Below are positions 1-64,000 of a DNA stretch of 64,000 nt, one piece after another. The notes under the pieces were generated by a model, which ran no database searches, had not been told where the DNA came from, and saw only the letters and a program-made list of their open reading frames with translations. Within the stretch, counting starts at the first letter, position 1. Every line of letters starts with the position of its first letter. The stretch covers positions 7,871-71,870 of the forward strand of contig CAZXHG010000011.1 in the NCBI GenBank assembly GCA_964639985.1, given 5' to 3'. The translations under genes were made by a program, and so were the position numbers. Origin of the DNA: an uncultured Rickettsiales bacterium (GTDB lineage Bacteria > Myxococcota_A > UBA796 > UBA9615 > CAYRNR01).

Positions 1-33
1 TTGTTCTTCACGCTTCGTGGTCCGGGTTCCAGG

Positions 34-1908
34 TTACCAGGGTCGTCCGTGGTTGTGGACCGCCCCCCCCTGGGCCAGGGCCACGGCCTGTTCGGTGATC
101 GTGCGCCACCGTTCGATGCGTTGCTCGACCGCGGCCTCGAGCGCGGGGCGCCTGTGGAACGAGAAACCGCAGATCCGCGAAGGGGTCAGCTTGCGGCCAT
201 AGGAGAAGCGCCATCGCTCCAGCCGCAGCGTTGCCGCGCACACGAACAGCGCGGCCAGGGGCAGGTCGGTCCGGGGGAGCAGCACCAGGCAGTCGTCGTT
301 GACGCCACAGGGCTCGCACTGCACGAACGACTCGCCGATGCTGCCCGTCTGGGCGGTGGTCACGAACGGCGGCCGTAGCAGCGCGTCGAAGTACAGCCAG
401 CCATAGCAGCCGTTGTACTGCTCGGTGGGAGAGACCACCAGGGTGTCACCGGGGGGGATCCCATCGCGGCTGTGCAGCTCCTTCTGGCCGTAGAGGATGC
501 GGAACGACGCACCGATGGTGCCGGGCTCGGCCGGGAGGGCGTCGGCGTTGCGTAGCCGCGCGGGGCTCGCGAGCTGCTCGTAGGGTCGTGGCTGCAGTCC
601 ACCCTCCCGCACGCGACGACGCTGGTTGGCCACGCGGCCCGGGTAGCGGGTGTAGAACGAGGCGAAGCGGCACAGCAGCTCGTCCACGCTGCCCATCAGC
701 TCGTCGTCCGTGGGGTCGGCCAGGGGGATGAACGCGCCCGGCGACCACTCGTCGCCGGGGTGCAGCTCCGCGCTCGCCGAGAAGCCGGGGCTGGTCCGCT
801 GATCCAGCACCGCCTGTACCGCCGAGGCGGTCTGATCGAGGCCGTCGGCTCGCGGCACGCGGACGCCCTTCTTCAGCACCATCCCGTCGTGGCGTAGTCG
901 CACGAACACCGTCCGCCGCGTTGGGTCGTGGGGCACGCCCTTGCGCAGCAGCGCGATGGATGTCGTGGCGCTGGCCCAGGGCTGGAACAGCTCGTCGGGC
1001 AGCTGGATCACCGCGGCCAGGCTGTGGTCGGCCAGGATACGGCCCCGCCAGGGCGAGGTGGCGCGCTTGACCAGCACCGAGGTGGGCAGGATCACGGCCA
1101 GCCGACCGCCGGGGACGAGCGCCTCGAGCGCGCGCTCCACGAACCGCTCGGGTGGCACGTCGGTGTGCTTGTGGGGGAACGGGGGGTTCATCAGCGCCAC
1201 GTGGCAGGCGCCGGTGGGGTAGTCGCTGGCGTCGAGCACGTCGGCACGGCGGATCCCGGCGCGGCCGTCTCCGCGCAGGATCATGTTGGCCACGCACAGG
1301 GCTGCGGTCACCGGTTCGGACTCGTAGCCCACCAGCCGGCCGCGCCCGGCCGCGCGCCGGAGGCAGGCCACCAGGAACCCGCCGGTGCCGCAGGCGGGAT
1401 CGATGACCACGTCGTCGTGCCTGACCTGGCACAGGTCGGCCATCAGCCGGGTGATGTGGCGCGGCGTGAAGTACTGGCCGATGGTGTTGCCGCCGGTGTA
1501 ACGGAAGAACGTCTCGTACAGCTGACCCAGGTGGTCGTGGTCGACGTGGGCGGTGGTCACGTCGAGCTGCTCGAGAAGGGCGATGATCCGCGGCGCCTCG
1601 CGGGCCAGGCGCGCGTTGTCGTCGTCGATGTGCAGGACGCCCGCCAGGTCGGTCTGGCCCGCGTCGCGGAATGCGGCCGCGCAGGCACGGTTGATGTCCG
1701 TCAGGACAAACGGGGCGTCCGCGCGGATCCGGCCGCGAGCGTGCCACAGCGCCAGCATCATCGCGCCGATGTGGGCCGGCCGATACTCGTCCTTGATCGC
1801 GGCCTCGCGCAGGATGCGGTTGACCTCGGTCGCGGCTGCGGCCAGCTCTGCGGGATCGTGTGCCGTCTCGAGATCCGGTGGGTCGGTGCGGTCGTTCGGA
1901 GTGGCCAT
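34..1908 (-). CDS. gamma-class N6-adenine DNA methyltransferase (HsdM/Eco57I-like) with C-terminal putative target-recognition region
   Basis: 624-aa ORF; motif I DPACGTGGFL precedes motif IV NPPF, the gamma-class order; ATG at 1906-1908; ~290-aa C-terminal extension of unknown fold. Confidence 0.7.
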   Translation of the reverse strand: MATPNDRTDPPDLETAHDPAELAAAATEVNRILREAAIKDEYRPAHIGAMMLALWHARGRIRADAPFVLTDINRACAAAFRDAGQTDLAGVLHIDDDNARLAREAPRIIALLEQLDVTTAHVDHDHLGQLYETFFRYTGGNTIGQYFTPRHITRLMADLCQVRHDDVVIDPACGTGGFLVACLRRAAGRGRLVGYESEPVTAALCVANMILRGDGRAGIRRADVLDASDYPTGACHVALMNPPFPHKHTDVPPERFVERALEALVPGGRLAVILPTSVLVKRATSPWRGRILADHSLAAVIQLPDELFQPWASATTSIALLRKGVPHDPTRRTVFVRLRHDGMVLKKGVRVPRADGLDQTASAVQAVLDQRTSPGFSASAELHPGDEWSPGAFIPLADPTDDELMGSVDELLCRFASFYTRYPGRVANQRRRVREGGLQPRPYEQLASPARLRNADALPAEPGTIGASFRILYGQKELHSRDGIPPGDTLVVSPTEQYNGCYGWLYFDALLRPPFVTTAQTGSIGESFVQCEPCGVNDDCLVLLPRTDLPLAALFVCAATLRLERWRFSYGRKLTPSRICGFSFHRRPALEAAVEQRIERWRTITEQAVALAQGGAVHNHGRPW

Positions 1909-1930
1909 GGTCAGGCTGCCGTGCGTGGCC

Positions 1931-3613
1931 TCACTCGTCCTCTTCGTCCGACTCGGGGGGCACCGGGCGGGGGCCGCCGGCGAGTCGTCGCTCGAAGCCG
2001 TGCCGTGGATCGGCCTCGTCCTCCTCGGCGGTGAGGATCTTGAGCTTCTCGCCCTCGAGCCGCGCCATGAATGCCGTGCACGTGCTGTCCCCTGTGAGGT
2101 TGGTGGCCGTACGGAACATGTCCAGCAGGCGGTCTACGCCCAGCACCAGGGCGATGCCCTCGGTGGGTACGCCGACCGCGGTCAGCACCATCGCCAGGGT
2201 GATCATGCCGGCCCCTGGCACTCCCGCTGCGCCGACCGAGGCGAGGGTGGCAGAGATGATGATCGTGACCTGGTCGGCCACGCCCAGGTCCATGCCATAG
2301 ATCTGCGCGATGAAGATCGCGGCCACCCCCTGGTACAGGGCCGTGCCGTCCATGTTGATGGTGGCGCCCAGCGGCAGTACGAAGCTGCTGACCTCGGGGC
2401 TGACGTTGAGGTTGTCCTCCACGCATTCCTTGGTCACCGGCAGGGTGGCCGACGACGACGATGTGGAGAAGCCAAGCAACATGGCCGGGCGGATCGCCTT
2501 GAGGAACGGGATGAACGGCAGGCCCGCGCCGAAGCGCACGACCGAGCCATAGGTCAACGTCAGGTGCAGCGCCAGCCCGGCCAGCACGACCAGGCCGTAC
2601 ACGCCCAGCGCCAGCAGCACCGATGGTCCGGTGGAGCCCACCACCTTGAACAGCAGCGCGGCCACGCCGTACGGCGCGAGCTTCATCACGATGTGGACCA
2701 GCATCACCATGGCCTCGTTGAGGCGGTCGAACAGGTCCACCACGGGCTTGGACTTGCGCTCCTTCATGAACGTCAGCGCGATGCCCAGCATGAGCGCGAA
2801 GAAGATGATCTGCAGCATGTCGCCGCCGGCCAGCGCCTCGACTGGATTGTCCGGGACGATCGCCAGCATCTGGTCGACGAAGGTCGGCGACTCGGCCGCC
2901 TGCTCGATGGTGTCCCCGGCCGCGGTCTGGTAGTTGGCCAGCAGCGAGGCGCGGTCCTCGTCCGACATCAGCTTGCCGGGCTTGACGATGTTGGCCAGGC
3001 CCACGCCGATGATCAGGGCCATGGCCGTGGTGGCTACGAAGAAGCCGACGGTGCGTGCGCCGATGCGGCCGAGCTTGCGGAAGTCGCCCAGGGAGGCCAC
3101 GCCCACGCACAGGGAGAAGAACACCAGCGGCACCACGATCATCTTGATCAGCGCCAGGAACAGCAGGCCGATCCACTCGGTGGCGTTGACCAGGCCCAGG
3201 CCGATGGGAGCGTAGCGCTTGACCTCGGGCACGGTCTCGGCGACCCACCCCTCGAGCTGTTGATCCGGTGCGACGCTGTCGGCCTCCTTCAACCCGAGCT
3301 TCTTCAGCCGGAGCAGGTCGCCGGTGGAGGGGGTCCAGCGGACCTTCAACCAGGTGGGATCACCGGTGCCGGAGTCACCCGGCTGCTCCTCCACGACGCG
3401 CATCCGGCGGACCCCGAAGCCCAGCGGCATGGGATCACCGCCGGGCGTGGTCAGAACCCGGGCGTCGTCCGCGGTCAGGTCGTCGATCGAATCGATCTCG
3501 GGGTGGACCAGCTCCACGCCGTCGTCGGGAAGCAGGAAGGAGTTGGGCCCGACCAGGAAGCCCAGCACCACCCCGACGGCCATGCCGATCAGGATCTTGG
3601 TGTACAGCTGCAT
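1931..3613 (-). CDS. dicarboxylate/amino acid:cation symporter (DAACS, GltP/DctA family)
   Basis: 560 aa; conserved LIKMIVVPLVF and SSSSATLP hairpin motifs; multiple TM segments; ~100-aa insertion after TM1. Confidence 0.85.
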   Translation of the reverse strand: MQLYTKILIGMAVGVVLGFLVGPNSFLLPDDGVELVHPEIDSIDDLTADDARVLTTPGGDPMPLGFGVRRMRVVEEQPGDSGTGDPTWLKVRWTPSTGDLLRLKKLGLKEADSVAPDQQLEGWVAETVPEVKRYAPIGLGLVNATEWIGLLFLALIKMIVVPLVFFSLCVGVASLGDFRKLGRIGARTVGFFVATTAMALIIGVGLANIVKPGKLMSDEDRASLLANYQTAAGDTIEQAAESPTFVDQMLAIVPDNPVEALAGGDMLQIIFFALMLGIALTFMKERKSKPVVDLFDRLNEAMVMLVHIVMKLAPYGVAALLFKVVGSTGPSVLLALGVYGLVVLAGLALHLTLTYGSVVRFGAGLPFIPFLKAIRPAMLLGFSTSSSSATLPVTKECVEDNLNVSPEVSSFVLPLGATINMDGTALYQGVAAIFIAQIYGMDLGVADQVTIIISATLASVGAAGVPGAGMITLAMVLTAVGVPTEGIALVLGVDRLLDMFRTATNLTGDSTCTAFMARLEGEKLKILTAEEDEADPRHGFERRLAGGPRPVPPESDEEDE

Positions 3614-3644
3614 GGAATCTCCGGGGCCATGTTACCCCGTTTGG

Positions 3645-5585
3645 TCAATCCGTTTTCATGGGCCAGGACACGATGCCTGCGCGGCGGATGTCCGTGAACA
3701 TCAGCCGCTCCTCCCAGCGGGGCAGCCAGAGGAATTCCGGGGCCTGTGCGCCGCTGGTGATCTCGGTGGGCAGTACCGAGAAGATGGCGCCGTCGTCGTC
3801 CAGCAGCAGCACGGACGCGTCCTCGCCGCGCCAGGCCATCCAGATCCCGTCGAAGCGCGCGATGGCGAACGTCCACGCGCGATCCTCGTCCTCGCGCCGC
3901 ACCAGCGTGGACGGATCGATTGCATACGGGCCCACGTACAGCACGCTGCCGTCGTCGGCCAGCGCTGAATAGCGCAGGCGGGTCTCCTGCGGGATCAGCC
4001 CTGCCACGGGCGAGGCCGTGGCGGTCACCGCCGACGAGTCGAGATCGATGCGGTTGACGCGGCCGTCCGCGCTGCGCACCACCCACACCCCGTCCTCGCC
4101 TACCAGGACCTCGAGGCGGCCGGACTCGTCCTTGTCGAGCACGTCTCCGCCCAGGTCCCAGGTGTTCGTGACCGAGCCGTCGGACGGGTCCACCTCGACC
4201 AGCAGGTCGTCTCCGCCGTGGGTCAGCAGCAGCGTGCCGCGGTCCGCGTGGGCCACCATGTCCGACAGGGTCAACGTGACGTTCACCGACAGGCCCAGAT
4301 CGTGCTCGGCCAGGGGCTCGAGGGAGTCGAGATCCAGCTCGTGGAGGTGGGCATTCAGCTGGTCCAGCACCCACAGACGCCCATCGAGGATGGTCGGCAC
4401 CACCGGCCAGTCGAAGGTGACGTCGGCGTGCACCTGCTCCTCGCTCTCGAGGTCGATCCACATCAGGGTGCCGGACAGACGGCCGCTGATGTAGATGCGG
4501 GAGGGCTGGTCAGGGTGGGAGGCCATGGACTCCACGTGCACGCCCATGGGCACGCGGTGGACGATCGCGCCGTCGTCCGGGTCCACGGCCCACAGGTCCG
4601 ACGTCCCCTCGGAGTTCATCCACACCAGGCCGGTCTGCTCGTCGATTCCGCCGAATCCGCTGTTCTTGCCCGTGGGCCAGATATCACCCACCAGCTCGAG
4701 ATCCGCGTCGTAGCGCCGCATCACGCCGCGGTTGGGCTCGTCCGGGCCGATCCGGTCGAGCACCACGAACTCGTCGCCGATGGCGGCCACGTCCCAGTTC
4801 TCGTTGCCCTCCACCCGCTCGTGCGCTTCGTCTGCGTCCACGTCGATCAGACCCACCGAGGTGGTCGAGGACAGGGCGAAGTCGCCGGTGCCGAGGGTGA
4901 CGAGGGTGTTGCCCGTGAGGTGGCCGGTGAACGGCGCAGGGTGTGACTGCAGGATCGACAGGTCCTCGGTGCTGCGCAGGTCGATGCGGTCGCAGTCCAT
5001 GAGCACGGCCACGGTGGTGTCGTCCACGCGCTCCAGCTGCACGGGCTGGTTGGCCAGGTCCTCCTGCAGCTCCACCTCGTCCTGTCCGTTCAACACCTGC
5101 AGCGTGTACGGGCCCCCTGCCTGGCCACCGGCCAGCAGCACGCGGTCGTCGTCCAGCCGCAGCAGGTCGTAGGCCTCGACCATGCCGGTGTCGATGGCCT
5201 GCATGTAGCCGTTGTCGGGGTACACGTGTAGCAACGGTGGCGCACCGGCCCGCAGGACCCACAGGTCGTCCGGGCCGTCTCCCACGATCCGTGTGGCCGC
5301 GTTGGGGGACTCGTAGCGGGGCAGGACTCGCACCAGCTCGGCGGTGTCGAGGTCGACCTCGGCGATGCTGCCCAGCAGGCGCGACACGCACCAGGCGCGG
5401 CGACCGTCACTGTCCACGTCGACGTACAGCGGCAACAGGTGGTTCTCGGTGGCCTCGTCCAGCAGCGCGAATTCGTACGACTCGGGCTTGTCCGGCGGGA
5501 TCAGGGGGGTGTCCGGCTCCTCGCCGTCGCAGGCCAGCAGGGCGGTCGGCAGCACCAGCAGCAGGGATCGCAACAGGGATCGCAT
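3645..5585 (-). CDS. lipoprotein, repeat-rich (beta-propeller-like) hypothetical
   Basis: ATG giving MRSLLRSLLLVLPTALLAC lipobox signal; an upstream GTG at 5597 is an alternative start; ~640 aa acidic repetitive protein. Confidence 0.6.
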   Translation of the reverse strand: MRSLLRSLLLVLPTALLACDGEEPDTPLIPPDKPESYEFALLDEATENHLLPLYVDVDSDGRRAWCVSRLLGSIAEVDLDTAELVRVLPRYESPNAATRIVGDGPDDLWVLRAGAPPLLHVYPDNGYMQAIDTGMVEAYDLLRLDDDRVLLAGGQAGGPYTLQVLNGQDEVELQEDLANQPVQLERVDDTTVAVLMDCDRIDLRSTEDLSILQSHPAPFTGHLTGNTLVTLGTGDFALSSTTSVGLIDVDADEAHERVEGNENWDVAAIGDEFVVLDRIGPDEPNRGVMRRYDADLELVGDIWPTGKNSGFGGIDEQTGLVWMNSEGTSDLWAVDPDDGAIVHRVPMGVHVESMASHPDQPSRIYISGRLSGTLMWIDLESEEQVHADVTFDWPVVPTILDGRLWVLDQLNAHLHELDLDSLEPLAEHDLGLSVNVTLTLSDMVAHADRGTLLLTHGGDDLLVEVDPSDGSVTNTWDLGGDVLDKDESGRLEVLVGEDGVWVVRSADGRVNRIDLDSSAVTATASPVAGLIPQETRLRYSALADDGSVLYVGPYAIDPSTLVRREDEDRAWTFAIARFDGIWMAWRGEDASVLLLDDDGAIFSVLPTEITSGAQAPEFLWLPRWEERLMFTDIRRAGIVSWPMKTD

Positions 5586-5617
5586 GGTCGGGCCCACTCT
5601 ACCATCCGCAGGCGGGA

Positions 5618-6841
5618 TCAGAGCATGGTCTGGGTCATGTCGGGCACGGCGTCGCCCTCTGCGGGCAGGGTGAAGAAGAACGTCGTGCCCTGACCGGGCT
5701 CGGACTCCACCCAGATGGAGCCGCCGTGCTGCTCGACGATCTTCTTGGCGATGGTCAGGCCGATGCCCGTGCCCGGGTACTCGTCGCGGCTGTGCAGCCG
5801 CTGGAAGATCTGGAAGATGCGGTCCGTGGCCTCGGGGTTCATGCCGATGCCGTTGTCCGCCACGCTGAAGGTCCAGGTCTCGTCATCGGTGGTCACCCCT
5901 ACGTGCACCACAGGGGGGGCGTCACCGCGGAACTTGATCGCGTTGGCCACGAGGTTCTGGATCAGCTGCACCAGCTGGCTGCGGTTGCCCACCACGATGG
6001 GCAGCCGGTCCCGGTCCACCCGGGCGTCGCTCTCCTGGATGGCCACCACCAGGTTGGCGGTCACCTGGTCGACCACGGCGCCGAGGTCGACCGCGTCCAG
6101 GGACAGCCCGCCCTGGCCCAGCCGGCAGTAGGCCAGCAGGTCGTCGAGCAGCTGCTTCATGCGCTCCGCGCCATCGAGGGCGAACCCGACGAACAGCTCG
6201 CCGTCCTCGTCCAGTTCGCCGTCGAAGCGCTCCGACAGCAGGCGCAGGTAGCTGGTGACCATGCGCAACGGTTCCTGCAGGTCGTGGGAGGCGGCGAAGG
6301 CGAACTGCTCGAGATCGGCGTTGGCCCGTCGCAGCTCCGAGGCCTGTTGCTCGAGCTCCTTGCTGCGCTCCTTCTCCCAGCGGAGCCGCTCCTCGATGAG
6401 CATGCGCTGGTACTCGCGCTCGCGGCCGATCTCGTCCAACGCGGTGAACTGCAGCACGGTCTGGCGGCCGATGCGCAGCCTCGCCGTGGGCGGAAGCTGG
6501 ACCCGCTGGCGTACCTGGTTGCCGTCGAGGAACGAGCCGTTGGAGCTGCCGAGGTCGCGGAACCAGAACATGCCGTTGTGCATGCGCAGGGAGGCGTGGG
6601 CCCGGGAGATGGTGCTGTCGGCGAACACGAAGTCCGCCTCGTCGCCGCGACCGAGGATCCCGCCGGCGCCGCCCACGTAGATCACCCGTCCGACCTCGGG
6701 CCCGCTCATCACCGTCAGCGTCGCGCCGACGGTCTCGTGGGCTGCCCGTTCGCCGCTCTCGGCGACCTCGCGGTTCTCGACGGACGTCTCCTCTTCGCGG
6801 AGGTCCTTGAACCGGGTCTTCCAGCGTACCCGATCGGTCAT
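5618..6841 (-). CDS. FHA-domain sensor histidine kinase (FHA-HisKA-HATPase_c)
   Basis: N-terminal FHA fold (GRxxxxDxxxxDxxISRxHA); H-box FAASHDLQEPLR; G-boxes; alternative GTG start at 6862. Confidence 0.8.
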   Translation of the reverse strand: MTDRVRWKTRFKDLREEETSVENREVAESGERAAHETVGATLTVMSGPEVGRVIYVGGAGGILGRGDEADFVFADSTISRAHASLRMHNGMFWFRDLGSSNGSFLDGNQVRQRVQLPPTARLRIGRQTVLQFTALDEIGREREYQRMLIEERLRWEKERSKELEQQASELRRANADLEQFAFAASHDLQEPLRMVTSYLRLLSERFDGELDEDGELFVGFALDGAERMKQLLDDLLAYCRLGQGGLSLDAVDLGAVVDQVTANLVVAIQESDARVDRDRLPIVVGNRSQLVQLIQNLVANAIKFRGDAPPVVHVGVTTDDETWTFSVADNGIGMNPEATDRIFQIFQRLHSRDEYPGTGIGLTIAKKIVEQHGGSIWVESEPGQGTTFFFTLPAEGDAVPDMTQTML

Positions 6842-6872
6842 GGCCTCTCTCCCGCGACGCACATTCTAGGCC

Positions 6873-6897
6873 ATCTCCGGCGGATTTGTCTCCGGAG
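6873..6897. promoter_or_regulatory. inverted repeat TCTCCGG-N11-CCGGAGA in the divergent FHA-kinase/decarboxylase intergenic region
   Basis: 7-bp perfect inverted repeat read directly in the 244-bp divergent spacer. Confidence 0.25.
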
Positions 6898-7105
6898 AGG
6901 CGAATCTCGGGGCCAAGCGGCGGAGGGCGGTGAACAGCCGCTCGAAGTCGGGCTGTGAGATGAGCTGGCGGTGCTCCACGGCCAGGACCGGCGTGGTACA
7001 GGTGGATCGCGCACAATGGGGCGGGTTTCGACACACCGGCCTCCCGGTTCGACGGTAGCGCCGTCGCAGCGGGGGGGACACCCCTTCGGACCGGGAGGTG
7101 CACGG

Positions 7106-8524
7106 ATGAGCGACGGCTACCACATGACCCCCGACCAGTTCCGCCAGCTCGGGCGGACCATGGTGGACGTGGTCGCGGACTACATGGAGCAGGTCGAGCA
7201 CTTCCCGGTGCAGTCGCCCGTGGAGCCGGGCTCGGTGCGCGCGGCGCTGCCGGACGGGCCCCCGACCGTCGGCGAGTCCTTCGACGCGGTGTTGCGTGAC
7301 GTGGCCGAGGTGATCATGCCCGGCCTGACCCACTGGCAGTCCCCCAACTTCTTCGCCTATTTCCCGGCGAACACGTCCGGACCGTCGATCCTGGGCGACC
7401 TGCTGTGCGCAGGCCTGGGGGTCCAGGGCATGCTCTGGTCGACGAGCCCGGCGGCCACTGAGCTGGAGACGCACGTGCTGGACTGGCTGGTGGAGATGCT
7501 GGATCTGCCGGCGAAATTCCTCTCCAGCGGCGCTGGAGGCGGCGTGATCCAGGACACGGCGTCGAGCGCGACGCTGTGCGCGCTTCTCACGGCCCGGGAA
7601 GGTGCCACCCGTTTTTCCGGGACCTCGGATCTCGTGGTCTATGCGTCGGCCGAGGCCCACTCCTCGGTGGACAAGGCGGTCCGGATTGCGGGGCTGGGGG
7701 AGGAGCAACTCCGTCGCATCCCGGTGGATTCGCGGCTGGCCATGCGTTCCGATGCCCTGGCCAAGGCCATGCGCGATGACGTGGATGCGGGGCGCACGCC
7801 GTGTTTCTGTGTGGCCACGGTCGGGACGACGTCTACCCACGCCCTCGATCCGGTGGCCGAGATCGGCGAGGAGTGCGAGCGCCACGGTGTGTGGTTGCAT
7901 GTGGACGCAGCCATGGCGGGTACGGCCGCGCTGTGTCCCGAGTTGAGGTTCGTCCACCAGGGGCTCGAGCTCGCGGACAGCTACTGCTTCAACCCGCACA
8001 AGTGGATGTTCACCGGGTTCGACTGCGATTGTTTCTACGTGGCCGACCGGGCGGCGCTGATCCGGACCCTGAGTGTGCTCCCGGAGTACCTGCGCAACCG
8101 TGCGACGGAGTCGGGAGCCGTGATCGACTACCGGGACTGGCACATCCCGCTGGGCCGGCGGTTCCGGGCGCTCAAGCTGTGGTTCGTGATTCGCCACTAC
8201 GGGGTCGAGGGGTTGCGGTTCCACGTCAGGCGCCATGTGGAGCTCGCCCGGGATTTCGCCGCCTGGGTCGACGAGGATCCCCGATTCGAGCTGGAGGGCG
8301 AGCCCCCGTTGAATCTCGTCTGCTTCCGCGCGTCAGGCGGCGACGAGCTGAACCAGCGCCTGCTCGATGCCCTGAATGCCTCGGGCAGGTTGTTCCTGAC
8401 ACATACCCGGGTCGGGGGAGCGCTGACGTTGCGGCTGTGCGTTGGCCAGACGAACACGACGCTGCGCCATGTCCGGGCCGCCTGGGACCTCGTCCGGGAC
8501 ACGACCCATGAGCTGACTCGATGA
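7106..8524 (+). CDS. PLP-dependent aromatic-L-amino-acid decarboxylase (group II)
   Basis: SxNPHKW PLP-lysine motif; full-length DDC/TyrDC-like fold; ATG at 7106 preceded by GGGAGG. Confidence 0.85.
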   Translation: MSDGYHMTPDQFRQLGRTMVDVVADYMEQVEHFPVQSPVEPGSVRAALPDGPPTVGESFDAVLRDVAEVIMPGLTHWQSPNFFAYFPANTSGPSILGDLLCAGLGVQGMLWSTSPAATELETHVLDWLVEMLDLPAKFLSSGAGGGVIQDTASSATLCALLTAREGATRFSGTSDLVVYASAEAHSSVDKAVRIAGLGEEQLRRIPVDSRLAMRSDALAKAMRDDVDAGRTPCFCVATVGTTSTHALDPVAEIGEECERHGVWLHVDAAMAGTAALCPELRFVHQGLELADSYCFNPHKWMFTGFDCDCFYVADRAALIRTLSVLPEYLRNRATESGAVIDYRDWHIPLGRRFRALKLWFVIRHYGVEGLRFHVRRHVELARDFAAWVDEDPRFELEGEPPLNLVCFRASGGDELNQRLLDALNASGRLFLTHTRVGGALTLRLCVGQTNTTLRHVRAAWDLVRDTTHELTR

Positions 8525-9828
8525 GACTGTTGCTAGTCAATCCTGCACGTGTCGGCCGGGGCCAGTCCTCGGTACGGTTCGTCGACGCAACGCCGCTGGC
8601 GCTGCCCACGTTGCATGCGCTCACACCGGACGACGTGGACGTGCGTGTCGTCGACGAAGGGCACACCCGCATCCCGTTCGACGAGCCCTGGGATCTCGTC
8701 GGTATCACCACCATGCTGCACGTGTGGCCTCAGGCCAGGAGCATTGCAGCCAGGTTTCGCGAGCGGGGCGTGCCCGTGGTGCTGGGCGGCATGTTTCCGT
8801 CCCTCTGGACCGAGCAGGTGACCGATCACGTGGATGCGGTCGTCGCCGGTGAGGCCGAGGCCGTCTGGGGTGACGTCGTCCGCGACGCCGAGCGCGGGAG
8901 GTTGCAGTCCCTGTACCGCTGTGAGCACCGCGTGGACATGGCCGACGTGCCCTTCATCCCGCCGGAGTGCTTTCCCCACGACGATCCCTACTTCAGCATC
9001 GAGAGCACGCGGGGCTGTCCCTACGCCTGTGATCACTGCACGGTCACGGCCCTGTACGGCGCCAGCTTCCGGCACCGACCCATCGATCACGTGGTGCGGC
9101 AGCTGGACGCATTCGAGGGGCGCTGGATCTCCTTCGTGGACGACAACATCACCGGTCATCCGCGGTACGCCCGCGAGCTGTTCACGGAGATGATCCCGTT
9201 GCGACGCAAGTGGAATGGTCAGTTCTCACTGCACTATGCGCAGGACCGAGCGTTGATCGAACTCGCGGCCGAGAGTGGGTGTCAGATGCTGTTCACCGGC
9301 ATCGAGTCGCTGAACGTCGACAACCTCCGAGCCGTCAACAAGCGGGGGGCTGACCCGGGACGGTACGCAGATTGGATCCGGACCGTGCACGATGCGGGCA
9401 TCGCGGTCTACGCGTCATTCATGTTCGGGTTCGAGCAGGACGACCCGGATGTGTTCCGCCGCACGCTGGATTTCTGCGAGGACAACGAGATCGAGCTGGC
9501 CCTGTTCTCCTCGGTCGTCACCTATGAGGGGGGAGATTTCCACCGTCAGCTGGTCGAGGAGGGGCGCCTGTTCGAGACCGATCAGGCCCGGTTCAATGGC
9601 CAGTACGCGACCTATCACCCTCGCAACATGACCGCGACCCAGCTGGAGGAGGGGCTGCGGTGGTCGTGGCGCAGGTTCTACTCACGTGACAGCATCCGCT
9701 CGCGACTGGCCCGCGTGCTGGGCCAGGAGAAGGCCGTGGCGACCGTCGACCGTGTGGGTGGTCTCAGTCGAGGTGAGGTGCTGCTGGCGCTGAACGCGGC
9801 ATTTCGGCGGGCAGCCGAGAGGTTCTGA
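8521..9828 (+). CDS. B12-binding (class B) radical SAM enzyme
   Basis: CPYACDHC CxxxCxxC cluster after an N-terminal Rossmann-like B12-binding region; ATGA start/stop overlap with the decarboxylase. Confidence 0.85.
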   Translation: MRLLLVNPARVGRGQSSVRFVDATPLALPTLHALTPDDVDVRVVDEGHTRIPFDEPWDLVGITTMLHVWPQARSIAARFRERGVPVVLGGMFPSLWTEQVTDHVDAVVAGEAEAVWGDVVRDAERGRLQSLYRCEHRVDMADVPFIPPECFPHDDPYFSIESTRGCPYACDHCTVTALYGASFRHRPIDHVVRQLDAFEGRWISFVDDNITGHPRYARELFTEMIPLRRKWNGQFSLHYAQDRALIELAAESGCQMLFTGIESLNVDNLRAVNKRGADPGRYADWIRTVHDAGIAVYASFMFGFEQDDPDVFRRTLDFCEDNEIELALFSSVVTYEGGDFHRQLVEEGRLFETDQARFNGQYATYHPRNMTATQLEEGLRWSWRRFYSRDSIRSRLARVLGQEKAVATVDRVGGLSRGEVLLALNAAFRRAAERF

Positions 9829-11091
9829 TCAGCGACGCTTTCGCGTGACCAGCGCAAAAAGCGCTCCTCCGGCGATGAGCGGGAGCAGCGTGAGGAGGAC
9901 CGCGATGCGCTGGCTGCCCGTTGCGGAGGCCACGAGACCGAACAGCAACGGCCCCGCCACGGTCGAGGACTTGGTGACCAGGGCGTACAGCCCGAACGAG
10001 AGTCCAGCGGAGTCCTGTGGGTACAGCCGGGAGTACCAGGCCCGCATCAGCGCCTGGGTCGAGCCGAGAACCCCGGCGCCGAGCAGTGAGACCGTTGCGT
10101 AGTGAGCCGCGGTGGAGGAGGCGGCCAGACCAGCCAACAGCAGACACCAGGCTCCGACGGTCGCCAACAGCACCGGACGTGTGCCGAACCTCCGGGCGAG
10201 GCGACCGGCCAGCGCCGTGGCCGGGAAGGCCAGCAGCTGCACCGACACGAAGATCACGCCGATCGTCCGGATTGGCAGTTGCAGGGTCTCGCGGCCGAAG
10301 AGGGCCGAGAAGAACATGACGGTGACGATGCCTTCGTTGATCAGCCAGAAGGCGAGCAGGGTCTTGAACAGGGTCGGCCTGGCGACCGCGCGCACCGCCG
10401 CGCCGAGATCCAGGCCGAGTCGACCTGATTCGCGCGGCAGGAGCCGCACGGCGACCGCGGCGAACACGCCGAAGAACACCGCGGTCACCCACAGTCCCGG
10501 AGCAGCCGGGGTCAGCGAATTGCCCTGGACCAGTAGAACCAGCGCCAGGCAGACCACGCCGCCGAGGTAGCCGAATCCCCAGGCAAACGTCGACGTGCCG
10601 GCGCGGTCGTCGCCGAGGTGGGAGAGGTACGAGTCGCAGAGGGCGACGGACAGCACGTACAGCGCGTGCGTGGCGACGAACGTGATGCCGACCAATGCAG
10701 CCGCGGAGTTCGTCCTGCTTGCCAGCACCGCGAGCGCAAACACCCCCGAGACCGCCAGCAGGACGACCGTGCCGAGCACCGCCCGGCGAGATCGCCGGTC
10801 GGCAGCATATCCGAGGAGTGGCGCCGTCACGCCAGCGACCACCACGGACGCAGAAACACACAGACCCCACCAGAAGTCCGCGCGGCCGTCGTCGACGAGC
10901 AGTTGCTCGCGGAACCACAACGGGAACAGGAACATGCCGAACACGACCACGTATCCGGAGTTGGCGAAGTCGTAGAGGAAGAACCCCCAGCGACCCTTCC
11001 TGTCCGCAGCTGTGGCCATGTGGCTCGACTCGACTCCCGCGGTTGCGTCCGTGCCTGGAGCTGGTGTGGTTCCACGCACCGTCAGCTTCAT
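9829..11091 (-). CDS. MFS transporter, UMF1/Atg22-like family
   Basis: WGFFLYDFANSGY signature and 12 predicted TM segments; alternative starts at 11130 and 11019. Confidence 0.75.
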   Translation of the reverse strand: MKLTVRGTTPAPGTDATAGVESSHMATAADRKGRWGFFLYDFANSGYVVVFGMFLFPLWFREQLLVDDGRADFWWGLCVSASVVVAGVTAPLLGYAADRRSRRAVLGTVVLLAVSGVFALAVLASRTNSAAALVGITFVATHALYVLSVALCDSYLSHLGDDRAGTSTFAWGFGYLGGVVCLALVLLVQGNSLTPAAPGLWVTAVFFGVFAAVAVRLLPRESGRLGLDLGAAVRAVARPTLFKTLLAFWLINEGIVTVMFFSALFGRETLQLPIRTIGVIFVSVQLLAFPATALAGRLARRFGTRPVLLATVGAWCLLLAGLAASSTAAHYATVSLLGAGVLGSTQALMRAWYSRLYPQDSAGLSFGLYALVTKSSTVAGPLLFGLVASATGSQRIAVLLTLLPLIAGGALFALVTRKRR

Positions 11092-11136
11092 CTTAAGCTC
11101 GCCTCTCGCATGGCGCGCATCCGCGGGCAACCAACG

Positions 11137-12075
11137 TCATGGTGGCTGGCCGCGCACGAGGGCCCGTGCGCTCCAGGCCGGAGGAGGGAACGTGTACCTC
11201 GGGAACCGAACCCGCGCCGCTCCACGGCGCCATCGCCGCGAAGCCCTGGTGTAGTCATCCCTGACTCCTCGGAGCTCGTCTCGGTAGTCCCCCCACACGG
11301 CCACGTCCGCAGCGTGGCACACGGGCGCGGGGCGGCGTTCCGGCCGCCTGCCTGGTCGACCGTGCGGGTCCTGGTTCCTGATGCGTGCCACACCCAGCGC
11401 CCGCGAGCCGTTCTTGCGGTGCATTTGCCGGGTCCGCCTCTCGATGCGTCGGATCACTCGCCTGAACCAGGCTCGTTGCTCGTCCACCGTCTTGTCGGCC
11501 AGGAACGGCGGTGACATGAGGTGGATCTCGTAGCGAGTCGCGTAGTCGTACCTGCCAATGCGTTCACCTCGGCGCCTTGCTCTGCTCTCGGCCGTGCGAT
11601 CGAACCAGGTGCCGCGGAGGGGCTCGCCCTCGAGCACCGCCTTGACGCTGTTGACCCCAGGCCACTGGCAGGGCCGGTTGATCAGTCCCTCCTTGCATCC
11701 CTGCTCCAGCACGTCCTCGATTCGCTCGCCGAGCGCCTCGTCGTCGAGCACGGCGGCGGCGGAGAACCGCTTGCTCCACACGCTCTCTTCCCAGCTGTGG
11801 AGTCTGCCCACTTCCTTGGCGAGGTTGCCCTTGAAGAAGCACATGAACTCCGACTGGGTCACGGAGTCCGGGATCCACACGAGCATGTGGATGTGGTTGG
11901 ACATCACGTGGATCGCTATCAACCGCACCGGGTAGTACTCCATGGCCTTGCCGAGTACGCCGACAACGAGTTCATTGAGCTCCTCGGACGGCCTCAGCAG
12001 ATACCGCCGCTGCACTGCCCGGCAGGTGATCTCGACGATCGAACCAGGCTTGAAATAACGGATTGGGCGTCCCAT
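11137..12075 (-). CDS. IS200/IS605-family Y1 (HUH) transposase-like protein (RAYT-like), possibly domesticated
   Basis: HIHMLV HuH motif and Transposase_17-like core; 312 aa with Arg-rich tail; no paired TnpB or terminal inverted repeats seen. Confidence 0.65.
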   Translation of the reverse strand: MGRPIRYFKPGSIVEITCRAVQRRYLLRPSEELNELVVGVLGKAMEYYPVRLIAIHVMSNHIHMLVWIPDSVTQSEFMCFFKGNLAKEVGRLHSWEESVWSKRFSAAAVLDDEALGERIEDVLEQGCKEGLINRPCQWPGVNSVKAVLEGEPLRGTWFDRTAESRARRRGERIGRYDYATRYEIHLMSPPFLADKTVDEQRAWFRRVIRRIERRTRQMHRKNGSRALGVARIRNQDPHGRPGRRPERRPAPVCHAADVAVWGDYRDELRGVRDDYTRASRRWRRGAARVRFPRYTFPPPAWSARALVRGQPP

Positions 12076-12146
12076 TCACCCCAACCTTGGCAAGGTTCGT
12101 GCCAGGGGCGACGTGTAACGTTCGTGGAGATTGACGAGCAGGCGAC

Positions 12147-12186
12147 CGTTCGATTTCCGGACGGTGCGTTCGATTTCCGGACGGTC
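12147..12186. repeat. tandem 2 x 20-bp direct repeat CGTTCGATTTCCGGACGGT(G/C)
   Basis: read directly; noncoding spacer between the transposase-like gene and the REC-EAL gene. Confidence 0.8.
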
Positions 12187-12187
12187 T

Positions 12188-12233
12188 GGGAAAACGGGTG
12201 GCACCGGGGTGGATTGGGAAAGCGGGTGGCACC
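12188..12233. repeat. two copies of GGGAAA(A/G)CGGGTGGCACC spaced 28 bp apart
   Basis: read directly; the 17-mer GGAAAACGGGTGGCACC recurs inside the cyclase gene at 29252-29268. Confidence 0.75.
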
Positions 12234-12313
12234 CGAAAAAAGCGGCTGTTCTAAGAACCTGCCCGATACCGGACAGTGTGATGGTGCTCTATCATCGCGA
12301 TGAGGGGTCATCC

Positions 12314-13456
12314 ATGAGCACGTCTCGAGTCCTGGTCGTCGACGATGAACGAGCCATCCGCCGTGGCATTGCGCGGGTGCTGGAGAGGCACGGATTCGAG
12401 GTTGCCACCGCGAGCGATGGTCAGTGTGCTTCGGAGTGGTTGGACGACCATGGGTGTGATGTGGTCGTGTGCGATATCAGCATGCCACGGCTGGATGGGT
12501 TGGGGCTGTTACGCCACGTTTCGCGGTTCGACCTGGACATCCCGGTGGTGTTGATCACGGGCGCGCCCACGCTGGAGTCGGCGATCCAGGCGATCGAGTA
12601 CGGAGCCTTCCACTACCTGACCAAGCCCTTCGAGCCCCGCGAACTGCTGAAGACGGTGGTGCGGGCCGCCCATCTGCGGCGTATGGCCTCGCTGAAGGCG
12701 CAGGCGCTGGCGCTCTCCGGCCTGCCCGGGGGGCGGGCCGGCGACCTGGGCGCGCTGACCGCGAGTTTCGAGCGGGCGCTGGGGTCACTTTGGATGGCGT
12801 ATCAGCCCATCCTGCGGGCCTCCGACGGCAGCGTGATGGGGTACGAGGCGCTGATGCGCACCGAAGATCCCGGTCTCCCGCACCCGGGGGCCATGCTGGA
12901 TGCGGCCGAGAGGTTGGCTCGCTTGCCGGAGCTCGGACGGGCCGTGCGCTCCCGGGCGGTCGGGCCGATGATTGACCAGCCGGGCCTGCTGTTCATCAAT
13001 CTCCACCCCCGCGATCTGGACGACGAGAACCTGTGGTCCGTCGAGGCACCGCTCACCAGCATGGCGGAGCGGACGGTGCTGGAGATCACGGAGCGGGCCT
13101 CGCTGGAGAACGTGCGCAGCGTGCGCAAGCGGGTCGAGGCGTTGCGGGACCTGGGCTTCCGCATCGCGGTCGACGACCTCGGAGCCGGGTACGCGGGCCT
13201 GACGAGCTTTGCCTCGTTGCAGCCTGATTTCGTCAAGTACGACATGAGCCTGGTCCGCGGTGTGCACCGGGATCCGGTGCGGCAGAAGTTGATCCGGTCG
13301 ATGACCGATCTGTGCGTGGAGATGGGGATCGAGGTCGTGGCCGAGGGCATCGAGACGCCCGAGGAGCGAGATGTGCTGGCGAAGCTGGGGTGCCACCTGC
13401 TGCAGGGCTTCCGCTTCGGAAAGCCCGGCCCTCCATTCCCCGAGGTGACCTGGTAG
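12314..13456 (+). CDS. response regulator with EAL c-di-GMP phosphodiesterase domain (REC-EAL)
   Basis: REC VLVVDDE...D; EAL motifs YEALMR, EITE, DDLGAGYAGL, KYDMSLV; ATG 12314 after GAGGGG. Confidence 0.85.
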   Translation: MSTSRVLVVDDERAIRRGIARVLERHGFEVATASDGQCASEWLDDHGCDVVVCDISMPRLDGLGLLRHVSRFDLDIPVVLITGAPTLESAIQAIEYGAFHYLTKPFEPRELLKTVVRAAHLRRMASLKAQALALSGLPGGRAGDLGALTASFERALGSLWMAYQPILRASDGSVMGYEALMRTEDPGLPHPGAMLDAAERLARLPELGRAVRSRAVGPMIDQPGLLFINLHPRDLDDENLWSVEAPLTSMAERTVLEITERASLENVRSVRKRVEALRDLGFRIAVDDLGAGYAGLTSFASLQPDFVKYDMSLVRGVHRDPVRQKLIRSMTDLCVEMGIEVVAEGIETPEERDVLAKLGCHLLQGFRFGKPGPPFPEVTW

Positions 13457-13480
13457 GACGGGCGAGAGGGCGGGGACCTG

Positions 13481-15916
13481 ATGAAAGACCTCGAGACGTT
13501 GATCCTCGAGAACGAGGACTGGTTGATGGAGCGCGTGCTGAGGTACGCGCTGGACCGCGGGTATTCGAAGTACACCTCGACGCTGGTCGAGGCCTGGAGA
13601 CTCTCGATCCAGGGAATCTCCGGGGCCTTGGTCACGGCGATCCGAGCCAGCGGCGGGGACCTGGAACTGGGGCCGGACGACGACTACACGAGGGACCCGG
13701 CCATGGCCTTCGGCATCGAGGAAGCGCGGCGTCACCGCGAACGCGGGATCGCGCCGCCCATGTTCCTCGGGTTGCTCAAGTACTACCGACAGACCTACCT
13801 CGACCTGATCGATTTCCAGGATCTGGACCAGGAGGTGGCTTGCCGGTGGCGAGACACGTCGAACCGGTTCTACGACCGCCTCGAGCTCGGGCTCTCCCAG
13901 GAATGGGCGATCGGCGGAGGCCAGGGGCGCCTGGACGAGGTACGGGCACGACACCGGGAGATCGTGAACGAGAAGAACAAGTACCTCACGCTGTTCGAGA
14001 GCCTGCGCATACCGGTCATGCTCGTGGACCAGGCCCTTCATGTCGTGGGGGCCAATCGTCACGCGGCCGAGACCTTTCCACCGCTCTCGGCCTGGGCGGA
14101 CAAGTATGCGGACAGGCCCCCTGCTCCCCACCCCCTCCCATTCCTCGCCGACCAGATCGAAGAGATCGCCAGGGCGGGAATCGAGGCCGTCGACGTGGAG
14201 TGTCGACTGGCGACCGGCGAGGATCAGCGCTGGTATCAAGCGCATATCTGTCCGATGGTCGACGTGAGCCAGAAGTTCGATGGTGCCGTGATAGCCCTGC
14301 ACGACGTATCGCACAGGCGGGACAACGAGGAGCGGCTTCGCCGCACCCGTGCCGAGCTCTCGGAGCAGGTGGACGAGCGGACGGCCGCGCTGGCCGAGAC
14401 CGCCGAGCGCCTGGCCGAGGCGCAACGGATCGGACGCATGGGGAACTGGGACTGGAACATCCTCACCAACGATCTGGTGTGGAGCGATGAGATCTACCGG
14501 ATCTTCGGCCTGCAACCCCAGGAGTTCGGTGCCAGCTATCCGGCGTTCATCGAGCGTGTACATGCAGAGGACAGGGAGCGCGTCGAGCGGGCGGTCGCGC
14601 GCGCCGTCGATGGAGAGATCGACTACGCGATCGACCACCGCATCGTGCTCCCCGACGGGCTGGTGCGGACCGTGCACGAGCAAGGCGAGGTGTTCCGCGA
14701 TGGTGGCGGCCAGCCGGTCCGCATGGTCGGAACCGTGGTCGACATCACCGAGCGGCAGCTGCTCGAGGAGCAGCTGCGCCAGTCGCAGAAGATGGAGGCC
14801 GTGGGCCGGCTGGCGGGCGGCGTCGCCCACGACTTCAACAACATGCTGCAGGCGATCCTGATGCACCTGGGCTTCGCGGCCGACGACCTCGCGACCCCCG
14901 AGCAGCGCGAGGAGGATCTCGAGGAGATTCGCAGGGCCACCGAGAAGGCCACGGAGCTCACCCGGCAGCTGCTGGTGTTCAGCCGCCGCCAGGTGCTGCA
15001 CCTCGAGCGGATCGACCTCGACGAGTTGCTCGAGCACATGTCACGGATGCTGCGACGGCTGCTCGGTGTGGATATCGAACTGCACTACGAGCCCTCCGCG
15101 GACCTGGGTACCGTGCGCGCCGACCGGGGCCAGCTCGAGCAGGTGATCCTCAACCTGTGCCTCAACGCGCGCGACGCCATGCCCGACGGCGGCCGGCTGA
15201 CCCTCGATTTGCGCAACTGCCTGCTGGACTCGGTGTATCGCCAGAGCCACCCCTGGGTCGCGCCGGGCGCCATGGTCCAGCTCTCCGTCTCCGATACCGG
15301 CTGCGGCATGAGCAACGAGGTCCAGGCACAGATCTTCGAGCCCTTCTTCACGACCAAGGGCCCCCAGGAGGGCACCGGGCTGGGGCTGGCCACTGCCTGG
15401 GGCGTGGTCAAGCAGCACGAGGGGTTGATCCACGTGTACAGCGAGCCCGGCCAGGGCAGCACCTTCCGGGTGTACCTGCCCCTGGACGAGACCCCGGACG
15501 AGACCTGGACCGGATCGGGGGAGGAGGGCGTGTACACCGGCGGCAGCGAGACGCTGCTGGTGGCCGAGGACGACCCTGGCATCCGCACGGCGCTGGAGCG
15601 AGGGCTCACGCGCGCAGGCTACACGGTGATCCTCGCCTGCGACGGGCAGGAGGCGCAGGGGCTCTTCGACCAGCACCGCGACACCATCGCGATGGCCATA
15701 CTCGACGTGGTCATGCCCGAGGCCAGCGGCCGCGAGGTGTACGACCACATCCACCTGCGGGCTCCGCGCCTGCCGGTGCTTTTCAGCAGCGGCTACAGCT
15801 CGTCCTCGATCCACAAGCAGCAGATCCTCGACCGGCGCAAGGAGCTGATCGAGAAGCCCTACGACATGCGCGAGCTGCTGGGCAGGATCCGGGATCTGCT
15901 GGACCGGGTGGACTGA
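13481..15916 (+). CDS. PAS-domain hybrid sensor histidine kinase (PAS-HisKA-HATPase-REC)
   Basis: PAS repeats, H-box HDFNNMLQAI, G1/G2 boxes, C-terminal receiver; 24 bp downstream of the REC-EAL gene. Confidence 0.85.
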   Translation: MKDLETLILENEDWLMERVLRYALDRGYSKYTSTLVEAWRLSIQGISGALVTAIRASGGDLELGPDDDYTRDPAMAFGIEEARRHRERGIAPPMFLGLLKYYRQTYLDLIDFQDLDQEVACRWRDTSNRFYDRLELGLSQEWAIGGGQGRLDEVRARHREIVNEKNKYLTLFESLRIPVMLVDQALHVVGANRHAAETFPPLSAWADKYADRPPAPHPLPFLADQIEEIARAGIEAVDVECRLATGEDQRWYQAHICPMVDVSQKFDGAVIALHDVSHRRDNEERLRRTRAELSEQVDERTAALAETAERLAEAQRIGRMGNWDWNILTNDLVWSDEIYRIFGLQPQEFGASYPAFIERVHAEDRERVERAVARAVDGEIDYAIDHRIVLPDGLVRTVHEQGEVFRDGGGQPVRMVGTVVDITERQLLEEQLRQSQKMEAVGRLAGGVAHDFNNMLQAILMHLGFAADDLATPEQREEDLEEIRRATEKATELTRQLLVFSRRQVLHLERIDLDELLEHMSRMLRRLLGVDIELHYEPSADLGTVRADRGQLEQVILNLCLNARDAMPDGGRLTLDLRNCLLDSVYRQSHPWVAPGAMVQLSVSDTGCGMSNEVQAQIFEPFFTTKGPQEGTGLGLATAWGVVKQHEGLIHVYSEPGQGSTFRVYLPLDETPDETWTGSGEEGVYTGGSETLLVAEDDPGIRTALERGLTRAGYTVILACDGQEAQGLFDQHRDTIAMAILDVVMPEASGREVYDHIHLRAPRLPVLFSSGYSSSSIHKQQILDRRKELIEKPYDMRELLGRIRDLLDRVD

Positions 15917-15958
15917 CCTCGCGGCACGCGATATGTCGAACTCTGCCGATCCGGGGAG

Positions 15959-17152
15959 CTACTCGGCGACCACGTCCATGAACATCTGGGTCAGCTGGGC
16001 GTGTCCGTCCGGGTTGGGGTGGATGCAGGTGAAGTCGAACCACTCGGCGGTGTTGGCGCCGCGGTAGCACGGCGCGGTCGGATCGTCGGCGTTGAAGCCG
16101 TGGCCGCAGAACTCCTCCAGCGCGAAGATCATGTCGACTTGATTATCCACGGCGATCGACATGAACTCCTCGTTGGCGTGGATGACCATCTCGGCCAGCT
16201 CGTCGGGATCGTCCCAGGGTGCGCCGAATCCTGCCAGCGCGGCCGCGGGGCAGGCGTCGGTGTCGCCGGTGCCGTCCGTGAACTCGAACATGTTGGCGAA
16301 CACCACGTACACGCCGTTGGGGAAGCGGTCCGGCGGGTCGAAGAACCACTGCACGGACTCGCGGAGGAGCTCGGTGAACTCGTAGACGTCGTCCCAGATG
16401 TCGGCGTAGGGTACGCCGTCGAGGCCATCCTGGGTGATGTTGGCGATGTCGTTCCCGCCGATGGTCATCACCACCAGCGTGGTCTTGTGCCGCTCGTCTT
16501 CGGGGATGCAGTCCTCGATCTGGGAGCCGTCCTGCATCAGGTCGTCGGTGCGCGCGCCCCACTCGGAGCAGGCGGCGAAGTCCCCGGACTCCTGCACCAG
16601 CGGCGTGCCGTCGAACACGTTGACCATGTCCCACAGCGCGCCGGGCGGCTCCAGGCCGAACTGCACGGCCAGCTCGTCGGCGAGCGTGGCGCGGTAGTAG
16701 TCGCTCGAGGACCATGGCGGTGTGCCGGTGGTCACCGAGTCGCCCACGAACACCACCCGCTCCACGCCCACGATGTCCTGGTGGTCGGTGCCGTAGCAGT
16801 GGCTGCCGACCGCGGGGCCGAACTGGTCGTAGTCCGGGCCCATCGGAGGCGCGTTGACGAACGCGTTGGCGTAGCACTCGGTGACGGTCAGGTCGGGCTC
16901 GCCGCCGCTGGTGTCGTCGTCGCCGACGTCCTCCGTGTCGTCGTCGGTGACGTCGTCATCCACGTCGTCGTCGTCCGCGTCGTCGTCGTTCGCGTCGTCG
17001 TCGTCTCCGATGGGGGTGTCGTCGTCGTCCGCCATCGAGTCGTCGTCCCCCGCGGGGGGGCCGTCCCCGGGCGGCTCGTCACCCCAGGTCGTCTCACACC
17101 CGCACACCAGCAATCCCGCGCAGAGCGCACCCAGCAACGTCCGATGATCCAT
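15959..17152 (-). CDS. secreted SGNH/GDSL-family hydrolase lipoprotein with poly-Asp linker
   Basis: lipobox LLVCGC; GDSV block VFVGDSVT; C-terminal DxxH; 60-aa Asp-rich tract. Confidence 0.75.
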   Translation of the reverse strand: MDHRTLLGALCAGLLVCGCETTWGDEPPGDGPPAGDDDSMADDDDTPIGDDDDANDDDADDDDVDDDVTDDDTEDVGDDDTSGGEPDLTVTECYANAFVNAPPMGPDYDQFGPAVGSHCYGTDHQDIVGVERVVFVGDSVTTGTPPWSSSDYYRATLADELAVQFGLEPPGALWDMVNVFDGTPLVQESGDFAACSEWGARTDDLMQDGSQIEDCIPEDERHKTTLVVMTIGGNDIANITQDGLDGVPYADIWDDVYEFTELLRESVQWFFDPPDRFPNGVYVVFANMFEFTDGTGDTDACPAAALAGFGAPWDDPDELAEMVIHANEEFMSIAVDNQVDMIFALEEFCGHGFNADDPTAPCYRGANTAEWFDFTCIHPNPDGHAQLTQMFMDVVAE

Positions 17153-17173
17153 GTCCCTGTCTCCTTCCCCTCG

Positions 17174-17827
17174 TCAGGCCCCGAAGCCCGTCAACCCGGG
17201 CATGCGTCCGCGGTACAGGCCGTCCACCAGCGTGGCCAGCTGCTTGAGCGCGTCCACGCCCTTCCGGGTCCGCTCCGGCTCCTGGTAGATCCCGGCCACG
17301 GCCAGGCCGGTGAGCACGGCGAACGCGAACTGTGGCGTCTGCCGGTAGATGGCGTCGATCGAGCCGGAGCGGGGGAAGATGTCCTGGTACAGCCGGCGGA
17401 CCCCCTGCTCGAACTCGGAGATGACCTCCCGCACGCTGGCCCGCAGCGCCGGGTCGGTCCGCGCCGCCACCACCAGCTCCAGCCACGCGTAGTGGCTCGG
17501 CCCCGAGAACGACGACCACAGCTGCTCCATGGCCCAGGCCGCGCGGTCCGCCTCCACGGGCAGCTCGGAGAACGCCGCCTCGAAGTCCGCGAGCTGTCGC
17601 TGCAGCACGAAGCCGACCGCGGCCGCCACCAGGTCCGCCCGGGTGGGGTAGTGGTGCAGCATGGCCCCGCGGGACAGGCCGCAGCGCCGCAGGATCTCCG
17701 GTGTGGAGGTGCGCGCGTAGCCGAGTTCGACCAGGCAGTCGAAGGTCGCGGTCAACAGGCGCGCGCGCGTGGCTGCGCTGCGCTCCTGCTGGCGGTTGCC
17801 GTTGCTCTTCGGGTTGGCTCGGGTCAT
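17174..17827 (-). CDS. TetR-family transcriptional regulator
   Basis: N-terminal HTH typical of TetR/AcrR; 217 aa; 21 bp upstream of the SGNH hydrolase on the same strand. Confidence 0.85.
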   Translation of the reverse strand: MTRANPKSNGNRQQERSAATRARLLTATFDCLVELGYARTSTPEILRRCGLSRGAMLHHYPTRADLVAAAVGFVLQRQLADFEAAFSELPVEADRAAWAMEQLWSSFSGPSHYAWLELVVAARTDPALRASVREVISEFEQGVRRLYQDIFPRSGSIDAIYRQTPQFAFAVLTGLAVAGIYQEPERTRKGVDALKQLATLVDGLYRGRMPGLTGFGA

Positions 17828-17828
17828 G

Positions 17829-17846
17829 ACAGTCAGCGCTGACTGT
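17829..17846. promoter_or_regulatory. perfect 18-bp palindrome ACAGTCAGCGCTGACTGT, putative TetR operator O1
   Basis: abuts the TetR start codon; perfect dyad symmetry. Confidence 0.55.
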
Positions 17847-17878
17847 TGTCTGGTCGGGCGCCCGAGTCAATGAAAAAA

Positions 17879-17894
17879 AGTCAGCGCTGACTGT
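17879..17894. promoter_or_regulatory. second copy AGTCAGCGCTGACTGT, putative TetR operator O2
   Basis: 16-bp palindromic core identical to O1, 50 bp upstream. Confidence 0.5.
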
Positions 17895-18017
17895 ATTATC
17901 ATCGGCCTCGGCGATCACCGGGGGCGGTCGTCGCGAGTGTTCCCTGGCGCGATCTTGCCGAACCGACTCCTCGCGATCCGGCCCACGGGGACGCACGGCT
18001 CCAGCCGAAGCGCCGGA

Positions 18018-18632
18018 TCAGCGCTTCTCGAGCACCTCGTCGCGACAGTCGGGGCAGATCCCGTGCGTGAAGCGCACACCGGCGCGGGCGGCCAGGTAGC
18101 TCTCCAGCGTGTGCCAGTACGCCTCGTCGTCGCGGACCTTGTTGCACCACGCGCAGATCGGCAGCAGGTCCTGCAGGGACTGGACCTCGGCCAGGGCCTG
18201 CTCCAGCTCGTCGACGGTGCGCTCCAGCCGCGCCGTACGTTCGTCGACCTGCGCCTGGAGCCGTCGGATCCGCAGCCCGGCGCGGATCCGCGCCAGCAGC
18301 TCCCGCGGGTCGAACGGCTTGCCCACGAAGTCGTCGGCGCCCAGGTCCAGGGCCATGACCGTGTCGTCCCGTTCGGACCGGACCGTGAGCATGATCACGT
18401 ACAGGGCCTCGGTGCGCGGCTCGGCGCGCAACGCCCTGACCAGCTCCGGGCCGTCCATGCCCGGCATCATCCAGTCGGTGAGCACCAGGTCAGGGAGGTT
18501 GCCCTCGAGCAGCTCGAGCGCCTCGGCCCCGTCTCCGGTGGTCAGCACCGAGTAGCCGGCCTTCTCCAGGGTGCGGCGCAGGTGCAGGCGTGTGGCGCGG
18601 TCATCCTCCACCAACAGGACGGTCTCGGCCAT
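18018..18632 (-). CDS. response regulator, REC plus C-terminal Cys4 (CxxC...HGxCPxC) putative zinc-binding output domain
   Basis: REC LLVEDD...D; C-terminal ICAWCNKVRDDEAYW...HGICPDC. Confidence 0.8.
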   Translation of the reverse strand: MAETVLLVEDDRATRLHLRRTLEKAGYSVLTTGDGAEALELLEGNLPDLVLTDWMMPGMDGPELVRALRAEPRTEALYVIMLTVRSERDDTVMALDLGADDFVGKPFDPRELLARIRAGLRIRRLQAQVDERTARLERTVDELEQALAEVQSLQDLLPICAWCNKVRDDEAYWHTLESYLAARAGVRFTHGICPDCRDEVLEKR

Positions 18633-18833
18633 GGGATCTCCCTCGTCCGGTCCACCTTAGCACCGGGGTTTTCTCCGCTCCCGGGGTGTTTTTTTTCTCA
18701 CAACCTGTTCGGATCTCCCCACAACCAGTGAAACGCGCACGGCGATCACCCGGGCCGGGATCCGCGTGATGAGCGCCCGGCGGCGAGAGGAGCAGGGACC
18801 TTGTCGGCATCTGCACTGTTCGATTCCGAGGAG

Positions 18834-19157
18834 ATGATGGACCGCGTGGGAGACGACCTCGAGCTGCTCGAGGAGATGGTCGAGATCCTGGTCGAGGAGA
18901 GCCCGGAGATGCTGGCCCAGCTGCGCGCCGCGCTCGCTGCGGGCGACAGTGAGACCGTGGAGCGGGTGGGGCACGCGTTCAAGGGCTCCGTGGCCAACTT
19001 CGCCGCGCCCGCGGCCACGGCAACCGCATTCGCCCTCGAGCAGGGGGGACGCAACGGCGATCTGGCCGAGGCAGGGGCCCTGATCGACCGGCTCCAGCAG
19101 CAGTACGAGGAGTTGGTCGTCGCCCTGAACGATTTCGTCGCCCAAGGCGGTCGATGA
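18834..19157 (+). CDS. Hpt histidine phosphotransfer protein
   Basis: HAFKGSVANF Hpt signature; stop overlaps the next start (ATGA). Confidence 0.7.
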   Translation: MMDRVGDDLELLEEMVEILVEESPEMLAQLRAALAAGDSETVERVGHAFKGSVANFAAPAATATAFALEQGGRNGDLAEAGALIDRLQQQYEELVVALNDFVAQGGR

Positions 19158-20221
19158 GGGTCCTGATCGCCGAGGACGAGCGCATCACGCGGCGCGTGCT
19201 GGAGTCCACGCTCACCCGCTGGGGGTACGAGGTGAGCGCCGTCTGCGATGGGGACGAGGCCTGGGAGGCGCTGCAGAAGCCGGACGCCCCCAACCTGGTG
19301 GTGCTGGACTGGATGATGCCGGGCCCGGACGGGCCGACCCTGTGTCGGTGGTTCCGCGCCGAGCCGCGCAAGCAATTCACGTACATCATCCTGCTCACCG
19401 CGCGCGAGGGCCACGAGGACGTGGTCGCAGGCCTGGAGTCCGGTGCCGACGACTACGTGACAAAGCCGTTCGACCGCGACGAGTTGCGGGCGCGGCTCGA
19501 CGTGGGTCGCCGGATCGTGGAACTGCACCGGCTCAAGAGCGATCTGATCTCCGTGGTCTCCCACGAGCTGCGCAACCCGCTGACGTCGATCCTGTCGTCC
19601 ATGGACCTGGTCGGCAGCGGCGTGCTGGGGCCGCTGCCGGACAAGGCCGGGCCCCTGGTGGACGCCGCCCACCGCAACGGCAAGCGCATGCTGCGGCTGA
19701 TCAACGACCTGCTCGACCTGGAGAAGATCGAGGCGGGCCGCATGGACCTGGAGATCGCCCCGGTGGGGCTGTCGTCCCTGGTCGCCCAGGCGCTCGAGGG
19801 CTGCGAGGCCAACGCCCGCAGCCGTCACGTGGTGCTCGCCTTCGACGAGGGCGACGCCCTGGTCGTCGAGGCGGACGCCGACCGGGTGCTGCAGGTGCTG
19901 GTCAACCTGATCGGCAACGCCATCAAGTTCTCGCCCGAAGGCGGCACCGTGCGCGTCTCCGCCCACCTCACCGAGGCCGGTGCCCGGGTGGAAGTGGCCG
20001 ACATGGGCCCCGGGATCCCCGAGGAATTCCGGAGCCGCATCTTCCAGAAGTTCGCCCAGGCCCGCACGCGGAGCAGCGGCCGCAAGGAGGGGTCCGGCCT
20101 GGGCTTGGCCATCTCGCAGGCCATCGCGGAGGCCCACGGTGGCGCCATCGGGTTCGATACCGAGGTCGGACGGGGGAGTACCTTCTGGTTCGAGATCCCG
20201 CTGGAGAGGAGGGGAGAGTGA
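19154..20221 (+). CDS. response regulator-histidine kinase fusion (REC-HisKA-HATPase_c)
   Basis: REC VLIAEDE; H-box VSHELRNPL; N/G boxes. Confidence 0.85.
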   Translation: MRVLIAEDERITRRVLESTLTRWGYEVSAVCDGDEAWEALQKPDAPNLVVLDWMMPGPDGPTLCRWFRAEPRKQFTYIILLTAREGHEDVVAGLESGADDYVTKPFDRDELRARLDVGRRIVELHRLKSDLISVVSHELRNPLTSILSSMDLVGSGVLGPLPDKAGPLVDAAHRNGKRMLRLINDLLDLEKIEAGRMDLEIAPVGLSSLVAQALEGCEANARSRHVVLAFDEGDALVVEADADRVLQVLVNLIGNAIKFSPEGGTVRVSAHLTEAGARVEVADMGPGIPEEFRSRIFQKFAQARTRSSGRKEGSGLGLAISQAIAEAHGGAIGFDTEVGRGSTFWFEIPLERRGE

Positions 20222-20640
20222 GCAACGACAATCCGAACGCGCCGCCGACCCGGGCGACCATCCTGGTGGCGGACGATACCAAGATGATGCGGCGCACCTG
20301 CCAGCGCGTGCTGGAGAAGGCCGGCCACCGCGTGGTGCTGGCCGAGGACGGGGACCAGGCGCTGGCCGTGGCCGCGGACGAGCCCGTGGACGTGGCCCTG
20401 CTGGACGTGAAGATGCCCGGCCCGTCAGGCCTGGACGTGATGGAGGCGATCAAGCGCGACAACGACCTCGTCGAGGTGCTGATCATGACCGCCTATGCCA
20501 CCGAGGACATCGCCCGCGAGGCGCTGCGGCTCGGGGCCAGCGACTTCCTGACCAAGCCGTTCGACAGCTACGCAGTGCTGGCCGTGGCCGCGTGGCTGCC
20601 GTGGAGATCCTGGTGTCCACGCCAGCGCTGGCCAACCTGA
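20218..20640 (+). CDS. single-domain response regulator (REC) with an out-of-frame C-terminal tail
   Basis: GTG start after GGAGG; REC ILVADD...D...TKPFD; last ~15 residues are read-through into the PilT-remnant frame. Confidence 0.55.
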   Translation: MSNDNPNAPPTRATILVADDTKMMRRTCQRVLEKAGHRVVLAEDGDQALAVAADEPVDVALLDVKMPGPSGLDVMEAIKRDNDLVEVLIMTAYATEDIAREALRLGASDFLTKPFDSYAVLAVAAWLPWRSWCPRQRWPT

Positions 20641-20813
20641 TCCGGGAGGGCAAGACCCACCAGATCCCGACGGTGATCCAGACCGGCAAGCGGGAGGGGA
20701 TGATGTCCCTGGACGAGGGCCTGATGGATCTGCTGCGGCGGCAGGCGATCTCCGCGGAGGAGGCGTACCGCGCGGCGATCCACAAGGAGACATTCGCCAG
20801 GTTCGTGTTCTGA
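20586..20813 (+). pseudogene. remnant of PilT/PilU twitching-motility ATPase C-terminus (last ~75 aa), +1 frame relative to the REC gene
   Basis: GRVAAVEILVSTPALANLIREGKTHQIPTVIQTGKREGMMSLDEGL matches the conserved PilT C-terminal block; no upstream ATPase core. Confidence 0.55.
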
Positions 20814-20822
20814 GTCCCGGCC

Positions 20823-23800
20823 TCAGCCGCCCCGTCTGCCGGTCACCTGCTCACCCGCGAACCGGCCGATCTCGGTCTCGAGGTGGGTCAACGCCGCGGC
20901 GAGGTCCGTGTCATCCCCGTCGGCGCACACGCGCTGCAGGCCGGCGGCGGCGGCGGCCACGCCCTCGTCCCGGAGCTGGCCCGCCATCCCGCGCAGGCGC
21001 CCGGCCAGTTCGACCAGGGCCCTGCGATCCGATCGGTCCGCCGCCCTGCCAGCCCGCGCGAGGAGCTGGGTGCAGTCCTTGAGCACCTGGCGCGTCGCCT
21101 GGTCGAGCAGGGAACGGCTCTCGTCCACCCGCGCCAGCAGCTCGATGGTGCTCGTCGCCTGGGAAAAGGCCGCGGAGGGGGCGGGCGACGCCTGCTCGCG
21201 CTCGGGCGGGAAGAACCTCTGTAGCTCCCCGGCCAGCACCCTGGGCTTGATCGGCTTGGACACGTACCCGTCCATGCCTGCGTCGAGACAGCGCTCCCGG
21301 TCTCCCTTCATGGCGTGGGCCGTCATGGCCACGATTGGGGTGTGCCCCCCCTCGGTCGCCTCCCGCTCTCGGATCGCGGCCGTGGCCTCGAGGCCGTCCA
21401 TCTCGGGCATCTGTACGTCCATCAGCACCAGGTCGAAGCCGCCGCTGCGCCACGCGTCGAGCGCGGCCCGGCCGTCCTTGGCGTGCACGACGTCGTGGCC
21501 CCGCTTGCCCAGGACCCGGGTGGCGAGCTTGGCGTTGACCGCGTTGTCCTCGGCGAGCAGTACGCGCAGCGGCGGCTCCTTGGCCGCGGCCGCCGGCCTT
21601 GACGAGGGCGCCCGACCAGTGCCGACCGCGGGGCCGTCGCGACGCACCCCCAGCACCTCGCGCAGCGCCTCCAGCAGGCGTGTCTGGTGGATCGGCTTGG
21701 CCATGTAGCGGGCCACGCCCAGTTCGGTGCGCTGCTCCTCGGACAGGCTCGTGCCTATGGAGGACAGCATCATCACCGTGGGGTGGCCGTAGCGGTCGTC
21801 CGCCTTCAATCTGCGCGCGACCTCGAAACCGTCGATCCCCGGCATCTGCACGTCCAGCAGCACCAGCCGGATCGGGCGCTCGGCCGCCAGGGCGTCGGCC
21901 GCCCGCGCGAGCCCTATCTCGCCGTCCTCGGCAGCCAGGGGCACCATCCCCCAGCTCGTCAGCGCCTCCTCCAGCACGCGTCGATTGGTCGCGTTGTCGT
22001 CCACGATCAGCACCTGCAGGTCGCGCAGGGCTTCCAGGCTCGCCGGCTCGACGCGCGCCGCCGGCTCGGCTGGCTTGCCGAAGTCCGCGGTGAAGCTGAA
22101 CGTGCTGCCCTCGCCGAACACGCTGTCCACGGCGACGGCGCCGCCCATCATGCCCACCAGCTGGCGGGTGATGGTCAGGCCCAGGCCCGTGCCGCCGTAG
22201 TGGCGCGTGGTGGAGCCGTCCGCCTGGGTGAAGGACTCGAAGATCGCGTCCTGCTTGTGCAGGGGGATGCCGATGCCCGTGTCGCTCACCGAGAATTGCA
22301 GCCGGAATCCGTCGTCGCGCCGCGCCTCGGGGTCGACGCGGATCACGATCTCGCCCTCGGTGGTGAACTTGATCGCGTTGCCGCCGAGGTTGATCAGGAT
22401 CTGGCGCAGCCGCCCGGGATCGCCCACGATGCTGTCGTCGATGCCCGGGCGGATGTGGGTGATCAGCTCCAGGTCCTTCTCCCGGGCCCTGGGCAGTAGG
22501 GACTTCAGCGACCCGTCGACCACGTCCCGCAGGCTGAACGGGATGTGCTCGAGCTCCAGCCGGTCCGCCTCGATCTTGGAGAAGTCGAGGATGTCGTTGA
22601 TCAGGTCCAGCAAGGCGTCGGCCGACGAGCGCACGATCTCCAGGTACTCCCGCTGCTCGGCGTCCAGGGTGGTGTCCAGGGCCAGCTCGGTCATGCCGAT
22701 GATGCCGTTCATCGGCGTGCGGATCTCGTGGGACATGTTGGCCAGGAACTCGCCGCGCGCCTTGTTGGCCCGCTCGGCCTCGTCGCGGGCCACGGCCAGC
22801 TGCTCGTTGAGCTGCTTCTGTGTCTGGAGGGCCTCGGCCATGCCGCGGCTGAGCTCCTCGGCCTCCCTCCGGGCCTGGACCAGCGCGGTCACGTCGACGA
22901 CGTTGAGCAGCACGCCGTCATAGGTGTCGTTGCGGTAGATGGGCTGCACCCGGAGGATCATGTGCTTGCCCCCGATCTCCCGCTCGATCACCACCGGTTC
23001 GGAGCCCACGTCGGAGCGGAAACGGTACAGCAGGCTGTACAGCTGGTTGCTCGCGTCGCCGTCGTGGAAGTCCCACAGCGTGTGGCCGACGAGCTTGTGG
23101 CGGGGCAGGTCCATCAGCTCCAGGAAGTAGCGGTTGACCTCGATGATCAGGTCGTTGCCGTCCGCGAAGACGATGCCCTCCTCCATGCCCGTGATCATGG
23201 CCTGGAGCTTGGCCGTCTCCCGCTGCAGCACGTCGGCTGCGGCTCGGCTGGCCGCCTCCATGGCCCGCTTGCGGGTGGTGATGTCCTCGGACATCTCCAC
23301 GGCCGCCACCACGTCGCCAGCCTCGTCCAGGATCGGGGACGCCACCGTGCGCAGGATCCGCGGTTCGCCGTCGATGACCTCGGTGCGCTCGGTCTCGTGG
23401 ATCTGGCCGTCCTCGAGCGTGGCCAGCACGGGGCAGCGGTCACAGGGCTCGGCGCGTGGAGGGTCGTGGAACGCCGTGTAGCAGTGGGCCCGAACGCCGA
23501 TCTTCACGTCCGGATGGCGGTCCCGCAGCTGTCGATTCAGCGCGAGGATGTCGAGGTCGCGGCCGAGCACGGCGATGCCGAAGCCGAGTTCGTCCACGAT
23601 GCGTTGCTGCCAGGGGCCGATGGCCAGCCCGGTCAGGGTGTCGTCCGACATGGACACCGAAGCGATCTCGCCGGCCGCCTCGCCCACCGACGGCTCGGCG
23701 AGGAACAGCGCGAGCGAAGCGTGGCTCCCCTCCTCGACAGGGGCGATGCGGCAGTCGAGCATCCGCTTGCCGCCACCGTCCATGCGGATCAGCGCGGTCC

Positions 23801-24026
23801 GGTCCCGGACCTGGCCGTCGTCGAGCGCCTTGCGAGCGGCTGCCACAACCGGGGTTCCACCCCATCGCTCGCTGCCCCAAAGGTTCTCCAGGTCCAGCTG
23901 CTCGTGTGACGTGTCGAGCAGGCGCAACGCCCGGGCGTTGACGAACGAGCAGCAACCCGAGGTGTCGTACATCACCACGCCCACGGGCACGGCTGCCCAC
24001 AGCGCGTGATCCTGGTGGTCGGACAT
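20823..24026 (-). CDS. large hybrid sensor histidine kinase (PAS/GAF-like, HisKA-HATPase, 2x REC, C-terminal Hpt-like)
   Basis: true ATG at 24024-24026 after AGGAGGGA; H-box [12 protein letters not shown]; two receivers (LIVDDN, LLAEDN); the upstream 797 aa of the track ORF are antisense of the STK-FGE gene. Confidence 0.85.
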
Positions 24027-24107
24027 GCGTCCCTCCTGCGTGAGTGCAAGAGTATCGAAACCCGCGCATGCCGGCGCCGGTTTCGTTACCTCCGCGCGTG
24101 GAGGACA

Positions 24108-26558
24108 ATGGAGATCGAGGCAGCCATGGATCGTTACGAGGACCTGGGACCGATCGGCGGCGGCGGCATGGGCGAGGTGCGGCGGGTGCGGGAGCGCGCG
24201 CTGGGCCGGGTGCTGGCGATGAAGATCGTGCGCGCCGAGCTGGTGGACGATCCGGCGCTGCACGCGCGCTTCGCCGAGGAGGCGCGCATGACCGCGTGGC
24301 TGCAGCACCCGGCGATCATCCCGGTGCACGACGTGGGCCGGCTGGACGACGGTCGGCTGTACTACACCATGCCCGAGGTGCACGGCCGCACCCTGACCGA
24401 AGCCATCGCCGAGGTGCACGACGCGGTGCAGGACCGCACGTGGCGGCCCGCTCCCGACGGCCTCACGTTTCGCGGCCTGGTCGAGTCCTTCCGCCGTGCG
24501 TGTGACGCGGTGGCCTACGCGCATGCCCACGGGGTGGTGCACGGGGACCTCAAGCCCGACAACCTGATGCTCGGGCCCCACGGCGAGGTGTTCGTGCTGG
24601 ACTGGGGTCTGGCGCGCGTCGTGCGGTACGACCGGGGAGCCCCCGGGCCCGAACCCGCGGCCGCCTCGCTGCTGGACCTGGCCGAGCTCCCCGAGACCGA
24701 ACCGCGAATCGGGGGGACGCTGGCCTACATGGCCCCGGAGCGGCTGTGGAGCCCGGAGCTGGAGCAGTCCGCAGACGTGTACGCGCTCGGTGCGCTGCTG
24801 TACGAGCTGCTGGTCGGCGAGCCGCCGTACGGTCGAGAGGTGACGCAGGGATCGTTGCTGCAGCGGGTCGCCTCCACGGCGCCAGCGCCCGTACGGCTGG
24901 CCGCCGGTGAGCGGGAGAGGCCCGCTCTGCCGGATGTGCTGGCCGACGTGGTCGAGGCGGCCATGCGCCGGGAGGCGGACGATCGGCTCGAGGGGGTCGC
25001 GGCGCTCGGCGACGACGTGGGGGACTGGCTCGAGGGGACCCGCCAGCTGCAGCAGGCCGAGGAGCTGGTCGCGGGCGCCCGCAGGGCGCGGGACGAGCTG
25101 GCCGAGGTGCGCGGTGAGGCGAGCCAGCGGCGCGAGCTGGCCGCAACCCTGCTGGCGGCCCTGCCGGCGCAGGCGCCGGTGGAGGACAAGGCCGAGGCCT
25201 GGGACCTCGAGGCGGGTGCGGCCTCGTCCGAACGCTGGGCCGCGCGGCTCGAGGCGGAACTCACCGAGGACCTGCGCGCCGCGCTGGCCCTGGTGGAGGA
25301 CCTGTCCGAGGCTCACGAGATGCTCGCAGAGCACTTCAGGCAGAAGCACCAGGCGGCCGAGGAGTCGCGTGACCTGCTGGCCGCGGAGCGTTTTGCCGTG
25401 CGGCTGCGGCACCACGATCGACCCGGGCGGTTCGTGCGCTACCTGCAGGGGGATGGTGCCCTGACGCTGGTCACGGCCCCACCCGGGGCGCGCGCCGAGC
25501 TGTTCGAGGTGCAGCGGGAGGGACGGCGGCAGGTCCTGCGCCGGGTACGCGATCTGGGCACCACCCCCCTGGTGGAGGTCCCCCTGCCCATGGGCAGCTA
25601 CGTGGTCCGTCTGCGGGCCGAGGGGTGTGCGGAGGTGACCTACCCGGTGCACGTGCGTCGGGGGGAGCACTGGCACGGCCGGCAGCCGGGCGATGACGGA
25701 CCCTGGCCGGTCCTGCTGCCCGCGGAGGGGGAGCTGGAGGACGGCGACTGCTACGTGCCGGCCGGGTGGTTCGGCAGCGGCGGCGACCCCCACGCCCCGG
25801 GCAGCCTCCCCGCACGGCGGATCTGGCTCGACGCCTTCGTCATCCGGCGCGATCCGGTGACTCACGCCGAGTTCGTCGCCTTCCTCGACGACCTGGTCGG
25901 CCAGGGTCGGGAGGGAGAGGCCCTGTCGCTGGCCCCCAGGCTGGGCAGCTCCCCGGGCAGCGGAGAGGGGGAGCTGCTGTACGGTCGGTCTCCTGACGGA
26001 TGCTTCACGCTGGATGGAGGCGTCGCTGCCCTGCCGGTCACGCCGGACCGGCCCGTGGTCTGCGTGTCGTGGCGGGCGGCCGCCGAGTACGCGCGCTGGC
26101 TGATCCTGAACAGCTTCCGCGGCTGGCGGCTGCCTGGTGAGCTCGAGTGGGAGAAGGCCGCCCGCGGCGTGGACGGCAGGTTCTTCCCCTGGGGCGACCA
26201 CCTGGACCCGGGCTGGTGCTGCATGCGCGACAGCCACCCCACCCACCCGGGCATGGCCGCGGTCGGGGATTTCCCGGTGGACTGCAGCCCCTACGGCGTG
26301 CGCGGCATGGCCGGCAACGTGCGCGACTGGTGCCTGGACGCGTTCCGCCCGGATGGCCCCGAGGTGGTGGACGGCGGCTGGTTCCCGGCCGGTGACCCGC
26401 CCGACGGCGTCCCTCACGTGGGCCGCGGTGGCACGTGGTGCGTCAACCCGGTCGGACTGCGCGCGGCCTACCGCGCCTGGTTCGCGCCCACCTTCCGCGC
26501 GGACGATTCCCTGGGATTCCGCCTCGCCTGCTCGTACCCGGACGACTGGAACCAGTAG
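24108..26558 (+). CDS. Ser/Thr protein kinase fused to formylglycine-generating-enzyme (FGE/SUMF1) domain
   Basis: GxGxx[28 protein letters not shown]; C-terminal FGE-like block with [13 protein letters not shown]. Confidence 0.85.
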
Positions 26559-26615
26559 GTCGGGTCAAGGAGCGTAGCGACGGACCCGACACAACACGGG
26601 TAGACTGGGCACCTG

Positions 26616-28145
26616 ATGAACTCGACCCCACACGAAGACATCGAACGCATCCGCACCGAGCGGGACCTGTTCCTGCGGCTGCTGCAGCTCAGCGGCCAGG
26701 AGGATCTGCACGGGTTCCTGCGCAGCTCCCTGGACCTCGTCCTGGAGCTGACGGGCGCGCGCAAGGGCTACCTGGAGCTGTACACCGAGGAGGACGGCCC
26801 CCCGCGCTGGTCCCTGGCCTTCGGCTGCACCGAGGACGAAGTCGAGGGGATCCGCGAGGCCATCTCCCACGGCATCATCGCCCGCGCCATGGCCTCGGGC
26901 GAGACCGTGTCCACGGCCTCGGCCCTGAACGATCCGCGCTTCGCCGAGCAGGCGTCGGTGCAGTTCAACAAGATCATGGCCGTGTTGTGCGCGCCCATCG
27001 GCGGTGGGGACGGCGAGGCTCCGATGGGCGTGCTGTACCTGCAGGAGCGCGCCAAGATCGGTCCGTTCGACAAGCAGGACAAGCACTACGCCGAGCTCGT
27101 CGCTCGTCATCTCGCGCCCCAGGTGGACCGCCTGCTGCTCAAGCAGCACGCCCTGGACCAGGCCGATCCCACCCGGCCCTGGCGGGACAAGCTCGACATC
27201 GACGGCTTCGTCGGCGCCAGCCAGCCCATCGCGGACGTGCTGCGCACCGTGGCCCTGGTCGCACCCCTGGACATGGGTGTGCTGATCACCGGCCCCACCG
27301 GCACGGGCAAGTCGGAGATCGCGCGCGCCATCCACCGCAACAGCCCGCGTGCGTCCGGGCCGCTGGTGGAGATCAACTGCGCCGCCATCCCCGACACCCT
27401 GGTGGAGAGCGAGCTGTTCGGGGCCATGCCCGGGGCCGCCTCCGGGATCACCAGGAAGATGGAGGGCAAGGTCAGCGCAGCCGAGGGGGGCACCCTGTTC
27501 CTCGACGAGATCGCGGAGCTGCCGCTGCAGTCCCAGTCCAAGATCCTGCAGCTGCTGCAGTCCCGCGAGTACTATCGCCTCGGCTCGTCCCGACCCGAGG
27601 TGGCCGACATCCGCATCGTGGCGGCCACCAATCGCGATCTCGACGAGGCGGTGGCCGAGAAGCACTTCCGCGAGGATTTGTATTTCCGTCTCAACGTGGT
27701 GCCGCTGCGCATGCCCGGTCTGGCCGAGCACCCCGAGGACGTGCCGCTGCTGGCCGACTTCCTGCTGGAGCGCGCGGTGCGCAAGTACCGGCTACCCCGC
27801 CTGCGCCTCAGCCCGGCCGCGGCCGTGGCCATGACGTCCGCGGAGTGGCCGGGCAACGTGCGCGAGCTGGTCAACACCCTCGAGCGCGCCGCGGTCATGG
27901 CCGCGGGCGACGCCTCACCCACCATCGAGCCGGCGCACGTGTTCCCGGACCGCGCCGCACCCGAAGCGGACGAGCTTCCCGGCGACCTCACCTTCCAGGA
28001 GGCCACCCGCCGCTTCCAGCGCACGCTGATCGCCGACGCCCTGGCCGACACCGGCTGGAACGTATCCGAGACCGCGCGGCGCCTCGGCCTGGCCCGCTCC
28101 TACCTGTACGACCTGATCAACGCTCACGGCCTCCAGCGGAGCTGA
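26616..28145 (+). CDS. sigma-54-dependent Fis-family transcriptional activator (GAF-AAA+-HTH) with degenerate GAFTGA loop
   Basis: Walker A GPTGTGKS; ESELFG followed by AMPGAASG instead of HEKGAFTGA; C-terminal Fis HTH. Confidence 0.85.
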   Translation: MNSTPHEDIERIRTERDLFLRLLQLSGQEDLHGFLRSSLDLVLELTGARKGYLELYTEEDGPPRWSLAFGCTEDEVEGIREAISHGIIARAMASGETVSTASALNDPRFAEQASVQFNKIMAVLCAPIGGGDGEAPMGVLYLQERAKIGPFDKQDKHYAELVARHLAPQVDRLLLKQHALDQADPTRPWRDKLDIDGFVGASQPIADVLRTVALVAPLDMGVLITGPTGTGKSEIARAIHRNSPRASGPLVEINCAAIPDTLVESELFGAMPGAASGITRKMEGKVSAAEGGTLFLDEIAELPLQSQSKILQLLQSREYYRLGSSRPEVADIRIVAATNRDLDEAVAEKHFREDLYFRLNVVPLRMPGLAEHPEDVPLLADFLLERAVRKYRLPRLRLSPAAAVAMTSAEWPGNVRELVNTLERAAVMAAGDASPTIEPAHVFPDRAAPEADELPGDLTFQEATRRFQRTLIADALADTGWNVSETARRLGLARSYLYDLINAHGLQRS

Positions 28146-30765
28146 CGCCCCGCACCACGTGGAAGACGGGGAAGGTGCCGTAGCCCTTGGGGAGGGGCTG
28201 GGTGCCGGCGTATTCGCAGGTGAAGTCGTCGACGCCCTCGGCCGCGGCCAGGGCGGTGAAGGCGCGGGAGGCGTAGACGGTGCCGGCCGGGGTGATCTGC
28301 TCGATGCGGGCGGCGCGGCTGACGTGGGCGCCCATGAAGGTGAACTGGCCGGTGACCGGGTCGGTGAGGGCGTGGGTGGGGCCGGCGTGCAGGCCGACGC
28401 GGGTGCGGAGATCGGGGGGCATGCCGGCCTGCTCCCAGTCCGTGGCGCGGAACAGCTCGGACAGTTCCAGGGCGAAGAGGCCTGCGTCGCGGACGGAGAG
28501 GAAGACCATGTACAGGCCGTCGCCCCAGGTGTTGCGCACCACCGGCGCGTGGGCCGAGCGGTCGACGAGGGCGGCGATCTGGCCCAGGTGGTGCTCGGCG
28601 AAGCGGCGGAGCTGCACGTCGTCCAGCTGGCTGAAGCGGGCCGTGTCCGCGAACAACAGGGCCACGATGCGGTGGTCCGCGCCGTCGTCCGTTTCCGGCT
28701 CGTCGGCCGCTGCGTGGGGCAACGGCAGCACCGTGGGTTCGAGCTGGCGCTGCTGCCACAGGGCGATCGTGGCGGCGACGCCGTCCTCGCCCGGTCCGCC
28801 GCCGGACGCGGCGATCGGCACCACGGACGAGCCGAGGTGGCGGGCGCGGAAGGTGGCCAGCCCGAGAGCGACCCGTCGGGCGTAGTCCACGGCCGCGCGG
28901 TTCTGCAGGGCCTGGCGGCGGCCCATCACCTCCACGGTGGCGGCCTGTTCCAGGACCTTGTCGAAGCGCTGGCCCCAGCCCGGCGCCGTGGCCACGCGCT
29001 CGCGCCGGAACTCCTCCACCGGGCAGGGTAGGACGAGGTGCAGGTCACCACCGCGGGCGGCCATGGCCTCGGCGAACATCAGCTCCGCGCCGGCTGCGGC
29101 CGAGGTGTAGCCGTAGCGTGCGCCCGTGCGGTCGAGCTCGCGGGAGAGATGGTTGGCCAGCGCGATCTCCTCGGTCATGGACGAGGTCGGATCGTGGGCG
29201 TGCCGCACCGGCGCCACGAACAGGGCTACGGGTGGGGCAGGAGTCGGGTCCGGAAAACGGGTGGCACCTTCGTTCGCACCTTCGTTCGCAGCACCTTCGT
29301 TCGCACCTTCGTCCGTGACCTCGTCGTCGAATCCGGACAGTCGCCGCTGGTGCAGCAGGGCGCGGGCGCGGCCGGGGGCGCCTCCGGCTCGCAGGGCGGT
29401 GGCGAGCTGGGGGGCGAAGCGGTAGGAGGCCTGGGGCCAGCGGCCGAGGGCTTCGGTCAGGACCTCGGAGGCGAGCCAGGGTTCGCCTGCGGCGAGCAGG
29501 GCATCGGCGATGCGGCGGTAGAAGCCCGGGTTGAGGCGGGCCATGTTGGCGGGTCGGCCGTCCCAGATGGCCAGGAGGTCGGCGAGGCGGGTGGGGAGGG
29601 GGGCGGCGTCCCGCTCCATGCTGATCAGGGAATCGTCCAGGGAGATGCTGGCCGGTCCGCCGGCGGGTTCGCTGCCCAGCCGCTCCAGGGCCCAGCGGGA
29701 GAACATCCGGGAGCCGGCCACGAAGCGGTTGGTGCCCACCTCGCGGATCAGGCCGTTGACCAGCAGCTGGTCGAGGGCGTCCTCCACCCGGTCGACGTCG
29801 CCGCCGTAGATCTCGATGGCCGTGAACTTCTTGAACGGCTCGCGGGCGTGGGCGATCGGCCCGTAGAGCTGGCGTGCCTCGTCGCCGCACGACCCCCACC
29901 ACCGCTGGAAGTCGCCGCGTCGCTCCTTGAGGAAGCGCTGGCGGGCGCGCTCCAGCGCGTCGAGGTCCCCGCCGTCCTCCCAGAGCCTGCCCAGCAGGTA
30001 CTGGGCCAGGTAGGGGTGGCCGCCGACCTCGATGAGCAGCTCGCGTTCGGTGTCGGCCGGGAGGTCCTGGTCGAATCCGGCGCGCACCAGCTCCCTGACC
30101 GCGTCGTCGTCGATCAGCGCCATCTCCACGATGGTGACCACGTTGTAGAACGGCGATCCGGCCGTGCTCCACAGGTCCACGCTGGACAGTGTGCCGGCGA
30201 TGATCACGTTGAACCGTTGACGCAGCGCGCTCTGGCTGATCAGGAAGCGGGTGTTGGTGAAGAAGTCCTTGGACCACTCGTGCTGCCGCAGCTCGTCGAT
30301 CTCATCGAGCATGACGAACAGCTGCACCGTGTCGTCGAGGTCCATCACCTCCCGCAGCGTGTCCACGAAGTGCTCGAACGCGAAGTGCTCGGCCACCTCC
30401 CCGCCGCGCAGGTCCCGGATGGCCACGCCGAGCAGGTCCCGTGCCTCGGCGTGCAGCGAGCCGGAGGTGCGCAGCTCCGACAGGATGGCCGCGAACACGG
30501 CCGAGCGGGCCAGGCGGCCGAACTGCTGGGCGCTGAGCAGCACGGGCACCACCCGCAGCCCGGCGGCGGTCTCGGGCTGACGCCGCAGCTCGTGGGCCAC
30601 GCGCATCAGCAGGGAGGTCTTGCCGATGCGGGTCCCGCCGAGCACGGCAAAGGACTCGCCGCGGCGCGCGCGGCCCGCGATCTCGGCGACCTGGTCGTGG
30701 CGGCCGACGAACAGCGCCGGGCGGTCCTCGGGCTGGTCGAAGCGGTAGGGGGTCTCGCCGTTCAT
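28117..30765 (-). CDS. STAND/AAA+ NTPase, LOG/SLOG-like Rossmann domain and class III adenylate/guanylate cyclase fusion protein
   Basis: Walker A GGTRIGKTS, Walker B LFVMLDEIDE, GxP motif GGHPYL; central YGYTSAAAGAELMFAEAMAARGGDLHLVLP and SGGGPGEDG segments; C-terminal cyclase motifs LLFADTARFS, GDGLYMVF, RVGLHAGP, SRAARIE. Confidence 0.8.
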   Translation of the reverse strand: MNGETPYRFDQPEDRPALFVGRHDQVAEIAGRARRGESFAVLGGTRIGKTSLLMRVAHELRRQPETAAGLRVVPVLLSAQQFGRLARSAVFAAILSELRTSGSLHAEARDLLGVAIRDLRGGEVAEHFAFEHFVDTLREVMDLDDTVQLFVMLDEIDELRQHEWSKDFFTNTRFLISQSALRQRFNVIIAGTLSSVDLWSTAGSPFYNVVTIVEMALIDDDAVRELVRAGFDQDLPADTERELLIEVGGHPYLAQYLLGRLWEDGGDLDALERARQRFLKERRGDFQRWWGSCGDEARQLYGPIAHAREPFKKFTAIEIYGGDVDRVEDALDQLLVNGLIREVGTNRFVAGSRMFSRWALERLGSEPAGGPASISLDDSLISMERDAAPLPTRLADLLAIWDGRPANMARLNPGFYRRIADALLAAGEPWLASEVLTEALGRWPQASYRFAPQLATALRAGGAPGRARALLHQRRLSGFDDEVTDEGANEGAANEGANEGATRFPDPTPAPPVALFVAPVRHAHDPTSSMTEEIALANHLSRELDRTGARYGYTSAAAGAELMFAEAMAARGGDLHLVLPCPVEEFRRERVATAPGWGQRFDKVLEQAATVEVMGRRQALQNRAAVDYARRVALGLATFRARHLGSSVVPIAASGGGPGEDGVAATIALWQQRQLEPTVLPLPHAAADEPETDDGADHRIVALLFADTARFSQLDDVQLRRFAEHHLGQIAALVDRSAHAPVVRNTWGDGLYMVFLSVRDAGLFALELSELFRATDWEQAGMPPDLRTRVGLHAGPTHALTDPVTGQFTFMGAHVSRAARIEQITPAGTVYASRAFTALAAAEGVDDFTCEYAGTQPLPKGYGTFPVFHVVRGVSSAGGRER
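29266..29312. repeat. tandem 12/15-bp coding repeats (TTCGTTCGCA[GCA]CC) encoding the (G-A-N-E)n linker of the cyclase protein
   Basis: read directly; encodes GANEGAANEGANEGA. Confidence 0.7.
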
Positions 30766-33700
30766 GCCTCGATGTCCAGTCGCCGCACCCGGATGTACGT
30801 GCGCAGCAGCCTCATGGTGAACCGGTACTGGTCGCCGCGGCGATCCAGCAGGGAGAACTGCTCGAGGTTCTGCAGCTCGCGGTCGAAGCGGTCGGGATCG
30901 TCGAACAGCCGCGACGTGCGCTGCTGCAGTTCGGTGCGGGTGATGGCGCCGTCCTCGTCCGCGGCCACCGCGTCGAGGATCCCGCGCTGGAAGGAGTTGA
31001 GGTAGAAGCTGAGGATCTCGCCGAAGTACCCCTTCTTCAGGGTCAGGTAGCTCTCCGCGGCCACCCGCACCGTCTGGGCGTTGATCGTCACCGGCCGCTG
31101 GTCACCGGCGACCTTGGCCGTCTCCGAGCACAGCTGGCGGCAGACCATGGGGTGTCCGCCGCTGAGGTCGTACAGGGTGACCAGCGCGTCGTCGGTGAAG
31201 CCCAGGCCCATGCCCGCGCCGAGGTTGGTCACCATCTCCGCGGTCTCGGACGTGCTCAGCGGGCCCACGAACAGCTCGGACAGGTACTGGAAGATGGGGT
31301 TGTCGCGGCCGCCCCAGCGGCCCTGCAGGCACAGCCGGGCGTCCGCGCCGACCACGGCGAAGCCGAACACGTCGCGGAAGTCGGTCTGGTGCAGGCCGCG
31401 CAGCAGGCGGAAGAACGTGTCGTAGTGGGTGAAGCCGTCGTGGAAGTTGCCGCCGTCGAGTTCGTGGGGGATCAGGTGCTCGATCTCGTCGATCAGGAAG
31501 AACAACGTGGTGATGGAGGACGTCTCCAGGATGGCCGCGCGCAGGGTGCGCAGGTTGCCTTCGAACGCGACCATGGCCCCGGCCGGATCGTCCGGCAGCG
31601 GCGTCAGCTCCGGGCCCTCCACGTGCGGGAACTTGGCGGCCCAGTCCTCCAGGGCGCGGTCGCACAGCAGCTGGGCAAGGGAGAGGCAGGACGACGACGC
31701 CACCTCCTGCAGGTCGACCATGGCCACCACCGAGTCCGACAGGTGGGTGCGTAGCCGGTGGGCCAGCGAGGTCTTGCCCATCTTGCGGATGCCGAACACG
31801 CCGAACACCTCGCCCCGGTGCACCTTGCGCACCAGGGTGCGCAGCACCTGGCCGCGGCCGAAGAACTCGGCAGCGTCCAGCACCGGGTCCTTCTTGTCGA
31901 ACAGGTCCTCGCCGAGCAGCCACTGGGACCGCAGCTGGGTGAGCATGGCGCGGGTGCGGAAGTCGGCGACCGCGTCGCGCAGGGTGCGCTCGTCCAGGGG
32001 CAGCATGTGCAGCCGCGGCTGCTCGATCATGGAGGTCATGATCAGCTCGGTGGTGCCCGCGCTGGGCCGGGCCGCGCTGACCAGGACGGCCAGCCCCCGG
32101 GCCGTGCCGTCCCGGTCCTCCATGGAGCGACGGAAGTCCAGCACGTCCTCCGGGGACGGCGCGCGGTTGAGGTAGACCCGCACGCGCGCGTGATCCAGCT
32201 CCTTCCACCACCCGCTCAGGGGTGCGGCGGGGTGCACGAAGATCAGCTCGACCAGGCCGTCGCGGGTCTGCTGCAGCGGCCGGGCCTGCAGACCCAGGGA
32301 GGCGGCCAGCAGCTCGACCACGCCCACGGTGTCGAGGTCCTGCACCAGGGACGCGGCGTAGCGGCTGGCGAACGAACGGGTGTCCGGGATGTGGCTGGCC
32401 CGCTCCAGCGCGGTCAGGGCCAGGGTATGCCGGCCCAGCTTGCGGTGGATCCCGGTCAGCGCCAGCCACAGGAAGCCGTCGGCCGGGTTGCGCCGCGCGT
32501 ACTCCTCGAACGCGGCCTCCACGGCCTTGAGGTAGGGTACGGACTCGTCCACCGCGTCGGCCGAGGCCAGCAGCTGCTCGCGGCAGTCACGGTCCTCGAG
32601 CATGTCCACCACGGCCGAGGTGATCACCCCCACCTGTGGCTCGTCGGTCTCTTCGTAGAACTCCTTGAGCCGGTCGGCGATCATCGGGGCGAGATCCGGC
32701 CGCTGCTCGGCCACCTTGAGCAGGGCCGGGTAGAGGAACAGGATCCCGCCAGACGGGGGCGAGGCCCAGATGATGTGCTCCTCGAGGTCGGTCTCCAGCA
32801 GCGCGTCGGTCAGGCAATCCACGGCCTCGGCCGTGGGGTGCTCGGCCACGGCCTGCTCGGCGAACTCGATGGCCTTGCCCGCGTTGCCCGCGGCGAGCTC
32901 CATGCGGGCGAGCTGGACCATGAAGCGCAGGCGGGGGTCGGGCAGCGCCAGCGTGCGTTCGTACACGGATCGCGCCTCGTCGTCCGCCCGCGCCCGCTGG
33001 GCGTGGCCCAGCGCCAGCAGGGGCAGCAGCGGCGTGTCGGGATCGGAGCCCACCGAGCGGGCCAGGGTGGTGTAGAGGTCCTCCTCGACCAGGCCCAGGG
33101 TCTGCTGGGCCTCCAGCAGGCTGACGAGCTGGTCCGGCGACAGGTTCCGCACGGCGTCGAGCTGCAGCAGGATGTCCCGCACCCCCTGCATGTCCCCCAC
33201 GCGGGAGTAGTACTCGAACAGCCGCTGCAGCACCTCGGGCTCCCGCGGCCACTGGGAGCGGGCCTGCTCCAGCACGGCCCGCTCCTCGTGCGCGTTGGCC
33301 TCTCGCTTGTGGATGCGCGCCATCTGCAGGAAGGGTCGCTTCCACGCCGGCATGATCGTGGCCAGATAGGTGAATGCGGCGCGCGCGAGCTGGGACTTGC
33401 CCAGCGCCAGGAACAGGTCGCCCTGCAGCAGCACCACCAGCGCCAGCCCCACGGCCAGCGCCAGGGCGCCGAGCACCCAGCGACCCAGCGCGCCAACGCG
33501 CGCCTCCCGGTCCTGCTGCACGGCGATGTAGGTCTGCATCTCCTGGGCCTGGGGGTGCCACGGCTCCAGGGCCAGCACGGTCGCACACGCGGCATCGGCC
33601 GCCTCCCAGCGGTGGTCCTGCACGGCCTGCTGGCAGCGGGCGAACTCCCCCTCCACCCGGTCCGGATGGGCGGCCTGGCGGGCCCAGGCGCGGCGCCGGC

Positions 33701-34307
33701 TCAGCTCCCAGTCGTCGGGGTAGAACCGAAGCGCGGCCGTGGTCAGGGTCTGCACGTCCAGCGCGTACTCGTCGGTCAGCGGCCGTTGCAGCGCCAGCGA
33801 GCGCAGCTGCTGGCCGATGGCGTCGGTCCACGCGCGCAGCACGGCCGCGTCCGCGGGCAGGGCCTGCTGGGCGACGAACAGCTCGAGCTCACCCTGGCGG
33901 TAGTCCCCCTCGTCGAGCAGCCGCGTGCCCAGCACGTAGTGGGCCGTGGCCAGGTTGCCGGCCCGGTCGAACAGGCAGCCGTGGCCATGGTCCACGCCCA
34001 CGCCGATCACCTCGGCCACGGCCACGTCGCACAGGGGGTGGTCGGTCTCGGGCAACCGTTCGCGGCAGTCCGCACCGAACTCGTCCAGCGCCAGCGTGGT
34101 CACCGTCAGCCAGGCCTCGTGGGAGAACGAGTCCTCGGCCCAGCACGGCGACAGCTGGCTCACGCGGTCCAGCAGATCCGGATCGACCTCCGGGATCTCG
34201 ACCTGGGCCGCGGCGTGGCCGCCGAGGAGCAACGACAGCAGCAGCAGTGTGGGATGGAGCGATCGCCTCACACGGCGATCGTAGGGAGGTGGGGTGCGGG
34301 CGGTCAA
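30762..34307 (-). CDS. membrane-anchored STAND NTPase with periplasmic N-terminal domain, TPR-like region and C-terminal NTPase
   Basis: signal peptide ...GGHAAAQ, one TM (LGALALAVGLALVVLL); Walker A FGIRKMGKTS, Walker B LFFLIDEIEH, GGHPMV; TTG start at 34307 (alternative GTG at 34271); ATGA-type overlap with the cyclase gene. Confidence 0.75.
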   Translation of the reverse strand: MTARTPPPYDRRVRRSLHPTLLLLSLLLGGHAAAQVEIPEVDPDLLDRVSQLSPCWAEDSFSHEAWLTVTTLALDEFGADCRERLPETDHPLCDVAVAEVIGVGVDHGHGCLFDRAGNLATAHYVLGTRLLDEGDYRQGELELFVAQQALPADAAVLRAWTDAIGQQLRSLALQRPLTDEYALDVQTLTTAALRFYPDDWELSRRRAWARQAAHPDRVEGEFARCQQAVQDHRWEAADAACATVLALEPWHPQAQEMQTYIAVQQDREARVGALGRWVLGALALAVGLALVVLLQGDLFLALGKSQLARAAFTYLATIMPAWKRPFLQMARIHKREANAHEERAVLEQARSQWPREPEVLQRLFEYYSRVGDMQGVRDILLQLDAVRNLSPDQLVSLLEAQQTLGLVEEDLYTTLARSVGSDPDTPLLPLLALGHAQRARADDEARSVYERTLALPDPRLRFMVQLARMELAAGNAGKAIEFAEQAVAEHPTAEAVDCLTDALLETDLEEHIIWASPPSGGILFLYPALLKVAEQRPDLAPMIADRLKEFYEETDEPQVGVITSAVVDMLEDRDCREQLLASADAVDESVPYLKAVEAAFEEYARRNPADGFLWLALTGIHRKLGRHTLALTALERASHIPDTRSFASRYAASLVQDLDTVGVVELLAASLGLQARPLQQTRDGLVELIFVHPAAPLSGWWKELDHARVRVYLNRAPSPEDVLDFRRSMEDRDGTARGLAVLVSAARPSAGTTELIMTSMIEQPRLHMLPLDERTLRDAVADFRTRAMLTQLRSQWLLGEDLFDKKDPVLDAAEFFGRGQVLRTLVRKVHRGEVFGVFGIRKMGKTSLAHRLRTHLSDSVVAMVDLQEVASSSCLSLAQLLCDRALEDWAAKFPHVEGPELTPLPDDPAGAMVAFEGNLRTLRAAILETSSITTLFFLIDEIEHLIPHELDGGNFHDGFTHYDTFFRLLRGLHQTDFRDVFGFAVVGADARLCLQGRWGGRDNPIFQYLSELFVGPLSTSETAEMVTNLGAGMGLGFTDDALVTLYDLSGGHPMVCRQLCSETAKVAGDQRPVTINAQTVRVAAESYLTLKKGYFGEILSFYLNSFQRGILDAVAADEDGAITRTELQQRTSRLFDDPDRFDRELQNLEQFSLLDRRGDQYRFTMRLLRTYIRVRRLDIEA

Positions 34308-34325
34308 TCGCGGCGACCCGCGGGA

Positions 34326-35750
34326 TCAGCCGGGGAACAGGTTGATCGGGAACACGGCCTCGTACTCCTCGCCCGTGGCCGGGAAGCTCCAGCGTTTGAC
34401 CCGGCGGCACAGGTCCAGGCCCAGGTCGCGGTTGCCCGTGGAGTTGGCCGACGTGGTCACCTCGATCACCTTGCCGTCCACGCCCACCAGCACCGTCAGC
34501 TCCACCTTGCCCGCGAGCTCGGGCTCGTCCTTGAGGTGGCGCTCGTAGATGTGCTGCACCTCGCCGGCGTGGCGGGACAGCACAGCGGCGACCGAGCCGT
34601 GGTCCACGCCCGGGTCCACGAACGGGTCCTCGGGCTCGATGATCGCGGTCACCGCGGCCTGGTCGCGGTCGGTGGTGCCCGTCTCGCCCGCGCCGAAACC
34701 CCCGTGCTCGCCGATGGTGCCGGCCGTGCCGTCCCCGCCGCCGGTGTGGCGGGTCGACTCGCGAGCGTCCGCCACCGTGGCGTTGCGGAAGCCATTGGAG
34801 CGGCCGATGGCCTCGTCGAGGTTGGCCTCGAGCGTTCCCGAGTCGGCCATCAGGTCCAGGGTGGCCGTGCCGTTGTTGTTGTCCGAGTTGGTCGGGATCA
34901 GGGCTGCGGCCAGGCCCATGCTGCGCAGCTGCTCCATGCGCTGCGCGCGCAGCTCCTCGGCCGACAGCTGCTCGCCGCCGTCGGCCAGCGCGTCGTCCTC
35001 GCCCGGGCCCGGCTCGCCCGGATCGTCCGCCTCGGCCGTGGCCGGGTCGTCCGTGGGCGTGGGGATGTCCAGGGTCGGCTCGTCGATGGGGTCCTCGGCG
35101 TCCGGGTCGATCTGCAGCATCTCGTCGACCACCTCCTCGGGCAGCCAGATCTCGGCGAACCGCTCCGGGATGTCGTCCAGACCCAGGTGGGGCGGTGGCG
35201 CGGGCCGCGACTGCAGGTAGGTGTAGCCCGCGATGTTGAGCACCGTGGACAGCACCACGAACGACCAGAACACCCAGTCCACCTCGGCCATGTTCATGGG
35301 GCTGAAGCTGACCGCCACCCGCCGGGGCTCCGGGGGCGCGGGCACGAACTGGAACAGCACCGTGGTGCCGCCGATGCGCACCTTGCCGCGGTTGCCGTCA
35401 GCGAGCTTGAGGTGGTGCACGCCGCGGCGCTGGGGCGTGGCGCCGGCCAGCCGCTCCAGGGTCTGCACGGTGCCGTCGATGAACACCTTGCCCTGCATCT
35501 TGCGGTCGAAGGCCAGGTGGTAGCCGTCGGCGCGGGCCACGAACAGCCGGTGGTGATCGGGCAGGTGCGAGGCGGGCAGCACGAACATGTTGTCCGCGGC
35601 CTCGCCCACGGTCACGCTACGGCCGCTGCGGATCAGCCGCTCCTCCACGATCCGCGGTCCCTGGATGATGCCGATGCGCAGGACCTTGCCGCGCGGGCGG
35701 TCCTTGCGGGACAGGCTGCGGGTCTTGCTGATGATGCCGTCGGTACCCAT
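34326..35750 (-). CDS. TonB C-terminal domain protein with N-terminal cytoplasmic beta-rich (FHA/PilZ-like) domain and acidic linker
   Basis: ATG after GGAGGAAACGACG; one TM; C-terminal KVELTVLVGVDGKVIEV...RWSFP matches TonB_C. Confidence 0.7.
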   Translation of the reverse strand: MGTDGIISKTRSLSRKDRPRGKVLRIGIIQGPRIVEERLIRSGRSVTVGEAADNMFVLPASHLPDHHRLFVARADGYHLAFDRKMQGKVFIDGTVQTLERLAGATPQRRGVHHLKLADGNRGKVRIGGTTVLFQFVPAPPEPRRVAVSFSPMNMAEVDWVFWSFVVLSTVLNIAGYTYLQSRPAPPPHLGLDDIPERFAEIWLPEEVVDEMLQIDPDAEDPIDEPTLDIPTPTDDPATAEADDPGEPGPGEDDALADGGEQLSAEELRAQRMEQLRSMGLAAALIPTNSDNNNGTATLDLMADSGTLEANLDEAIGRSNGFRNATVADARESTRHTGGGDGTAGTIGEHGGFGAGETGTTDRDQAAVTAIIEPEDPFVDPGVDHGSVAAVLSRHAGEVQHIYERHLKDEPELAGKVELTVLVGVDGKVIEVTTSANSTGNRDLGLDLCRRVKRWSFPATGEEYEAVFPINLFPG

Positions 35751-35917
35751 CGTCGTTTCCTCCGGCCCGTCCGGGCCATCGCTACAGGCGCACTGGAGGT
35801 CCTGTGCACGGGGTGTGCCAGGAATGCAGATGGGGCGACGTCAGTCGTTCCGGGGAACAGGGGTGTCCGGAATAGCGGACAGGCTATCGAGGGCGGGTGT
35901 CGGCGGGGGCGGACAGG

Positions 35918-36268
35918 CTACCAGCTGGTGTCGTCGTCGCCGCCGGTGTCGTCGTCGCCGCCGGTGTCGTCGTCACCGGAGTCGGCGTACCACGCCGGCG
36001 CGCAGTCGTCGCCGCAGCCGCACTCGTCGACCAGTTCCCATTCCAGTACCGGATCACCGGCGCAGGAGTCCTGGGCCCAGGTCTCGCAGTCGTCGAGCGC
36101 GTCCGCCTCGGTGGTGCAGGCGCGGTTCTCGCCGTACGTGCCCTGGCAGGAGTAGAAGCAGCTGGCGAAGCTGCCGTCGTCGTCGTCTCCGCCGCCTCCG
36201 GCGCAGGCCCACAGGGCGAGGGGTAGGGCGATGGCGGTGATGATCAGCGCGGTCTTGAGGTGGGTCAT
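35918..36268 (-). CDS. small Cys-rich lipoprotein with (GGDDDT)3 tail
   Basis: lipobox LALWAC; 12 Cys; C-terminal tandem repeats. Confidence 0.55.
   Translation of the reverse strand: MTHLKTALIITAIALPLALWACAGGGGDDDDGSFASCFYSCQGTYGENRACTTEADALDDCETWAQDSCAGDPVLEWELVDECGCGDDCAPAWYADSGDDDTGGDDDTGGDDDTSW
35927..35980. repeat. 3 x 18-bp tandem repeat GGTGTCGTCGTCGCCGCC (coding, minus strand gives GGDDDT)
   Basis: read directly. Confidence 0.8.
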
Positions 36269-36358
36269 GGGTTCCTCCCCGGGCGAGTCCTGGTGTGGGT
36301 TGGGCTGGATTCTATGACAGGTTGGAATCCAGGTGCGAGCGTGCTCCGAACGAGTCGG

Positions 36359-37816
36359 TCAACTGCGAGCGTGCCTTCTCTTCACCCGTCTTCCGACCAG
36401 GCAGGCGGTTCGCGTGTCGGTGAAGCCGTCGGCGGTCCTGCTGGTCACGAACCGTCGCCCGTCCTCGCGGCGCGCGTACATCACCACGCGCGTGGGCTGG
36501 CCGGTGCGGTCGTACAGGGCGGTGTAGGTCTCGATGGTGCCGTCGGCGTCGGGGGTGTCGACGACCTCGACCGGGGGATCGCCCACGAGGGGGGCGGCGG
36601 CGTCCTGCGGGTCGAACCGGGCCAGCTCCCCGTCCCCGGGCTCGCAGGCGTACACGCCGGCGGCGTGCTTGTGCAGGAACCAGCTCAGGGCGGTGACCAG
36701 GCCGTTGTCCAGGTCGCCGTGGGCGATGCGCTCGGCCAGGGTGGCGATGCCGTGCAGGTTGTAGTCGTTGCCCGGGCCGCCGAAGAAGCCGAGACCGCCG
36801 GTGAGGGTCAGGGGGCGGGGGTCGTCGTGGGCCAGGCCCAGCTCGTGGCAGGCCATGGTCACGGCGCAGGGGAAGCAGCTGTACAGGTCGAAGGCCTGCA
36901 TCTCGTCGACCGTGATGCCGGCGCGCGCCATGGCGCGGGAGGCGGCCGCGCCCAGGGCCGCGTTGCGGGTGAAGTCCCGCTTGTGCACCAGGAACCGCTG
37001 ACGGTCCTCGGTGCAGGCGCCGCCGCGGAAGTACACCGGTCGCAGGCCCTTGCGCGCCGGGGCCAGGTCCGCGCGGGCCAGCAGCACGGCCGCGCCCTGG
37101 TCCACGGTGACCAGGGAGTTCATGTACTTGGTGTAGGGGAAGGAGATACGGCGGTTGTCCGGCGTGGGCGTGATGATCTCCTCGACGGTCCGAGCCTGCG
37201 GGGTCCAGGCGTAGGGATTGCGGGCCGCGACCTCGCTGAAGCGCGCCCACATCTCGCCCACCTGCCGACGCCACGCGTCCAGTTCCATGCCCGACGCCGC
37301 CCACAGGGCGACCTCGAACAGGGGGAACCCGTGGATCGGCGCCACGATCCCGTGCTCCCGCTCCAGGTCCGTGGAGCCGCGCAGGTCGTCGCCGTCGTAG
37401 TCGTCCTTCACACCCGCGAACAGCGCCTGGTCGCCGGGCAGGCCCTGCAGCCGGTTGCGGTAGTAGGCCTCGGCCCCGACCACGAGCACGCGGTCGAGCT
37501 CGCCGCGCGCGATCAGGCCTGCGGCGCGGCTGACCAGGGTCTGGGGCGAGTTGCCGCCGATGCGGGAGACCTCGAGCAGGCGTGGGCGGGCGCCCAGCCG
37601 TTCGGTCAGCCGGGCCTCGCCGTCGCCCACGTGCGCGCTCATGGGCCGCACCACGAGGATGGCGTCGACCTGCCGCAGGATATCCGGGTCGCGGGTGGTC
37701 TCGGCCGCGCGCCGCGCCGCGGTCTCCATCAGGCCCACGGGCCCGCGGCGTTCGCCGGTGTGCTCCTTGCGCTGGACCACCTGGCCCCAGCCCGCGACGA
37801 CCACCTTCACGCCCAT
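36359..37816 (-). CDS. thiolase-like protein (acetyl-CoA acetyltransferase / SCP-x thiolase family)
   Basis: 485 aa; thiolase-like Cys-containing N-terminal half and conserved C-terminal GGLGFFGGPGNDYNLHGIATL block. Confidence 0.7.
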   Translation of the reverse strand: MGVKVVVAGWGQVVQRKEHTGERRGPVGLMETAARRAAETTRDPDILRQVDAILVVRPMSAHVGDGEARLTERLGARPRLLEVSRIGGNSPQTLVSRAAGLIARGELDRVLVVGAEAYYRNRLQGLPGDQALFAGVKDDYDGDDLRGSTDLEREHGIVAPIHGFPLFEVALWAASGMELDAWRRQVGEMWARFSEVAARNPYAWTPQARTVEEIITPTPDNRRISFPYTKYMNSLVTVDQGAAVLLARADLAPARKGLRPVYFRGGACTEDRQRFLVHKRDFTRNAALGAAASRAMARAGITVDEMQAFDLYSCFPCAVTMACHELGLAHDDPRPLTLTGGLGFFGGPGNDYNLHGIATLAERIAHGDLDNGLVTALSWFLHKHAAGVYACEPGDGELARFDPQDAAAPLVGDPPVEVVDTPDADGTIETYTALYDRTGQPTRVVMYARREDGRRFVTSRTADGFTDTRTACLVGRRVKRRHARS

Positions 37817-37823
37817 CGTCGTC

Positions 37824-38963
37824 CTACCTGTCCTCTCGCAGCTCGTAGCGGATCCAGCGGGCGTCCACCGGACCGATCTGCACGGGGTGGCGGCGGGCTG
37901 CCTTGAGCCGCAGCGGTCGGGTGATCGCGGAGTCGCCGGACAGCAGGTGGGCCGTGGCCCCGGCGCACTGGTCCTTGAGGAACCGTCCCAGGTCGGTCCA
38001 GGCCTGCTGCTGTGTGTCCTCGTCCAGCCGCCTCCCCCACGGCGGGTTGCAGACCACGTGGTCGGGGGGGGACGGCCGGGTGTTGTGGGCGAGGTCCGTG
38101 TGCTGCAGGTCGATGCGGTCGCGCACGCCCGCGGCCGTCAGGCTCTTGCGGGCGATGCCCAGCGCGCCGGCGTGGTGGTCCGCTCCGGTGATGTGGAAAT
38201 CGCGTTCTCGCCCGTCCGCGTACCGCTGCTCGGCCTCGTCGAGCAGCGCCCGCCACGGCCCCGCCTCGAAGTCGGGCCAGCGCTGGAAAGCGAACCGCCG
38301 CCGCAGCCCCGGCGCCCGGTCCTGGACCAGGTGGGCCGCCTCGACCAGGAAGGTGCCCGATCCGCACATGGGGTCGTGCAGCGAGCCCTCACCGGCCCAG
38401 CCCGTGAGCAGCAGCAGCCCGGCGGCCACGGCCTCGTTGAGCGGGCTCTTGACCTGCACCGGCCGCCAGCCCCGGCGGTGCAGGCTGTCGCCGCTGAGGT
38501 TGCGCAGCATCGTGGCGCGGTCGTCGCGCACGATCACGCGCAGGGGCACGTCCGGGTCGGCCGTGTCCACGTCGGGCCTGCGTCCGTGCTTCGCCCGCAG
38601 GCGGTCGACGATGCCGTCCTTGACCACCAGCGAGACAAAGCGCGAGTCGCTGGCGCGGCTGTCGTTCACGGCCGCGGTCACGGCCAGGGTGCAGTCCGGT
38701 TCGATCACCGGATCCCAGTCGAAGCCGCGCACCGCGTCGTACAGCTGCTCGCGGCTGGCGGCCGGGCGGTTGCGGAACAGCTGCTCCTGCACGCGGCTCG
38801 CCGCGCGTAGCCACAGGCAGGCCGCGTACCCCGTGGCCAGCGGGCCGTGGAACTGCACCCGTCCGCGCAGCGTGCGCAGGTGCTGCACGCCCAGGGCCTG
38901 CAGCTCGGCGGCGACGACGTCCTCCAGCCCGAGGGCGCAGGTGGCGAAGAAGGTGCGGCTCAT
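37824..38963 (-). CDS. THUMP-domain class I SAM-dependent RNA (m2G-type, RlmL/RlmKL-like) methyltransferase
   Basis: true ATG at 38963; GSGTFL SAM motif and NPPWG catalytic motif; the upstream part of the track ORF is an out-of-frame overlap of the next gene. Confidence 0.75.
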   Translation of the reverse strand: MSRTFFATCALGLEDVVAAELQALGVQHLRTLRGRVQFHGPLATGYAACLWLRAASRVQEQLFRNRPAASREQLYDAVRGFDWDPVIEPDCTLAVTAAVNDSRASDSRFVSLVVKDGIVDRLRAKHGRRPDVDTADPDVPLRVIVRDDRATMLRNLSGDSLHRRGWRPVQVKSPLNEAVAAGLLLLTGWAGEGSLHDPMCGSGTFLVEAAHLVQDRAPGLRRRFAFQRWPDFEAGPWRALLDEAEQRYADGRERDFHITGADHHAGALGIARKSLTAAGVRDRIDLQHTDLAHNTRPSPPDHVVCNPPWGRRLDEDTQQQAWTDLGRFLKDQCAGATAHLLSGDSAITRPLRLKAARRHPVQIGPVDARWIRYELREDR

Positions 38964-38974
38964 GGCCGCGCAGT

Positions 38975-40573
38975 CTACTCGAAATGGAACAGGTGGAAAG
39001 ACCAGCCGACCCGGCCTGCGACCTCGTGGCGGGCCAGCCAGTCGGTGGGTACGCCGTGCTGTTGCTCGTACAGCCTGCCGCGGATGAGCTCCTGGGTGCT
39101 CAGCGCGTACCAGCCCGGCGCCGGCTCGGCCGCGGCCCACGACCCGTCGGTCAGGGGCTCGTGGTCGATGCCGTAGTACGCGGGATCCGCGCTCACGACC
39201 CACGCGTAGCGCAGGTGCACGCGCCCGATGCCGCGGCGGTCGAGCTCGGCCTTCAGCCGCCGCAGGTCCTGACCCCAGTCGATGTTCGAGTCGTCGAGCA
39301 CGGCGTGGCCGTTGGCCGATCCACCGACCAGGTCGCTGAAGTACGACATCTGGTGGGGGTGCACCACGGCGGTGGACAGCACGGCCCGGGCCACCAGCAG
39401 GCCCAGCACGATCTTCATCACGTTGTTCGTCCACAGCGCCGGCGCCACGCGGCCCACGAACACGAACAGCAGCGGGTAGCACGGCAACAGGTAGCGCGCG
39501 CCGATGTTCGCGGCCAGGGTCGCGGTCACCACCGCGAACAGCAGCGGTGGCAGCACCAGCCACAGCTCCTCCATGTCGTCGTCGGTGCGCCTGTGACCGA
39601 ACAGGGCCAGCCCGCAGGCCGCACCCAGCAGCACCAGCACGGCCAGCCGGGTCTTGGCCAGGAAGGCCGCGGGGAAGTACCACCAGACCCCCCCCTGTTC
39701 GAAGCGGCCGAAGGCGTAGAAGTGGTAGTCGTCCGCGTGATCCGCGTTCACCCGCAGCAGGCCGTCGAGGTAGAAGCCCGCGTCCAGGGGGAAGCCGTAG
39801 CAGGCCCAGGCCACCAGCGCGCCAGTGGCGACCATGGCTGCGCCGATGGCCACGGTCTTGCCGAAACGGCGGCCGGGCGTGACCCCGGTGCCGCGGCGGC
39901 CCGAGCCGTCGAACGGCCGCAGCACCCACGTCAGCAGCAGCACGGCCATGACCGGCAGCAGGAACACCCCCGAGAACTTGGCGGCGAGGGTGCCGCCCAG
40001 CATCACGCCGGCCACGCCCAGCTGCGCGTAGGCGCCGCCGCGCAGGTAGGCGCGCAGGTGGAACAGGGTGGCGGTCCAGAACAGGGCCAGGCCCACGTCC
40101 ATGGTGACCAGGCCGGTATGACCCAGCACCAATGGGCAGGTGGCATACAGCAGCAGGGACAGGGCCGCGCCGCGGGTGCCCCACAGGGACCGGGACCACA
40201 GGTAGACGTAGATCCCGAGCACCAGGCCCAGCAGCACCATCGGCAACCGGCCCCACAGCAGCAGCAGGTCCGCGTCGTTGCCGTACAGGAAGCGGTGGCC
40301 GAAGCCCCACTCCTCCACCGGGTCGGAGGTCCAGCCCGGATCGTCCAGGTCGAGCTCGGGCTGCAGGCCCAGCAGCGGCAGGCCGGCCAGCAGCTTGATC
40401 AGCGGCGGGTGCTGCGGGTTGAGGCGGTAGTCGCCGGTGGCCAGGTAGGTGTAGCCCGCGGGCAGGTGGGTGACCTCGTCCGAGGTGGCGCTCGAACCCC
40501 AGGTGGCGGTCACGGCCAGGACCGCCATCAGCACCAGCCCGGCCGCGATCACGGCCAGGTCGAGGCGGGGCAT
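38975..40573 (-). CDS. glycosyltransferase family 39 (ArnT/PMT-like, phospholipid-carrier-dependent) membrane protein
   Basis: ~11 TM; N-terminal DE motif region (SDEVTHLPAG); ATG 40573 (MPRLDLAV). Confidence 0.8.
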   Translation of the reverse strand: MPRLDLAVIAAGLVLMAVLAVTATWGSSATSDEVTHLPAGYTYLATGDYRLNPQHPPLIKLLAGLPLLGLQPELDLDDPGWTSDPVEEWGFGHRFLYGNDADLLLLWGRLPMVLLGLVLGIYVYLWSRSLWGTRGAALSLLLYATCPLVLGHTGLVTMDVGLALFWTATLFHLRAYLRGGAYAQLGVAGVMLGGTLAAKFSGVFLLPVMAVLLLTWVLRPFDGSGRRGTGVTPGRRFGKTVAIGAAMVATGALVAWACYGFPLDAGFYLDGLLRVNADHADDYHFYAFGRFEQGGVWWYFPAAFLAKTRLAVLVLLGAACGLALFGHRRTDDDMEELWLVLPPLLFAVVTATLAANIGARYLLPCYPLLFVFVGRVAPALWTNNVMKIVLGLLVARAVLSTAVVHPHQMSYFSDLVGGSANGHAVLDDSNIDWGQDLRRLKAELDRRGIGRVHLRYAWVVSADPAYYGIDHEPLTDGSWAAAEPAPGWYALSTQELIRGRLYEQQHGVPTDWLARHEVAGRVGWSFHLFHFE

Positions 40574-40706
40574 GTTCGGGGCCTGGTCCGGGGGTGTGGG
40601 CACGGTCCGATCGTAGTACGGAGGGCCATGTTGCGGCGCAACAAATTCCCTTGATTTGTTGTGCGAACGCACATAGGGTGTGCGTGACGAGGCTGGAGGA
40701 AGGACC

Positions 40707-42239
40707 ATGATCCACGGCAACTGGCTGCAGCGCTGGGCCACCTACGAGCCGGACAAGGTGGCGCTTGTCGACATGGATGGTCGGCGATCGGTCACCTATT
40801 CCGAGTTGAACGAACGTGCCGATCGGGCGGCGAACATGTTGCGCGACCTGTACGGCCTGGGGTTCGGGGATCGGGTGGCCGTGCTGGGTGCCAACCGTTT
40901 TTCACAGGTCGACCTCTATTTCGCAGTTGCGAAGCTGGGGGCGGTCCTGGTGCCGGTCAACTGGCGGCTGACGGCGGACGAGGTGGCGTTCGTGCTGGAC
41001 GACGCCGATCCGGATCTGCTGGTGTATGGCGCGGACGTGGCCGATACCGTGGCCGGGCTGGACGGCGTGTGGGGCGGCGAGCTGCTGGCGTTCGATCCGG
41101 TCGAGGGGGAGGTCGGTTATGCGGAGCTGATCTCCGGGGCTTCCTCGCTCCCGGTGAGCACCGACGGCATCGAGGCGGAGACGCCAGCGATGTTGCTGTA
41201 CACGTCGGGGACCACGGGCCGGCCCAAGGGGGCGGTGCTGACCCACGGCACGATCACCTGGAACGCGATCAACACGTGTGCGGGGTGGGACATCCGCAAC
41301 GACGACGTGACCATCACGCACACGCCGTTCTTCCACACCGGCGGCTGGAACGTGCTGACCCTGCCGCTGCTGCACCGGGGCGGGACCGTGGTGCTGGCCG
41401 ACCGCTTCGACGCGGACGCGACGCTGGACGCCATCAGCCGCCACGGGGTGACCGTGCTGTTCGCCGTGCCGACCATGTTCCAGATGATGGTGGACAGCGA
41501 GCGCTTCGCCGGAGCCGACCTGTCGCCCGTGCGGTTCTTCATCAGCGGGGGCGCGGCCTGCCCGGTGCCGCTGATCGAGACGTGGCAGGCGCGGGGGGTG
41601 GTGTTCAAGCAGGGCTACGGGCTGACCGAGGTGGGGCCCAACTGCTTCGTGCTGCACGAGCGCGACGCGGTGCGCAAGGCTGGGTCGGTGGGGTTCCCCA
41701 CGCTGCACCTGGATACGCGGCTGGTGGACGGCGACGGGCGCGAGGTGGGGCCGGACGAGGTGGGCGAGCTGCAGCTGCGCGGGCCCACGGTGTGCGCCGG
41801 CTACTGGCGCAATCCCGAGGCCACGGCCGGGGCCCTGCAGGACGGCTGGTTCGCCACCGGCGACCTGTTCCGGCGGGACGCCGAGGGCTACCACTTCGTG
41901 GTCGGGCGGCTGAAGGAGATGTTCATCTCCGGCGGGGAGAACATCTATCCCGCGGAGGTGGAAAGGGTGCTATACGAGATTCCCGCCGTGGTCGAGGCTG
42001 CGGTGGTGCCGCAGCCGGACGAGCGGTGGGGTGAGGTGGGGCACGCGTTCGTGGCCCTGGGCCGGACCAACGGCTCGGGCGCGCCCGACCCCGACGACAT
42101 CCTGGCGTTCTGCCGGCAGCACCTGGCCCGCTACAAGGTGCCCAAGGCGCTGACGATCCTCGGCGAGCTGCCCAAGGGCTCGTCCGGCAAGATCCTCAAG
42201 CGTGAGCTGACCGAGCGCGCGGCCGGGGCGGTGCGATGA
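40707..42239 (+). CDS. AMP-dependent acyl-CoA synthetase/ligase
   Basis: AMP-binding motif LLYTSGTTGRPKG; GYGLTE; C-terminal conserved Lys; ATG after GGAGGA. Confidence 0.85.
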   Translation: MIHGNWLQRWATYEPDKVALVDMDGRRSVTYSELNERADRAANMLRDLYGLGFGDRVAVLGANRFSQVDLYFAVAKLGAVLVPVNWRLTADEVAFVLDDADPDLLVYGADVADTVAGLDGVWGGELLAFDPVEGEVGYAELISGASSLPVSTDGIEAETPAMLLYTSGTTGRPKGAVLTHGTITWNAINTCAGWDIRNDDVTITHTPFFHTGGWNVLTLPLLHRGGTVVLADRFDADATLDAISRHGVTVLFAVPTMFQMMVDSERFAGADLSPVRFFISGGAACPVPLIETWQARGVVFKQGYGLTEVGPNCFVLHERDAVRKAGSVGFPTLHLDTRLVDGDGREVGPDEVGELQLRGPTVCAGYWRNPEATAGALQDGWFATGDLFRRDAEGYHFVVGRLKEMFISGGENIYPAEVERVLYEIPAVVEAAVVPQPDERWGEVGHAFVALGRTNGSGAPDPDDILAFCRQHLARYKVPKALTILGELPKGSSGKILKRELTERAAGAVR

Positions 42240-43822
42240 GGAGCGAAGGCGTGGGAGACGATCCGAGCCGGAAGCTGGTCGACCTGTGGGCCGAGGCGGC
42301 TCGCGGCTACACCGACGCGGTGCAGTCGTTCTGGGAGCAGGCCGGGAAAGCGGCTGGCACCCCGTCCGACGACCCGATGGCGGCCTGGGAGCAGGCGGTT
42401 GAGCAGTGGCAGCACGGCATGAGCACGCTGACCTCGCTGCAGGCGTCGTTCCTGGAGCAGCTGCTGGCCGACGCCCCGGACACGGGCGAGGCGCGGGTGG
42501 ACGCCCAGACCTTCGGCCAGCTCGACCGGCTGGGCAAGGCCAACTGGGAGGAGGAGCTGCGGCTGCTGTCGCAGCTGCCGGCTGCGGCTGCGACCCGCGC
42601 CGAGGGCGTGGACTCGGCGCGGCTGGGGCGGCTGTTCGAGGGCATGTGGGCCGAGTACCTGCGCGACCTCGAGGCCATGCCCGACGGTGCCTTCCGCATG
42701 GACCTGCAGCCGCTGGCCGAGGCCTGGACGCGGGTGCTGACCGGCCAGGGGGACGACGAGGCGCACAAGGTGGTGGACCGGCTGGTGCAGGCCGCGGCGG
42801 TCAAGGCCCGCTACGGCAGCGAGTACTACGCCGATCCCGAGGACACGAAGGTGGGGTTGACCCCGCGCGAGTGCGTGCACGAGCAGGGACGGCTGAAGCT
42901 GTACCGCTACCTGCCCGCCGAGGGGGTGGAGCCCGCGGACGCGCCGCCGGTGCTGATCGTGTACTCGGTGATCAACAAGCCCTACATCCTCGACCTGCTG
43001 CCCGGGCTCAGCTTCATCGAGCACCTGCTGGGCCAGGGCCTGGACGTGTACCTCATCGACTGGGGCGAGGCCGAGCGCGGGGATCGGACCACCACGCTGG
43101 ACAGCTACATCGACCCGGGCATCGCCGGCTGCGTGCTCGCCATCCGGGAGCGTACCGGCGCCGAGCAGGTCTCCCTGTTCGGCCACTGCATCGGCGGCAA
43201 CCTGGCCCTGATGTACGCCGCGCAGCACCCGGCCGCCGTCGCCCGGCTGATCACCCTGACCACGCCGATCACGGCCGCCGAGGGCGGGGTGGTGGCCCTG
43301 TGGACCGACCGCGACGTGTTCCCCGTGGATGCGCTCGTCGACGCCTACGGCCACATGCCGGCCAAGCTGATCCGCTACACCTTCATGGCCATCAAGCCCT
43401 ACTACGAGGTCATGAAGTGGAAGATGTTCCTCGAGAACCTGGGCAACGACGCGGTCATGGACCTGTTCCTGCCCGTGGACCGCTGGGCCAACGAGAACGT
43501 GGACATCCCCGGCGAGGTGATGCGGAAGTTCGTCGTGGAGGTGTTCCACGACGATCGCTTCCGCGACGGCGAGACCCGGATCAACGGCCGCAAGGTCGAT
43601 CTGGGCGCGATCACCTGCCCGCTGCTGAACCTGGCGGCGACCAAGGACTGGATCGTGCCGTCCGCGTCCGCGTCCGTGCTCAACGACCTCGTGGGCAGCG
43701 AGGACAGCCGCTACGTGGAAATCGAGGGCGCGCACGTGAGCATCATGATCGACCCGCGCTCGCGGCCGGTTTGGACCACGATGAGCGACTTCCTCGCCGG
43801 CCGGGACGAGGACGGCGCGTGA
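42236..43822 (+). CDS. PHA-synthase-like (PhaC-like) alpha/beta hydrolase
   Basis: lipase box with Cys nucleophile LFGHCIGGN; 528 aa; ATGA overlap with the ligase. Confidence 0.7.
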   Translation: MRSEGVGDDPSRKLVDLWAEAARGYTDAVQSFWEQAGKAAGTPSDDPMAAWEQAVEQWQHGMSTLTSLQASFLEQLLADAPDTGEARVDAQTFGQLDRLGKANWEEELRLLSQLPAAAATRAEGVDSARLGRLFEGMWAEYLRDLEAMPDGAFRMDLQPLAEAWTRVLTGQGDDEAHKVVDRLVQAAAVKARYGSEYYADPEDTKVGLTPRECVHEQGRLKLYRYLPAEGVEPADAPPVLIVYSVINKPYILDLLPGLSFIEHLLGQGLDVYLIDWGEAERGDRTTTLDSYIDPGIAGCVLAIRERTGAEQVSLFGHCIGGNLALMYAAQHPAAVARLITLTTPITAAEGGVVALWTDRDVFPVDALVDAYGHMPAKLIRYTFMAIKPYYEVMKWKMFLENLGNDAVMDLFLPVDRWANENVDIPGEVMRKFVVEVFHDDRFRDGETRINGRKVDLGAITCPLLNLAATKDWIVPSASASVLNDLVGSEDSRYVEIEGAHVSIMIDPRSRPVWTTMSDFLAGRDEDGA

Positions 43823-44742
43823 GCCGGACCGCACTGGCGCTGCTCGCCTCGACCTCGCTCACCGTGGGGGCGGGCTGTGGTGCCAGCTTCTACGAGGATC
43901 CCGAGCCCGACGACCGCGTGCAGTGGGGACAGACCGACCTGCCCGCCGCGCCCTGCGTGGGCGACGGTGACGGCCTGATCACCATCGACGAGTTCATGGT
44001 CGACCCGGAGGTGGGCATCACCGCGTGGTACACGGCCAACCGCGGCGGCACCGAGGTGGTGCTGGACGAGCCGTCCGGGGTGGATGTGGACGGCGCGCTG
44101 ACCTGGGACCTGACCGGGGTCGATCCGGACCGCGACGAGCTGCTCGACATCGCGCCGACGTCTCTCGAAGGCCGCTGGTACGCGGACCTGTTCGGCGACG
44201 GGGCCGACACGTTCGACGCGTTGCTCGACGCCTCCAGCGGCATGATGGGCGTGTACCGGCTCGACGCCGACGCCGAAGCGCTGATGTTGCTGGGCATCGC
44301 CGCGCAGGACGAGGGGGACCACCTGGTCTACGACCCGCCCGTGCCGATGCTGACCTTCCCGCTGGCGGACGGCGACGCCTGGACCCCGGAGGACGCCGCG
44401 GCCGAGGGCGAGGTGGACGGCGATGTCTACCCGCAGGACCTGGGCGTGGACGGCGTGGTGAGCCTGGTGCACACGTACGACGTGGAGGTGGACGGCGAGG
44501 GCCTGCTGCTGACCCCCCTGGGCGACCTGCCCGTCCTGCGGGTGCGGGTGACCCACCGCCAGGAGGCGTACAACAGCATCGCCGGGCTGTTCGCCGCGGA
44601 CAGCTCGCGGGCGACCCTGTTCGTCAGCGAGTGCCTGGGAGTGGTCGGCCGGCTGCGCAGCGTGGCCGACGAGGTGGACGCGGACTTCGACGTGGCCACC
44701 GAGGTGCTGCGGCTGGGCTACGCCGAGGAGGTGGCGCCGTGA
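43819..44742 (+). CDS. lipoprotein, family A (paralog of 47256-48089)
   Basis: GTG start overlapping the previous stop; lipobox LTVGAGC; shares LVYDxPxxxxxFPxAxGDxW and ECxGxxGRxxS blocks with the paralog. Confidence 0.55.
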   Translation: MSRTALALLASTSLTVGAGCGASFYEDPEPDDRVQWGQTDLPAAPCVGDGDGLITIDEFMVDPEVGITAWYTANRGGTEVVLDEPSGVDVDGALTWDLTGVDPDRDELLDIAPTSLEGRWYADLFGDGADTFDALLDASSGMMGVYRLDADAEALMLLGIAAQDEGDHLVYDPPVPMLTFPLADGDAWTPEDAAAEGEVDGDVYPQDLGVDGVVSLVHTYDVEVDGEGLLLTPLGDLPVLRVRVTHRQEAYNSIAGLFAADSSRATLFVSECLGVVGRLRSVADEVDADFDVATEVLRLGYAEEVAP

Positions 44743-45659
44743 TGCCCCGGCCCTGCTCGCTGGTGCTGTGCCTGGGCCTGCTGGCGGCCAGCCAGGGGTG
44801 TGCGCTGAAGTACCAGTCCGGAGCCCTGGACTACCGCGACGAGCCCCTGGCTGTGGTCGAGCTGCAGGGCGCGGACATCCGCTACGACGACCAGGGGCCG
44901 CGGGACGCCGAGGCCGTGGTGCTGATCCACGGGTTCGGCTCGTCTCTGCACAGCTGGGACTTCCAGGTGCATGCCCTGGCCGAGCGCTTCCGGGTGGTGC
45001 GGCTGGACCTCGAGGGCTTCGGCCGGTCGAGCAAGTACGACGGCGGCTACGGCCCCGAGGACCAGGCCGCGGTCGTGCTGGCGCTGATGGACCACCTCGG
45101 CATCGAACGCGCCCACCTGGTGGCCCACTCCTACGGCAGCCTGGTCGCCCTGGTCCTGGCCCTGGACGAGCCCGAGCGGGTGGGCCGGATGGTGCTGACC
45201 GGCGCCTTCGTGTACCCCGAGCAGCTGCCGTGGTCGCTGAGGTCCGCGCGCACGCCGGGCATGGGCGAGCTGATCTTCGGGCTGTGGTACGTCGAGAACC
45301 TGGAGTGGCGGTTCGGGCTGTCGTTCCACGATCCGGACCGCTGGATCTCCGAGGAGATGCTGTGGCGGGCCCGCTACACCCTGTCGCAGGACGGCGCGCG
45401 GGCCGCGGCCCTGGCCACGGTGAGGGCCATGGACCTGGAGCAGTGGCAGCTCCGCTACGGCGAGGTCGAGGCGACGGCACTGCTGGTCAGTGGCCGTGAG
45501 GACGTGGTCGCCCGGCCCGCGTTCGGCGAGCGCCTCGCAGCCCAGTTGCCCGATGCCGAGCTGGTGGTGCTGCCGTACTGCGGGCACTTCCCCATGGTCG
45601 AGCACCATGGGCGGTTCAACGACCTGGTGCTGGCCCACCTGCGGGGAGGCGAGCGATGA
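44742..45659 (+). CDS. alpha/beta hydrolase-fold lipoprotein
   Basis: lipobox LAASQGC; HGFGSS and nucleophile elbow AHSYGS; catalytic His near C-terminus (CGHFPM). Confidence 0.7.
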   Translation: MPRPCSLVLCLGLLAASQGCALKYQSGALDYRDEPLAVVELQGADIRYDDQGPRDAEAVVLIHGFGSSLHSWDFQVHALAERFRVVRLDLEGFGRSSKYDGGYGPEDQAAVVLALMDHLGIERAHLVAHSYGSLVALVLALDEPERVGRMVLTGAFVYPEQLPWSLRSARTPGMGELIFGLWYVENLEWRFGLSFHDPDRWISEEMLWRARYTLSQDGARAAALATVRAMDLEQWQLRYGEVEATALLVSGREDVVARPAFGERLAAQLPDAELVVLPYCGHFPMVEHHGRFNDLVLAHLRGGER

Positions 45660-47245
45660 GCCGCCTCGCCCTGCTCCTGGCCGTCGCAATCGCCTTGCCC
45701 GCGCTCGCCGCGGAGCCACCCGCGCCGGTCGAACCCCCGGAGTGGATCTCCCTGGACGGATACCTGCGGACGCGTGGCGCGCTGTTCGTCAACCACGACC
45801 TGGACCGCGGATCGACCCACACCACGGGCGAACCGGTGTTCCCCATCCCGCCGTCCGGCGGGCAGATCCTCGGATCGGTGGATGCGCGCCTGCGCCTGGA
45901 CCTGGGCATCCACGTGGGGGACGTGGTGTGCGTGCACGCCCGCATCGACGCCCTGGACAACCTGGTGCTGGGCTCCACGCCCGAGGGGTTCCCCCGCACC
46001 CGCTGGGCGCCCATGGCCTGGGCCTCCACCGGTCAGGAGGCGCCCTCGGCCGGGACCAACAGCTTCAGCGACAGCGTCCGGGTAAAGCAGGCCTGGGGCG
46101 AGGTGTTCACCCCGATCGGGATCCTGGCCGTGGGCCGCATGGGCCTGCCCGCCTGGGGCCTGGGCGTGGTGGCGGCCGGGTCCGACGGGCTGGACGACGA
46201 CTACGACGACGACGTGGACCGCGTCGCCTTCGTGACCTCCTTCCGCGACCACTTCGTGGGCGCGTCGTTCGACCTCAACGCCATCGGCCCGACCACGGCC
46301 TCGACCAGTGGCGCCAGCACGCGGCGCGCCATCGACCTGGAGATGCGGGACAACGTGTACACGGTGTCGGTGGCCCTGGGCCGTAAGACCACCGACGAGG
46401 CGCTGGCGCGGCGTCGCGCCTGGGGCCGGCCGACCTTCGACTACGGCCTGTACGCCACCTATCGCTGGCAGCAGGCCGAGTTCCCTGCGTTCTACCTGTC
46501 CGGGCTCGACGGCGAGGACATGGACTGGGCCACGGACGACGCGCTGGCGCGGGACGTGCAGGCCCTGGCCCTGGACCTGTGGCTGCGTTTCGTCAGCGCG
46601 CGGGTGCGGGTGGAGTTCGAGGCCGCGTACCTGCGCGGCAGGGTGGGCAACTCGTCGCTGTACCCCGGCGTCGAGATGCCGCCGTTGACCTCCAACCAGG
46701 CGGGTGGCGCGCTGCAGGTCGAGGTGGTGGCCGTGCCCCGCAAGGTCGACGTGCAGCTCGAGCTGGGGCTGGCGTCCGGGGACGACGCCCCGGGCCTGGG
46801 CGTGGCCCCGCCCGTGGATCAGGCCACCTCTCATGCCGGTGACCTGGACGGCCCCCAGTTCCACATCGACGACGACCTGACGATGAACAACTTCCGGTTC
46901 CACCCCAACAAGGTGGTGGACGTGGTGTTCTGGCGGCAGATCGCAGGCACGGTCACGGACGCGTTCTACGCCCGGCCCGAGGTACGGCTGCACCCGAGCC
47001 CCTACTTCACCCTGGCGGTGGCCGGTATCCCGTCGTGGGCGGTCAGGGCGTCGTCCACGCCCAGCGGCACGCCCTTCTACGGCTTCGAGGTCGACCTGCA
47101 CGCCCGCTGGCACCCGGTGCCCGGGTTCGAGGTGCGGGCCGACCTCGGCGCGTTCTTCCCCGGCCGCGCGCTGGACAACCCCACCAAGGACCTGGTCGCG
47201 AAGCCGGCCCTGGGCGCCCACCTGATGGTGGCGTTCCCGTTCTGA
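45656..47245 (+). CDS. outer-membrane beta-barrel protein
   Basis: signal peptide AIALPALAA; alternating amphipathic strands; C-terminal aromatic (…MVAFPF). Confidence 0.65.
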   Translation: MSRLALLLAVAIALPALAAEPPAPVEPPEWISLDGYLRTRGALFVNHDLDRGSTHTTGEPVFPIPPSGGQILGSVDARLRLDLGIHVGDVVCVHARIDALDNLVLGSTPEGFPRTRWAPMAWASTGQEAPSAGTNSFSDSVRVKQAWGEVFTPIGILAVGRMGLPAWGLGVVAAGSDGLDDDYDDDVDRVAFVTSFRDHFVGASFDLNAIGPTTASTSGASTRRAIDLEMRDNVYTVSVALGRKTTDEALARRRAWGRPTFDYGLYATYRWQQAEFPAFYLSGLDGEDMDWATDDALARDVQALALDLWLRFVSARVRVEFEAAYLRGRVGNSSLYPGVEMPPLTSNQAGGALQVEVVAVPRKVDVQLELGLASGDDAPGLGVAPPVDQATSHAGDLDGPQFHIDDDLTMNNFRFHPNKVVDVVFWRQIAGTVTDAFYARPEVRLHPSPYFTLAVAGIPSWAVRASSTPSGTPFYGFEVDLHARWHPVPGFEVRADLGAFFPGRALDNPTKDLVAKPALGAHLMVAFPF

Positions 47246-47255
47246 GGAGACCCGG

Positions 47256-48089
47256 ATGAGGCGAGCGCTGGTGGTGATGGCGGCGGTGCTGGTCCAGGGC
47301 TGCGGTCCGTCCGTGCTCGCCGACGATCCGGGCTCGGCGCCGCTGCCCGAGTGCGCCGCCGAGCTCGACAGCACTATCACCCTCGACGAGCTGCCCCTGG
47401 CTCCGGGCATCGACGTGCGCTACACCCGCAACGGGGTGGGAGAGCCGGTGGACGTGGACCCGGACGGCGACGACCAGGGGGACGGCACCCGGCTGTGGGA
47501 CTTCTCCGGGGACGCCGGGGAGGTCGGCGCCACCTTGACGCTGCTCGATCCGACCGATGCGCCCCACGCGGAGCTCTTTGGGGACGCGACCTACGTGGCA
47601 CCACTGGCCCTGGAGACGCCGGACCTGCTCGGCTGGTTCCGCCTCGACGACCACGGCGACGGCAGCGGCGAGCTCGAGATGCTCGGCATGGCCACGGCCG
47701 ACGGCGTGGACCCGGCCAGCCGCACGCTGCTGGTGTACGACGAGCCCCTGGTGCTGTACCGCTTCCCCTTCGCCCTGGGCGACAGCTGGGAGCAGACCGT
47801 CACCTACCGCGACGCGGTGGCGTTCGGCATACGCGAGCAGGGCACGGAGCACTACCGCTTCGAGGTGGACGCGGTCGGCACCGTGCAGCTGCCCGGCCAC
47901 ATCGAGGTGTCGGATGCCCTACGCATCCGCGTGGACGTGGGCCAGACCCTGGCCATCGCCCAGGGCGAGCACACCCGCACCTTCCACCAGCTGCTGTGGG
48001 TGCGCCCCTGCTTCGGCGAGCTGGGGCGGATGGTGAGCACGGATCCGATGTTCGCCACGGTCGACGAGTTCCGCCGCTACTACCCCTGA
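47256..48089 (+). CDS. lipoprotein, family A paralog
   Basis: lipobox LVQGCG; paralogous to 43819-44742. Confidence 0.6.
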   Translation: MRRALVVMAAVLVQGCGPSVLADDPGSAPLPECAAELDSTITLDELPLAPGIDVRYTRNGVGEPVDVDPDGDDQGDGTRLWDFSGDAGEVGATLTLLDPTDAPHAELFGDATYVAPLALETPDLLGWFRLDDHGDGSGELEMLGMATADGVDPASRTLLVYDEPLVLYRFPFALGDSWEQTVTYRDAVAFGIREQGTEHYRFEVDAVGTVQLPGHIEVSDALRIRVDVGQTLAIAQGEHTRTFHQLLWVRPCFGELGRMVSTDPMFATVDEFRRYYP

Positions 48090-48135
48090 CTCCGGCGCCC
48101 GGCCGCGTGATAACGTGCCGGCTCGGAGGTCACCC

Positions 48136-48546
48136 ATGCGCTGTCCCGTCTGCGAGGCCGATACGCTGCACCCCCTGGAGCACGAGGGCGTGGAACTGGA
48201 CTTCTGCAGCGCGTGCAAGGGCACCTGGTTCGACCAGGGCGAGGTCGCGTTCTACGTGGAGACGGCCACGGACATGCCCGCGTTCAAGGACGTGGTCGGC
48301 ACGGCCCGGCCGACCGAGCGGCTGTGCCCCCACTGCCAGCGCGAGATGCTGGAGCTGAAGTACCGGCCCGAGGCCGGGCTGATGCTGGACGTGTGCGGCT
48401 CCTGCCGCGGCATCTGGCTGGACGCGGGCGAGCTGCGCTGGCTGGAGCAGCTGTCCACGGTGTTGCACGCGGACGGCAAGGTCATGCGCGCGGTCGGCGC
48501 GCTCGGAGCCAAGGGCTACGTGGTGCTGGGCGCCGGGGTCAAGTAG
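48136..48546 (+). CDS. TFIIB-type zinc-ribbon protein (2x CxxC...CxxC)
   Basis: CPVCEAD...CSACKG and CPHCQRE...CGSCRG with W...D spacing typical of zf-TFIIB. Confidence 0.6.
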   Translation: MRCPVCEADTLHPLEHEGVELDFCSACKGTWFDQGEVAFYVETATDMPAFKDVVGTARPTERLCPHCQREMLELKYRPEAGLMLDVCGSCRGIWLDAGELRWLEQLSTVLHADGKVMRAVGALGAKGYVVLGAGVK

Positions 48547-48550
48547 CCGC

Positions 48551-49651
48551 CTACAGGTACGACAGCCACCACCAGTGGCGCTTCGCCCGCTTGAGCCTGC
48601 GCCACCCGACGCAGGCCGGCCACAGCACGGCCAGCAGCCCCATCCACGCCAGGTAGATCAGCGGCAGGGACAGGTCCACGGTCGCGGGGATGGTGCTGTC
48701 GCCGTAGCGCAGCTGCGCGTGCACGATGCCGGCCGCGTGGATCAGCGGCAGGTGCATCAGGTAGAAGAACATCGGTACCCGGCCCCAGGCCAGCACCACG
48801 TCCGCGGTGGGGCCGCGCCAGCGGGCCAGCAGCGGCAGCGCGGCCACGGCGATGCCGAGGAACAGCAGCTGGAACATCAGCGACGGCGGGTACTTGCTGG
48901 GGTTGAGGAAGTGGGCGACCGTGGCCCAGTCCCCCCGCTCCTGCACCATCCACGCGCTGGGATCGCCGAACCCGTTGAGTGCACGCAGGCCGCCGAACAG
49001 CGCCAGCATCACCAGCCCGGCCAGCGGCAGCCAGCGCTGGCTGCGTTCGCCCACCAGCAGATCGGCTACCCCGTACCCGCAGGCCATCACCCCGAACCAC
49101 GGCAGGATGGCGTAGCTCAGGTGGAACTTGTGGCCCAACAGCTCGATGGTGTTGGGCTGGCACAGCACGCCGAGCACGGGCAGGTCGCCGGGCACGGGCA
49201 GCGCGGCGAACAGCAGCGTGAGGGTGAGTCCGAGCACCCCCACGGCCCGCGCGGGCAGCCACAGCACCGCGGCCAGCAGTACCATGGAGCCGCCGATGGC
49301 CCACAGCACGCCCAGGTGGGTGAAGTCGAGGTGGAAGTACCAGGCGAAGCTGACCCAGGTGCCCTCGAGCACCATCAGCCACAGACCGCGGGTCAGCAGG
49401 AAGCGCAGCGCGGGTCGGTCGGGCCGGTTCTGCCTGTACAGGGCCACGGCCACGCCCGCCAGGAAGATGAACCCCGGCGCGCAGAAGTGGCTGATCCAGC
49501 GGGTGACGAAGAACGCCACCGAGGTGGTGTCGAACGCCTCGGGGACCGAGCCCGCGGGTTGGAAGAAGTCGCGGGTGTGGTCCAGCGCCATGGCCGCCAC
49601 GATCAGGCCGCGCAGCAGGTCGATGGATGCGACTCGTCCAGGAGAGGTCAC
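48551..49651 (-). CDS. DUF1624/heparan-alpha-glucosaminide N-acetyltransferase-like membrane acyltransferase
   Basis: N-terminal R..SIDLLRG...ALDHTRDFF motif; ~10 TM. Confidence 0.7.
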   Translation of the reverse strand: MTSPGRVASIDLLRGLIVAAMALDHTRDFFQPAGSVPEAFDTTSVAFFVTRWISHFCAPGFIFLAGVAVALYRQNRPDRPALRFLLTRGLWLMVLEGTWVSFAWYFHLDFTHLGVLWAIGGSMVLLAAVLWLPARAVGVLGLTLTLLFAALPVPGDLPVLGVLCQPNTIELLGHKFHLSYAILPWFGVMACGYGVADLLVGERSQRWLPLAGLVMLALFGGLRALNGFGDPSAWMVQERGDWATVAHFLNPSKYPPSLMFQLLFLGIAVAALPLLARWRGPTADVVLAWGRVPMFFYLMHLPLIHAAGIVHAQLRYGDSTIPATVDLSLPLIYLAWMGLLAVLWPACVGWRRLKRAKRHWWWLSYL

Positions 49652-49720
49652 CGCGTGGCATACTACCGCGAGTTCCGGTGGGCTGCGCTGTTAAGATCGC
49701 GATCTCCTGTGGAGGTGCTC

Positions 49721-50701
49721 ATGGTTCCGGGTCGTTGGTGGCTGGTGGTCGTCGGGGCGTGGCTCGCCGCTCCCCTGTCGGCGGCGGTCGCGCAGGGGAC
49801 GGACGACGACGAGGCACCCGCCGAGCAGACCACGGCGGCCAGCAGCGAGGTGCCCGAGCATGGACAGCTAGGCGAGGGTGAGTTCGCCGGCCTGGTCTAC
49901 GACGCGGACCTGGAGATCTGGGTCCCGATCGAGGACGGCGTGGAGCCCCTGGCGCCCGAGCCGGTCGAGGAACCGGTCGTCGACGAGCCCACCGAGCCGC
50001 CTGCCGAGGACGTGGACCCGGAAGAGTCAGTGGAGAGCGTGGCGGACGACTCCGAGCCGCTGGTGGACGCCGCCCCTGCCGATTCCGGCGCCGAGGCCGA
50101 GGCGCCCGCGTACAGCCGGCGGGTGGGCCTGTGGATCGACCTGACCGTGGGGCTGAGCGCGCCCCGCCAGGTCAACGCGTACGTGGACGGGGCGCGGACC
50201 GTGTCGACCTACGCCGACGACCGCAAGCTGGGGGGCTACATCGGCGGCGGCATCGCCGCGCTGATCCCGGTGCGGTCGTGGCTGATCCTGCGGCCCAGCA
50301 TCGAGGGATACGTGGGCGCCAAGGGCTACACCGACCCGGCCGCAGTCGAGGGCACGGTGATCCTCAACGCCTTCGCCCCGGGCATCGCCGCGGACTTCGT
50401 GCTCAACCCCGGCGGCAAGGTGGTGCGCGGCTTCCTCAGCGCGGGCTTCGCCTTCGTCATCTCCGGGTTCGTGGGCGAGTCCGGCGACACCTTCCAGGGC
50501 ATCGGCCCCTCGGCCGAACTCGGCGGCGGCGTGCTGTGCTTCTGGGGCAGCCGCTTCAAGGTCGGCTTCCACGCGGGCATCTTCGGCCGCATCGCCCCCA
50601 CCGCGGTGGTCGCCTCGACCCACACCACGGCCCACCCGGCCGTGGAGGCCATCGACTTCAGCGGTGCGATGTTCAGGTTCGGGCCGGCGATCCGGTTCTG
50701 A
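49721..50701 (+). CDS. secreted/outer-membrane protein with acidic N-terminal region and C-terminal beta-barrel-like domain
   Basis: signal peptide; Asp/Glu-rich segment; ends FRFGPAIRF; ATG after GGAGGTG. Confidence 0.55.
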   Translation: MVPGRWWLVVVGAWLAAPLSAAVAQGTDDDEAPAEQTTAASSEVPEHGQLGEGEFAGLVYDADLEIWVPIEDGVEPLAPEPVEEPVVDEPTEPPAEDVDPEESVESVADDSEPLVDAAPADSGAEAEAPAYSRRVGLWIDLTVGLSAPRQVNAYVDGARTVSTYADDRKLGGYIGGGIAALIPVRSWLILRPSIEGYVGAKGYTDPAAVEGTVILNAFAPGIAADFVLNPGGKVVRGFLSAGFAFVISGFVGESGDTFQGIGPSAELGGGVLCFWGSRFKVGFHAGIFGRIAPTAVVASTHTTAHPAVEAIDFSGAMFRFGPAIRF

Positions 50702-50707
50702 GCCGCG

Positions 50708-51256
50708 TCAGCGCTTCTTCCCCAGCCGCTCCAGCAACGCATCCATGCGGCCGCGCAGGTCGTGCATGTCGTCCCCCTGACCCGGAGCGCCGCCGACCGC
50801 CGGCTGCTCGCCGCTGTCCGCGGCGGTCTCGTCGGCATCGACGGAAGGGTGCTCGCTGGGCGGCTCGGTGCGCTGGCCGGGCCAGCCGTCGAACATGGCG
50901 TCCACCTGCCGCTGGAACAGGCTGCCCGTGGCGTTGAACTGCTTCATCGCCATGCTCAGGAACGAGGCGAACGGGCCCTGCAGCATGGTGCCCTGCACCT
51001 TGATGATGTGGTGCAGCATCTCCACCGGGATCAGGTCGAGCCGGTCCTGCTCCTCGAGGATCACCTGGGTCAGCACCTGGCGGGTGAGGTCGGTGCCCTT
51101 GTTGGCGTCGACCACCTCCACCACCACGCCGTCGCGGATCATCTGGGCCAGGTCCTCGAGGGTGATGTAGCGGCTGCGGCGGGTGTCGTAGAGCCGGCGG
51201 TTGGCGTACTTCTTGATGGTCAGCGGCTCGCTGTTCGCGAATGCAACCGGGGACAT
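50708..51256 (-). CDS. phaR: polyhydroxyalkanoate synthesis repressor PhaR
   Basis: IKKYANRRLYDTRRSRYITLEDL N-terminal DNA-binding signature of PhaR; ATG after AAGGAG. Confidence 0.8.
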   Translation of the reverse strand: MSPVAFANSEPLTIKKYANRRLYDTRRSRYITLEDLAQMIRDGVVVEVVDANKGTDLTRQVLTQVILEEQDRLDLIPVEMLHHIIKVQGTMLQGPFASFLSMAMKQFNATGSLFQRQVDAMFDGWPGQRTEPPSEHPSVDADETAADSGEQPAVGGAPGQGDDMHDLRGRMDALLERLGKKR

Positions 51257-51422
51257 CACCGAGCTCCTTTTCGTGGTAGCGAACAAACTACCCCCGGGGT
51301 GGCGTCGAGGGCAACGTCTTTCTTGATGGTGCAGTGCAAAAAGTCGGTTGATCCGGGCGGGTGGAGGGGCTAGGATTCGAGGCGTACCTCATGTTGCAAC
51401 TGCGAAAAGACGGGAGAGCGGG

Positions 51423-51740
51423 ATGAGCGGATCGGATCGCAGCGGACCCTTCGGCTTCGGACCCCAGATGCTGGGGATGGGACAGGACGCGCTGGACGCG
51501 TGGTGGGCGCTGCTGCTGGAGAACCGCCAGCGCATGGAGCAGCTGGCCCGGTCGCTGCAGGACGCAGGCGGTGGTTCCGTGTCCCAGGACGACCTCTCCG
51601 CCGTGGTCGAGGCGCTGACCCTGGTCGAGAACCGGCTCGACGAGCTCGACGGGCAGGTGCGCACGCTGACCGCGGGCATGGCGCAGATCGTGGAGCTGCT
51701 CGAGCGCCTGGGTGGGGACCAGGACGGCGGCGATGACTGA
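51423..51740 (+). CDS. small coiled-coil protein, possibly phasin-like
   Basis: 105 aa; ATG after GGGAGAG; stop overlaps the next start; no recognisable domain. Confidence 0.4.
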   Translation: MSGSDRSGPFGFGPQMLGMGQDALDAWWALLLENRQRMEQLARSLQDAGGGSVSQDDLSAVVEALTLVENRLDELDGQVRTLTAGMAQIVELLERLGGDQDGGDD

Positions 51741-53544
51741 TCGGTCCCCGGCGCCCTGGGTGGTAGCGCTGACGATCCTGCTGCTCCCCGGCGCGGCGCG
51801 GAGCACGGACGCGTTCGATCCGACCGCGGTGGACGCCACCTGGGACGAGACCTCGACCGTGGCCCAGGACACCGACGGCCTGCCCCTGTGGGACCGGGTC
51901 GAGCGGCTGGTGGACGGGGACACGGTGCTGTTCCAGCAGGAGGACTTCCCGCCGGGGTGGGCGTGGGACGACGCGTCACCCGCATCGCCCCACGTGGCCA
52001 CCGCCTTCGGTACCGCCACCCCCCATTCGGGCACCTTCCTGCTGCACTTCGCGCCCGGCTGGGCGCTGGCCGACGAGCCCCGCCCGGTGCTGCTGATCCC
52101 GGGCGCGGGCGTCAGCGCCGGCGGGGTGATGGCGCCCCTGGCGCGGTTCCTGGCGGCCGAGGGGCGCTCGGTGTTCGCCATCACCTTCGCCCACCCCCAC
52201 GGCGACTGCTACCAGCAGGCCGAGCAGGTGGCCAACGCCGTGGCCCGCATCGCCGAGGTCACGGGCCGGGACACCGTGGATCTGGTCGGCCACAGCAAGG
52301 GGGCCATCGCCGCGGCCCTGTACGTGAGCAACCACGCGGGCGTGGACTGGGGCGCAGGCGATGACGAGCGCGGCCAGCGCTACACCCAGCGGGGCACGGC
52401 CTTCCGCGGCGACGTGCTGCGGTTCGTGGCCGCGGGTGCGCCCCTGGGCGGGGCGGACACCGCCTTCCGCTGGACCTCGGCGCACATGGCCACCGGCTGG
52501 GGCTCGGACCCGATCACGCCCAGCCCCTGGGCGTTCTTCTACCCGTACACGACCGGCAACCTGCTGGTGTACGAGGACCTGCGCGGGGTGGACCTGTGGC
52601 CGGACGAGGGCGACTCGTTCCCCGGCCAGGCGCAGCTGCTGGCCCCGTGGGACGACACCTACGACCTGCCCGGGTCGGATCCGGTGCTGGGGGTGTACGC
52701 GCTGCAGCAGGACTGGTTCACCACCTATCACGGGGGGTACGGCTTCTACAGTTTCTCGGCGGGCATCGACGACGCCATGGACGAGGCGGGCGGGCTGCTG
52801 GACAAGCTGCGCGGCGCGGGCGTGGACCCGGGCGTGGAGGTGGCGGCGCTCGCCGGGACCAACCCGCTCATCTGGCTCGACGGCCGCGAGGTGCTCGTGG
52901 ACGCGTTCGGCGAGTTCCTGGTGGACTTCCTGGGGCAGTCGTCGGCGTTCTACACCCAGTTCCTCGCCGATGTGATCGAGCCCCGCTTCCCCGGGTTCGA
53001 GCTGACCGACGACGAGCTGTTCGGGGTGACCCACGGCCACCTGGTGTTCGGCGAGATCTCCGGGCAGAGCGACGGCGTGCTGTTCACCGCGTCGGCCCTG
53101 GACACCGACGGCCTGCTGTCCCGCGGGGCGGTGCTGCTGGACGCGCACACCGCGGACCTGGCGCACATGGACCTGCTGTTCGCCGGCGACGAGATGGGCC
53201 AGTGGCTGATCGACGCGGGCAACGCCGATCCGGACGAGCAGGCCCACCTGCGGGCGCTGGGCGAGCGCTACCTGGCCGAGGACACCTTCTCCTGGGTCGA
53301 GGCCATGCTCGGTGACGACGACGACACGGCCGACGACGACGACAGCGCCGGCCCGGCCGACGACGACACGGCCGACGACGACACGGCCGACGACGACGAC
53401 AGCGCCCACGACGACACCCCGGCAGACGACGACGACCCGTGGGGCGATGGCTGTGAATGTGGTGTGGCCCACGGAGGCAGCCGGGCGGCCCTGCCCGCCC
53501 TGCTGCTGGTCGCGGCCGCGCTGCTGCGCCGGAGGAACGCATGA
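51733..53544 (+). CDS. secreted lipase/esterase-like alpha/beta hydrolase with poly-Asp linker and MYXO-CTERM-type tail
   Basis: signal peptide; GHSKG nucleophile elbow; D-rich tract; C-terminal GDGCECGVAHGG...LPALLLVAAALLRRRNA. Confidence 0.75.
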   Translation: MTDRSPAPWVVALTILLLPGAARSTDAFDPTAVDATWDETSTVAQDTDGLPLWDRVERLVDGDTVLFQQEDFPPGWAWDDASPASPHVATAFGTATPHSGTFLLHFAPGWALADEPRPVLLIPGAGVSAGGVMAPLARFLAAEGRSVFAITFAHPHGDCYQQAEQVANAVARIAEVTGRDTVDLVGHSKGAIAAALYVSNHAGVDWGAGDDERGQRYTQRGTAFRGDVLRFVAAGAPLGGADTAFRWTSAHMATGWGSDPITPSPWAFFYPYTTGNLLVYEDLRGVDLWPDEGDSFPGQAQLLAPWDDTYDLPGSDPVLGVYALQQDWFTTYHGGYGFYSFSAGIDDAMDEAGGLLDKLRGAGVDPGVEVAALAGTNPLIWLDGREVLVDAFGEFLVDFLGQSSAFYTQFLADVIEPRFPGFELTDDELFGVTHGHLVFGEISGQSDGVLFTASALDTDGLLSRGAVLLDAHTADLAHMDLLFAGDEMGQWLIDAGNADPDEQAHLRALGERYLAEDTFSWVEAMLGDDDDTADDDDSAGPADDDTADDDTADDDDSAHDDTPADDDDPWGDGCECGVAHGGSRAALPALLLVAAALLRRRNA

Positions 53545-54584
53545 CCGGATCGCTGACCGCGGTGAACGAGCTCGCCACACGACAGCGACGCTTCCTCGAC
53601 GCGACCGTGCTGCGGCACAACCCGGGACCCCGCTGGATCACCCCCAACGAGGTGGCGGTCGAGCAGTCCGCGTACCGGCTGCGGGTGTTTCGCGGCCCGG
53701 TGGACGGTCCCACCGTCCTGCTGGTCCCGCCCGAGGTCAACCGCGCCCACATCGTGGACTTCGCGCCCGGCCAGAGCCTGGTGCAGGCCGTGCTCGACGC
53801 GGGCTTCGGCCGCGTGGGCGTGGTGGAGTGGCGGGACGCCCGGCCGGACTCCAGGCGCGTGTGCGACCGGGACGTGGACGACTCCCTGGGCACGATCCTG
53901 GACTGCGCCGATCACCTCGGCGGGCCGGTCCACCTGGTGGGCCTGTGCCAGGGGGGGTGGGAGTCGGCCATGGTCGCCGCCCTGCACCCGGAGGTGGCGG
54001 CCTCCCTGACCCTGGTGGCCGCGCCCATCGACTTCCACGCCGGAGAGGGCGTGCTGAAGGACGTGGCCCGCAGCATGCCGATGACGACCTACGCCTCCCT
54101 GGTGGCGGCGGGTCGCGGCGCCATGCGGGGCGAGTTCATCTCCATGGGCTTCGACAACCTGCTGCCGCTGGAGCGCCACTGGCTGAAGTGGCTGCGGGTG
54201 TGGCGCGAGCTCGACGACGCCGAGGCCATGGAGCGCTTCCACCGGCTCGAGGACTGGTACCGCTGCCCCAAGGACCTGCCCGGCCCGATGTACCTGCGCG
54301 CCGTGCGCGAGCTGTTCAAGGAGAACCGCCTGGTGCAGGGGCGGTTCGTGGCGCTGGGGCGGACCGTGGACCTCGGTGCGATCACGTGCCCGCTGGCGCT
54401 GGTGATGGGTACGCGTGACCACATCACGCCGCCGGCGCAGACGCGCGCGGCAGCGGACCTGATGAGCTCCGAGCGGGTCCTGCGGACCGAGGTCCCGGCG
54501 GGGCACGTGGGCACGTTCATGGGGCAGCGGGCGCTGGAGGGGTACTGGCCTGATGTCCTACGGTGGTTGCTCGACCGATCCTGA
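53541..54584 (+). CDS. alpha/beta hydrolase with Cys lipase box, class III PhaC-like (tentative)
   Basis: VGLCQGGWES G-x-C-x-G box; 347 aa; start overlaps the lipase stop. Confidence 0.6.
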   Translation: MTGSLTAVNELATRQRRFLDATVLRHNPGPRWITPNEVAVEQSAYRLRVFRGPVDGPTVLLVPPEVNRAHIVDFAPGQSLVQAVLDAGFGRVGVVEWRDARPDSRRVCDRDVDDSLGTILDCADHLGGPVHLVGLCQGGWESAMVAALHPEVAASLTLVAAPIDFHAGEGVLKDVARSMPMTTYASLVAAGRGAMRGEFISMGFDNLLPLERHWLKWLRVWRELDDAEAMERFHRLEDWYRCPKDLPGPMYLRAVRELFKENRLVQGRFVALGRTVDLGAITCPLALVMGTRDHITPPAQTRAAADLMSSERVLRTEVPAGHVGTFMGQRALEGYWPDVLRWLLDRS

Positions 54585-54595
54585 GGGATTCGCCC

Positions 54596-55132
54596 TCAAC
54601 CCTCCTCGGACGAGCCTCTTTTCTTCCTGAACGGCGAGACGCCTGCCATGGTCAGGACTCGCTCGAGAACGTGGAGCAGGCTGACGTAGGCGAGGGCCCA
54701 GGCCACCCACGCGGGGAACCTCGGCTGCCGGTCCGCGAGCTCCAGGGCCAGCAGCGCCAGGGCGGCGTAGAGCAGGGGGAAGACCCACATCAGGACCTTC
54801 GAGTACGTGTACTTCCCCCCGATGAAGAAAGCGCGATCGTCCAGCCGAAACGAGCCGATGCCCTCGACCGCGCGGGTCGACCACTGCGCCAGGGCATAGC
54901 AGGGGATGCCCAGCAACCAGCAGGAGGTGGTCGCGAGCAGCCAGCTCCACAGCCCGCCGTCCACGTGCATGGACCACCCGATGCTGACCAGGGGAGCCAG
55001 GAGCAGTGATATCGGCCCGAGGTGGCCGGGAAAGGTCGGGTTGGGCACCCAGCGCAGGTCCCAGGAGAACAGGAGCATGGCCAGCACCGCGTTGACGGTC
55101 GCTGCGAGGGCGGCGATCAGGAACAGGGACAA
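54596..55132 (-). CDS. hypothetical 5-TM membrane protein
   Basis: TTG start inferred; coding-like GC3 bias; five hydrophobic segments. Confidence 0.45.
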   Translation of the reverse strand: MSLFLIAALAATVNAVLAMLLFSWDLRWVPNPTFPGHLGPISLLLAPLVSIGWSMHVDGGLWSWLLATTSCWLLGIPCYALAQWSTRAVEGIGSFRLDDRAFFIGGKYTYSKVLMWVFPLLYAALALLALELADRQPRFPAWVAWALAYVSLLHVLERVLTMAGVSPFRKKRGSSEEG

Positions 55133-55197
55133 GAGGAGTACCGTCGTCGTCCTCGCAACCCCTGGTGGCGGATGGCTGTTCCCCGGCCGGTGAATCG

Positions 55198-56466
55198 TCA
55201 GCCGAACTTCATCGGCCGGTTGCTGAAGTCGGCGCGGGTCTGCAGGTAGCCGGCGAGCACCTCGTAGACCATCTCGTTGGCGGCCTTGTCCGGGATGTGC
55301 AACAGCGCGGCGACCGCGGTCATCAACTCCTGCTCGCCGGCCTGGAGCCGCCCGTCGACGGCCACCATGTGGGCCAGCTGCCGGAACAGGAAGAATCGCT
55401 CCTCGCCGGCGTTGTCCCGGAGCCAGGCCGCGGTCTCCTCCAGCCGGGCCTGTGCCTGTTCGACCGTCTCGATGCGGTCGATCTGGGCCTCGGGGTCGGA
55501 CGTGAGCGGCAGCAGCAGGTTGATCAGCAGCTGCCACTGATCGTCGGTGATGCCCTCCTCGTCCGAGTGCGCGGCCAGCAGGCCGCCGGCGAGCAGGAAG
55601 TCGCGGGCGTGCACGTCGAGCTCCTTGGTGACCTCGTAGTCGAGAAGCCGTGCGATCCGGGCGATGTCCGCGTCCACGGGCTCGAGGGCGCCGGCGCCGC
55701 CCGACGGGTCGAGCGAGCCGCCGGCCTCGGTGAACAGCTGAAGCGCGCGGACGCGAACCGGGGTGACGGGGTGGCTGAAGGTGGCCAGTACGTCGCGGCG
55801 TTTCATCTTCTGCAGGTCCTCGAGCTGCTCGAGGAACGCAGAGATGTCGAAGCGCAGGTGCTCGGGGCCCAGGCCGCTGGCCAGCTTGAAGAACGCCGAG
55901 ACGATGGTGTCCAGGTCCCCGTCGACGGCCACCAGCCCGGCACGGTCCGCGCTCAGCTCGGCCAGCCGGCTCCAGGTCTGCATGCGCGCGCCGAGCAGGG
56001 GCGGCACGCGGGAGTTGCCGCGCTCGTCCTGGCCGATGGCGTGGTCGATCAGCAGGGCGCGGTAGTGGCGGTAGTGCAGGTGGCCCAGCTCGTGGCCGAG
56101 GGCGAACAGGAGCTCGGCATCGGTCATGCGCTCGACCATGCCCGCGGTCAGGCTGACCACGTGGGGCTGATCTGCGGCCAGCGAGTGCAGGGCGAAGGCG
56201 TTGACCACCGAGTCCGGGGCCACGTACAGCTCGACGGCGTGGTCGAACCGGATGCGTTCGCGTGCCTGGTCGAGCAGTGTGCACAGTCGAGGGGCGAGCA
56301 GCGGCGTGAGCCGCAGCTGAGTGCTCATCACGAACTCGTAGTAGCGGCCGGCCTCACCGGAGCGCTCGAAGTGGTCGATGTGCTCCTCGAGCGCGAACTG
56401 CTCGAACAGGTGGTCGATCAGGGCGCGTTCGGGCTGGAAACGGACCTCGTCGAGGGGGTGGGGCAT
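55198..56466 (-). CDS. M48-family zinc metallopeptidase with C-terminal TerB-like domain
   Basis: HELGHLHYRH HExxH motif plus downstream Glu; C-terminal FLFRQLAHMVAVDGRLQAGE TerB-like block; ATG after GGAGGA. Confidence 0.75.
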   Translation of the reverse strand: MPHPLDEVRFQPERALIDHLFEQFALEEHIDHFERSGEAGRYYEFVMSTQLRLTPLLAPRLCTLLDQARERIRFDHAVELYVAPDSVVNAFALHSLAADQPHVVSLTAGMVERMTDAELLFALGHELGHLHYRHYRALLIDHAIGQDERGNSRVPPLLGARMQTWSRLAELSADRAGLVAVDGDLDTIVSAFFKLASGLGPEHLRFDISAFLEQLEDLQKMKRRDVLATFSHPVTPVRVRALQLFTEAGGSLDPSGGAGALEPVDADIARIARLLDYEVTKELDVHARDFLLAGGLLAAHSDEEGITDDQWQLLINLLLPLTSDPEAQIDRIETVEQAQARLEETAAWLRDNAGEERFFLFRQLAHMVAVDGRLQAGEQELMTAVAALLHIPDKAANEMVYEVLAGYLQTRADFSNRPMKFG

Positions 56467-56822
56467 ACGGATGTCCTCCGGTGCAGGCGCCCATGGTACC
56501 AATGCCCTCGTACGACTGCGCTCCTTGACAGACGCCTGGGAGTCGGGAGGGCAGACCCCGCGGCATCCACCGCAGAGCGTCGTTGTCGTTCCGTACCGTA
56601 CGCGAAGGTGGATTGCCCGCAGGCCGGCCTGAAAGAATCACTCCGTTCCATCGCGTAGAGGGGCATCGCGTTGACGTCCCCAGGATCGTGGCCTGGGCGG
56701 GCATCTGGAACCTGGTTGCTGGCGGGGCCGGTATCGTGATCTTGTCCTGGTACATCGTGGGGCGCTACGGTCTGTTCGCGGACCGGATGGAGAAGCTCGA
56801 CCCGCTGGATTGAAGGGTGGCC

Positions 56823-57284
56823 ATGCCTGATCTGCTGAGTTGCTGTTTCGATCCGGACTTCGAGATGGAGTTCGAGCTGGAACTCCCATCGACTGCCGAG
56901 ATCGGCCTGGCGCGGTGTGCGAGGTGCGGCCGATTCTGGATCCTGTATCTGCGAGTCGACGTGGAATCTGCGTCGACGCTGACACAGCGCCACGCCTGCG
57001 GTGATGACGAGACCGTCGTCGCGGTCATGGTGCAGCTCACGACACCGGAAGCGCGTGCCATGATCCTGCTCCACGATAACCTGCCCCCCACCGAGGCGCT
57101 CGAACGCATCGGGAGGACGCGGCTCGAACCTCGTCCCCACCTCTTCTTCCGCACTGCCCAGTGCCAGGCCCAGGCTACTGTATGTGATCTCCGGGCGCTT
57201 GCCTCGGAGCTGGAGTACTCGCAGGTCTTCGAACCGGACGACCCGGAGCAATCGTTCGAGCTGGGGAGTGTCTGGCTGGGATGA
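56823..57284 (+). CDS. hypothetical Cys-containing small protein
   Basis: ATG after GAAGGGTGG; CC...CARCGRFW; stop overlaps the phosphatase start. Confidence 0.45.
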   Translation: MPDLLSCCFDPDFEMEFELELPSTAEIGLARCARCGRFWILYLRVDVESASTLTQRHACGDDETVVAVMVQLTTPEARAMILLHDNLPPTEALERIGRTRLEPRPHLFFRTAQCQAQATVCDLRALASELEYSQVFEPDDPEQSFELGSVWLG

Positions 57285-58069
57285 CGCGTCTCATCGCCAT
57301 CGGTGACGTACACGGCTGCCGCGACGAGCTCGAGCTGCTACTCGACCGGCTCTCGCTCGCGTCGGATGACCGCCTGGTCTTTCTCGGGGACCTGATCGAC
57401 CGCGGCCCCTACCCGCTGGATGTGCTCCGGCGCGTGAAGCAGCTCACCGACGAACACCCTCGCTCCGCCTCGCTGCTGGGGAACCACGAGTACAAGTGGA
57501 TGCGGCGGCTTCGCAGGGGGCGGCCGCTCCCTAACGACGACCTGCAATCGGCCACTCCCGAGGAACTGGACTGGCTCGTGCAGCGCCCGCTGTTCGCACG
57601 CGAGCGTTCCAGGGATCTCGTGTTCGTGCACGCCGGCTTCGCCACGAGCTACTTCCGGCACTACGGTTCCCTGCCCGAGGACCCCGAGGAGCTGGAGTCC
57701 GCCCCTCGCAAGCAGCGCGATCGTGCCAGCCGGTTCGTGTACATCCGGCACCTGACCCCGGGGGGCGACATGGTGAGCCTGGGCCAGGAGACCGCAGAGA
57801 CGCCCTACTGGGCCGAGGTCTACGACGGCTGCGAGGGGTTCGCATGTTTCGGTCACGAGATCTTCATGGACGACGCACCGCGCCGTTTTCCCCACGCGCT
57901 CGGGCTCGACGGGGGCTGCGTGTTCGGCGGTGAACTGCTCGCCGCGGTCTGGGAAGGGGATGTAGAGCCCGATCGACCTCGGATCGTGCGGCAGGCGGCG
58001 CTGGACGTGTATGCCGAGCTGCGGGATCTGCACGGGCCCCTCGATGGCCGCGGGGGCCGTGGACCGTGA
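57281..58069 (+). CDS. PPP-family metallophosphoesterase (Ser/Thr phosphatase / ApaH-like)
   Basis: GDVHGC, GDLIDRGP, GNHE motifs. Confidence 0.8.
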   Translation: MTRLIAIGDVHGCRDELELLLDRLSLASDDRLVFLGDLIDRGPYPLDVLRRVKQLTDEHPRSASLLGNHEYKWMRRLRRGRPLPNDDLQSATPEELDWLVQRPLFARERSRDLVFVHAGFATSYFRHYGSLPEDPEELESAPRKQRDRASRFVYIRHLTPGGDMVSLGQETAETPYWAEVYDGCEGFACFGHEIFMDDAPRRFPHALGLDGGCVFGGELLAAVWEGDVEPDRPRIVRQAALDVYAELRDLHGPLDGRGGRGP

Positions 58070-58821
58070 TCCGGCAGGAGGGCCCTGCCGTCCAGCATCA
58101 CCAGGTCTCGGCCGGGCTTGTCCGGTTTCCCATCCCTGCGCTCGGGTATGCCTGTGTCGTGGCCTGGTTCTTCCTGGAGCTGATCCTGCCGTTCCAGGTC
58201 GAGGCCGTCGATCTGGTCGTCCCAGGACTGCAACTCGCACGGACCCCCACCGACGAGTGGCGACCGTCGGCCATGATGTACTTCAACCATGCCAGGGTGC
58301 TGGCCTGCATCCCTCTGTTCGTGCTCGGTACGTGGATGGCGACGGCGTGGGCGTGTCGGGGGAGCGGATTGTCGCGATCCTGGGTGGTCCGCGTGTGCCG
58401 CACGGCGGCCAGGGCTGCCTGTGTGGTGATCGCAGCCGAGTCGATCTTCTGGGCCCTGGGTAGCGACCGACGGCTTCTGCTGGGTGATGCCGAGTGGAAC
58501 GGCGTTGCCGTGCTCGCAGCGCTCGTGGCCTCGTGCTGGTTCTTGGGGATGATGCTGTACACCGCCCGGCTGGTCGGAACGGCGCGTGCTTCAGCGTGGT
58601 TGATGATGGTGTGGTTCGCTCAGGTGGCCTGGCTCCTGCTCGGATCCACGGCGTCCCATGCGCTGGTGATGGCATCGCGTGGAGGTAGTGGATGGCCTCC
58701 GTTGGGGCAGATCGCCGTGGTCGACAGTCTGGCAGCCACCATGTTGTTCGTGGCCTTCGTTCATTCGTGTGCGATGGCGTACGGGGTGATCGGTGATCGG
58801 ATCGTCGATCCGGTCCCCTGA
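58066..58821 (+). CDS. hypothetical polytopic membrane protein
   Basis: GTGA overlap with the phosphatase; ~6 hydrophobic segments. Confidence 0.45.
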   Translation: MIRQEGPAVQHHQVSAGLVRFPIPALGYACVVAWFFLELILPFQVEAVDLVVPGLQLARTPTDEWRPSAMMYFNHARVLACIPLFVLGTWMATAWACRGSGLSRSWVVRVCRTAARAACVVIAAESIFWALGSDRRLLLGDAEWNGVAVLAALVASCWFLGMMLYTARLVGTARASAWLMMVWFAQVAWLLLGSTASHALVMASRGGSGWPPLGQIAVVDSLAATMLFVAFVHSCAMAYGVIGDRIVDPVP

Positions 58822-59244
58822 CAGTGGTGATCGCCGTCGAGCAGTGCATCGAGGTCGACCAAGATGTCGTGCGTTCGGTGTTCGACGGCGGAGACACCGG
58901 TGTCGTGGACCGTGGCCTTCAGCACGCCCGCCTCGACCACCCCCTCACCACCATGTTGCGTGTCCAGGGCGAGACAGCTTGGGGTGAACACCAGGGATGG
59001 GAGCAGGAACACGGAGGAACAGCGTCGCTGGACTCGGGTGGGCGTATAGCTGGCGAACATCGGCCCTGGATGATCTGATCCAGTGGCGCGTCGACCAGCG
59101 GGAACGGCGACGTCGGGTAATGGTGCGCGCGGGAGTGGGGACCGTGGTGGGGGTGGTGATCGCCCTCGGAGAAGGCGTGGGATGCCCTCCCTGATGTCCG
59201 GTCGACGATCGCAGTAGGATCGGTGGTCCAGCGAAGGGAGCACC

Positions 59245-61329
59245 GTGAGCCGCGTCCGCTACGAGTTCGTCCCGTGGGGATACGTCCTGGAGCCCCGTGC
59301 CGGCGTCGTCGCGATCGACGTGGGGAACAAGATGGTCCCCGGCGTGATCGACCACCACCAGGCATCGTGTGACTACGGGTGCGCGGCCTCCTTGCTGGTG
59401 AGGCGACCCGACCTGGTCCTCGAGCACAAGCGAGCCCACCCGACCACGCGCCTGACCCTGGTCATGCATCGCCACCCGGACTTCGACTGCGTGGTCAGCG
59501 CGATGCTGGCCCAGGCGCTGTGGTTCGACGGTGAGCTGCCGCTCGAGGTGGAGCCGCTCGCCGAGTTCGCGCGTCAGGTCGATTCGGCGACGGTTCCCAG
59601 GTCGATGCCGCTGGGAGACTCGTTGCACACGGTCTATCTGGCGCTGGGCGAGATCCTGGCCCAGCAGCACCGAGGTGACGCGGGCGAGCTGTTCGTGGCG
59701 CAGGTGGAACGGGGGCTGAAGCTCGTACGCTACGCCGTGCAGAAGTACCGCTCTGCCCGGGCGCGGGGCCGTGCCCGGGATTTCGCTTACCACGCACCCC
59801 ACCTGTTCAACGGTCGCCACCCGTTCCGCGAGGAGGTGGCGTACCTGCGGGCGGACCACGAGCGCTACGAGGCCGACCTGCGGCGCGGTGAGGTGAATCG
59901 TGTGTCGGTCCTTCATGCGGACGAGGACCGTCTGGTCGAGGTGGACTCACTTCGGTTGACCGATCCGCAGAGCGCGCTGTTCAAGTACTTCGCCCGGGCG
60001 GACGTCGGCAACAGTCCGGGCGGTCGTGGTTTCCCCCTGACCCACGTGGTCTTCGCGGATGTGCTGGAGGATGGCGATCGTCACGTCATTTCCACGGATC
60101 CGGAGGCGCGCCTGTCCCTGCGCGGTCTCGGCAAGGCCCTCGAAGAAGAGGAGACAGCAGCACGGCTGTTGTCCGGCCACCCTCGCGGAGGCGTTCCCCG
60201 CTGGCCAGACGTGGACAACGGTGATCCGTGGTACGACGGCCGCGGTCCCCTGCACAGGTACACCATCGTCGACAGCCCCCGCGCGGGATCCGTGCTGGAC
60301 ACGCTGCACGTCGAGGCTGTTCTCCGTCGCCCGACCACGGACCCGGACTCGTGGCAACAGCGGGGTCTCCGGCGAGCCCAGTGGCTCTGCCTCGGTTGCG
60401 GGACGCCGACCGACGAGGAAGGGGAGTGCTCGCTCCACGGTGAGGACCGCCTGCCCACGGTCGTCTCCAGCTACGAGATCCAGGGCCAGATCGGTGAGGG
60501 TGGGATGGGTCGCGTGTACCTGGTGCTGGACCGCGTGCGTGCACGCCCCGCGGCCATGAAGGTCGTCCGCGCGGAGATCCTCGCGAACCCGGCCGTGGCC
60601 GAGCGGTTCCTCAAGGAGATCCGTCTCGCCAGCGCGCACGTGCACGCCAACCTCATCGACACCTACGATCGGGGCATGGACGACAGGATCGGCCTGTGGG
60701 TCGTGATGGAGTTCCTGCGCGGGCAGGACCTGCGGCACGTGCTGCGCGACTGGCAGGAGAGCCACCCGGGTCGCCCCTTCCCGCCCAGCGCCACCGTGGG
60801 CATCTTCACGCAGATCTGCAGGGGGCTCGATGCCCTGCACCGGCGTGGCATCGTGCACTGCGACCTCAAGCCCTCCAACGTGTTCATCACGCGGGACGAC
60901 GCTGGCTGGCCGCGGGTCAAGCTGCTGGACTTCGGGTGCGCGGATCAGCTGTGGATGCTTGCCGGGCAGGATGAGCGCGACGTGCTGGTGACGGGCACGA
61001 TCCCGTACATGGCGCCCGAGGCGTTCGAGGGGGAGCGGCGTACGGGGACCGACGTCTATGCGCTGGGCTGCATGCTGTTGCAGGCCCTCACGGGCCGCGT
61101 TCCGCACGTGAAGTCCGGTGATGACTCCGAACCCGTGTCCGCGCTGGTCGAGCGCCGCAGGGGTGGCGCCCCCGACCTGTCCGGCATCGCCGCGTCCGCG
61201 AACCGACGGGTCGCCAACCTCGTTCGAGATGCCCTGGTGGCCGACCCGCGGCGTCGCATCCAGGATGTGCAGGTGTTCAGCCGTCGCCTGATGCGGGCGT
61301 ACGACCGTTCGGCCGATGGGTGGCGGTGA
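59245..61329 (+). CDS. Ser/Thr protein kinase with ~400-aa N-terminal domain carrying DHH-phosphoesterase-like motifs and a zinc ribbon
   Basis: GTG start after GAAGGGAG; N-terminal VIDHHQ and HRHPDFDCVVSAMLAQAL; WLCLGCG...ECSLHG; kinase GxGxxG IGEGGMGRVY, HCDLKPSN, DFG, APE. Confidence 0.8.
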   Translation: MSRVRYEFVPWGYVLEPRAGVVAIDVGNKMVPGVIDHHQASCDYGCAASLLVRRPDLVLEHKRAHPTTRLTLVMHRHPDFDCVVSAMLAQALWFDGELPLEVEPLAEFARQVDSATVPRSMPLGDSLHTVYLALGEILAQQHRGDAGELFVAQVERGLKLVRYAVQKYRSARARGRARDFAYHAPHLFNGRHPFREEVAYLRADHERYEADLRRGEVNRVSVLHADEDRLVEVDSLRLTDPQSALFKYFARADVGNSPGGRGFPLTHVVFADVLEDGDRHVISTDPEARLSLRGLGKALEEEETAARLLSGHPRGGVPRWPDVDNGDPWYDGRGPLHRYTIVDSPRAGSVLDTLHVEAVLRRPTTDPDSWQQRGLRRAQWLCLGCGTPTDEEGECSLHGEDRLPTVVSSYEIQGQIGEGGMGRVYLVLDRVRARPAAMKVVRAEILANPAVAERFLKEIRLASAHVHANLIDTYDRGMDDRIGLWVVMEFLRGQDLRHVLRDWQESHPGRPFPPSATVGIFTQICRGLDALHRRGIVHCDLKPSNVFITRDDAGWPRVKLLDFGCADQLWMLAGQDERDVLVTGTIPYMAPEAFEGERRTGTDVYALGCMLLQALTGRVPHVKSGDDSEPVSALVERRRGGAPDLSGIAASANRRVANLVRDALVADPRRRIQDVQVFSRRLMRAYDRSADGWR

Positions 61330-61362
61330 GGCGGGGGGAAGGTGGACGCGCACCCGTGTCTC

Positions 61363-64000
61363 TCAGGTCCCCAGGAGCGTCTCCACGACGATCCTCGCCA
61401 CGTCCTCGCTGCGCAGCACGTGTCTCGTCAGCGGATCCACCAGGAGGGCGGACCCGCGTCGCGGGATCGAGTCGAGCACGAAAGCGTGCTCGAGATCACA
61501 TTCGGGGCAGGTCGCCAGTACGAGCCACGGGTCGAGGTCGGCCCGGGTGCCGTCTGGCCACTCGTGCAGGAGGTGCGGTCCGCGGTCGGGGCGATGCGCG
61601 CGATGGAACTCCCCGGCCGCAAAGACCGGATCCTCCTCGCCGAGACGGGCGAGCGCGGCTGCCAGCTCGTGGAGCCTCTCGATGGCCTGCTCGTCGACCA
61701 TGCCGGGGAACCGCCGGGCCTCGGTGAACCACCGGATCCAGGGCTCGGCGAGCTCACCGAGTCGGGTGTCCCTGTCGGGGATCCCGGACCATGAGCCCAG
61801 GTGCTGCAGGAGGTTCAGCCGACGGCTCGGGACCGCCCGCTGCTGCAGTGCCTGCAGGATGAAGCTTCCGTGCTCGGACGGGCCACCTGCGCACGCCACG
61901 TGGTGTGCCAGCTCGGTGACGAATGCATGATCGAGTGCGCCGCGGAGCAGGTCCTGTGTCCGCAGCAGGATCTCCCGGGGCGCGGGATTGCTCTCGACGG
62001 CCTCGGACCAGCGGCGAGCCAGTTGCGAGAGGTGCGGCAGATCGGCGCGGTACGCGACCTGGGCACCGGGGACCGTCCGGACGATCGACGACACGGGAGG
62101 CAGAGGATGGCCGCCAGCGGTGGATTCGGATGGGGCGGTTCGCGTTCGTTCACCACGACAGGTCTCCCGGAATCCCCCTTCGTTCCGCGTCCCGGGCACG
62201 GTTCGCTGGCGACCATCTCCAGCATGAACGTAGGTCCACTGCCTTCCAGACCAGCGTTCGTAGAGCAGCAGCGGAGCGCCGGCGCCCGGCCATTCGTCGA
62301 ACAGGACGAAGGGCCGGAGACTGATCGGTTCGTTCTCGCCCCAGCGGAAGAACACCTCTCCGGGGCTTGCGGTGCTCGTGAACGGACGCACCACGGGATC
62401 GTCGAGGCGCGGACGAGGACCGCGTAGCCGGAGGAACGTCGATCCGGCTTCATCCCGGTACTGGTAGACCAGCAGTTCTGCACCTGTCAGTGCGTCGAGC
62501 AGTTCGAGGTACTCCGAGGCCAGCTGCAGGAAGTCCGTGAGCGTCTTCTCGGCCTCGTCCTGGTGTGGGGCCCCACCGTGCGCCAGCTGGTTCCGGGTAT
62601 GGACCAGCCGGCTGGCCTTCTCCGCCAGACCGCGGCCGATTCTCCCTCGTGCGAGGTCGGCGAGGTCGGGGAACGCGACCTGTGCGCCCTCGCGGTCGGC
62701 AGCTCGGTAGTATGCCAGCGGCAGCTGGGCCCACACGCCCATGGATGGGCGCCGTAGCTGGTCGAATATTCGAGGTGGTGGGAAGCCCGTGTGGAGCGAA
62801 TCGCACGCGGCCAGAACACCCACGAACTTCATCGCGTTCGCCACGGCCCCGACGAGCCACCAGGTGAGCCCCAGCGGCGAGTCGAAGTGCGCCGATTCCT
62901 CGATCACCCCGGCGACGGTCGAGGGCATCTGGCGGAGACGGTAGAGGAACGATGTGAGCCGGGCTCCTGATCCGCTCATCTCGCCCAGCCGGCCAACCAG
63001 CAGGCCGTCGACGAGGTCGCGGTGGTCCACGCGCTGCTCCTGCATGCTGGCCGCCAGCGAGGCGATGTGGTTCCACTCCTGGCCCGCAGCCACTCCCTCC
63101 ACCAGGGACAGCGCCGCCTCGGTCGCCCCCGATGCTGCACAGTGCGCCAGTCCATGTCGGGCCAGGTAGTCGCGGGCGACGTGTCCCTCGCGCAGCTGGG
63201 CCCAATCCGCCGACAGGTTGCAGTACTCGGCCGACGCGAGCTGTCCCTGCAGGCGCATTCGCGCGGACTCGCGCACGTGCATGCGGAAGGTGAGGTGATA
63301 GGGCTCCACGCCCAGCTGCTCACCCGAAGACATCGGCGTCCAGCGGAGCATGGCGGAGACGGTCCTCAGGCCTTCGTCGAGGATCTCGCTCCCCGCCTCG
63401 TCGTCGACGAGCACCTTGCGCCGCACCATCAGGCATTCGAGCACCTCCCTTGCCAGGGGCGCGCGGGCCCAGGCGACCGTGGTCACCAGCGGGGTGAGCA
63501 ACGCCTGCAGGTCTCCGAGGGACATGCGGTGGAGCAGATCGTCGTAGTAGTCGTCGAGACTGGGGGGGAGCCTGGATGCGAGATCGGCGACCGACAGGTG
63601 ACCTGCGAGCAGGTCCTGCACCACGAAACGCACGTAGAGCGGAAGACCGCGGGCATGCCTGGCGACCTCGTCGACCAGCCGGTTCTCGACCTCCTCCCGG
63701 TCGGGGATGTCCACGTCGGCCCGCAGCAGCTCGTACTTCAACCTGCCCGTACCCTCGACGAGCATCGCCCGGATGTCGCCGGGATCCATGGGGCCGAGCC
63801 CATCCTCGAAGACGTGCTTGCAGCGGTCCCTGGCGTAGATCGAGGGCAGGTCACCTTCCGGTCTCCCGGCGCAGAGCCACACGACGTTGGGGCCTCCGAG
63901 CTCGAAGGGCAGTCGGGCGACTCCCGGGTCGATACGCGAGATCTCGTCGAGCCCGTCGAGGACGAACAGCGCGCGGGGTGGGCGAGCCCTCGGGTCCGGG
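61363..64000 (-). CDS. STAND (NACHT/NB-ARC-type) NTPase, 5' end beyond the window
   Basis: the in-frame reading continues upstream of the GTG at 63882 to the window edge and encodes the Walker B block ALFVLDGLDE; GxP motif GLPLYV; ~600-aa C-terminal region of unknown function. Confidence 0.7.
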   Translation of the reverse strand, partial: PDPRARPPRALFVLDGLDEISRIDPGVARLPFELGGPNVVWLCAGRPEGDLPSIYARDRCKHVFEDGLGPMDPGDIRAMLVEGTGRLKYELLRADVDIPDREEVENRLVDEVARHARGLPLYVRFVVQDLLAGHLSVADLASRLPPSLDDYYDDLLHRMSLGDLQALLTPLVTTVAWARAPLAREVLECLMVRRKVLVDDEAGSEILDEGLRTVSAMLRWTPMSSGEQLGVEPYHLTFRMHVRESARMRLQGQLASAEYCNLSADWAQLREGHVARDYLARHGLAHCAASGATEAALSLVEGVAAGQEWNHIASLAASMQEQRVDHRDLVDGLLVGRLGEMSGSGARLTSFLYRLRQMPSTVAGVIEESAHFDSPLGLTWWLVGAVANAMKFVGVLAACDSLHTGFPPPRIFDQLRRPSMGVWAQLPLAYYRAADREGAQVAFPDLADLARGRIGRGLAEKASRLVHTRNQLAHGGAPHQDEAEKTLTDFLQLASEYLELLDALTGAELLVYQYRDEAGSTFLRLRGPRPRLDDPVVRPFTSTASPGEVFFRWGENEPISLRPFVLFDEWPGAGAPLLLYERWSGRQWTYVHAGDGRQRTVPGTRNEGGFRETCRGERTRTAPSESTAGGHPLPPVSSIVRTVPGAQVAYRADLPHLSQLARRWSEAVESNPAPREILLRTQDLLRGALDHAFVTELAHHVACAGGPSEHGSFILQALQQRAVPSRRLNLLQHLGSWSGIPDRDTRLGELAEPWIRWFTEARRFPGMVDEQAIERLHELAAALARLGEEDPVFAAGEFHRAHRPDRGPHLLHEWPDGTRADLDPWLVLATCPECDLEHAFVLDSIPRRGSALLVDPLTRHVLRSEDVARIVVETLLGT

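Follow-up and report, generated by a model that had tools for sequence, protein, structure and literature searches.

A possible PhaR-controlled operon coupling envelope uptake to PHA storage in Myxococcota

Described PHA systems and outer-membrane channels closest to the operon

Class III PHA synthases (TIGR01836; PhaEC of the Allochromatium vinosum type) are the best NCBIfam match of the second of six consecutive genes (g1 to g6, 40707-48089, + strand) in the window, that is, the whole 64-kb stretch of DNA analysed here, and the solved class I domains (5xav, 5hz2, 5t6o, 9knj) share with g2 the alpha/beta-hydrolase fold, the G-x-C-x-G-G elbow and a triad in register. Unlike class III PhaC, however, g2 scores 276 bits against TIGR01836, below the cut-off of 365 (class I, 125 bits; class II, 64 bits), bears an N-terminal extension of about 190 aa and has no PhaE beside it in the window; unlike these PhaCs, it is translationally coupled to predicted exported proteins. 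A second likeness is offered by the PHA cycle of Pseudomonas putida (PhaC, PhaZ, FadD/ACS1), in which FadD, an AMP-forming acyl-CoA synthetase (ACS), turns free 3-hydroxy acids back into activated substrates of PhaC (PMC8764540). That cycle is wholly cytoplasmic and its ACS gene lies outside the pha cluster, whereas here the ACS gene overlaps the neighbouring PhaC gene, in an operon with an outer-membrane/periplasmic module. As for PHA-linked hydrolases outside the cytoplasm, the periplasmic PHB depolymerase PhaZ1 of Rhodospirillum rubrum (PMC12983893) is, by the title of Handrick et al. 2004 as cited there, structurally similar to extracellular PHB depolymerases; g4 is set apart from PhaZ1 by its description as MhpC/PcaD-like, and PhaZ1, unlike g4, has no reported barrel or lipoprotein partners.

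On the envelope side, ChiP, the Occ/OprD carboxylate channels and the sucrose porin resemble the operon in that an 18-strand barrel, here a model, has a hydrolase encoded alongside it, but g5 has no detectable sequence homology to them, its hydrolase is a lipoprotein that can be barrel-fused, and two dedicated lipoproteins are added. An outer-membrane barrel, a lipoprotein and a periplasmic polymer hydrolase are the hallmark of alginate, PNAG, Pel and cellulose secretion, and AlgE with AlgK and AlgL has a layout similar to that found here, AlgE also topping the barrel matches; yet the operon differs from alginate-type secretion in having no TPR scaffold, inner-membrane synthase/co-polymerase or polysaccharide genes, and in its pha neighbours. 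Lipoproteins of the YmcC/GfcB/YjbF type are found in polysaccharide-export operons, and an outer-membrane barrel is encoded alongside GfcB and YjbF, which are related to YmcC. YmcC-fold lipoproteins (E. coli YmcC 2in5; Bacteroides 3fzx, 4fvs) are the only g6 matches with appreciable Foldseek probability (0.89-0.96), but TM is just 0.26-0.46, sequence similarity is absent, and g3 and g6 span 277-307 aa against about 190-215 aa.

The six genes and their conservation

The sequence-only reading had proposed a translationally coupled six-gene operon, and an ORF check of the window confirmed it: all six ORFs are present on the + strand, with a strong coding signal (GC3 0.92-0.96, GC2 0.44-0.50). The ATG of g1 at 40707 is preceded by GGAGGAAGG. 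Four-nucleotide overlaps join g1 to g2 (ATGA, 42236-42239) and g2 to g3 (GTGA, 43819-43822), the latter a translational coupling that bridges the boundary between cytoplasmic and envelope proteins; the g3 stop TGA (44740-44742) overlaps by 1 nt the ATG at 44742 (as TGATG), which is the g4 start in the JGI gene call, or by 4 nt an alternative GTG at 44739, and g4 joins g5 through ATGA at 45656-45659. The stop/start overlaps stand as first described, but the gap before g6, given as 11 bp, measures 10 nt (47246-47255), with a Shine-Dalgarno-like GGAGA inside.

The first gene (g1, 40707..42239, + strand) encodes a cytoplasmic AMP-forming acyl-CoA synthetase of 510 aa with PF00501 (AMP-binding, 310 bits) and PF13193 (AMP-binding_C, 66 bits); its nearest NCBIfam models are medium-/long-chain fatty-acid-CoA ligases, each matched under its own equivalog cut-off, and its closest solved relatives are 8weu/8wev and FadD13. 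The class-III-like synthase g2 (42236..43822, + strand, 528 aa) has its catalytic domain at about residues 190-528, with Cys318 (GHCIGG), Asp471 and His500 as triad, and a scan of the g1 and g2 sequences found no hydrophobic segment in either. In alignment, the Cys box, Asp and His of g2 fall in register with the solved PhaCs 5xav, 9knj and 5hz2, and the triad is invariant in 71/71 cluster-linked, same-strand homologues. The earlier suggestion of a PhaC-like Cys nucleophile, which an ordinary Ser hydrolase with its Cys off the elbow would have contradicted, is borne out, and g2 is, as judged from this alignment, a genuine Cys-type PhaC enzyme with the Cys at the nucleophile elbow. Its N-terminal extension, helical and Trp-rich, belongs to no recognisable family and shares no homology with the mini-PhaE-like ORF that other lineages have, an ORF of about 100 aa in relatives with weak similarity to the PhaE C-terminus.

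The remaining proteins, g3 to g6, are predicted to be exported and envelope-located. The lipoproteins g3 (43819..44742, + strand, 307 aa) and g6 (47256..48089, + strand, 277 aa) are paralogues, as had been proposed (BLASTP E 5e-13, 31% identity), and match no Pfam or NCBIfam model; by their sequences they are lipoproteins of a new, undescribed all-beta family, which conserves a lipobox-like Cys together with two other Cys residues and counts 391 representative clusters at E<=1e-30. Structure prediction, earlier put forward as a check, gave for g6 an all-beta AlphaFold2 model (pLDDT 88, pTM 0.84) whose Foldseek matches are the weak YmcC-like ones given above, the lipid-binding lipoproteins LprG and LmcA also being among its weak fold matches. 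Between the two lipoprotein genes, g4 (44742..45659, + strand) encodes an alpha/beta-hydrolase lipoprotein of 305 aa with a Ser nucleophile in AHSYGS (Abhydrolase_1 110 bits, Abhydrolase_6 89 bits), which NCBIfam and PDB sequence searches placed among PcaD/BphD/MhpC-like enzymes of generic type, with no specific tie to PHB-oligomer hydrolases; its lipobox Cys is kept in 71/72 homologues, and one protein, P0033, is a single-chain fusion of lipobox, hydrolase, Pro-rich linker and barrel. The barrel gene g5 (45656..47245, + strand, 529 aa) belongs to the outer-membrane family TIGR04551 (352 bits, above the cut-off of 300) and its product runs from an N-terminal signal peptide to a C-terminal Phe (...AFPF). 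Its AlphaFold2 model (pTM 0.75) has 18 strands and suggests a monomer-like barrel; Foldseek ranks the alginate exporter AlgE first (E 4e-15, TM 0.5-0.64), ahead of Campylobacter MOMP and of the substrate-specific channels ChiP (a chitoporin) and Occ/OprD. Profile searches, the PhaC alignment, BLASTP and the barrel model upheld all six gene identities of the sequence-only reading.

The arrangement is not chance, because these genes are found together again in 80 independent Myxococcota loci, 41 of them fully flanked, which supports the earlier expectation that they are co-conserved as a unit. The order lipoprotein-hydrolase-barrel-lipoprotein (hereafter the module) is essentially invariant across the 80 loci: the hydrolase gene lies directly upstream of the barrel in 68/68, with a g3/g6-family lipoprotein upstream of the hydrolase in 68/68 and another downstream of the barrel in 74/75. 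Among the fully flanked loci, the ACS+PhaC pair adjoins the module in 34/41, in two gene orders and on either side (PhaC alone sits beside it in five more loci), 40/41 have one or more pha-type genes within 10 kb, and phaR is found within the flank in 31/41, divergent from the module in 24/41. The ACS of the usual gene order is FadD11-like, with AMP-binding_C_3 and 25-30% identity to g1, and both ACS types are closest to medium-/long-chain fatty-acid-CoA ligases, not to known short-chain hydroxy-acid ligases. Since the adjoining ACS differs in type between gene orders, these comparisons suggest selection for ACS activity rather than the inheritance of one gene.

PhaR, its predicted operators and the neighbouring pha genes

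Lying 3-6 kb downstream of the operon are phaR, phasin-like and PhaZ/PhaC-like genes. The phaR gene (50708..51286, - strand), which encodes the PHA-responsive repressor, matches PF07879 with 95 bits and TIGR01848 with 109.0 bits, just below the cut-off of 109.45. Its companions, on the + strand and all three putatively PhaR-controlled, are a phasin-like ORF of 90 aa (51468-51740), a gene for a lipase-like protein (51760-53544) with a MYXO-CTERM-like tail and weak class-2 lipase matches, the product being secreted and probably surface-tethered, and then a 347-aa PhaC/PhaZ-like protein (53541-54584) with a GLCQGG Cys box and matches to PHB_depo_C, DUF3141 and TIGR01836. The same companion set follows phaR in L008-L010, and in L007 the locus stops after phaR, the phasin-like ORF and the lipase-like gene. 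The cluster yielded no canonical extracellular PHB depolymerase.

To locate PhaR operators, we scanned the window with a position weight matrix (PWM) trained on other genomes only, which returned just two sites scoring at least 20 (25.0 and 24.8, the next best reaching 15.2), and 24.8 was attained in 0/200 Markov simulations. The first predicted operator, CCATGTTGCGGCGCAACAAAT (40626..40646, unstranded, PWM 25.0), precedes the g1 start codon by 61 nt, in a run of AT-rich palindromes (40629-40685), and its core TGCGGCGCA matches the published PhaR motif YGCRNYGCR (PMC12542648). The second, TGATGGTGCAGTGCAAAAAGT (51324..51344, unstranded, PWM 24.8), is located between phaR and the phasin-like gene and is one of only three AT-flanked core motifs within the window. 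Predicted sites equivalent to the first are also present upstream of g1 in L007, L008 and L010, and the core motif occurs in 42/43 intergenic regions between phaR and the module, with a density of 5.6 per kb where the background is 1.7 per kb. These patterns suggest that PhaR is likely the regulator of the six-gene operon, which it would bind at 40626-40646. In the usual gene order the predicted operator falls in a region shared with phaR and could serve phaR autoregulation alone; independent support for the predicted control of the operon by PhaR comes from loci of the window's type. The link to PHA appears stronger than the sequence-only reading had allowed, because pha genes lie downstream and a predicted PhaR operator precedes the operon.

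Direction of traffic and rival readings

With somewhat less than an even chance, the six genes form one PhaR-controlled PHA operon that couples envelope uptake to re-activation and polymerisation, and most likely the operon salvages hydroxy-acid esters from outside into storage polyester rather than exporting polyester. External hydroxyalkanoate esters or oligomers, possibly from PHA set free from lysed prey or detritus, would pass the outer membrane by way of g5, the 18-strand TIGR04551 channel; g4, a lipid-anchored Ser esterase at the periplasmic channel mouth, would cut them to free hydroxy acids, aided by the paralogous outer-membrane lipoproteins g3 and g6 as binding or assembly partners. 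The acids would then cross the inner membrane via an organic-anion symporter (encoded in cis in some relatives and presumably elsewhere in this genome), g1 would turn them into hydroxyacyl-CoA and g2 would polymerise the latter into storage PHA, the presence of polymer lifting PhaR repression and giving feed-forward induction. It is we who infer the substrate, the direction of traffic and the role of the lipoproteins in this scheme.

The earlier proposal that acyl activation and a polyester enzyme are linked to envelope genes stands, but its outward handover of the product is not supported, as the six operon proteins all lack an inner-membrane segment and no exporter gene is conserved with the module in the 80 loci. 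The only recurrent inner-membrane genes in cis in relatives encode organic-anion/H+ and Na+/solute symporters, both importer families. Such symporters, absent from this window, occur in only 19 of the loci examined and represent three unrelated families, namely two MFS types (D-galactonate/aromatic-acid carrier-like and sialate/aromatic-acid:H+ carrier-like) and Na+/solute symporters (SSF). In five loci the symporter gene immediately precedes the module, shares its strand and looks like its first gene, and in L014 and L015, from two lineages, an SSF gene takes the ACS position, so that the order reads predicted PhaR site, then SSF-PhaC-lipoprotein-hydrolase-barrel-lipoprotein.

It is unlikely, on this basis, that the product of ACS and PhaC (an oligo- or poly-hydroxyalkanoate, or a hydroxyacyl transfer) leaves via the AlgE-like barrel or inserts at it, with the lipoproteins forming a scaffold and the esterase doing the trimming, on the pattern of synthase-dependent exopolysaccharide systems. 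The YmcC-type lipoproteins and the barrel/lipoprotein/hydrolase layout do recall polysaccharide-export systems, and AlgE is the barrel's best structural match; but g1 and g2 are soluble, the barrel is no closer to AlgE than to other 18-strand channels (MOMP, ChiP), the weak match of g5 to Pfam Alginate_exp (15.5) stays under the gathering score of 25.2, and the resemblance of the g6 model to the YmcC fold is weak. Periplasmic PHB enzymes and membrane-associated low-molecular-weight PHB, reported elsewhere and unexplained, would also fit an envelope polyester (PMC12983893).

Another reading of low probability is that the envelope genes are co-regulated with the synthase but separate from it in function, carrying out some outer-membrane task that PHA-accumulating cells need (a porin switch or envelope remodelling, for example) and sharing the PhaR regulon alone, no substrate being passed. 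PhaR regulons elsewhere extend well past PHA genes, reaching exopolysaccharide and transport functions (PMC12542648), and the links seen here between the envelope and cytoplasmic parts are genomic. Against this, the adjacency of the module to ACS+PhaC survives in three or more gene orders and through what is probably a non-orthologous replacement of the ACS, pha-type genes are near the module in all but one of the fully flanked loci, and the g2/g3 coupling spans the cytoplasmic/envelope boundary.

Myxobacteria are predators, and class-III-like synthases usually favour short-chain substrates. That the module takes up and de-esterifies prey lipids (acylglycerols, lysophospholipids), with a FadD-like ACS activating the fatty acids and the synthase storing beta-oxidation intermediates or hydroxy fatty acids, would suit a predator, the ligase types nearest to both ACSs, the weak LprG and LmcA matches of g6 and the secreted lipase-like protein encoded beside phaR, but is quite improbable given that usual short-chain preference, the lack of any FadL-type 14-strand barrel, the lack of co-conserved enoyl-CoA hydratase (PhaJ) or beta-oxidation genes, and cis symporter families that carry small hydrophilic organic anions and, to our knowledge, are not long-chain fatty-acid carriers.

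As regards uptake into storage PHA, some observations run against it: the ACS types resemble fatty-acid ligases and g4 is generic, an exporter tops the barrel matches and the YmcC fold is the only structural lead on the lipoproteins, symporters in cis and a canonical extracellular PHB depolymerase are both missing here, and a dedicated second synthase for imported monomers has no obvious purpose. In its favour, uptake channels (ChiP, Occ/OprD) figure among the barrel matches besides AlgE, the secreted lipase-like protein is encoded in the neighbouring operon next to the second predicted PhaR site, and the fusion in P0033 puts the hydrolase at the channel.

The six-gene region, its acyl-CoA synthetase and its PHA synthase-like enzyme

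Between 40707 and 48089, the + strand carries six open reading frames, hereafter g1 to g6, whose predicted products are in turn an acyl-CoA synthetase (ACS), a PhaC-like protein, a lipoprotein, a hydrolase lipoprotein, a beta-barrel and a second lipoprotein, the last four (g3–g6) making up what we call the envelope module. Their GC3 of 0.92–0.96 and GC2 of 0.44–0.50 follow the pattern of real genes at 70% GC, and a JGI metagenome contig identical to the window has the same six genes in its gene call. The genes are tightly packed: g1/g2 and g4/g5 meet in ATGA and g2/g3 in GTGA, while g3/g4 meet in TGATG, a 1-nt overlap if g4 starts at ATG 44742, as in the public gene call, with GTG 44739 as an alternative start. 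A gap of 10 nt with GGAGA inside separates g5 from g6. The junctions are as the sequence-only reading had described them, apart from small corrections such as this gap, which it had put at 11 nt. A scan of 40400–48700 for sigma-70 promoters and intrinsic terminators, which is uninformative for myxobacterial sequence of 70% GC, found none. Two other products of the window, one GltG-like with an AgmX/PglI tail and one ending in a MYXO-CTERM-like sequence, mark the organism as belonging to the Myxococcota.

On its profile matches, g1 is an AMP-forming acyl-CoA synthetase of the ANL superfamily (AMP-binding PF00501, 310 bits; AMP-binding_C PF13193, 66 bits). It aligns over its full length to FadD13 and 8weu, its nearest solved relatives being 8weu/8wev and FadD13, and its closest NCBIfam models are medium- and long-chain fatty-acid ligases, none of the equivalog or subfamily models of that collection reaching its cut-off (at best PRK06839 with 475 against 748 and PRK06187 with 457 against 476).

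With regard to g2, its C-terminal 320 residues align to solved PHA synthases, the GHCIGG box being in register with the GFCVGG and GYCIGG of solved PhaCs and Asp471 and His500 matching the PhaC Asp and His. Indeed, Cys318, Asp471 and His500 are invariant in 71/71 cluster-linked, same-strand homologues of g2. The proposal that this PhaC-like enzyme carries a Cys at its nucleophile elbow is thus borne out and, the Cys box being aligned and the triad invariant, a Cys lying off the elbow can be set aside. The best model is that of class III synthases (TIGR01836), with 276 bits under a cut-off of 365.3, and the scores are 125 against 623 for class I and 64 against 855 for class II; being below every class cut-off, g2 therefore belongs to a divergent subfamily and is the curated member of no class. 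As judged from these alignments, it is a divergent, class III-like PHA synthase for which polymerising activity is predicted. Its first ~190 residues are helical, Trp-rich, of variable length between relatives and of no family; the idea that this extension is a fused PhaE or phasin is unsupported, the Phasin_2 match being sub-threshold (E 0.006). No match to PHA_synth_III_E, the model for the partner subunit PhaE, was found among the window proteins scanned. Both g1 and g2 are soluble in that neither has a 19-residue stretch whose Kyte–Doolittle mean reaches 1.6, and none of the six proteins g1–g6 has an inner-membrane segment.

Predicted envelope proteins

The products of g3, g4 and g6 are predicted lipoproteins, each with a signal peptide ending in a lipobox with a conserved Cys (VGAGC in g3, SQGC in g4 and VQGC in g6). 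This Cys is kept in 71/72 homologues of g4, a Ser hydrolase of the MhpC/PcaD type, and is nearly invariant across the g3/g6 family. As the sequence-only reading had claimed, g3 and g6 are paralogous (E 5e-13), and they share two more invariant Cys besides that of the lipobox. The structure prediction which that reading had suggested for these paralogues, here run on g6, gave a confident all-beta model (pLDDT 88, pTM 0.84) with weak structural matches only, the best being to YmcC-fold lipoproteins (probability ~0.9, TM 0.26–0.46). The family matches no Pfam or NCBIfam model and our full-text search of the literature found no description of it, and it numbers 391 representative clusters if the limit is set to E<=1e-30 and 1963 if it is relaxed to E<=1e-3. 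Its domain also occurs in two or three tandem copies per protein (P0170–P0173, among the homologues found in the database) and as three consecutive genes in one related locus (L033, 6577–8961), and some of the multi-copy proteins have sub-threshold DUF7107 matches near their N-terminus.

The product of g5 clears the cut-off of TIGR04551 (352.2 against 300 bits, 497/519 profile positions covered), an uncharacterised Myxococcota family with no described function; no paper mentioning TIGR04551 or giving its function came out of the same full-text search. Its signal peptide (MSRLALLLAVAIALPALA), an AlphaFold2 model with an 18-strand barrel (pTM 0.75) and the aromatic residue at its C-terminus (...AFPF) together predict an outer-membrane beta-barrel. 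In a Foldseek search the alginate exporter AlgE comes on top (E 4e-15, TM 0.5–0.64), followed by Campylobacter MOMP, E. coli ChiP, Occ/OprD channels and general porins. Against the AlgE family itself (PF13372), g5 scores 15.5 bits, below the gathering threshold of 25.2 and for a C-terminal fragment only.

A homologous protein of ~830 aa (P0033) consists of a lipobox, a hydrolase, a Pro-rich linker and a barrel devoid of a signal peptide of its own. The lack of an internal signal peptide leads us to take it as a real fusion, in which the esterase would sit where the channel opens to the periplasm. P0031 and P0034, similar to P0033 in length and domain list, are candidate hydrolase–TIGR04551 barrel fusions; P0116, which we had also considered as such, has an internal signal peptide and so is probably a gene-call artefact.

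The envelope module in pha clusters and a predicted PhaR operator

With an alignment of 20 barrel homologues, 80 loci were retrieved from the species genomes of GTDB. All come from Myxococcota-like MAGs (Polyangiaceae, Sandaracinaceae, Kofleriaceae, Haliangiales, Labilithrix, Archangium and Bradymonadales), and the window proteins were mapped in them by tblastn; 41 loci are fully flanked. The hydrolase gene lies directly upstream of the barrel gene in 68/68 loci, a g3/g6-type lipoprotein gene upstream of the hydrolase in 68/68 and another downstream of the barrel in 74/75. Among the 41 fully flanked loci, an ACS+PhaC pair adjoins the module in 34 and a PhaC without ACS in five, while phaR is in the flank in 31/41 and diverges from the module in 24/41. 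This synteny rules out chance adjacency, and the view that the six genes are conserved as a unit holds, the module order being near-invariant. Clustering of all ORFs from the 80 loci yielded a conserved set made of the lipoproteins, ACS, PhaC, the barrel, PhaR and the hydrolase, to which are added an ORF of ~100 aa, a FabG/PhaB-like reductase and a phasin-like ORF.

Three gene orders can be told apart. In the common one, phaR diverges from the module, which is followed by the ~100-aa ORF, ACS and PhaC, and in ~20 or more loci a second phaC, the small phasin-like ORF and the FabG/PhaB-like reductase, the latter under the PhaB cut-off, lie beyond phaR. The window has the order ACS–PhaC–module, as do L007, L008 and L010, and in a third order (L014, L015 and probably L013) a Na+/solute symporter (SSF) gene takes the ACS position, giving SSF–PhaC–module. 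The ACS of the common order is of another type, FadD11-like with an AMP-binding_C_3 domain and only 25–30% identical to g1, which implies that the pairing of ligase and synthase was kept through an apparent non-orthologous replacement.

The ~100-aa ORF, with the sequence MIWDMWKKGF...GLPTRRDQERxLHKLNQLESRLxDLEE, lies in L019–L086 between the genes of the downstream lipoprotein and the ACS (e.g., L006, 12449–12763). With a weak match to the PhaE C-terminus (E 4.7e-4), it is a candidate miniature PhaE-like partner for the synthase of the cluster. It is absent from the window lineage, and an HMM built from it found nothing in the window. An hhalign comparison of its alignment with that of the g2 N-terminal extension was negative (probability 0.1%).

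In the window, phaR (50708–51286, - strand) is found 3 kb downstream of the operon, and diverges from a 90-aa phasin-like ORF, a lipase-like gene and a 347-aa PhaC/PhaZ-like gene. The lipase-like protein is secreted, has ~594 aa, a GHSKG motif and a MYXO-CTERM-like tail (GCECG...LLLVAAALLRRR), while the 347-aa protein has a GLCQGG Cys box and matches to PHB_depo_C, DUF3141 and TIGR01836, and may be either a synthase or a depolymerase. Given phaR and these phasin-like and PhaC/PhaZ-like genes, the operon sits in a PHA neighbourhood, 50708–54584 being a second putative PhaR-controlled unit. Considered as a possible counterpart of the mini-PhaE-like ORF, the 90/130-aa ORF after phaR shows only a 32-column coiled-coil match to it (hhalign E 0.002, probability 13%). 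Other genes lie around the operon: 3 kb upstream of it, 36359–37816 (- strand) encodes a TLP1-type thiolase-like protein with a TLP1_add_C domain (a PRK08257-like "acetyl-CoA acetyltransferase"), whose link to PHA is doubtful because tblastn found no match in the related loci; 48115–48546, starting 25 nt past g6, encodes a protein with two TFIIB-type zinc ribbons that is without tblastn match in L007–L086; and 49718–50701 encodes a 327-aa secreted protein of no family, acidic and of low complexity in its middle part and beta-rich at its C-terminus.

The PhaR site of alpha-proteobacteria has a YGCRNYGCR core with AT-rich arms (PMC12542648). This core occurs 55 times in the window and has AT-rich flanks in only three cases, one of them 61 nt ahead of g1 and another in the intergenic region at phaR. 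In 42/43 related loci, the phaR–module intergenic region contains it, with a density of 5.6 per kb where the background has 1.7. A 21-nt matrix built from other genomes only and scanned across all 64 kb scores 25.0 at 40626–40646 and 24.8 at 51324–51344, the next best match being at 15.2, and in 200 simulations with a first-order Markov model no score was as high as 24.8. In the close relatives L007, L008 and L010, one such site is found shortly before the ACS gene and another at phaR, and the sites of L014 and L015 precede the SSF gene; this recurrence ahead of ACS and SSF genes indicates that the predicted operator travels with the operon and not only with phaR. We accordingly designate 40626–40646, whose core fits YGCRNYGCR, as the predicted PhaR operator of the operon. 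This cross-genome test took the place of an 8-mer seen by eye in both operator regions, which is insignificant alone.

Besides the scored site, palindromes cluster at 40629–40685, ahead of g1: GCGCAACAAAT/ATTTGTTGTGC, spaced by 7 nt, and TGTGCG-AA-CGCACA, the latter being like the PhaR core plus one central base. They may be a second operator or the site of another regulator. The third AT-flanked core (CGCGACGCA), at 6853 between the genes of an FHA-domain histidine kinase and a pyridoxal-dependent decarboxylase, scores below 14 with the matrix and is probably a chance match.

Direction of traffic across the envelope

PHA metabolism is regarded as cytoplasmic. In the window, the evidence as a whole speaks for a single operon of a predicted PhaR regulon, whose ligase and dedicated synthase are joined to a channel, a tethered esterase and two lipoproteins. 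Each of the enzyme types is already known; what seems new is that pha clusters, apparently throughout Myxococcota, contain a four-gene envelope module carrying a predicted PhaR operator, and no paper found in the full-text search of the literature describes outer-membrane and lipoprotein components of this kind in a pha cluster of Myxococcota.

As for the direction of traffic, only three unrelated transporter families recur besides the conserved set, at 19 of the 80 clustered loci: an MFS group nearest to D-galactonate/aromatic-acid carriers (five loci, on the strand of the module and immediately ahead of it, apparently as its first gene), an MFS group nearest to sialate/aromatic-acid:H+ symporters (eight loci) and Na+/solute symporters (six loci). 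All three are importer-type carriers of organic anions, and no exporter recurs among the 80 loci; the MacB-type ABC pump with an MFP in L006, which we had considered as one, is not conserved in the other loci. One database protein is called as an MFS–lipoprotein fusion.

On this basis, we tentatively favor, as the most coherent mechanism, a salvage route that takes up hydroxyalkanoate esters or oligomers from outside the cell, which could enter through the outer-membrane channel, be hydrolyzed in the periplasm, cross the inner membrane by symport, be activated with CoA and then be polymerised, the new polymer titrating PhaR and so inducing the operon. The activation step would have a counterpart in the PHA cycle of P. 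putida, in which FadD activates free 3-hydroxy acids (PMC8764540). If so, predators would bank surrounding polyester directly as their own storage polymer via a dedicated synthase, which would constitute a new carbon-economy route in soils, sediments and wastewater sludge, and the channel, esterase, ligase and synthase would be parts for recycling PHA plastics into new PHA. Uptake nonetheless has its weak points, namely the likeness of the ligases to fatty-acid ligases, the generic nature of the hydrolase, the absence of a canonical PHB depolymerase, the top place of AlgE among the structural matches of the barrel, and the absence of a symporter in cis in this genome.

Export of polyester, or its insertion into the envelope, had been proposed by the sequence-only reading. 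The resemblances of the barrel to AlgE and of the lipoprotein to YmcC are in its favor, as is an analogy with the way in which exopolysaccharide secretion systems are laid out. However, the association with polysaccharide genes expected of an AlgE/alginate system is not seen: pha genes, ACS and symporters adjoin the module, and no gene family of alginate or other exopolysaccharides is co-conserved across the 80 loci. The hallmark of synthase-dependent polymer secretion, an inner-membrane synthase or translocon tied to the barrel, is likewise absent, g1 and g2 having no membrane stretch. Export would fit the puzzle of a periplasmic PHB depolymerase and of membrane PHB (PMC12983893), but with no inner-membrane step, no recurrent exporter and recurrent carriers of the importer type, this direction does not stand well and we consider it unlikely. 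An envelope function that is merely co-regulated with PHA metabolism is, in our judgement, also improbable.

In a variant of export to which we attach slight probability, short hydroxyalkanoate chains made by the second synthase would reach the periplasm via some inner-membrane step, be handled by the lipoproteins and the esterase, and be passed through, or lodge at, the AlgE-like barrel. If true, it would be the first bacterial system for polyester secretion or outer-membrane insertion, and would open to genetics both the periplasmic PHB enzymes and the membrane-associated PHB of low molecular weight that has long been debated. The scavenging of lipids to feed PHA synthesis is a reading to which we give little credence.

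Whether uptake or a polyester-to-envelope pathway is at work, the operon would provide a first functional context for TIGR04551 and for a lipoprotein family of ~400 to 2000 representative clusters, bear on the periplasmic PHB depolymerase that is still unexplained in Rhodospirillum, and offer concrete testable genes in genera with cultured members. As regards the taxa concerned, the gene content and ~70% GC of the closest MAGs, those behind L007–L010, L013 and L014, are myxobacterial, and their public labels of "uncultured Rickettsiales" or "Enterobacterales" are probably placeholders or errors.

Follow-up and report, generated by a model that had tools for sequence, protein, structure and literature searches.

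Organization of the locus and the encoded protein

The window (the whole stretch of 64,000 nucleotides that was analyzed) carries at positions 59245–61329 of the forward strand, on which all parts of the gene described below lie, a gene for a 694-aa protein that is predicted to join a rearranged DHH-like module and a zinc ribbon to a Hanks-type Ser/Thr kinase. The open reading frame starts with GTG, a Shine-Dalgarno sequence (GAAGGGAG) lies 5 nt 5' of this codon, and the same protein (100% identical) is recorded in a JGI metagenome (P0001). Scans for promoters and terminators around the gene gave no more than chance matches, and repeats that would point to a mobile element do not flank it. An ApaH-like phosphatase is encoded next to it at positions 57281–58069. 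When five neighbors of the gene were compared with 88 loci using tblastn, none was conserved with the kinase fusions; searches with Pfam, NCBIfam, and PADLOC found no defense partner genes nearby, and no relatives were found in viral contigs. As part of the explanation favored below, the gene product is probably a soluble, self-contained signaling enzyme.

The kinase domain spans residues 410–677 (positions 60472–61275; Pfam Pkinase: E = 2.9e-39; PF00069: 135.5 bits, cut-off 31.7) and, in agreement with the preliminary description of this DNA as encoding a complete Hanks kinase, contains all catalytic motifs: a GEGGMGRV G-loop at 417, K439, H538-C-D540-LKPSN, DFG at 562, and APE at 590. The sole deviation is HCD (residues 538–540) instead of HRD, i.e., Cys for Arg (non-RD). 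Judged by these motifs, the kinase is apparently complete and active, and the nearest solved structures are those of PknB (about 1e-54). The PADLOC PD-T4-6 and mad6 kinase models also match this domain (1e-58 to 1e-53). Assignment to a PADLOC or NCBIfam defense kinase system (PD-T4-6, MADS mad6, BREX PglW) was rejected because the matches are only to the generic kinase domain (residues 401–690), and the NCBIfam scores are far under the cut-offs (MAD6: 102 vs. 460; PglW: 42 vs. 990); the PADLOC matches therefore provide no evidence of defense-system membership.

Between the module and the kinase lies a putative Cys3-His zinc ribbon (C382-x2-C385-x9-C395-x2-H398; positions 60388–60438), for which zinc binding is predicted from the motif pattern. 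A ribbon had been proposed with a C-x-H ending; the Cys/His pattern is present, and its ending is CxxH. AlphaFold confidence is lower in this stretch (pLDDT: 67–87). Ribbons were found only in module-first kinase fusions, and close fusions of this type keep the first three Cys, with H, D, or E as the fourth ligand and shifted spacing in some. Of 29 proteins in which a long N-terminal stretch precedes the module, 26 of them kinase-first fusions, none has a ribbon.

A conserved N-terminal module

The N-terminal module (residues 1–372) consists of two lobes. Lobe 1 (residues 1–125; positions 59245–59619) is a small alpha/beta unit that, based on AlphaFold secondary structure, conservation, and the re-ordering tests described below, is predicted to hold the complete series of DHH-type motifs, ordered II-III-I-IV. 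The candidate motif II aspartate, D25 (59317–59319), stands at the end of strand 21–24 ('vvaIDVG') and was assigned from conservation and the re-ordered hhalign comparison; motif III, containing the DHH triad (G33-V-I-D36-H37-H38; 59341–59358), is conserved, with D36 invariant and H37 and H38 kept at 90% or more in alignments other than the one of 69 modules below, and aligns with KIDHH of NrnA; motif I (HxxxDxD), which includes an invariant proline (H75-R-H-P78-D79-F-D81; 59467–59487), matches positions 4–26 of the Pfam DHH profile (PF01368); and D113 ('VDSA'; 59581–59583), at the end of helix 102–113, is the candidate motif IV aspartate by position and conservation only. Residues 34–39 read VIDHHQ and residues 75–92 read HRHPDFDCVVSAMLAQAL. 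In the AlphaFold model, the lobes are separated by a helical stretch, either a linker or an insert (residues 126–214; 59620–59886), with long helices at 146–173 and 195–214; its residues D204 and Y208 are invariant. Lobe 2 (residues 215–372; 59887–60360), delimited by AlphaFold and conservation, is again alpha/beta, and its conserved residues are K247, R251, G262, R279, E303, R307, W329-Y330-x-G332, and D343-S-P345.

Among 69 aligned homologous modules, the candidate ligands are highly conserved (D25: 62/69, D36: 66/69, H37: 61/69, H38: 64/69, H75: 63/69, D79: 64/69, D81: 69/69, D113: 60/69), and all eight are present in the window protein, constituting a full DHH-type metal-ligand set, in which every residue that holds the two metal ions of canonical DHH enzymes has its equivalent; we assume that these residues group into one metal site. 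This conservation speaks against chance as the origin of the DHH and HxxxDxD motifs, and the unusual arrangement first noticed, VIDHHQ ahead of HxxxDxD, is confirmed, the DHH triad of the window protein preceding motif I by 39–43 residues. The module is not represented by a family model in Pfam, NCBIfam, or PADLOC, and 34 homologues were found with no Pfam domain across the module region. The N-terminal module is a real conserved family without an existing model. Searching the literature for a DHH domain with permuted motifs, or for one fused to a kinase, returned nothing relevant, so that the earlier impression of an undescribed architecture agrees with both the domain libraries and the literature.

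Motif order and relationship to the DHH superfamily

Seventeen of 18 family members gave a weak Pfam DHH match, which in the window protein falls on motif I. Native sequence scored 15.7–17.8 bits against PF01368, under the gathering threshold of 28.1 bits, and the upstream segment alone (residues 1–66) gave no Pfam DHH match in the 10 members tested. When the motif I unit was placed in silico before the segment with D25 and DHH, the re-ordered sequences scored 21.8–24.0 bits and were colinear to profile positions 76–81 in 5/5 cases, compared to 15.1–15.8 bits when the motif I segment was scored by itself, 14.3–14.7 bits for controls in which alanine replaced D25 and DHH, and 14.1–16.3 bits for controls with the upstream segment reversed. 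The gain of 6–9 bits thus needs the native D25 and DHH residues in forward orientation. Similarly, hhalign comparisons with NrnA scored 22.7–22.9 in native order, covering motif I only, and 31.9–34.4 over 67–71 columns after re-ordering, covering motifs I, II, and III (controls: 21–23); D25 matched the CDTAN motif II of NrnA only in the re-ordered comparison. The hhalign gain varies with the placement of the junction, and the probabilities are low (at most 25%) because the NrnA template profile is shallow, with only relatives of at least 65% identity among the matches listed. Since the colinear match to PF01368 and NrnA appears only after re-ordering and the controls are negative, the motif order as read from the sequence is II (D25), III (36–38), I (75–81), and IV (113), not the canonical I-II-III-IV. 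To our knowledge, the strand-HxxxDxD-helix unit of motif I is N-terminal in every canonical DHH protein; in this module, it would have been moved behind the strand elements of motifs II and III, with D113 coming after it. The preliminary description had left open whether the module is permuted or degenerate. The re-ordering tests speak for the former, and the full ligand set kept in the window protein marks the module as rearranged and not degenerate.

Structural similarity was assessed using AlphaFold models of the window module (pLDDT: 92.7; pTM: 0.86) and of a stand-alone family member, P0010 (pLDDT: 94.8; pTM: 0.91), which show the same order of elements. In Foldseek searches of the PDB (350,542 chains), the top 11 matches of the window model were PggH, RecJ/Cdc45, family II pyrophosphatase, and CDC45 (PggH probability: 0.97–0.98), and the top eight of the P0010 model were PPX1 (ranked first), GdpP (probability: 0.80), RecJ2, and 6mtz (from H. 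pylori; unannotated, presumably of the DHH family). The structural DHH likeness that had been suspected from the motifs thus emerges from both models, each of which ranks DHH proteins at the top with E about 1e-3, in statistics that are borderline (best E: 1.4e-3 to 1.6e-3, none <1e-3; TM-scores: 0.2–0.38). Searches of PDB chain sequences gave no match for the module as a single sequence and one spurious lipase (E = 2) for a domain-only profile. Every single similarity measure to DHH proteins is below significance when taken alone; we identify residues 1–372 as a distant relative within the DHH phosphoesterase superfamily that has a rearranged sequence, within an explanation of the whole protein that we hold to be probable.

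Lobe 2, as far as its sequence allows, is not recognizable as DHHA1: the N-terminal module has no match to PF02272 (DHHA1), the GGGH motif is absent from lobe 2, and hhalign of residues 205–372 with NrnA gave E = 0.31 with alignment to an irrelevant region. A structural analogy with the DHHA1 lobe is possible, because the Foldseek alignments cover whole two-lobed targets.

Family distribution and loss of the catalytic set

The distribution of the fusion in other genomes, which had been suggested as a check, revealed modules that stand alone (mainly in Aminicenantes), modules joined to kinases in either order, to class III cyclases (directly after the cyclase domain), to a kinase plus TIR, and to caspases. 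This census covers the best 150 proteins of 1.36 million matches in an exhaustive representative search (alignment A1), a total that is no measure of family size because kinase columns of A1 had turned into profile positions and most matches are kinases. A profile search using alignment A4 with a word prefilter gave at least 24 matches, with the caspase clade as the sole addition. The full catalytic set is present in 29/29 stand-alone proteins, the window protein, and the cyclase fusions, and single ligand substitutions occur in a few kinase-first fusions. In all six proteins of the caspase clade the set is lost, with only D81 remaining and the fold kept. A mutY-like glycosylase gene lies directly upstream of, and co-directional with, the stand-alone genes at 37 of 74 genome loci, and at one of them (L003) the two genes overlap by 17 bp.

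Proposed function and alternative explanations

Because the module occurs alone as well as on cyclases, TIR domains, and caspases, it may be a regulatory unit whose task is to read or destroy a small signal that contains phosphate. These fusions also make more plausible the earlier proposal, which we retain as an inference, that nucleotide or nanoRNA signals are coupled to protein phosphorylation. We propose that the module is an active divalent-metal-dependent phosphoesterase, as predicted from its ligands, that would bind its substrate in the inter-lobe cleft, where the basic residues K247, R251, R279, and R307 of lobe 2 may replace the GGGH/DHHA1 lobe in the role it has in NrnA, GdpP, and PggH. 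Less certainly, the substrate would be a small nucleotide-derived phosphoester, for example nanoRNA/pNpN, pAp, or a cyclic nucleotide (mono-, di-, or oligo-). Its binding or hydrolysis might close the lobes and, through a rigid ribbon, determine how active the neighboring kinase is, a step that we propose with similar caution. Such a module would be a ligand-gated switch that carries its own signal terminator, a logic that could account for its fusion, in both orders, to kinases, cyclases, and TIR domains as well as for the catalytically dead copy on caspases. As the best explanation of the whole protein, a rearranged DHH superfamily variant with a zinc ribbon and a kinase, gated by a small phosphoester, is in our judgment probable. 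The wider proposition that the module is the receptor and terminator of a nucleotide-derived messenger, gating a kinase here and TIR, caspase, or cyclase outputs elsewhere, with active copies timing the signal and dead (caspase) copies only reading it, is a tentative one that we would regard as doubtful.

RecJ, a DHH enzyme, acts in base-excision repair. This role, the mutY-like gene upstream of the stand-alone genes (including the 17-bp overlap), which hints at substrates that are nucleic acids and not second messengers, and the presence of RecJ/Cdc45/RecJ2 among the top fold matches are all consistent with a phosphoesterase acting on nucleic-acid ends (a RecJ-like exonuclease, or dRP or nanoRNA trimming), in which case the kinase would link DNA or RNA damage or turnover to phosphorylation. 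However, the mutY synteny is limited to a single phylum (Aminicenantes), where the gene order may have been inherited, the protein lacks an OB fold and any other DNA-binding domain, the partners to which the module is fused (cyclase, TIR, caspase, and kinase) are typical of small-molecule signaling and conflict systems, and the best fold matches (PggH, PPX1, and GdpP) are small-substrate enzymes, which together leave this explanation unlikely. It is quite unlikely that the module is instead a pyrophosphatase or exopolyphosphatase that clears PPi in the cyclase fusions and ties phosphate or polyP status to kinase signaling: yeast exopolyphosphatase PPX1 is the top match of P0010, the top matches of the window model include family II pyrophosphatases, and class III cyclase domains, directly after which the module is found, release PPi, but PPi is not made by kinases or TIR domains, the fold E-values do not separate DHH subfamilies, and the aromatics W329, Y330, and Y208 beside the basic residues of lobe 2 fit base stacking better than polyP.

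The caspase clade, which retains the fold with no ligand except D81, indicates that the module can work without catalysis, and the single substitutions in a few kinase-first fusions point the same way; a non-catalytic ligand-binding or scaffolding pseudo-enzyme that only regulates or localizes the kinase is nonetheless very unlikely here, because the complete set from D25 to D113, kept in the window protein, its close relatives, and 29/29 stand-alone proteins, would be difficult to account for if the module neither bound metal nor acted as a catalyst. Finally, convergence or chance in an unrelated fold bearing DHH and DxD strings, a reading compatible with the sub-threshold value of each similarity statistic, a motif order that is wrong for the DHH family, and the absent DHHA1 signal, is highly improbable given that the best matches of the two models among 350,542 chains are different DHH-superfamily proteins, with no other coherent family beside them, that 17/18 members share the weak Pfam match, that the re-ordering gain appears only with native, forward D25 and DHH, and that each of the seven canonical ligand types occurs in the module and is conserved.

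If the rearranged, phosphoester-gated DHH variant is correct, the module defines a domain family of ~350 residues outside all Pfam, NCBIfam, and PADLOC models and, as far as our searches show, the first described branch of the DHH superfamily with a rearranged sequence, and it accounts for the N-terminal 'unknown' region of recurrent bacterial Hanks kinases and of cyclase, TIR, and caspase fusions. It would also yield a testable proposal (eight named ligands, a cleft of K247, R251, R279, R307, W329, and Y330, and a range of candidate substrates) and a route to the small molecule that controls the module-fused kinases. Active (stand-alone, kinase, and cyclase) and dead (caspase) copies provide a natural experiment in the change from enzyme to sensor. 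Were the receptor-and-terminator proposition true, the module would represent a new class of portable signal-sensing modules in bacterial signaling or immunity.

Comparison with known systems

A membrane-associated DHH-DHHA1 ring nuclease is known in type III CRISPR systems (PMC7824862). This enzyme and the GGDEF/EAL proteins resemble the module family in that a nucleotide-signal hydrolase (in the module, a predicted one) is placed on outputs and dead copies are kept as presumed receptors, an analogy that is functional only. The module is known here from genes without a cognate signal, synthase, or system context. The metal-ligand constellation predicted for the module is common to PPX1, family II inorganic pyrophosphatase, and RecJ/Cdc45, which are top fold matches; unlike the module, these proteins have the canonical motif order, other second lobes (DHHA2 etc.), and no comparable kinase, cyclase, TIR, or caspase fusions.

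Compared to the DHH-DHHA1 phosphodiesterases (NrnA, PggH, TmPDE, the GdpP catalytic domain, and Rv2837c/CnpB), the module has two lobes, a similar size, and HxxxDxD, D, and DHH motifs with identical residue types, and divalent-metal-dependent activity on small nucleotides, predicted for the module, would be common to both. It differs in its apparent order II-III-I-IV (I-II-III-IV in the phosphodiesterases), in having fewer strands in lobe 1 and the long helical insert at 126–214, and in a lobe 2 without DHHA1 similarity or GGGH.

A short zinc ribbon joining kinase and accessory module appears typical of bacterial Hanks kinases with accessory domains. In contrast to PknB-like members of this group, the window kinase is non-RD (HCD) and lacks a PASTA domain, a transmembrane segment, and any other known sensor, and its accessory module is itself a predicted enzyme.

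Gene structure and kinase domain

The ORF at 59245–61329 (+) encodes 694 aa from a GTG start codon, with a Shine-Dalgarno sequence (GAAGGGAG) 5 nt before it. Based on a third-position GC of 0.86 in a genome of ~70% GC, we regard it as a real gene; its product is identical over 694 aa to P0001, a protein recorded earlier from a 72 kb JGI metagenome contig. The complete Hanks Ser/Thr kinase reported in the preliminary description occupies residues 410–677 (Pfam Pkinase, E = 2.9e-39), and the nearest solved structure to this domain is PknB. Because the G-loop (GEGGMGRV at 417), K439, H538-C-D540-LKPSN, DFG (562), and APE (590) are all in place, the kinase looks active, and Cys instead of Arg in the HRD motif makes it a non-RD kinase. 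The putative zinc ribbon said to precede the kinase was also located (C382-x2-C385-x9-C395-x2-H398). This type of linker (CPxC-x8-12-C-x2-(H/D/E)) is restricted to module-first kinase fusions and was found in 0/29 proteins whose module sits behind a long N-terminal extension (26 of them kinase-first fusions). Its fourth ligand varies (H/D/E), and we read the ribbon as a structural connector.

An uncatalogued module family

Residues 1–372, which precede the ribbon, are a genuine, uncatalogued family. Using residues 1–405 as the query, 34 homologues were retrieved, none of which (0/34) has a Pfam domain over the module region. Pfam, NCBIfam, and PADLOC contain no model covering the module, and residues 1–66 alone had no match in Pfam; the sole library match, at residues 72–96, is to Pfam DHH (PF01368) and falls below threshold. 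The architecture had been put forward as undescribed, and searches of these libraries and of the literature likewise returned no earlier account of a rearranged DHH domain or a DHH-kinase fusion.

A survey of other genomes, proposed at the same time, revealed that the module recurs in several architectures. Stand-alone proteins (~340 aa) are nearly always from Aminicenantes, with scattered examples in Planctomycetota, Chloroflexia, and others. Kinase fusions occur in both orders (module, zinc ribbon, kinase, as in the window protein, or kinase, module), and the kinase-module pair is also found followed by TIR or together with a CofD-like region. Other proteins combine TPR, a class III cyclase, and the module (the related P0092 has only cyclase and module), or a module followed by a caspase. 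The module is also embedded in an FHA protein of at least 3913 aa from a Woesearchaeota MAG (L040:5460–17200, +), whose ORF continues past the locus edge, with FHA at 283–353, the rearranged DHH module at 847–1255, and no Pfam match elsewhere. Viral contigs were searched for module relatives and none was found.

Rearranged order of DHH-like motifs

As described earlier, a DHH triad (VIDHHQ, 34–39) lies upstream of the motif I-like string (HRHPDFDCVVSAMLAQAL, 75–92). Among 69 aligned modules, the candidate residues of motif II (D25, 62/69), motif III (D36, 66/69; H37, 61/69; H38, 64/69), motif I (H75, 63/69; D79, 64/69; D81, 69/69), and motif IV (D113, 60/69) are conserved, and on this alignment the DHH-like motifs form the family's core. 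We take these residue types to be the canonical DHH metal binders, that is, H/D/D in motif I, D in motif II, His in motif III, and D in motif IV, a mapping that follows what is established for family II pyrophosphatase, NrnA, and RecJ.

To analyze motif order, the motif I unit was moved in silico ahead of the upstream segment. The re-ordered authentic sequences of 5/5 members scored 21.8–24.0 bits against PF01368 and were colinear up to profile positions 76–81, compared to 15.1–15.8 bits (positions 2–28) for the motif I segment alone, 14.3–14.7 bits (positions 2–32) when D25 and DHH were replaced by Ala, and 14.1–16.3 bits, with no consistent extension, when the upstream segment was reversed. 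The claimed non-canonical order is borne out here, since a colinear DHH match returns only once the motif I unit is put first. Using hhalign against PDB-verified NrnA-type sequences, the native order aligned motif I only (score 22.7–22.9), whereas the re-ordered profile aligned 67–71 columns (score 31.9–34.4, E 8e-4 to 2e-3), pairing motif I with motif I, 'vvaIDVG' with 'lvivCDTAN' (motif II), and 'VIDHH' with 'KIDHH' (motif III). Two other rearrangements, used as controls, scored 21–23. The gain varies with where the junction is placed, and probabilities stay low (≤25%) because the NrnA-type template profile is shallow. Combined, the Pfam and hhalign results support the order II-III-I-IV, with the strand-motif I-helix unit relocated behind motif III.

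Predicted fold

AlphaFold models of the window module (pLDDT 92.7, pTM 0.86) and of P0010, a stand-alone module (pLDDT 94.8, pTM 0.91), have an identical order of secondary-structure elements: a small alpha/beta lobe with all motifs, long helices, and a second alpha/beta lobe. Foldseek searches of 350,542 PDB chains returned PggH (probability 0.97–0.98), RecJ-Cdc45, family II pyrophosphatases, and CDC45 at ranks 1–11 for the window model, and PPX1 (0.85), GdpP (0.80), RecJ2, and the unannotated H. pylori structure 6mtz, presumably a DHH-family protein, at ranks 1–8 for P0010. Structure prediction places the DHH superfamily at the top of both searches, with borderline statistics (best E 1.4e-3 to 1.6e-3; TM-scores 0.2–0.38). 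Such low scores would be expected of a sequential aligner on a rearranged, hinged two-lobe protein and would not alone be proof.

Similarity to DHHA1, the second lobe of DHH-DHHA1 proteins, was undetectable in lobe 2 (215–372), and the GGGH motif is absent. The residues invariant in lobe 2 are a set of its own (K247, R251, G262, R279, E303, R307, W329-Y330-x-G332, D343-S-P345). Given this lack and a score below the Pfam gathering score of PF01368, we assign the module to DHH at the superfamily level.

Genomic context

The fusion gene is preceded upstream by ordinary PHA-metabolism genes, and many two-component and sigma-54 signalling genes are found across the window, which would be consistent with a myxobacterium-like organism. 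Third-position GC is 0.80–0.86 for genes at 57–64 kb, where the window ends, versus 0.93–0.96 upstream. Two stretches (~57000–64000 and ~7000–13500) show values of 0.80–0.86 versus 0.90–0.97 across the remaining window, and their overall GC is also lower (0.65–0.70); they may be horizontally acquired islands.

The stop of the gene for an ApaH/PrpE/PPP-type calcineurin-like metallophosphatase (57281–58069, +) shares 4 bp with the start of the next gene, which encodes a multi-pass membrane protein of 251 aa without family match (58066–58821, +). This pair, 424 bp upstream of the kinase gene on the same strand, could be the cognate phosphatase of the kinase or an Ap4A-type hydrolase. An 839-aa protein (61363–63882, −) is encoded convergently with the kinase gene, with 34 bp separating the stop codons, and has weak HEPN matches (HEPN_MAE_28990, E = 5e-4; Swt1-like HEPN; PADLOC CARF_HEPN) centered on the R-x4-H motif 'TRNQLAHGG' near residue 450. 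Its residues 61–120 faintly resemble Avs1b, and the protein could be an RNase effector of the HEPN type. None of these three neighbors recurs beside module homologues elsewhere, and the surroundings of other kinase fusions vary from one to the next, so the window protein appears self-contained. Three loci of close module-first fusions (L005, L006, L087) share a layout that is not present in the window: a small ORF (177–219 aa), the fusion gene, an ORF of 190 aa, and a gene for a glycerophosphodiester phosphodiesterase (GDPD), with a weak PilZ protein encoded on the other strand. The sole terminator-like hairpin in 56.4–61.6 kb (59756–59779, +), within the module coding sequence, is probably meaningless (1 found versus 1.4 expected by chance).

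Elsewhere, the window encodes an N6 DNA methylase (34–1908, −), a 434-aa M48 (HtpX-like) zinc peptidase that carries TerB at its C-terminus (55198–56502, −), and two large neighboring genes (28117–34307, −) for an 882-aa protein matching AAA_35/AAA_16 (STAND-like ATPase) and an 1181-aa protein with no match in the Pfam search. A histidine kinase with N-terminal FHA (5618–6862, −; FHA, HisKA, HATPase_c) would tie phospho-threonine recognition to two-component signalling. The gene of an 1864-aa hybrid histidine kinase (20823–26417, −; PAS domains, HisKA, HATPase_c, two receiver domains) lies opposite an 850-aa ORF (24006–26558, +) whose third-position GC is likewise high (0.90). Probably either one of these ORFs or the N-terminal third of the longer one is spurious.

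Proposed function

The module is conserved and two-lobed, its DHH-type ligand set is rearranged, the kinase is intact, and fusions to signalling outputs are recurrent. We propose that a small phosphoester would be hydrolyzed in a metal-dependent manner in the inter-lobe cleft. Less certainly, the substrate might be nucleotide-derived, and lobe closure might be passed via the zinc ribbon to tune the kinase.

A RecJ-like module acting on nucleic acid is unlikely, yet a nucleic-acid substrate stays a candidate because the stand-alone gene follows a mutY-like gene (HhH-GPD and NUDIX_4), directly and co-directionally, in 37/74 Aminicenantes loci (L001, L003, and 35 among L007–L086). The mutY-like gene itself comes after an ABC-transporter accessory cluster and, in L003, overlaps the stand-alone gene by 17 bp; the genes farther downstream vary. 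Hydrolysis of PPi or polyP is slightly less probable still. A non-catalytic role in the window protein is improbable, since its eight-residue set is complete and the module is thus predicted to be catalytically competent. Convergence on a DHH likeness we consider very improbable.

The new domain family defined here offers a testable handle on the regulation of a class of bacterial Hanks kinases. The eight-residue set is intact in 29/29 stand-alone proteins, the cyclase fusions, the window protein and its close relatives, and most kinase-first fusions. In the caspase-fused clade (P0034, P0303–P0307; C-terminal caspase-like Peptidase_C14), 6/6 proteins have lost every residue of the set but D81; 3/6 lack a recorded caspase annotation, and P0303 is short. 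At L004, the P0034 gene (L004:8001–9989) lies near genes for ECF sigma factors and a giant kinase-nSTAND1-FGE-sulfatase protein. Because its putative ligands are gone apart from D81, the caspase-attached module would be a pseudo-enzyme, and this apparent split into active and dead forms resembles, by analogy, hydrolases of nucleotide signals that also serve as receptors.
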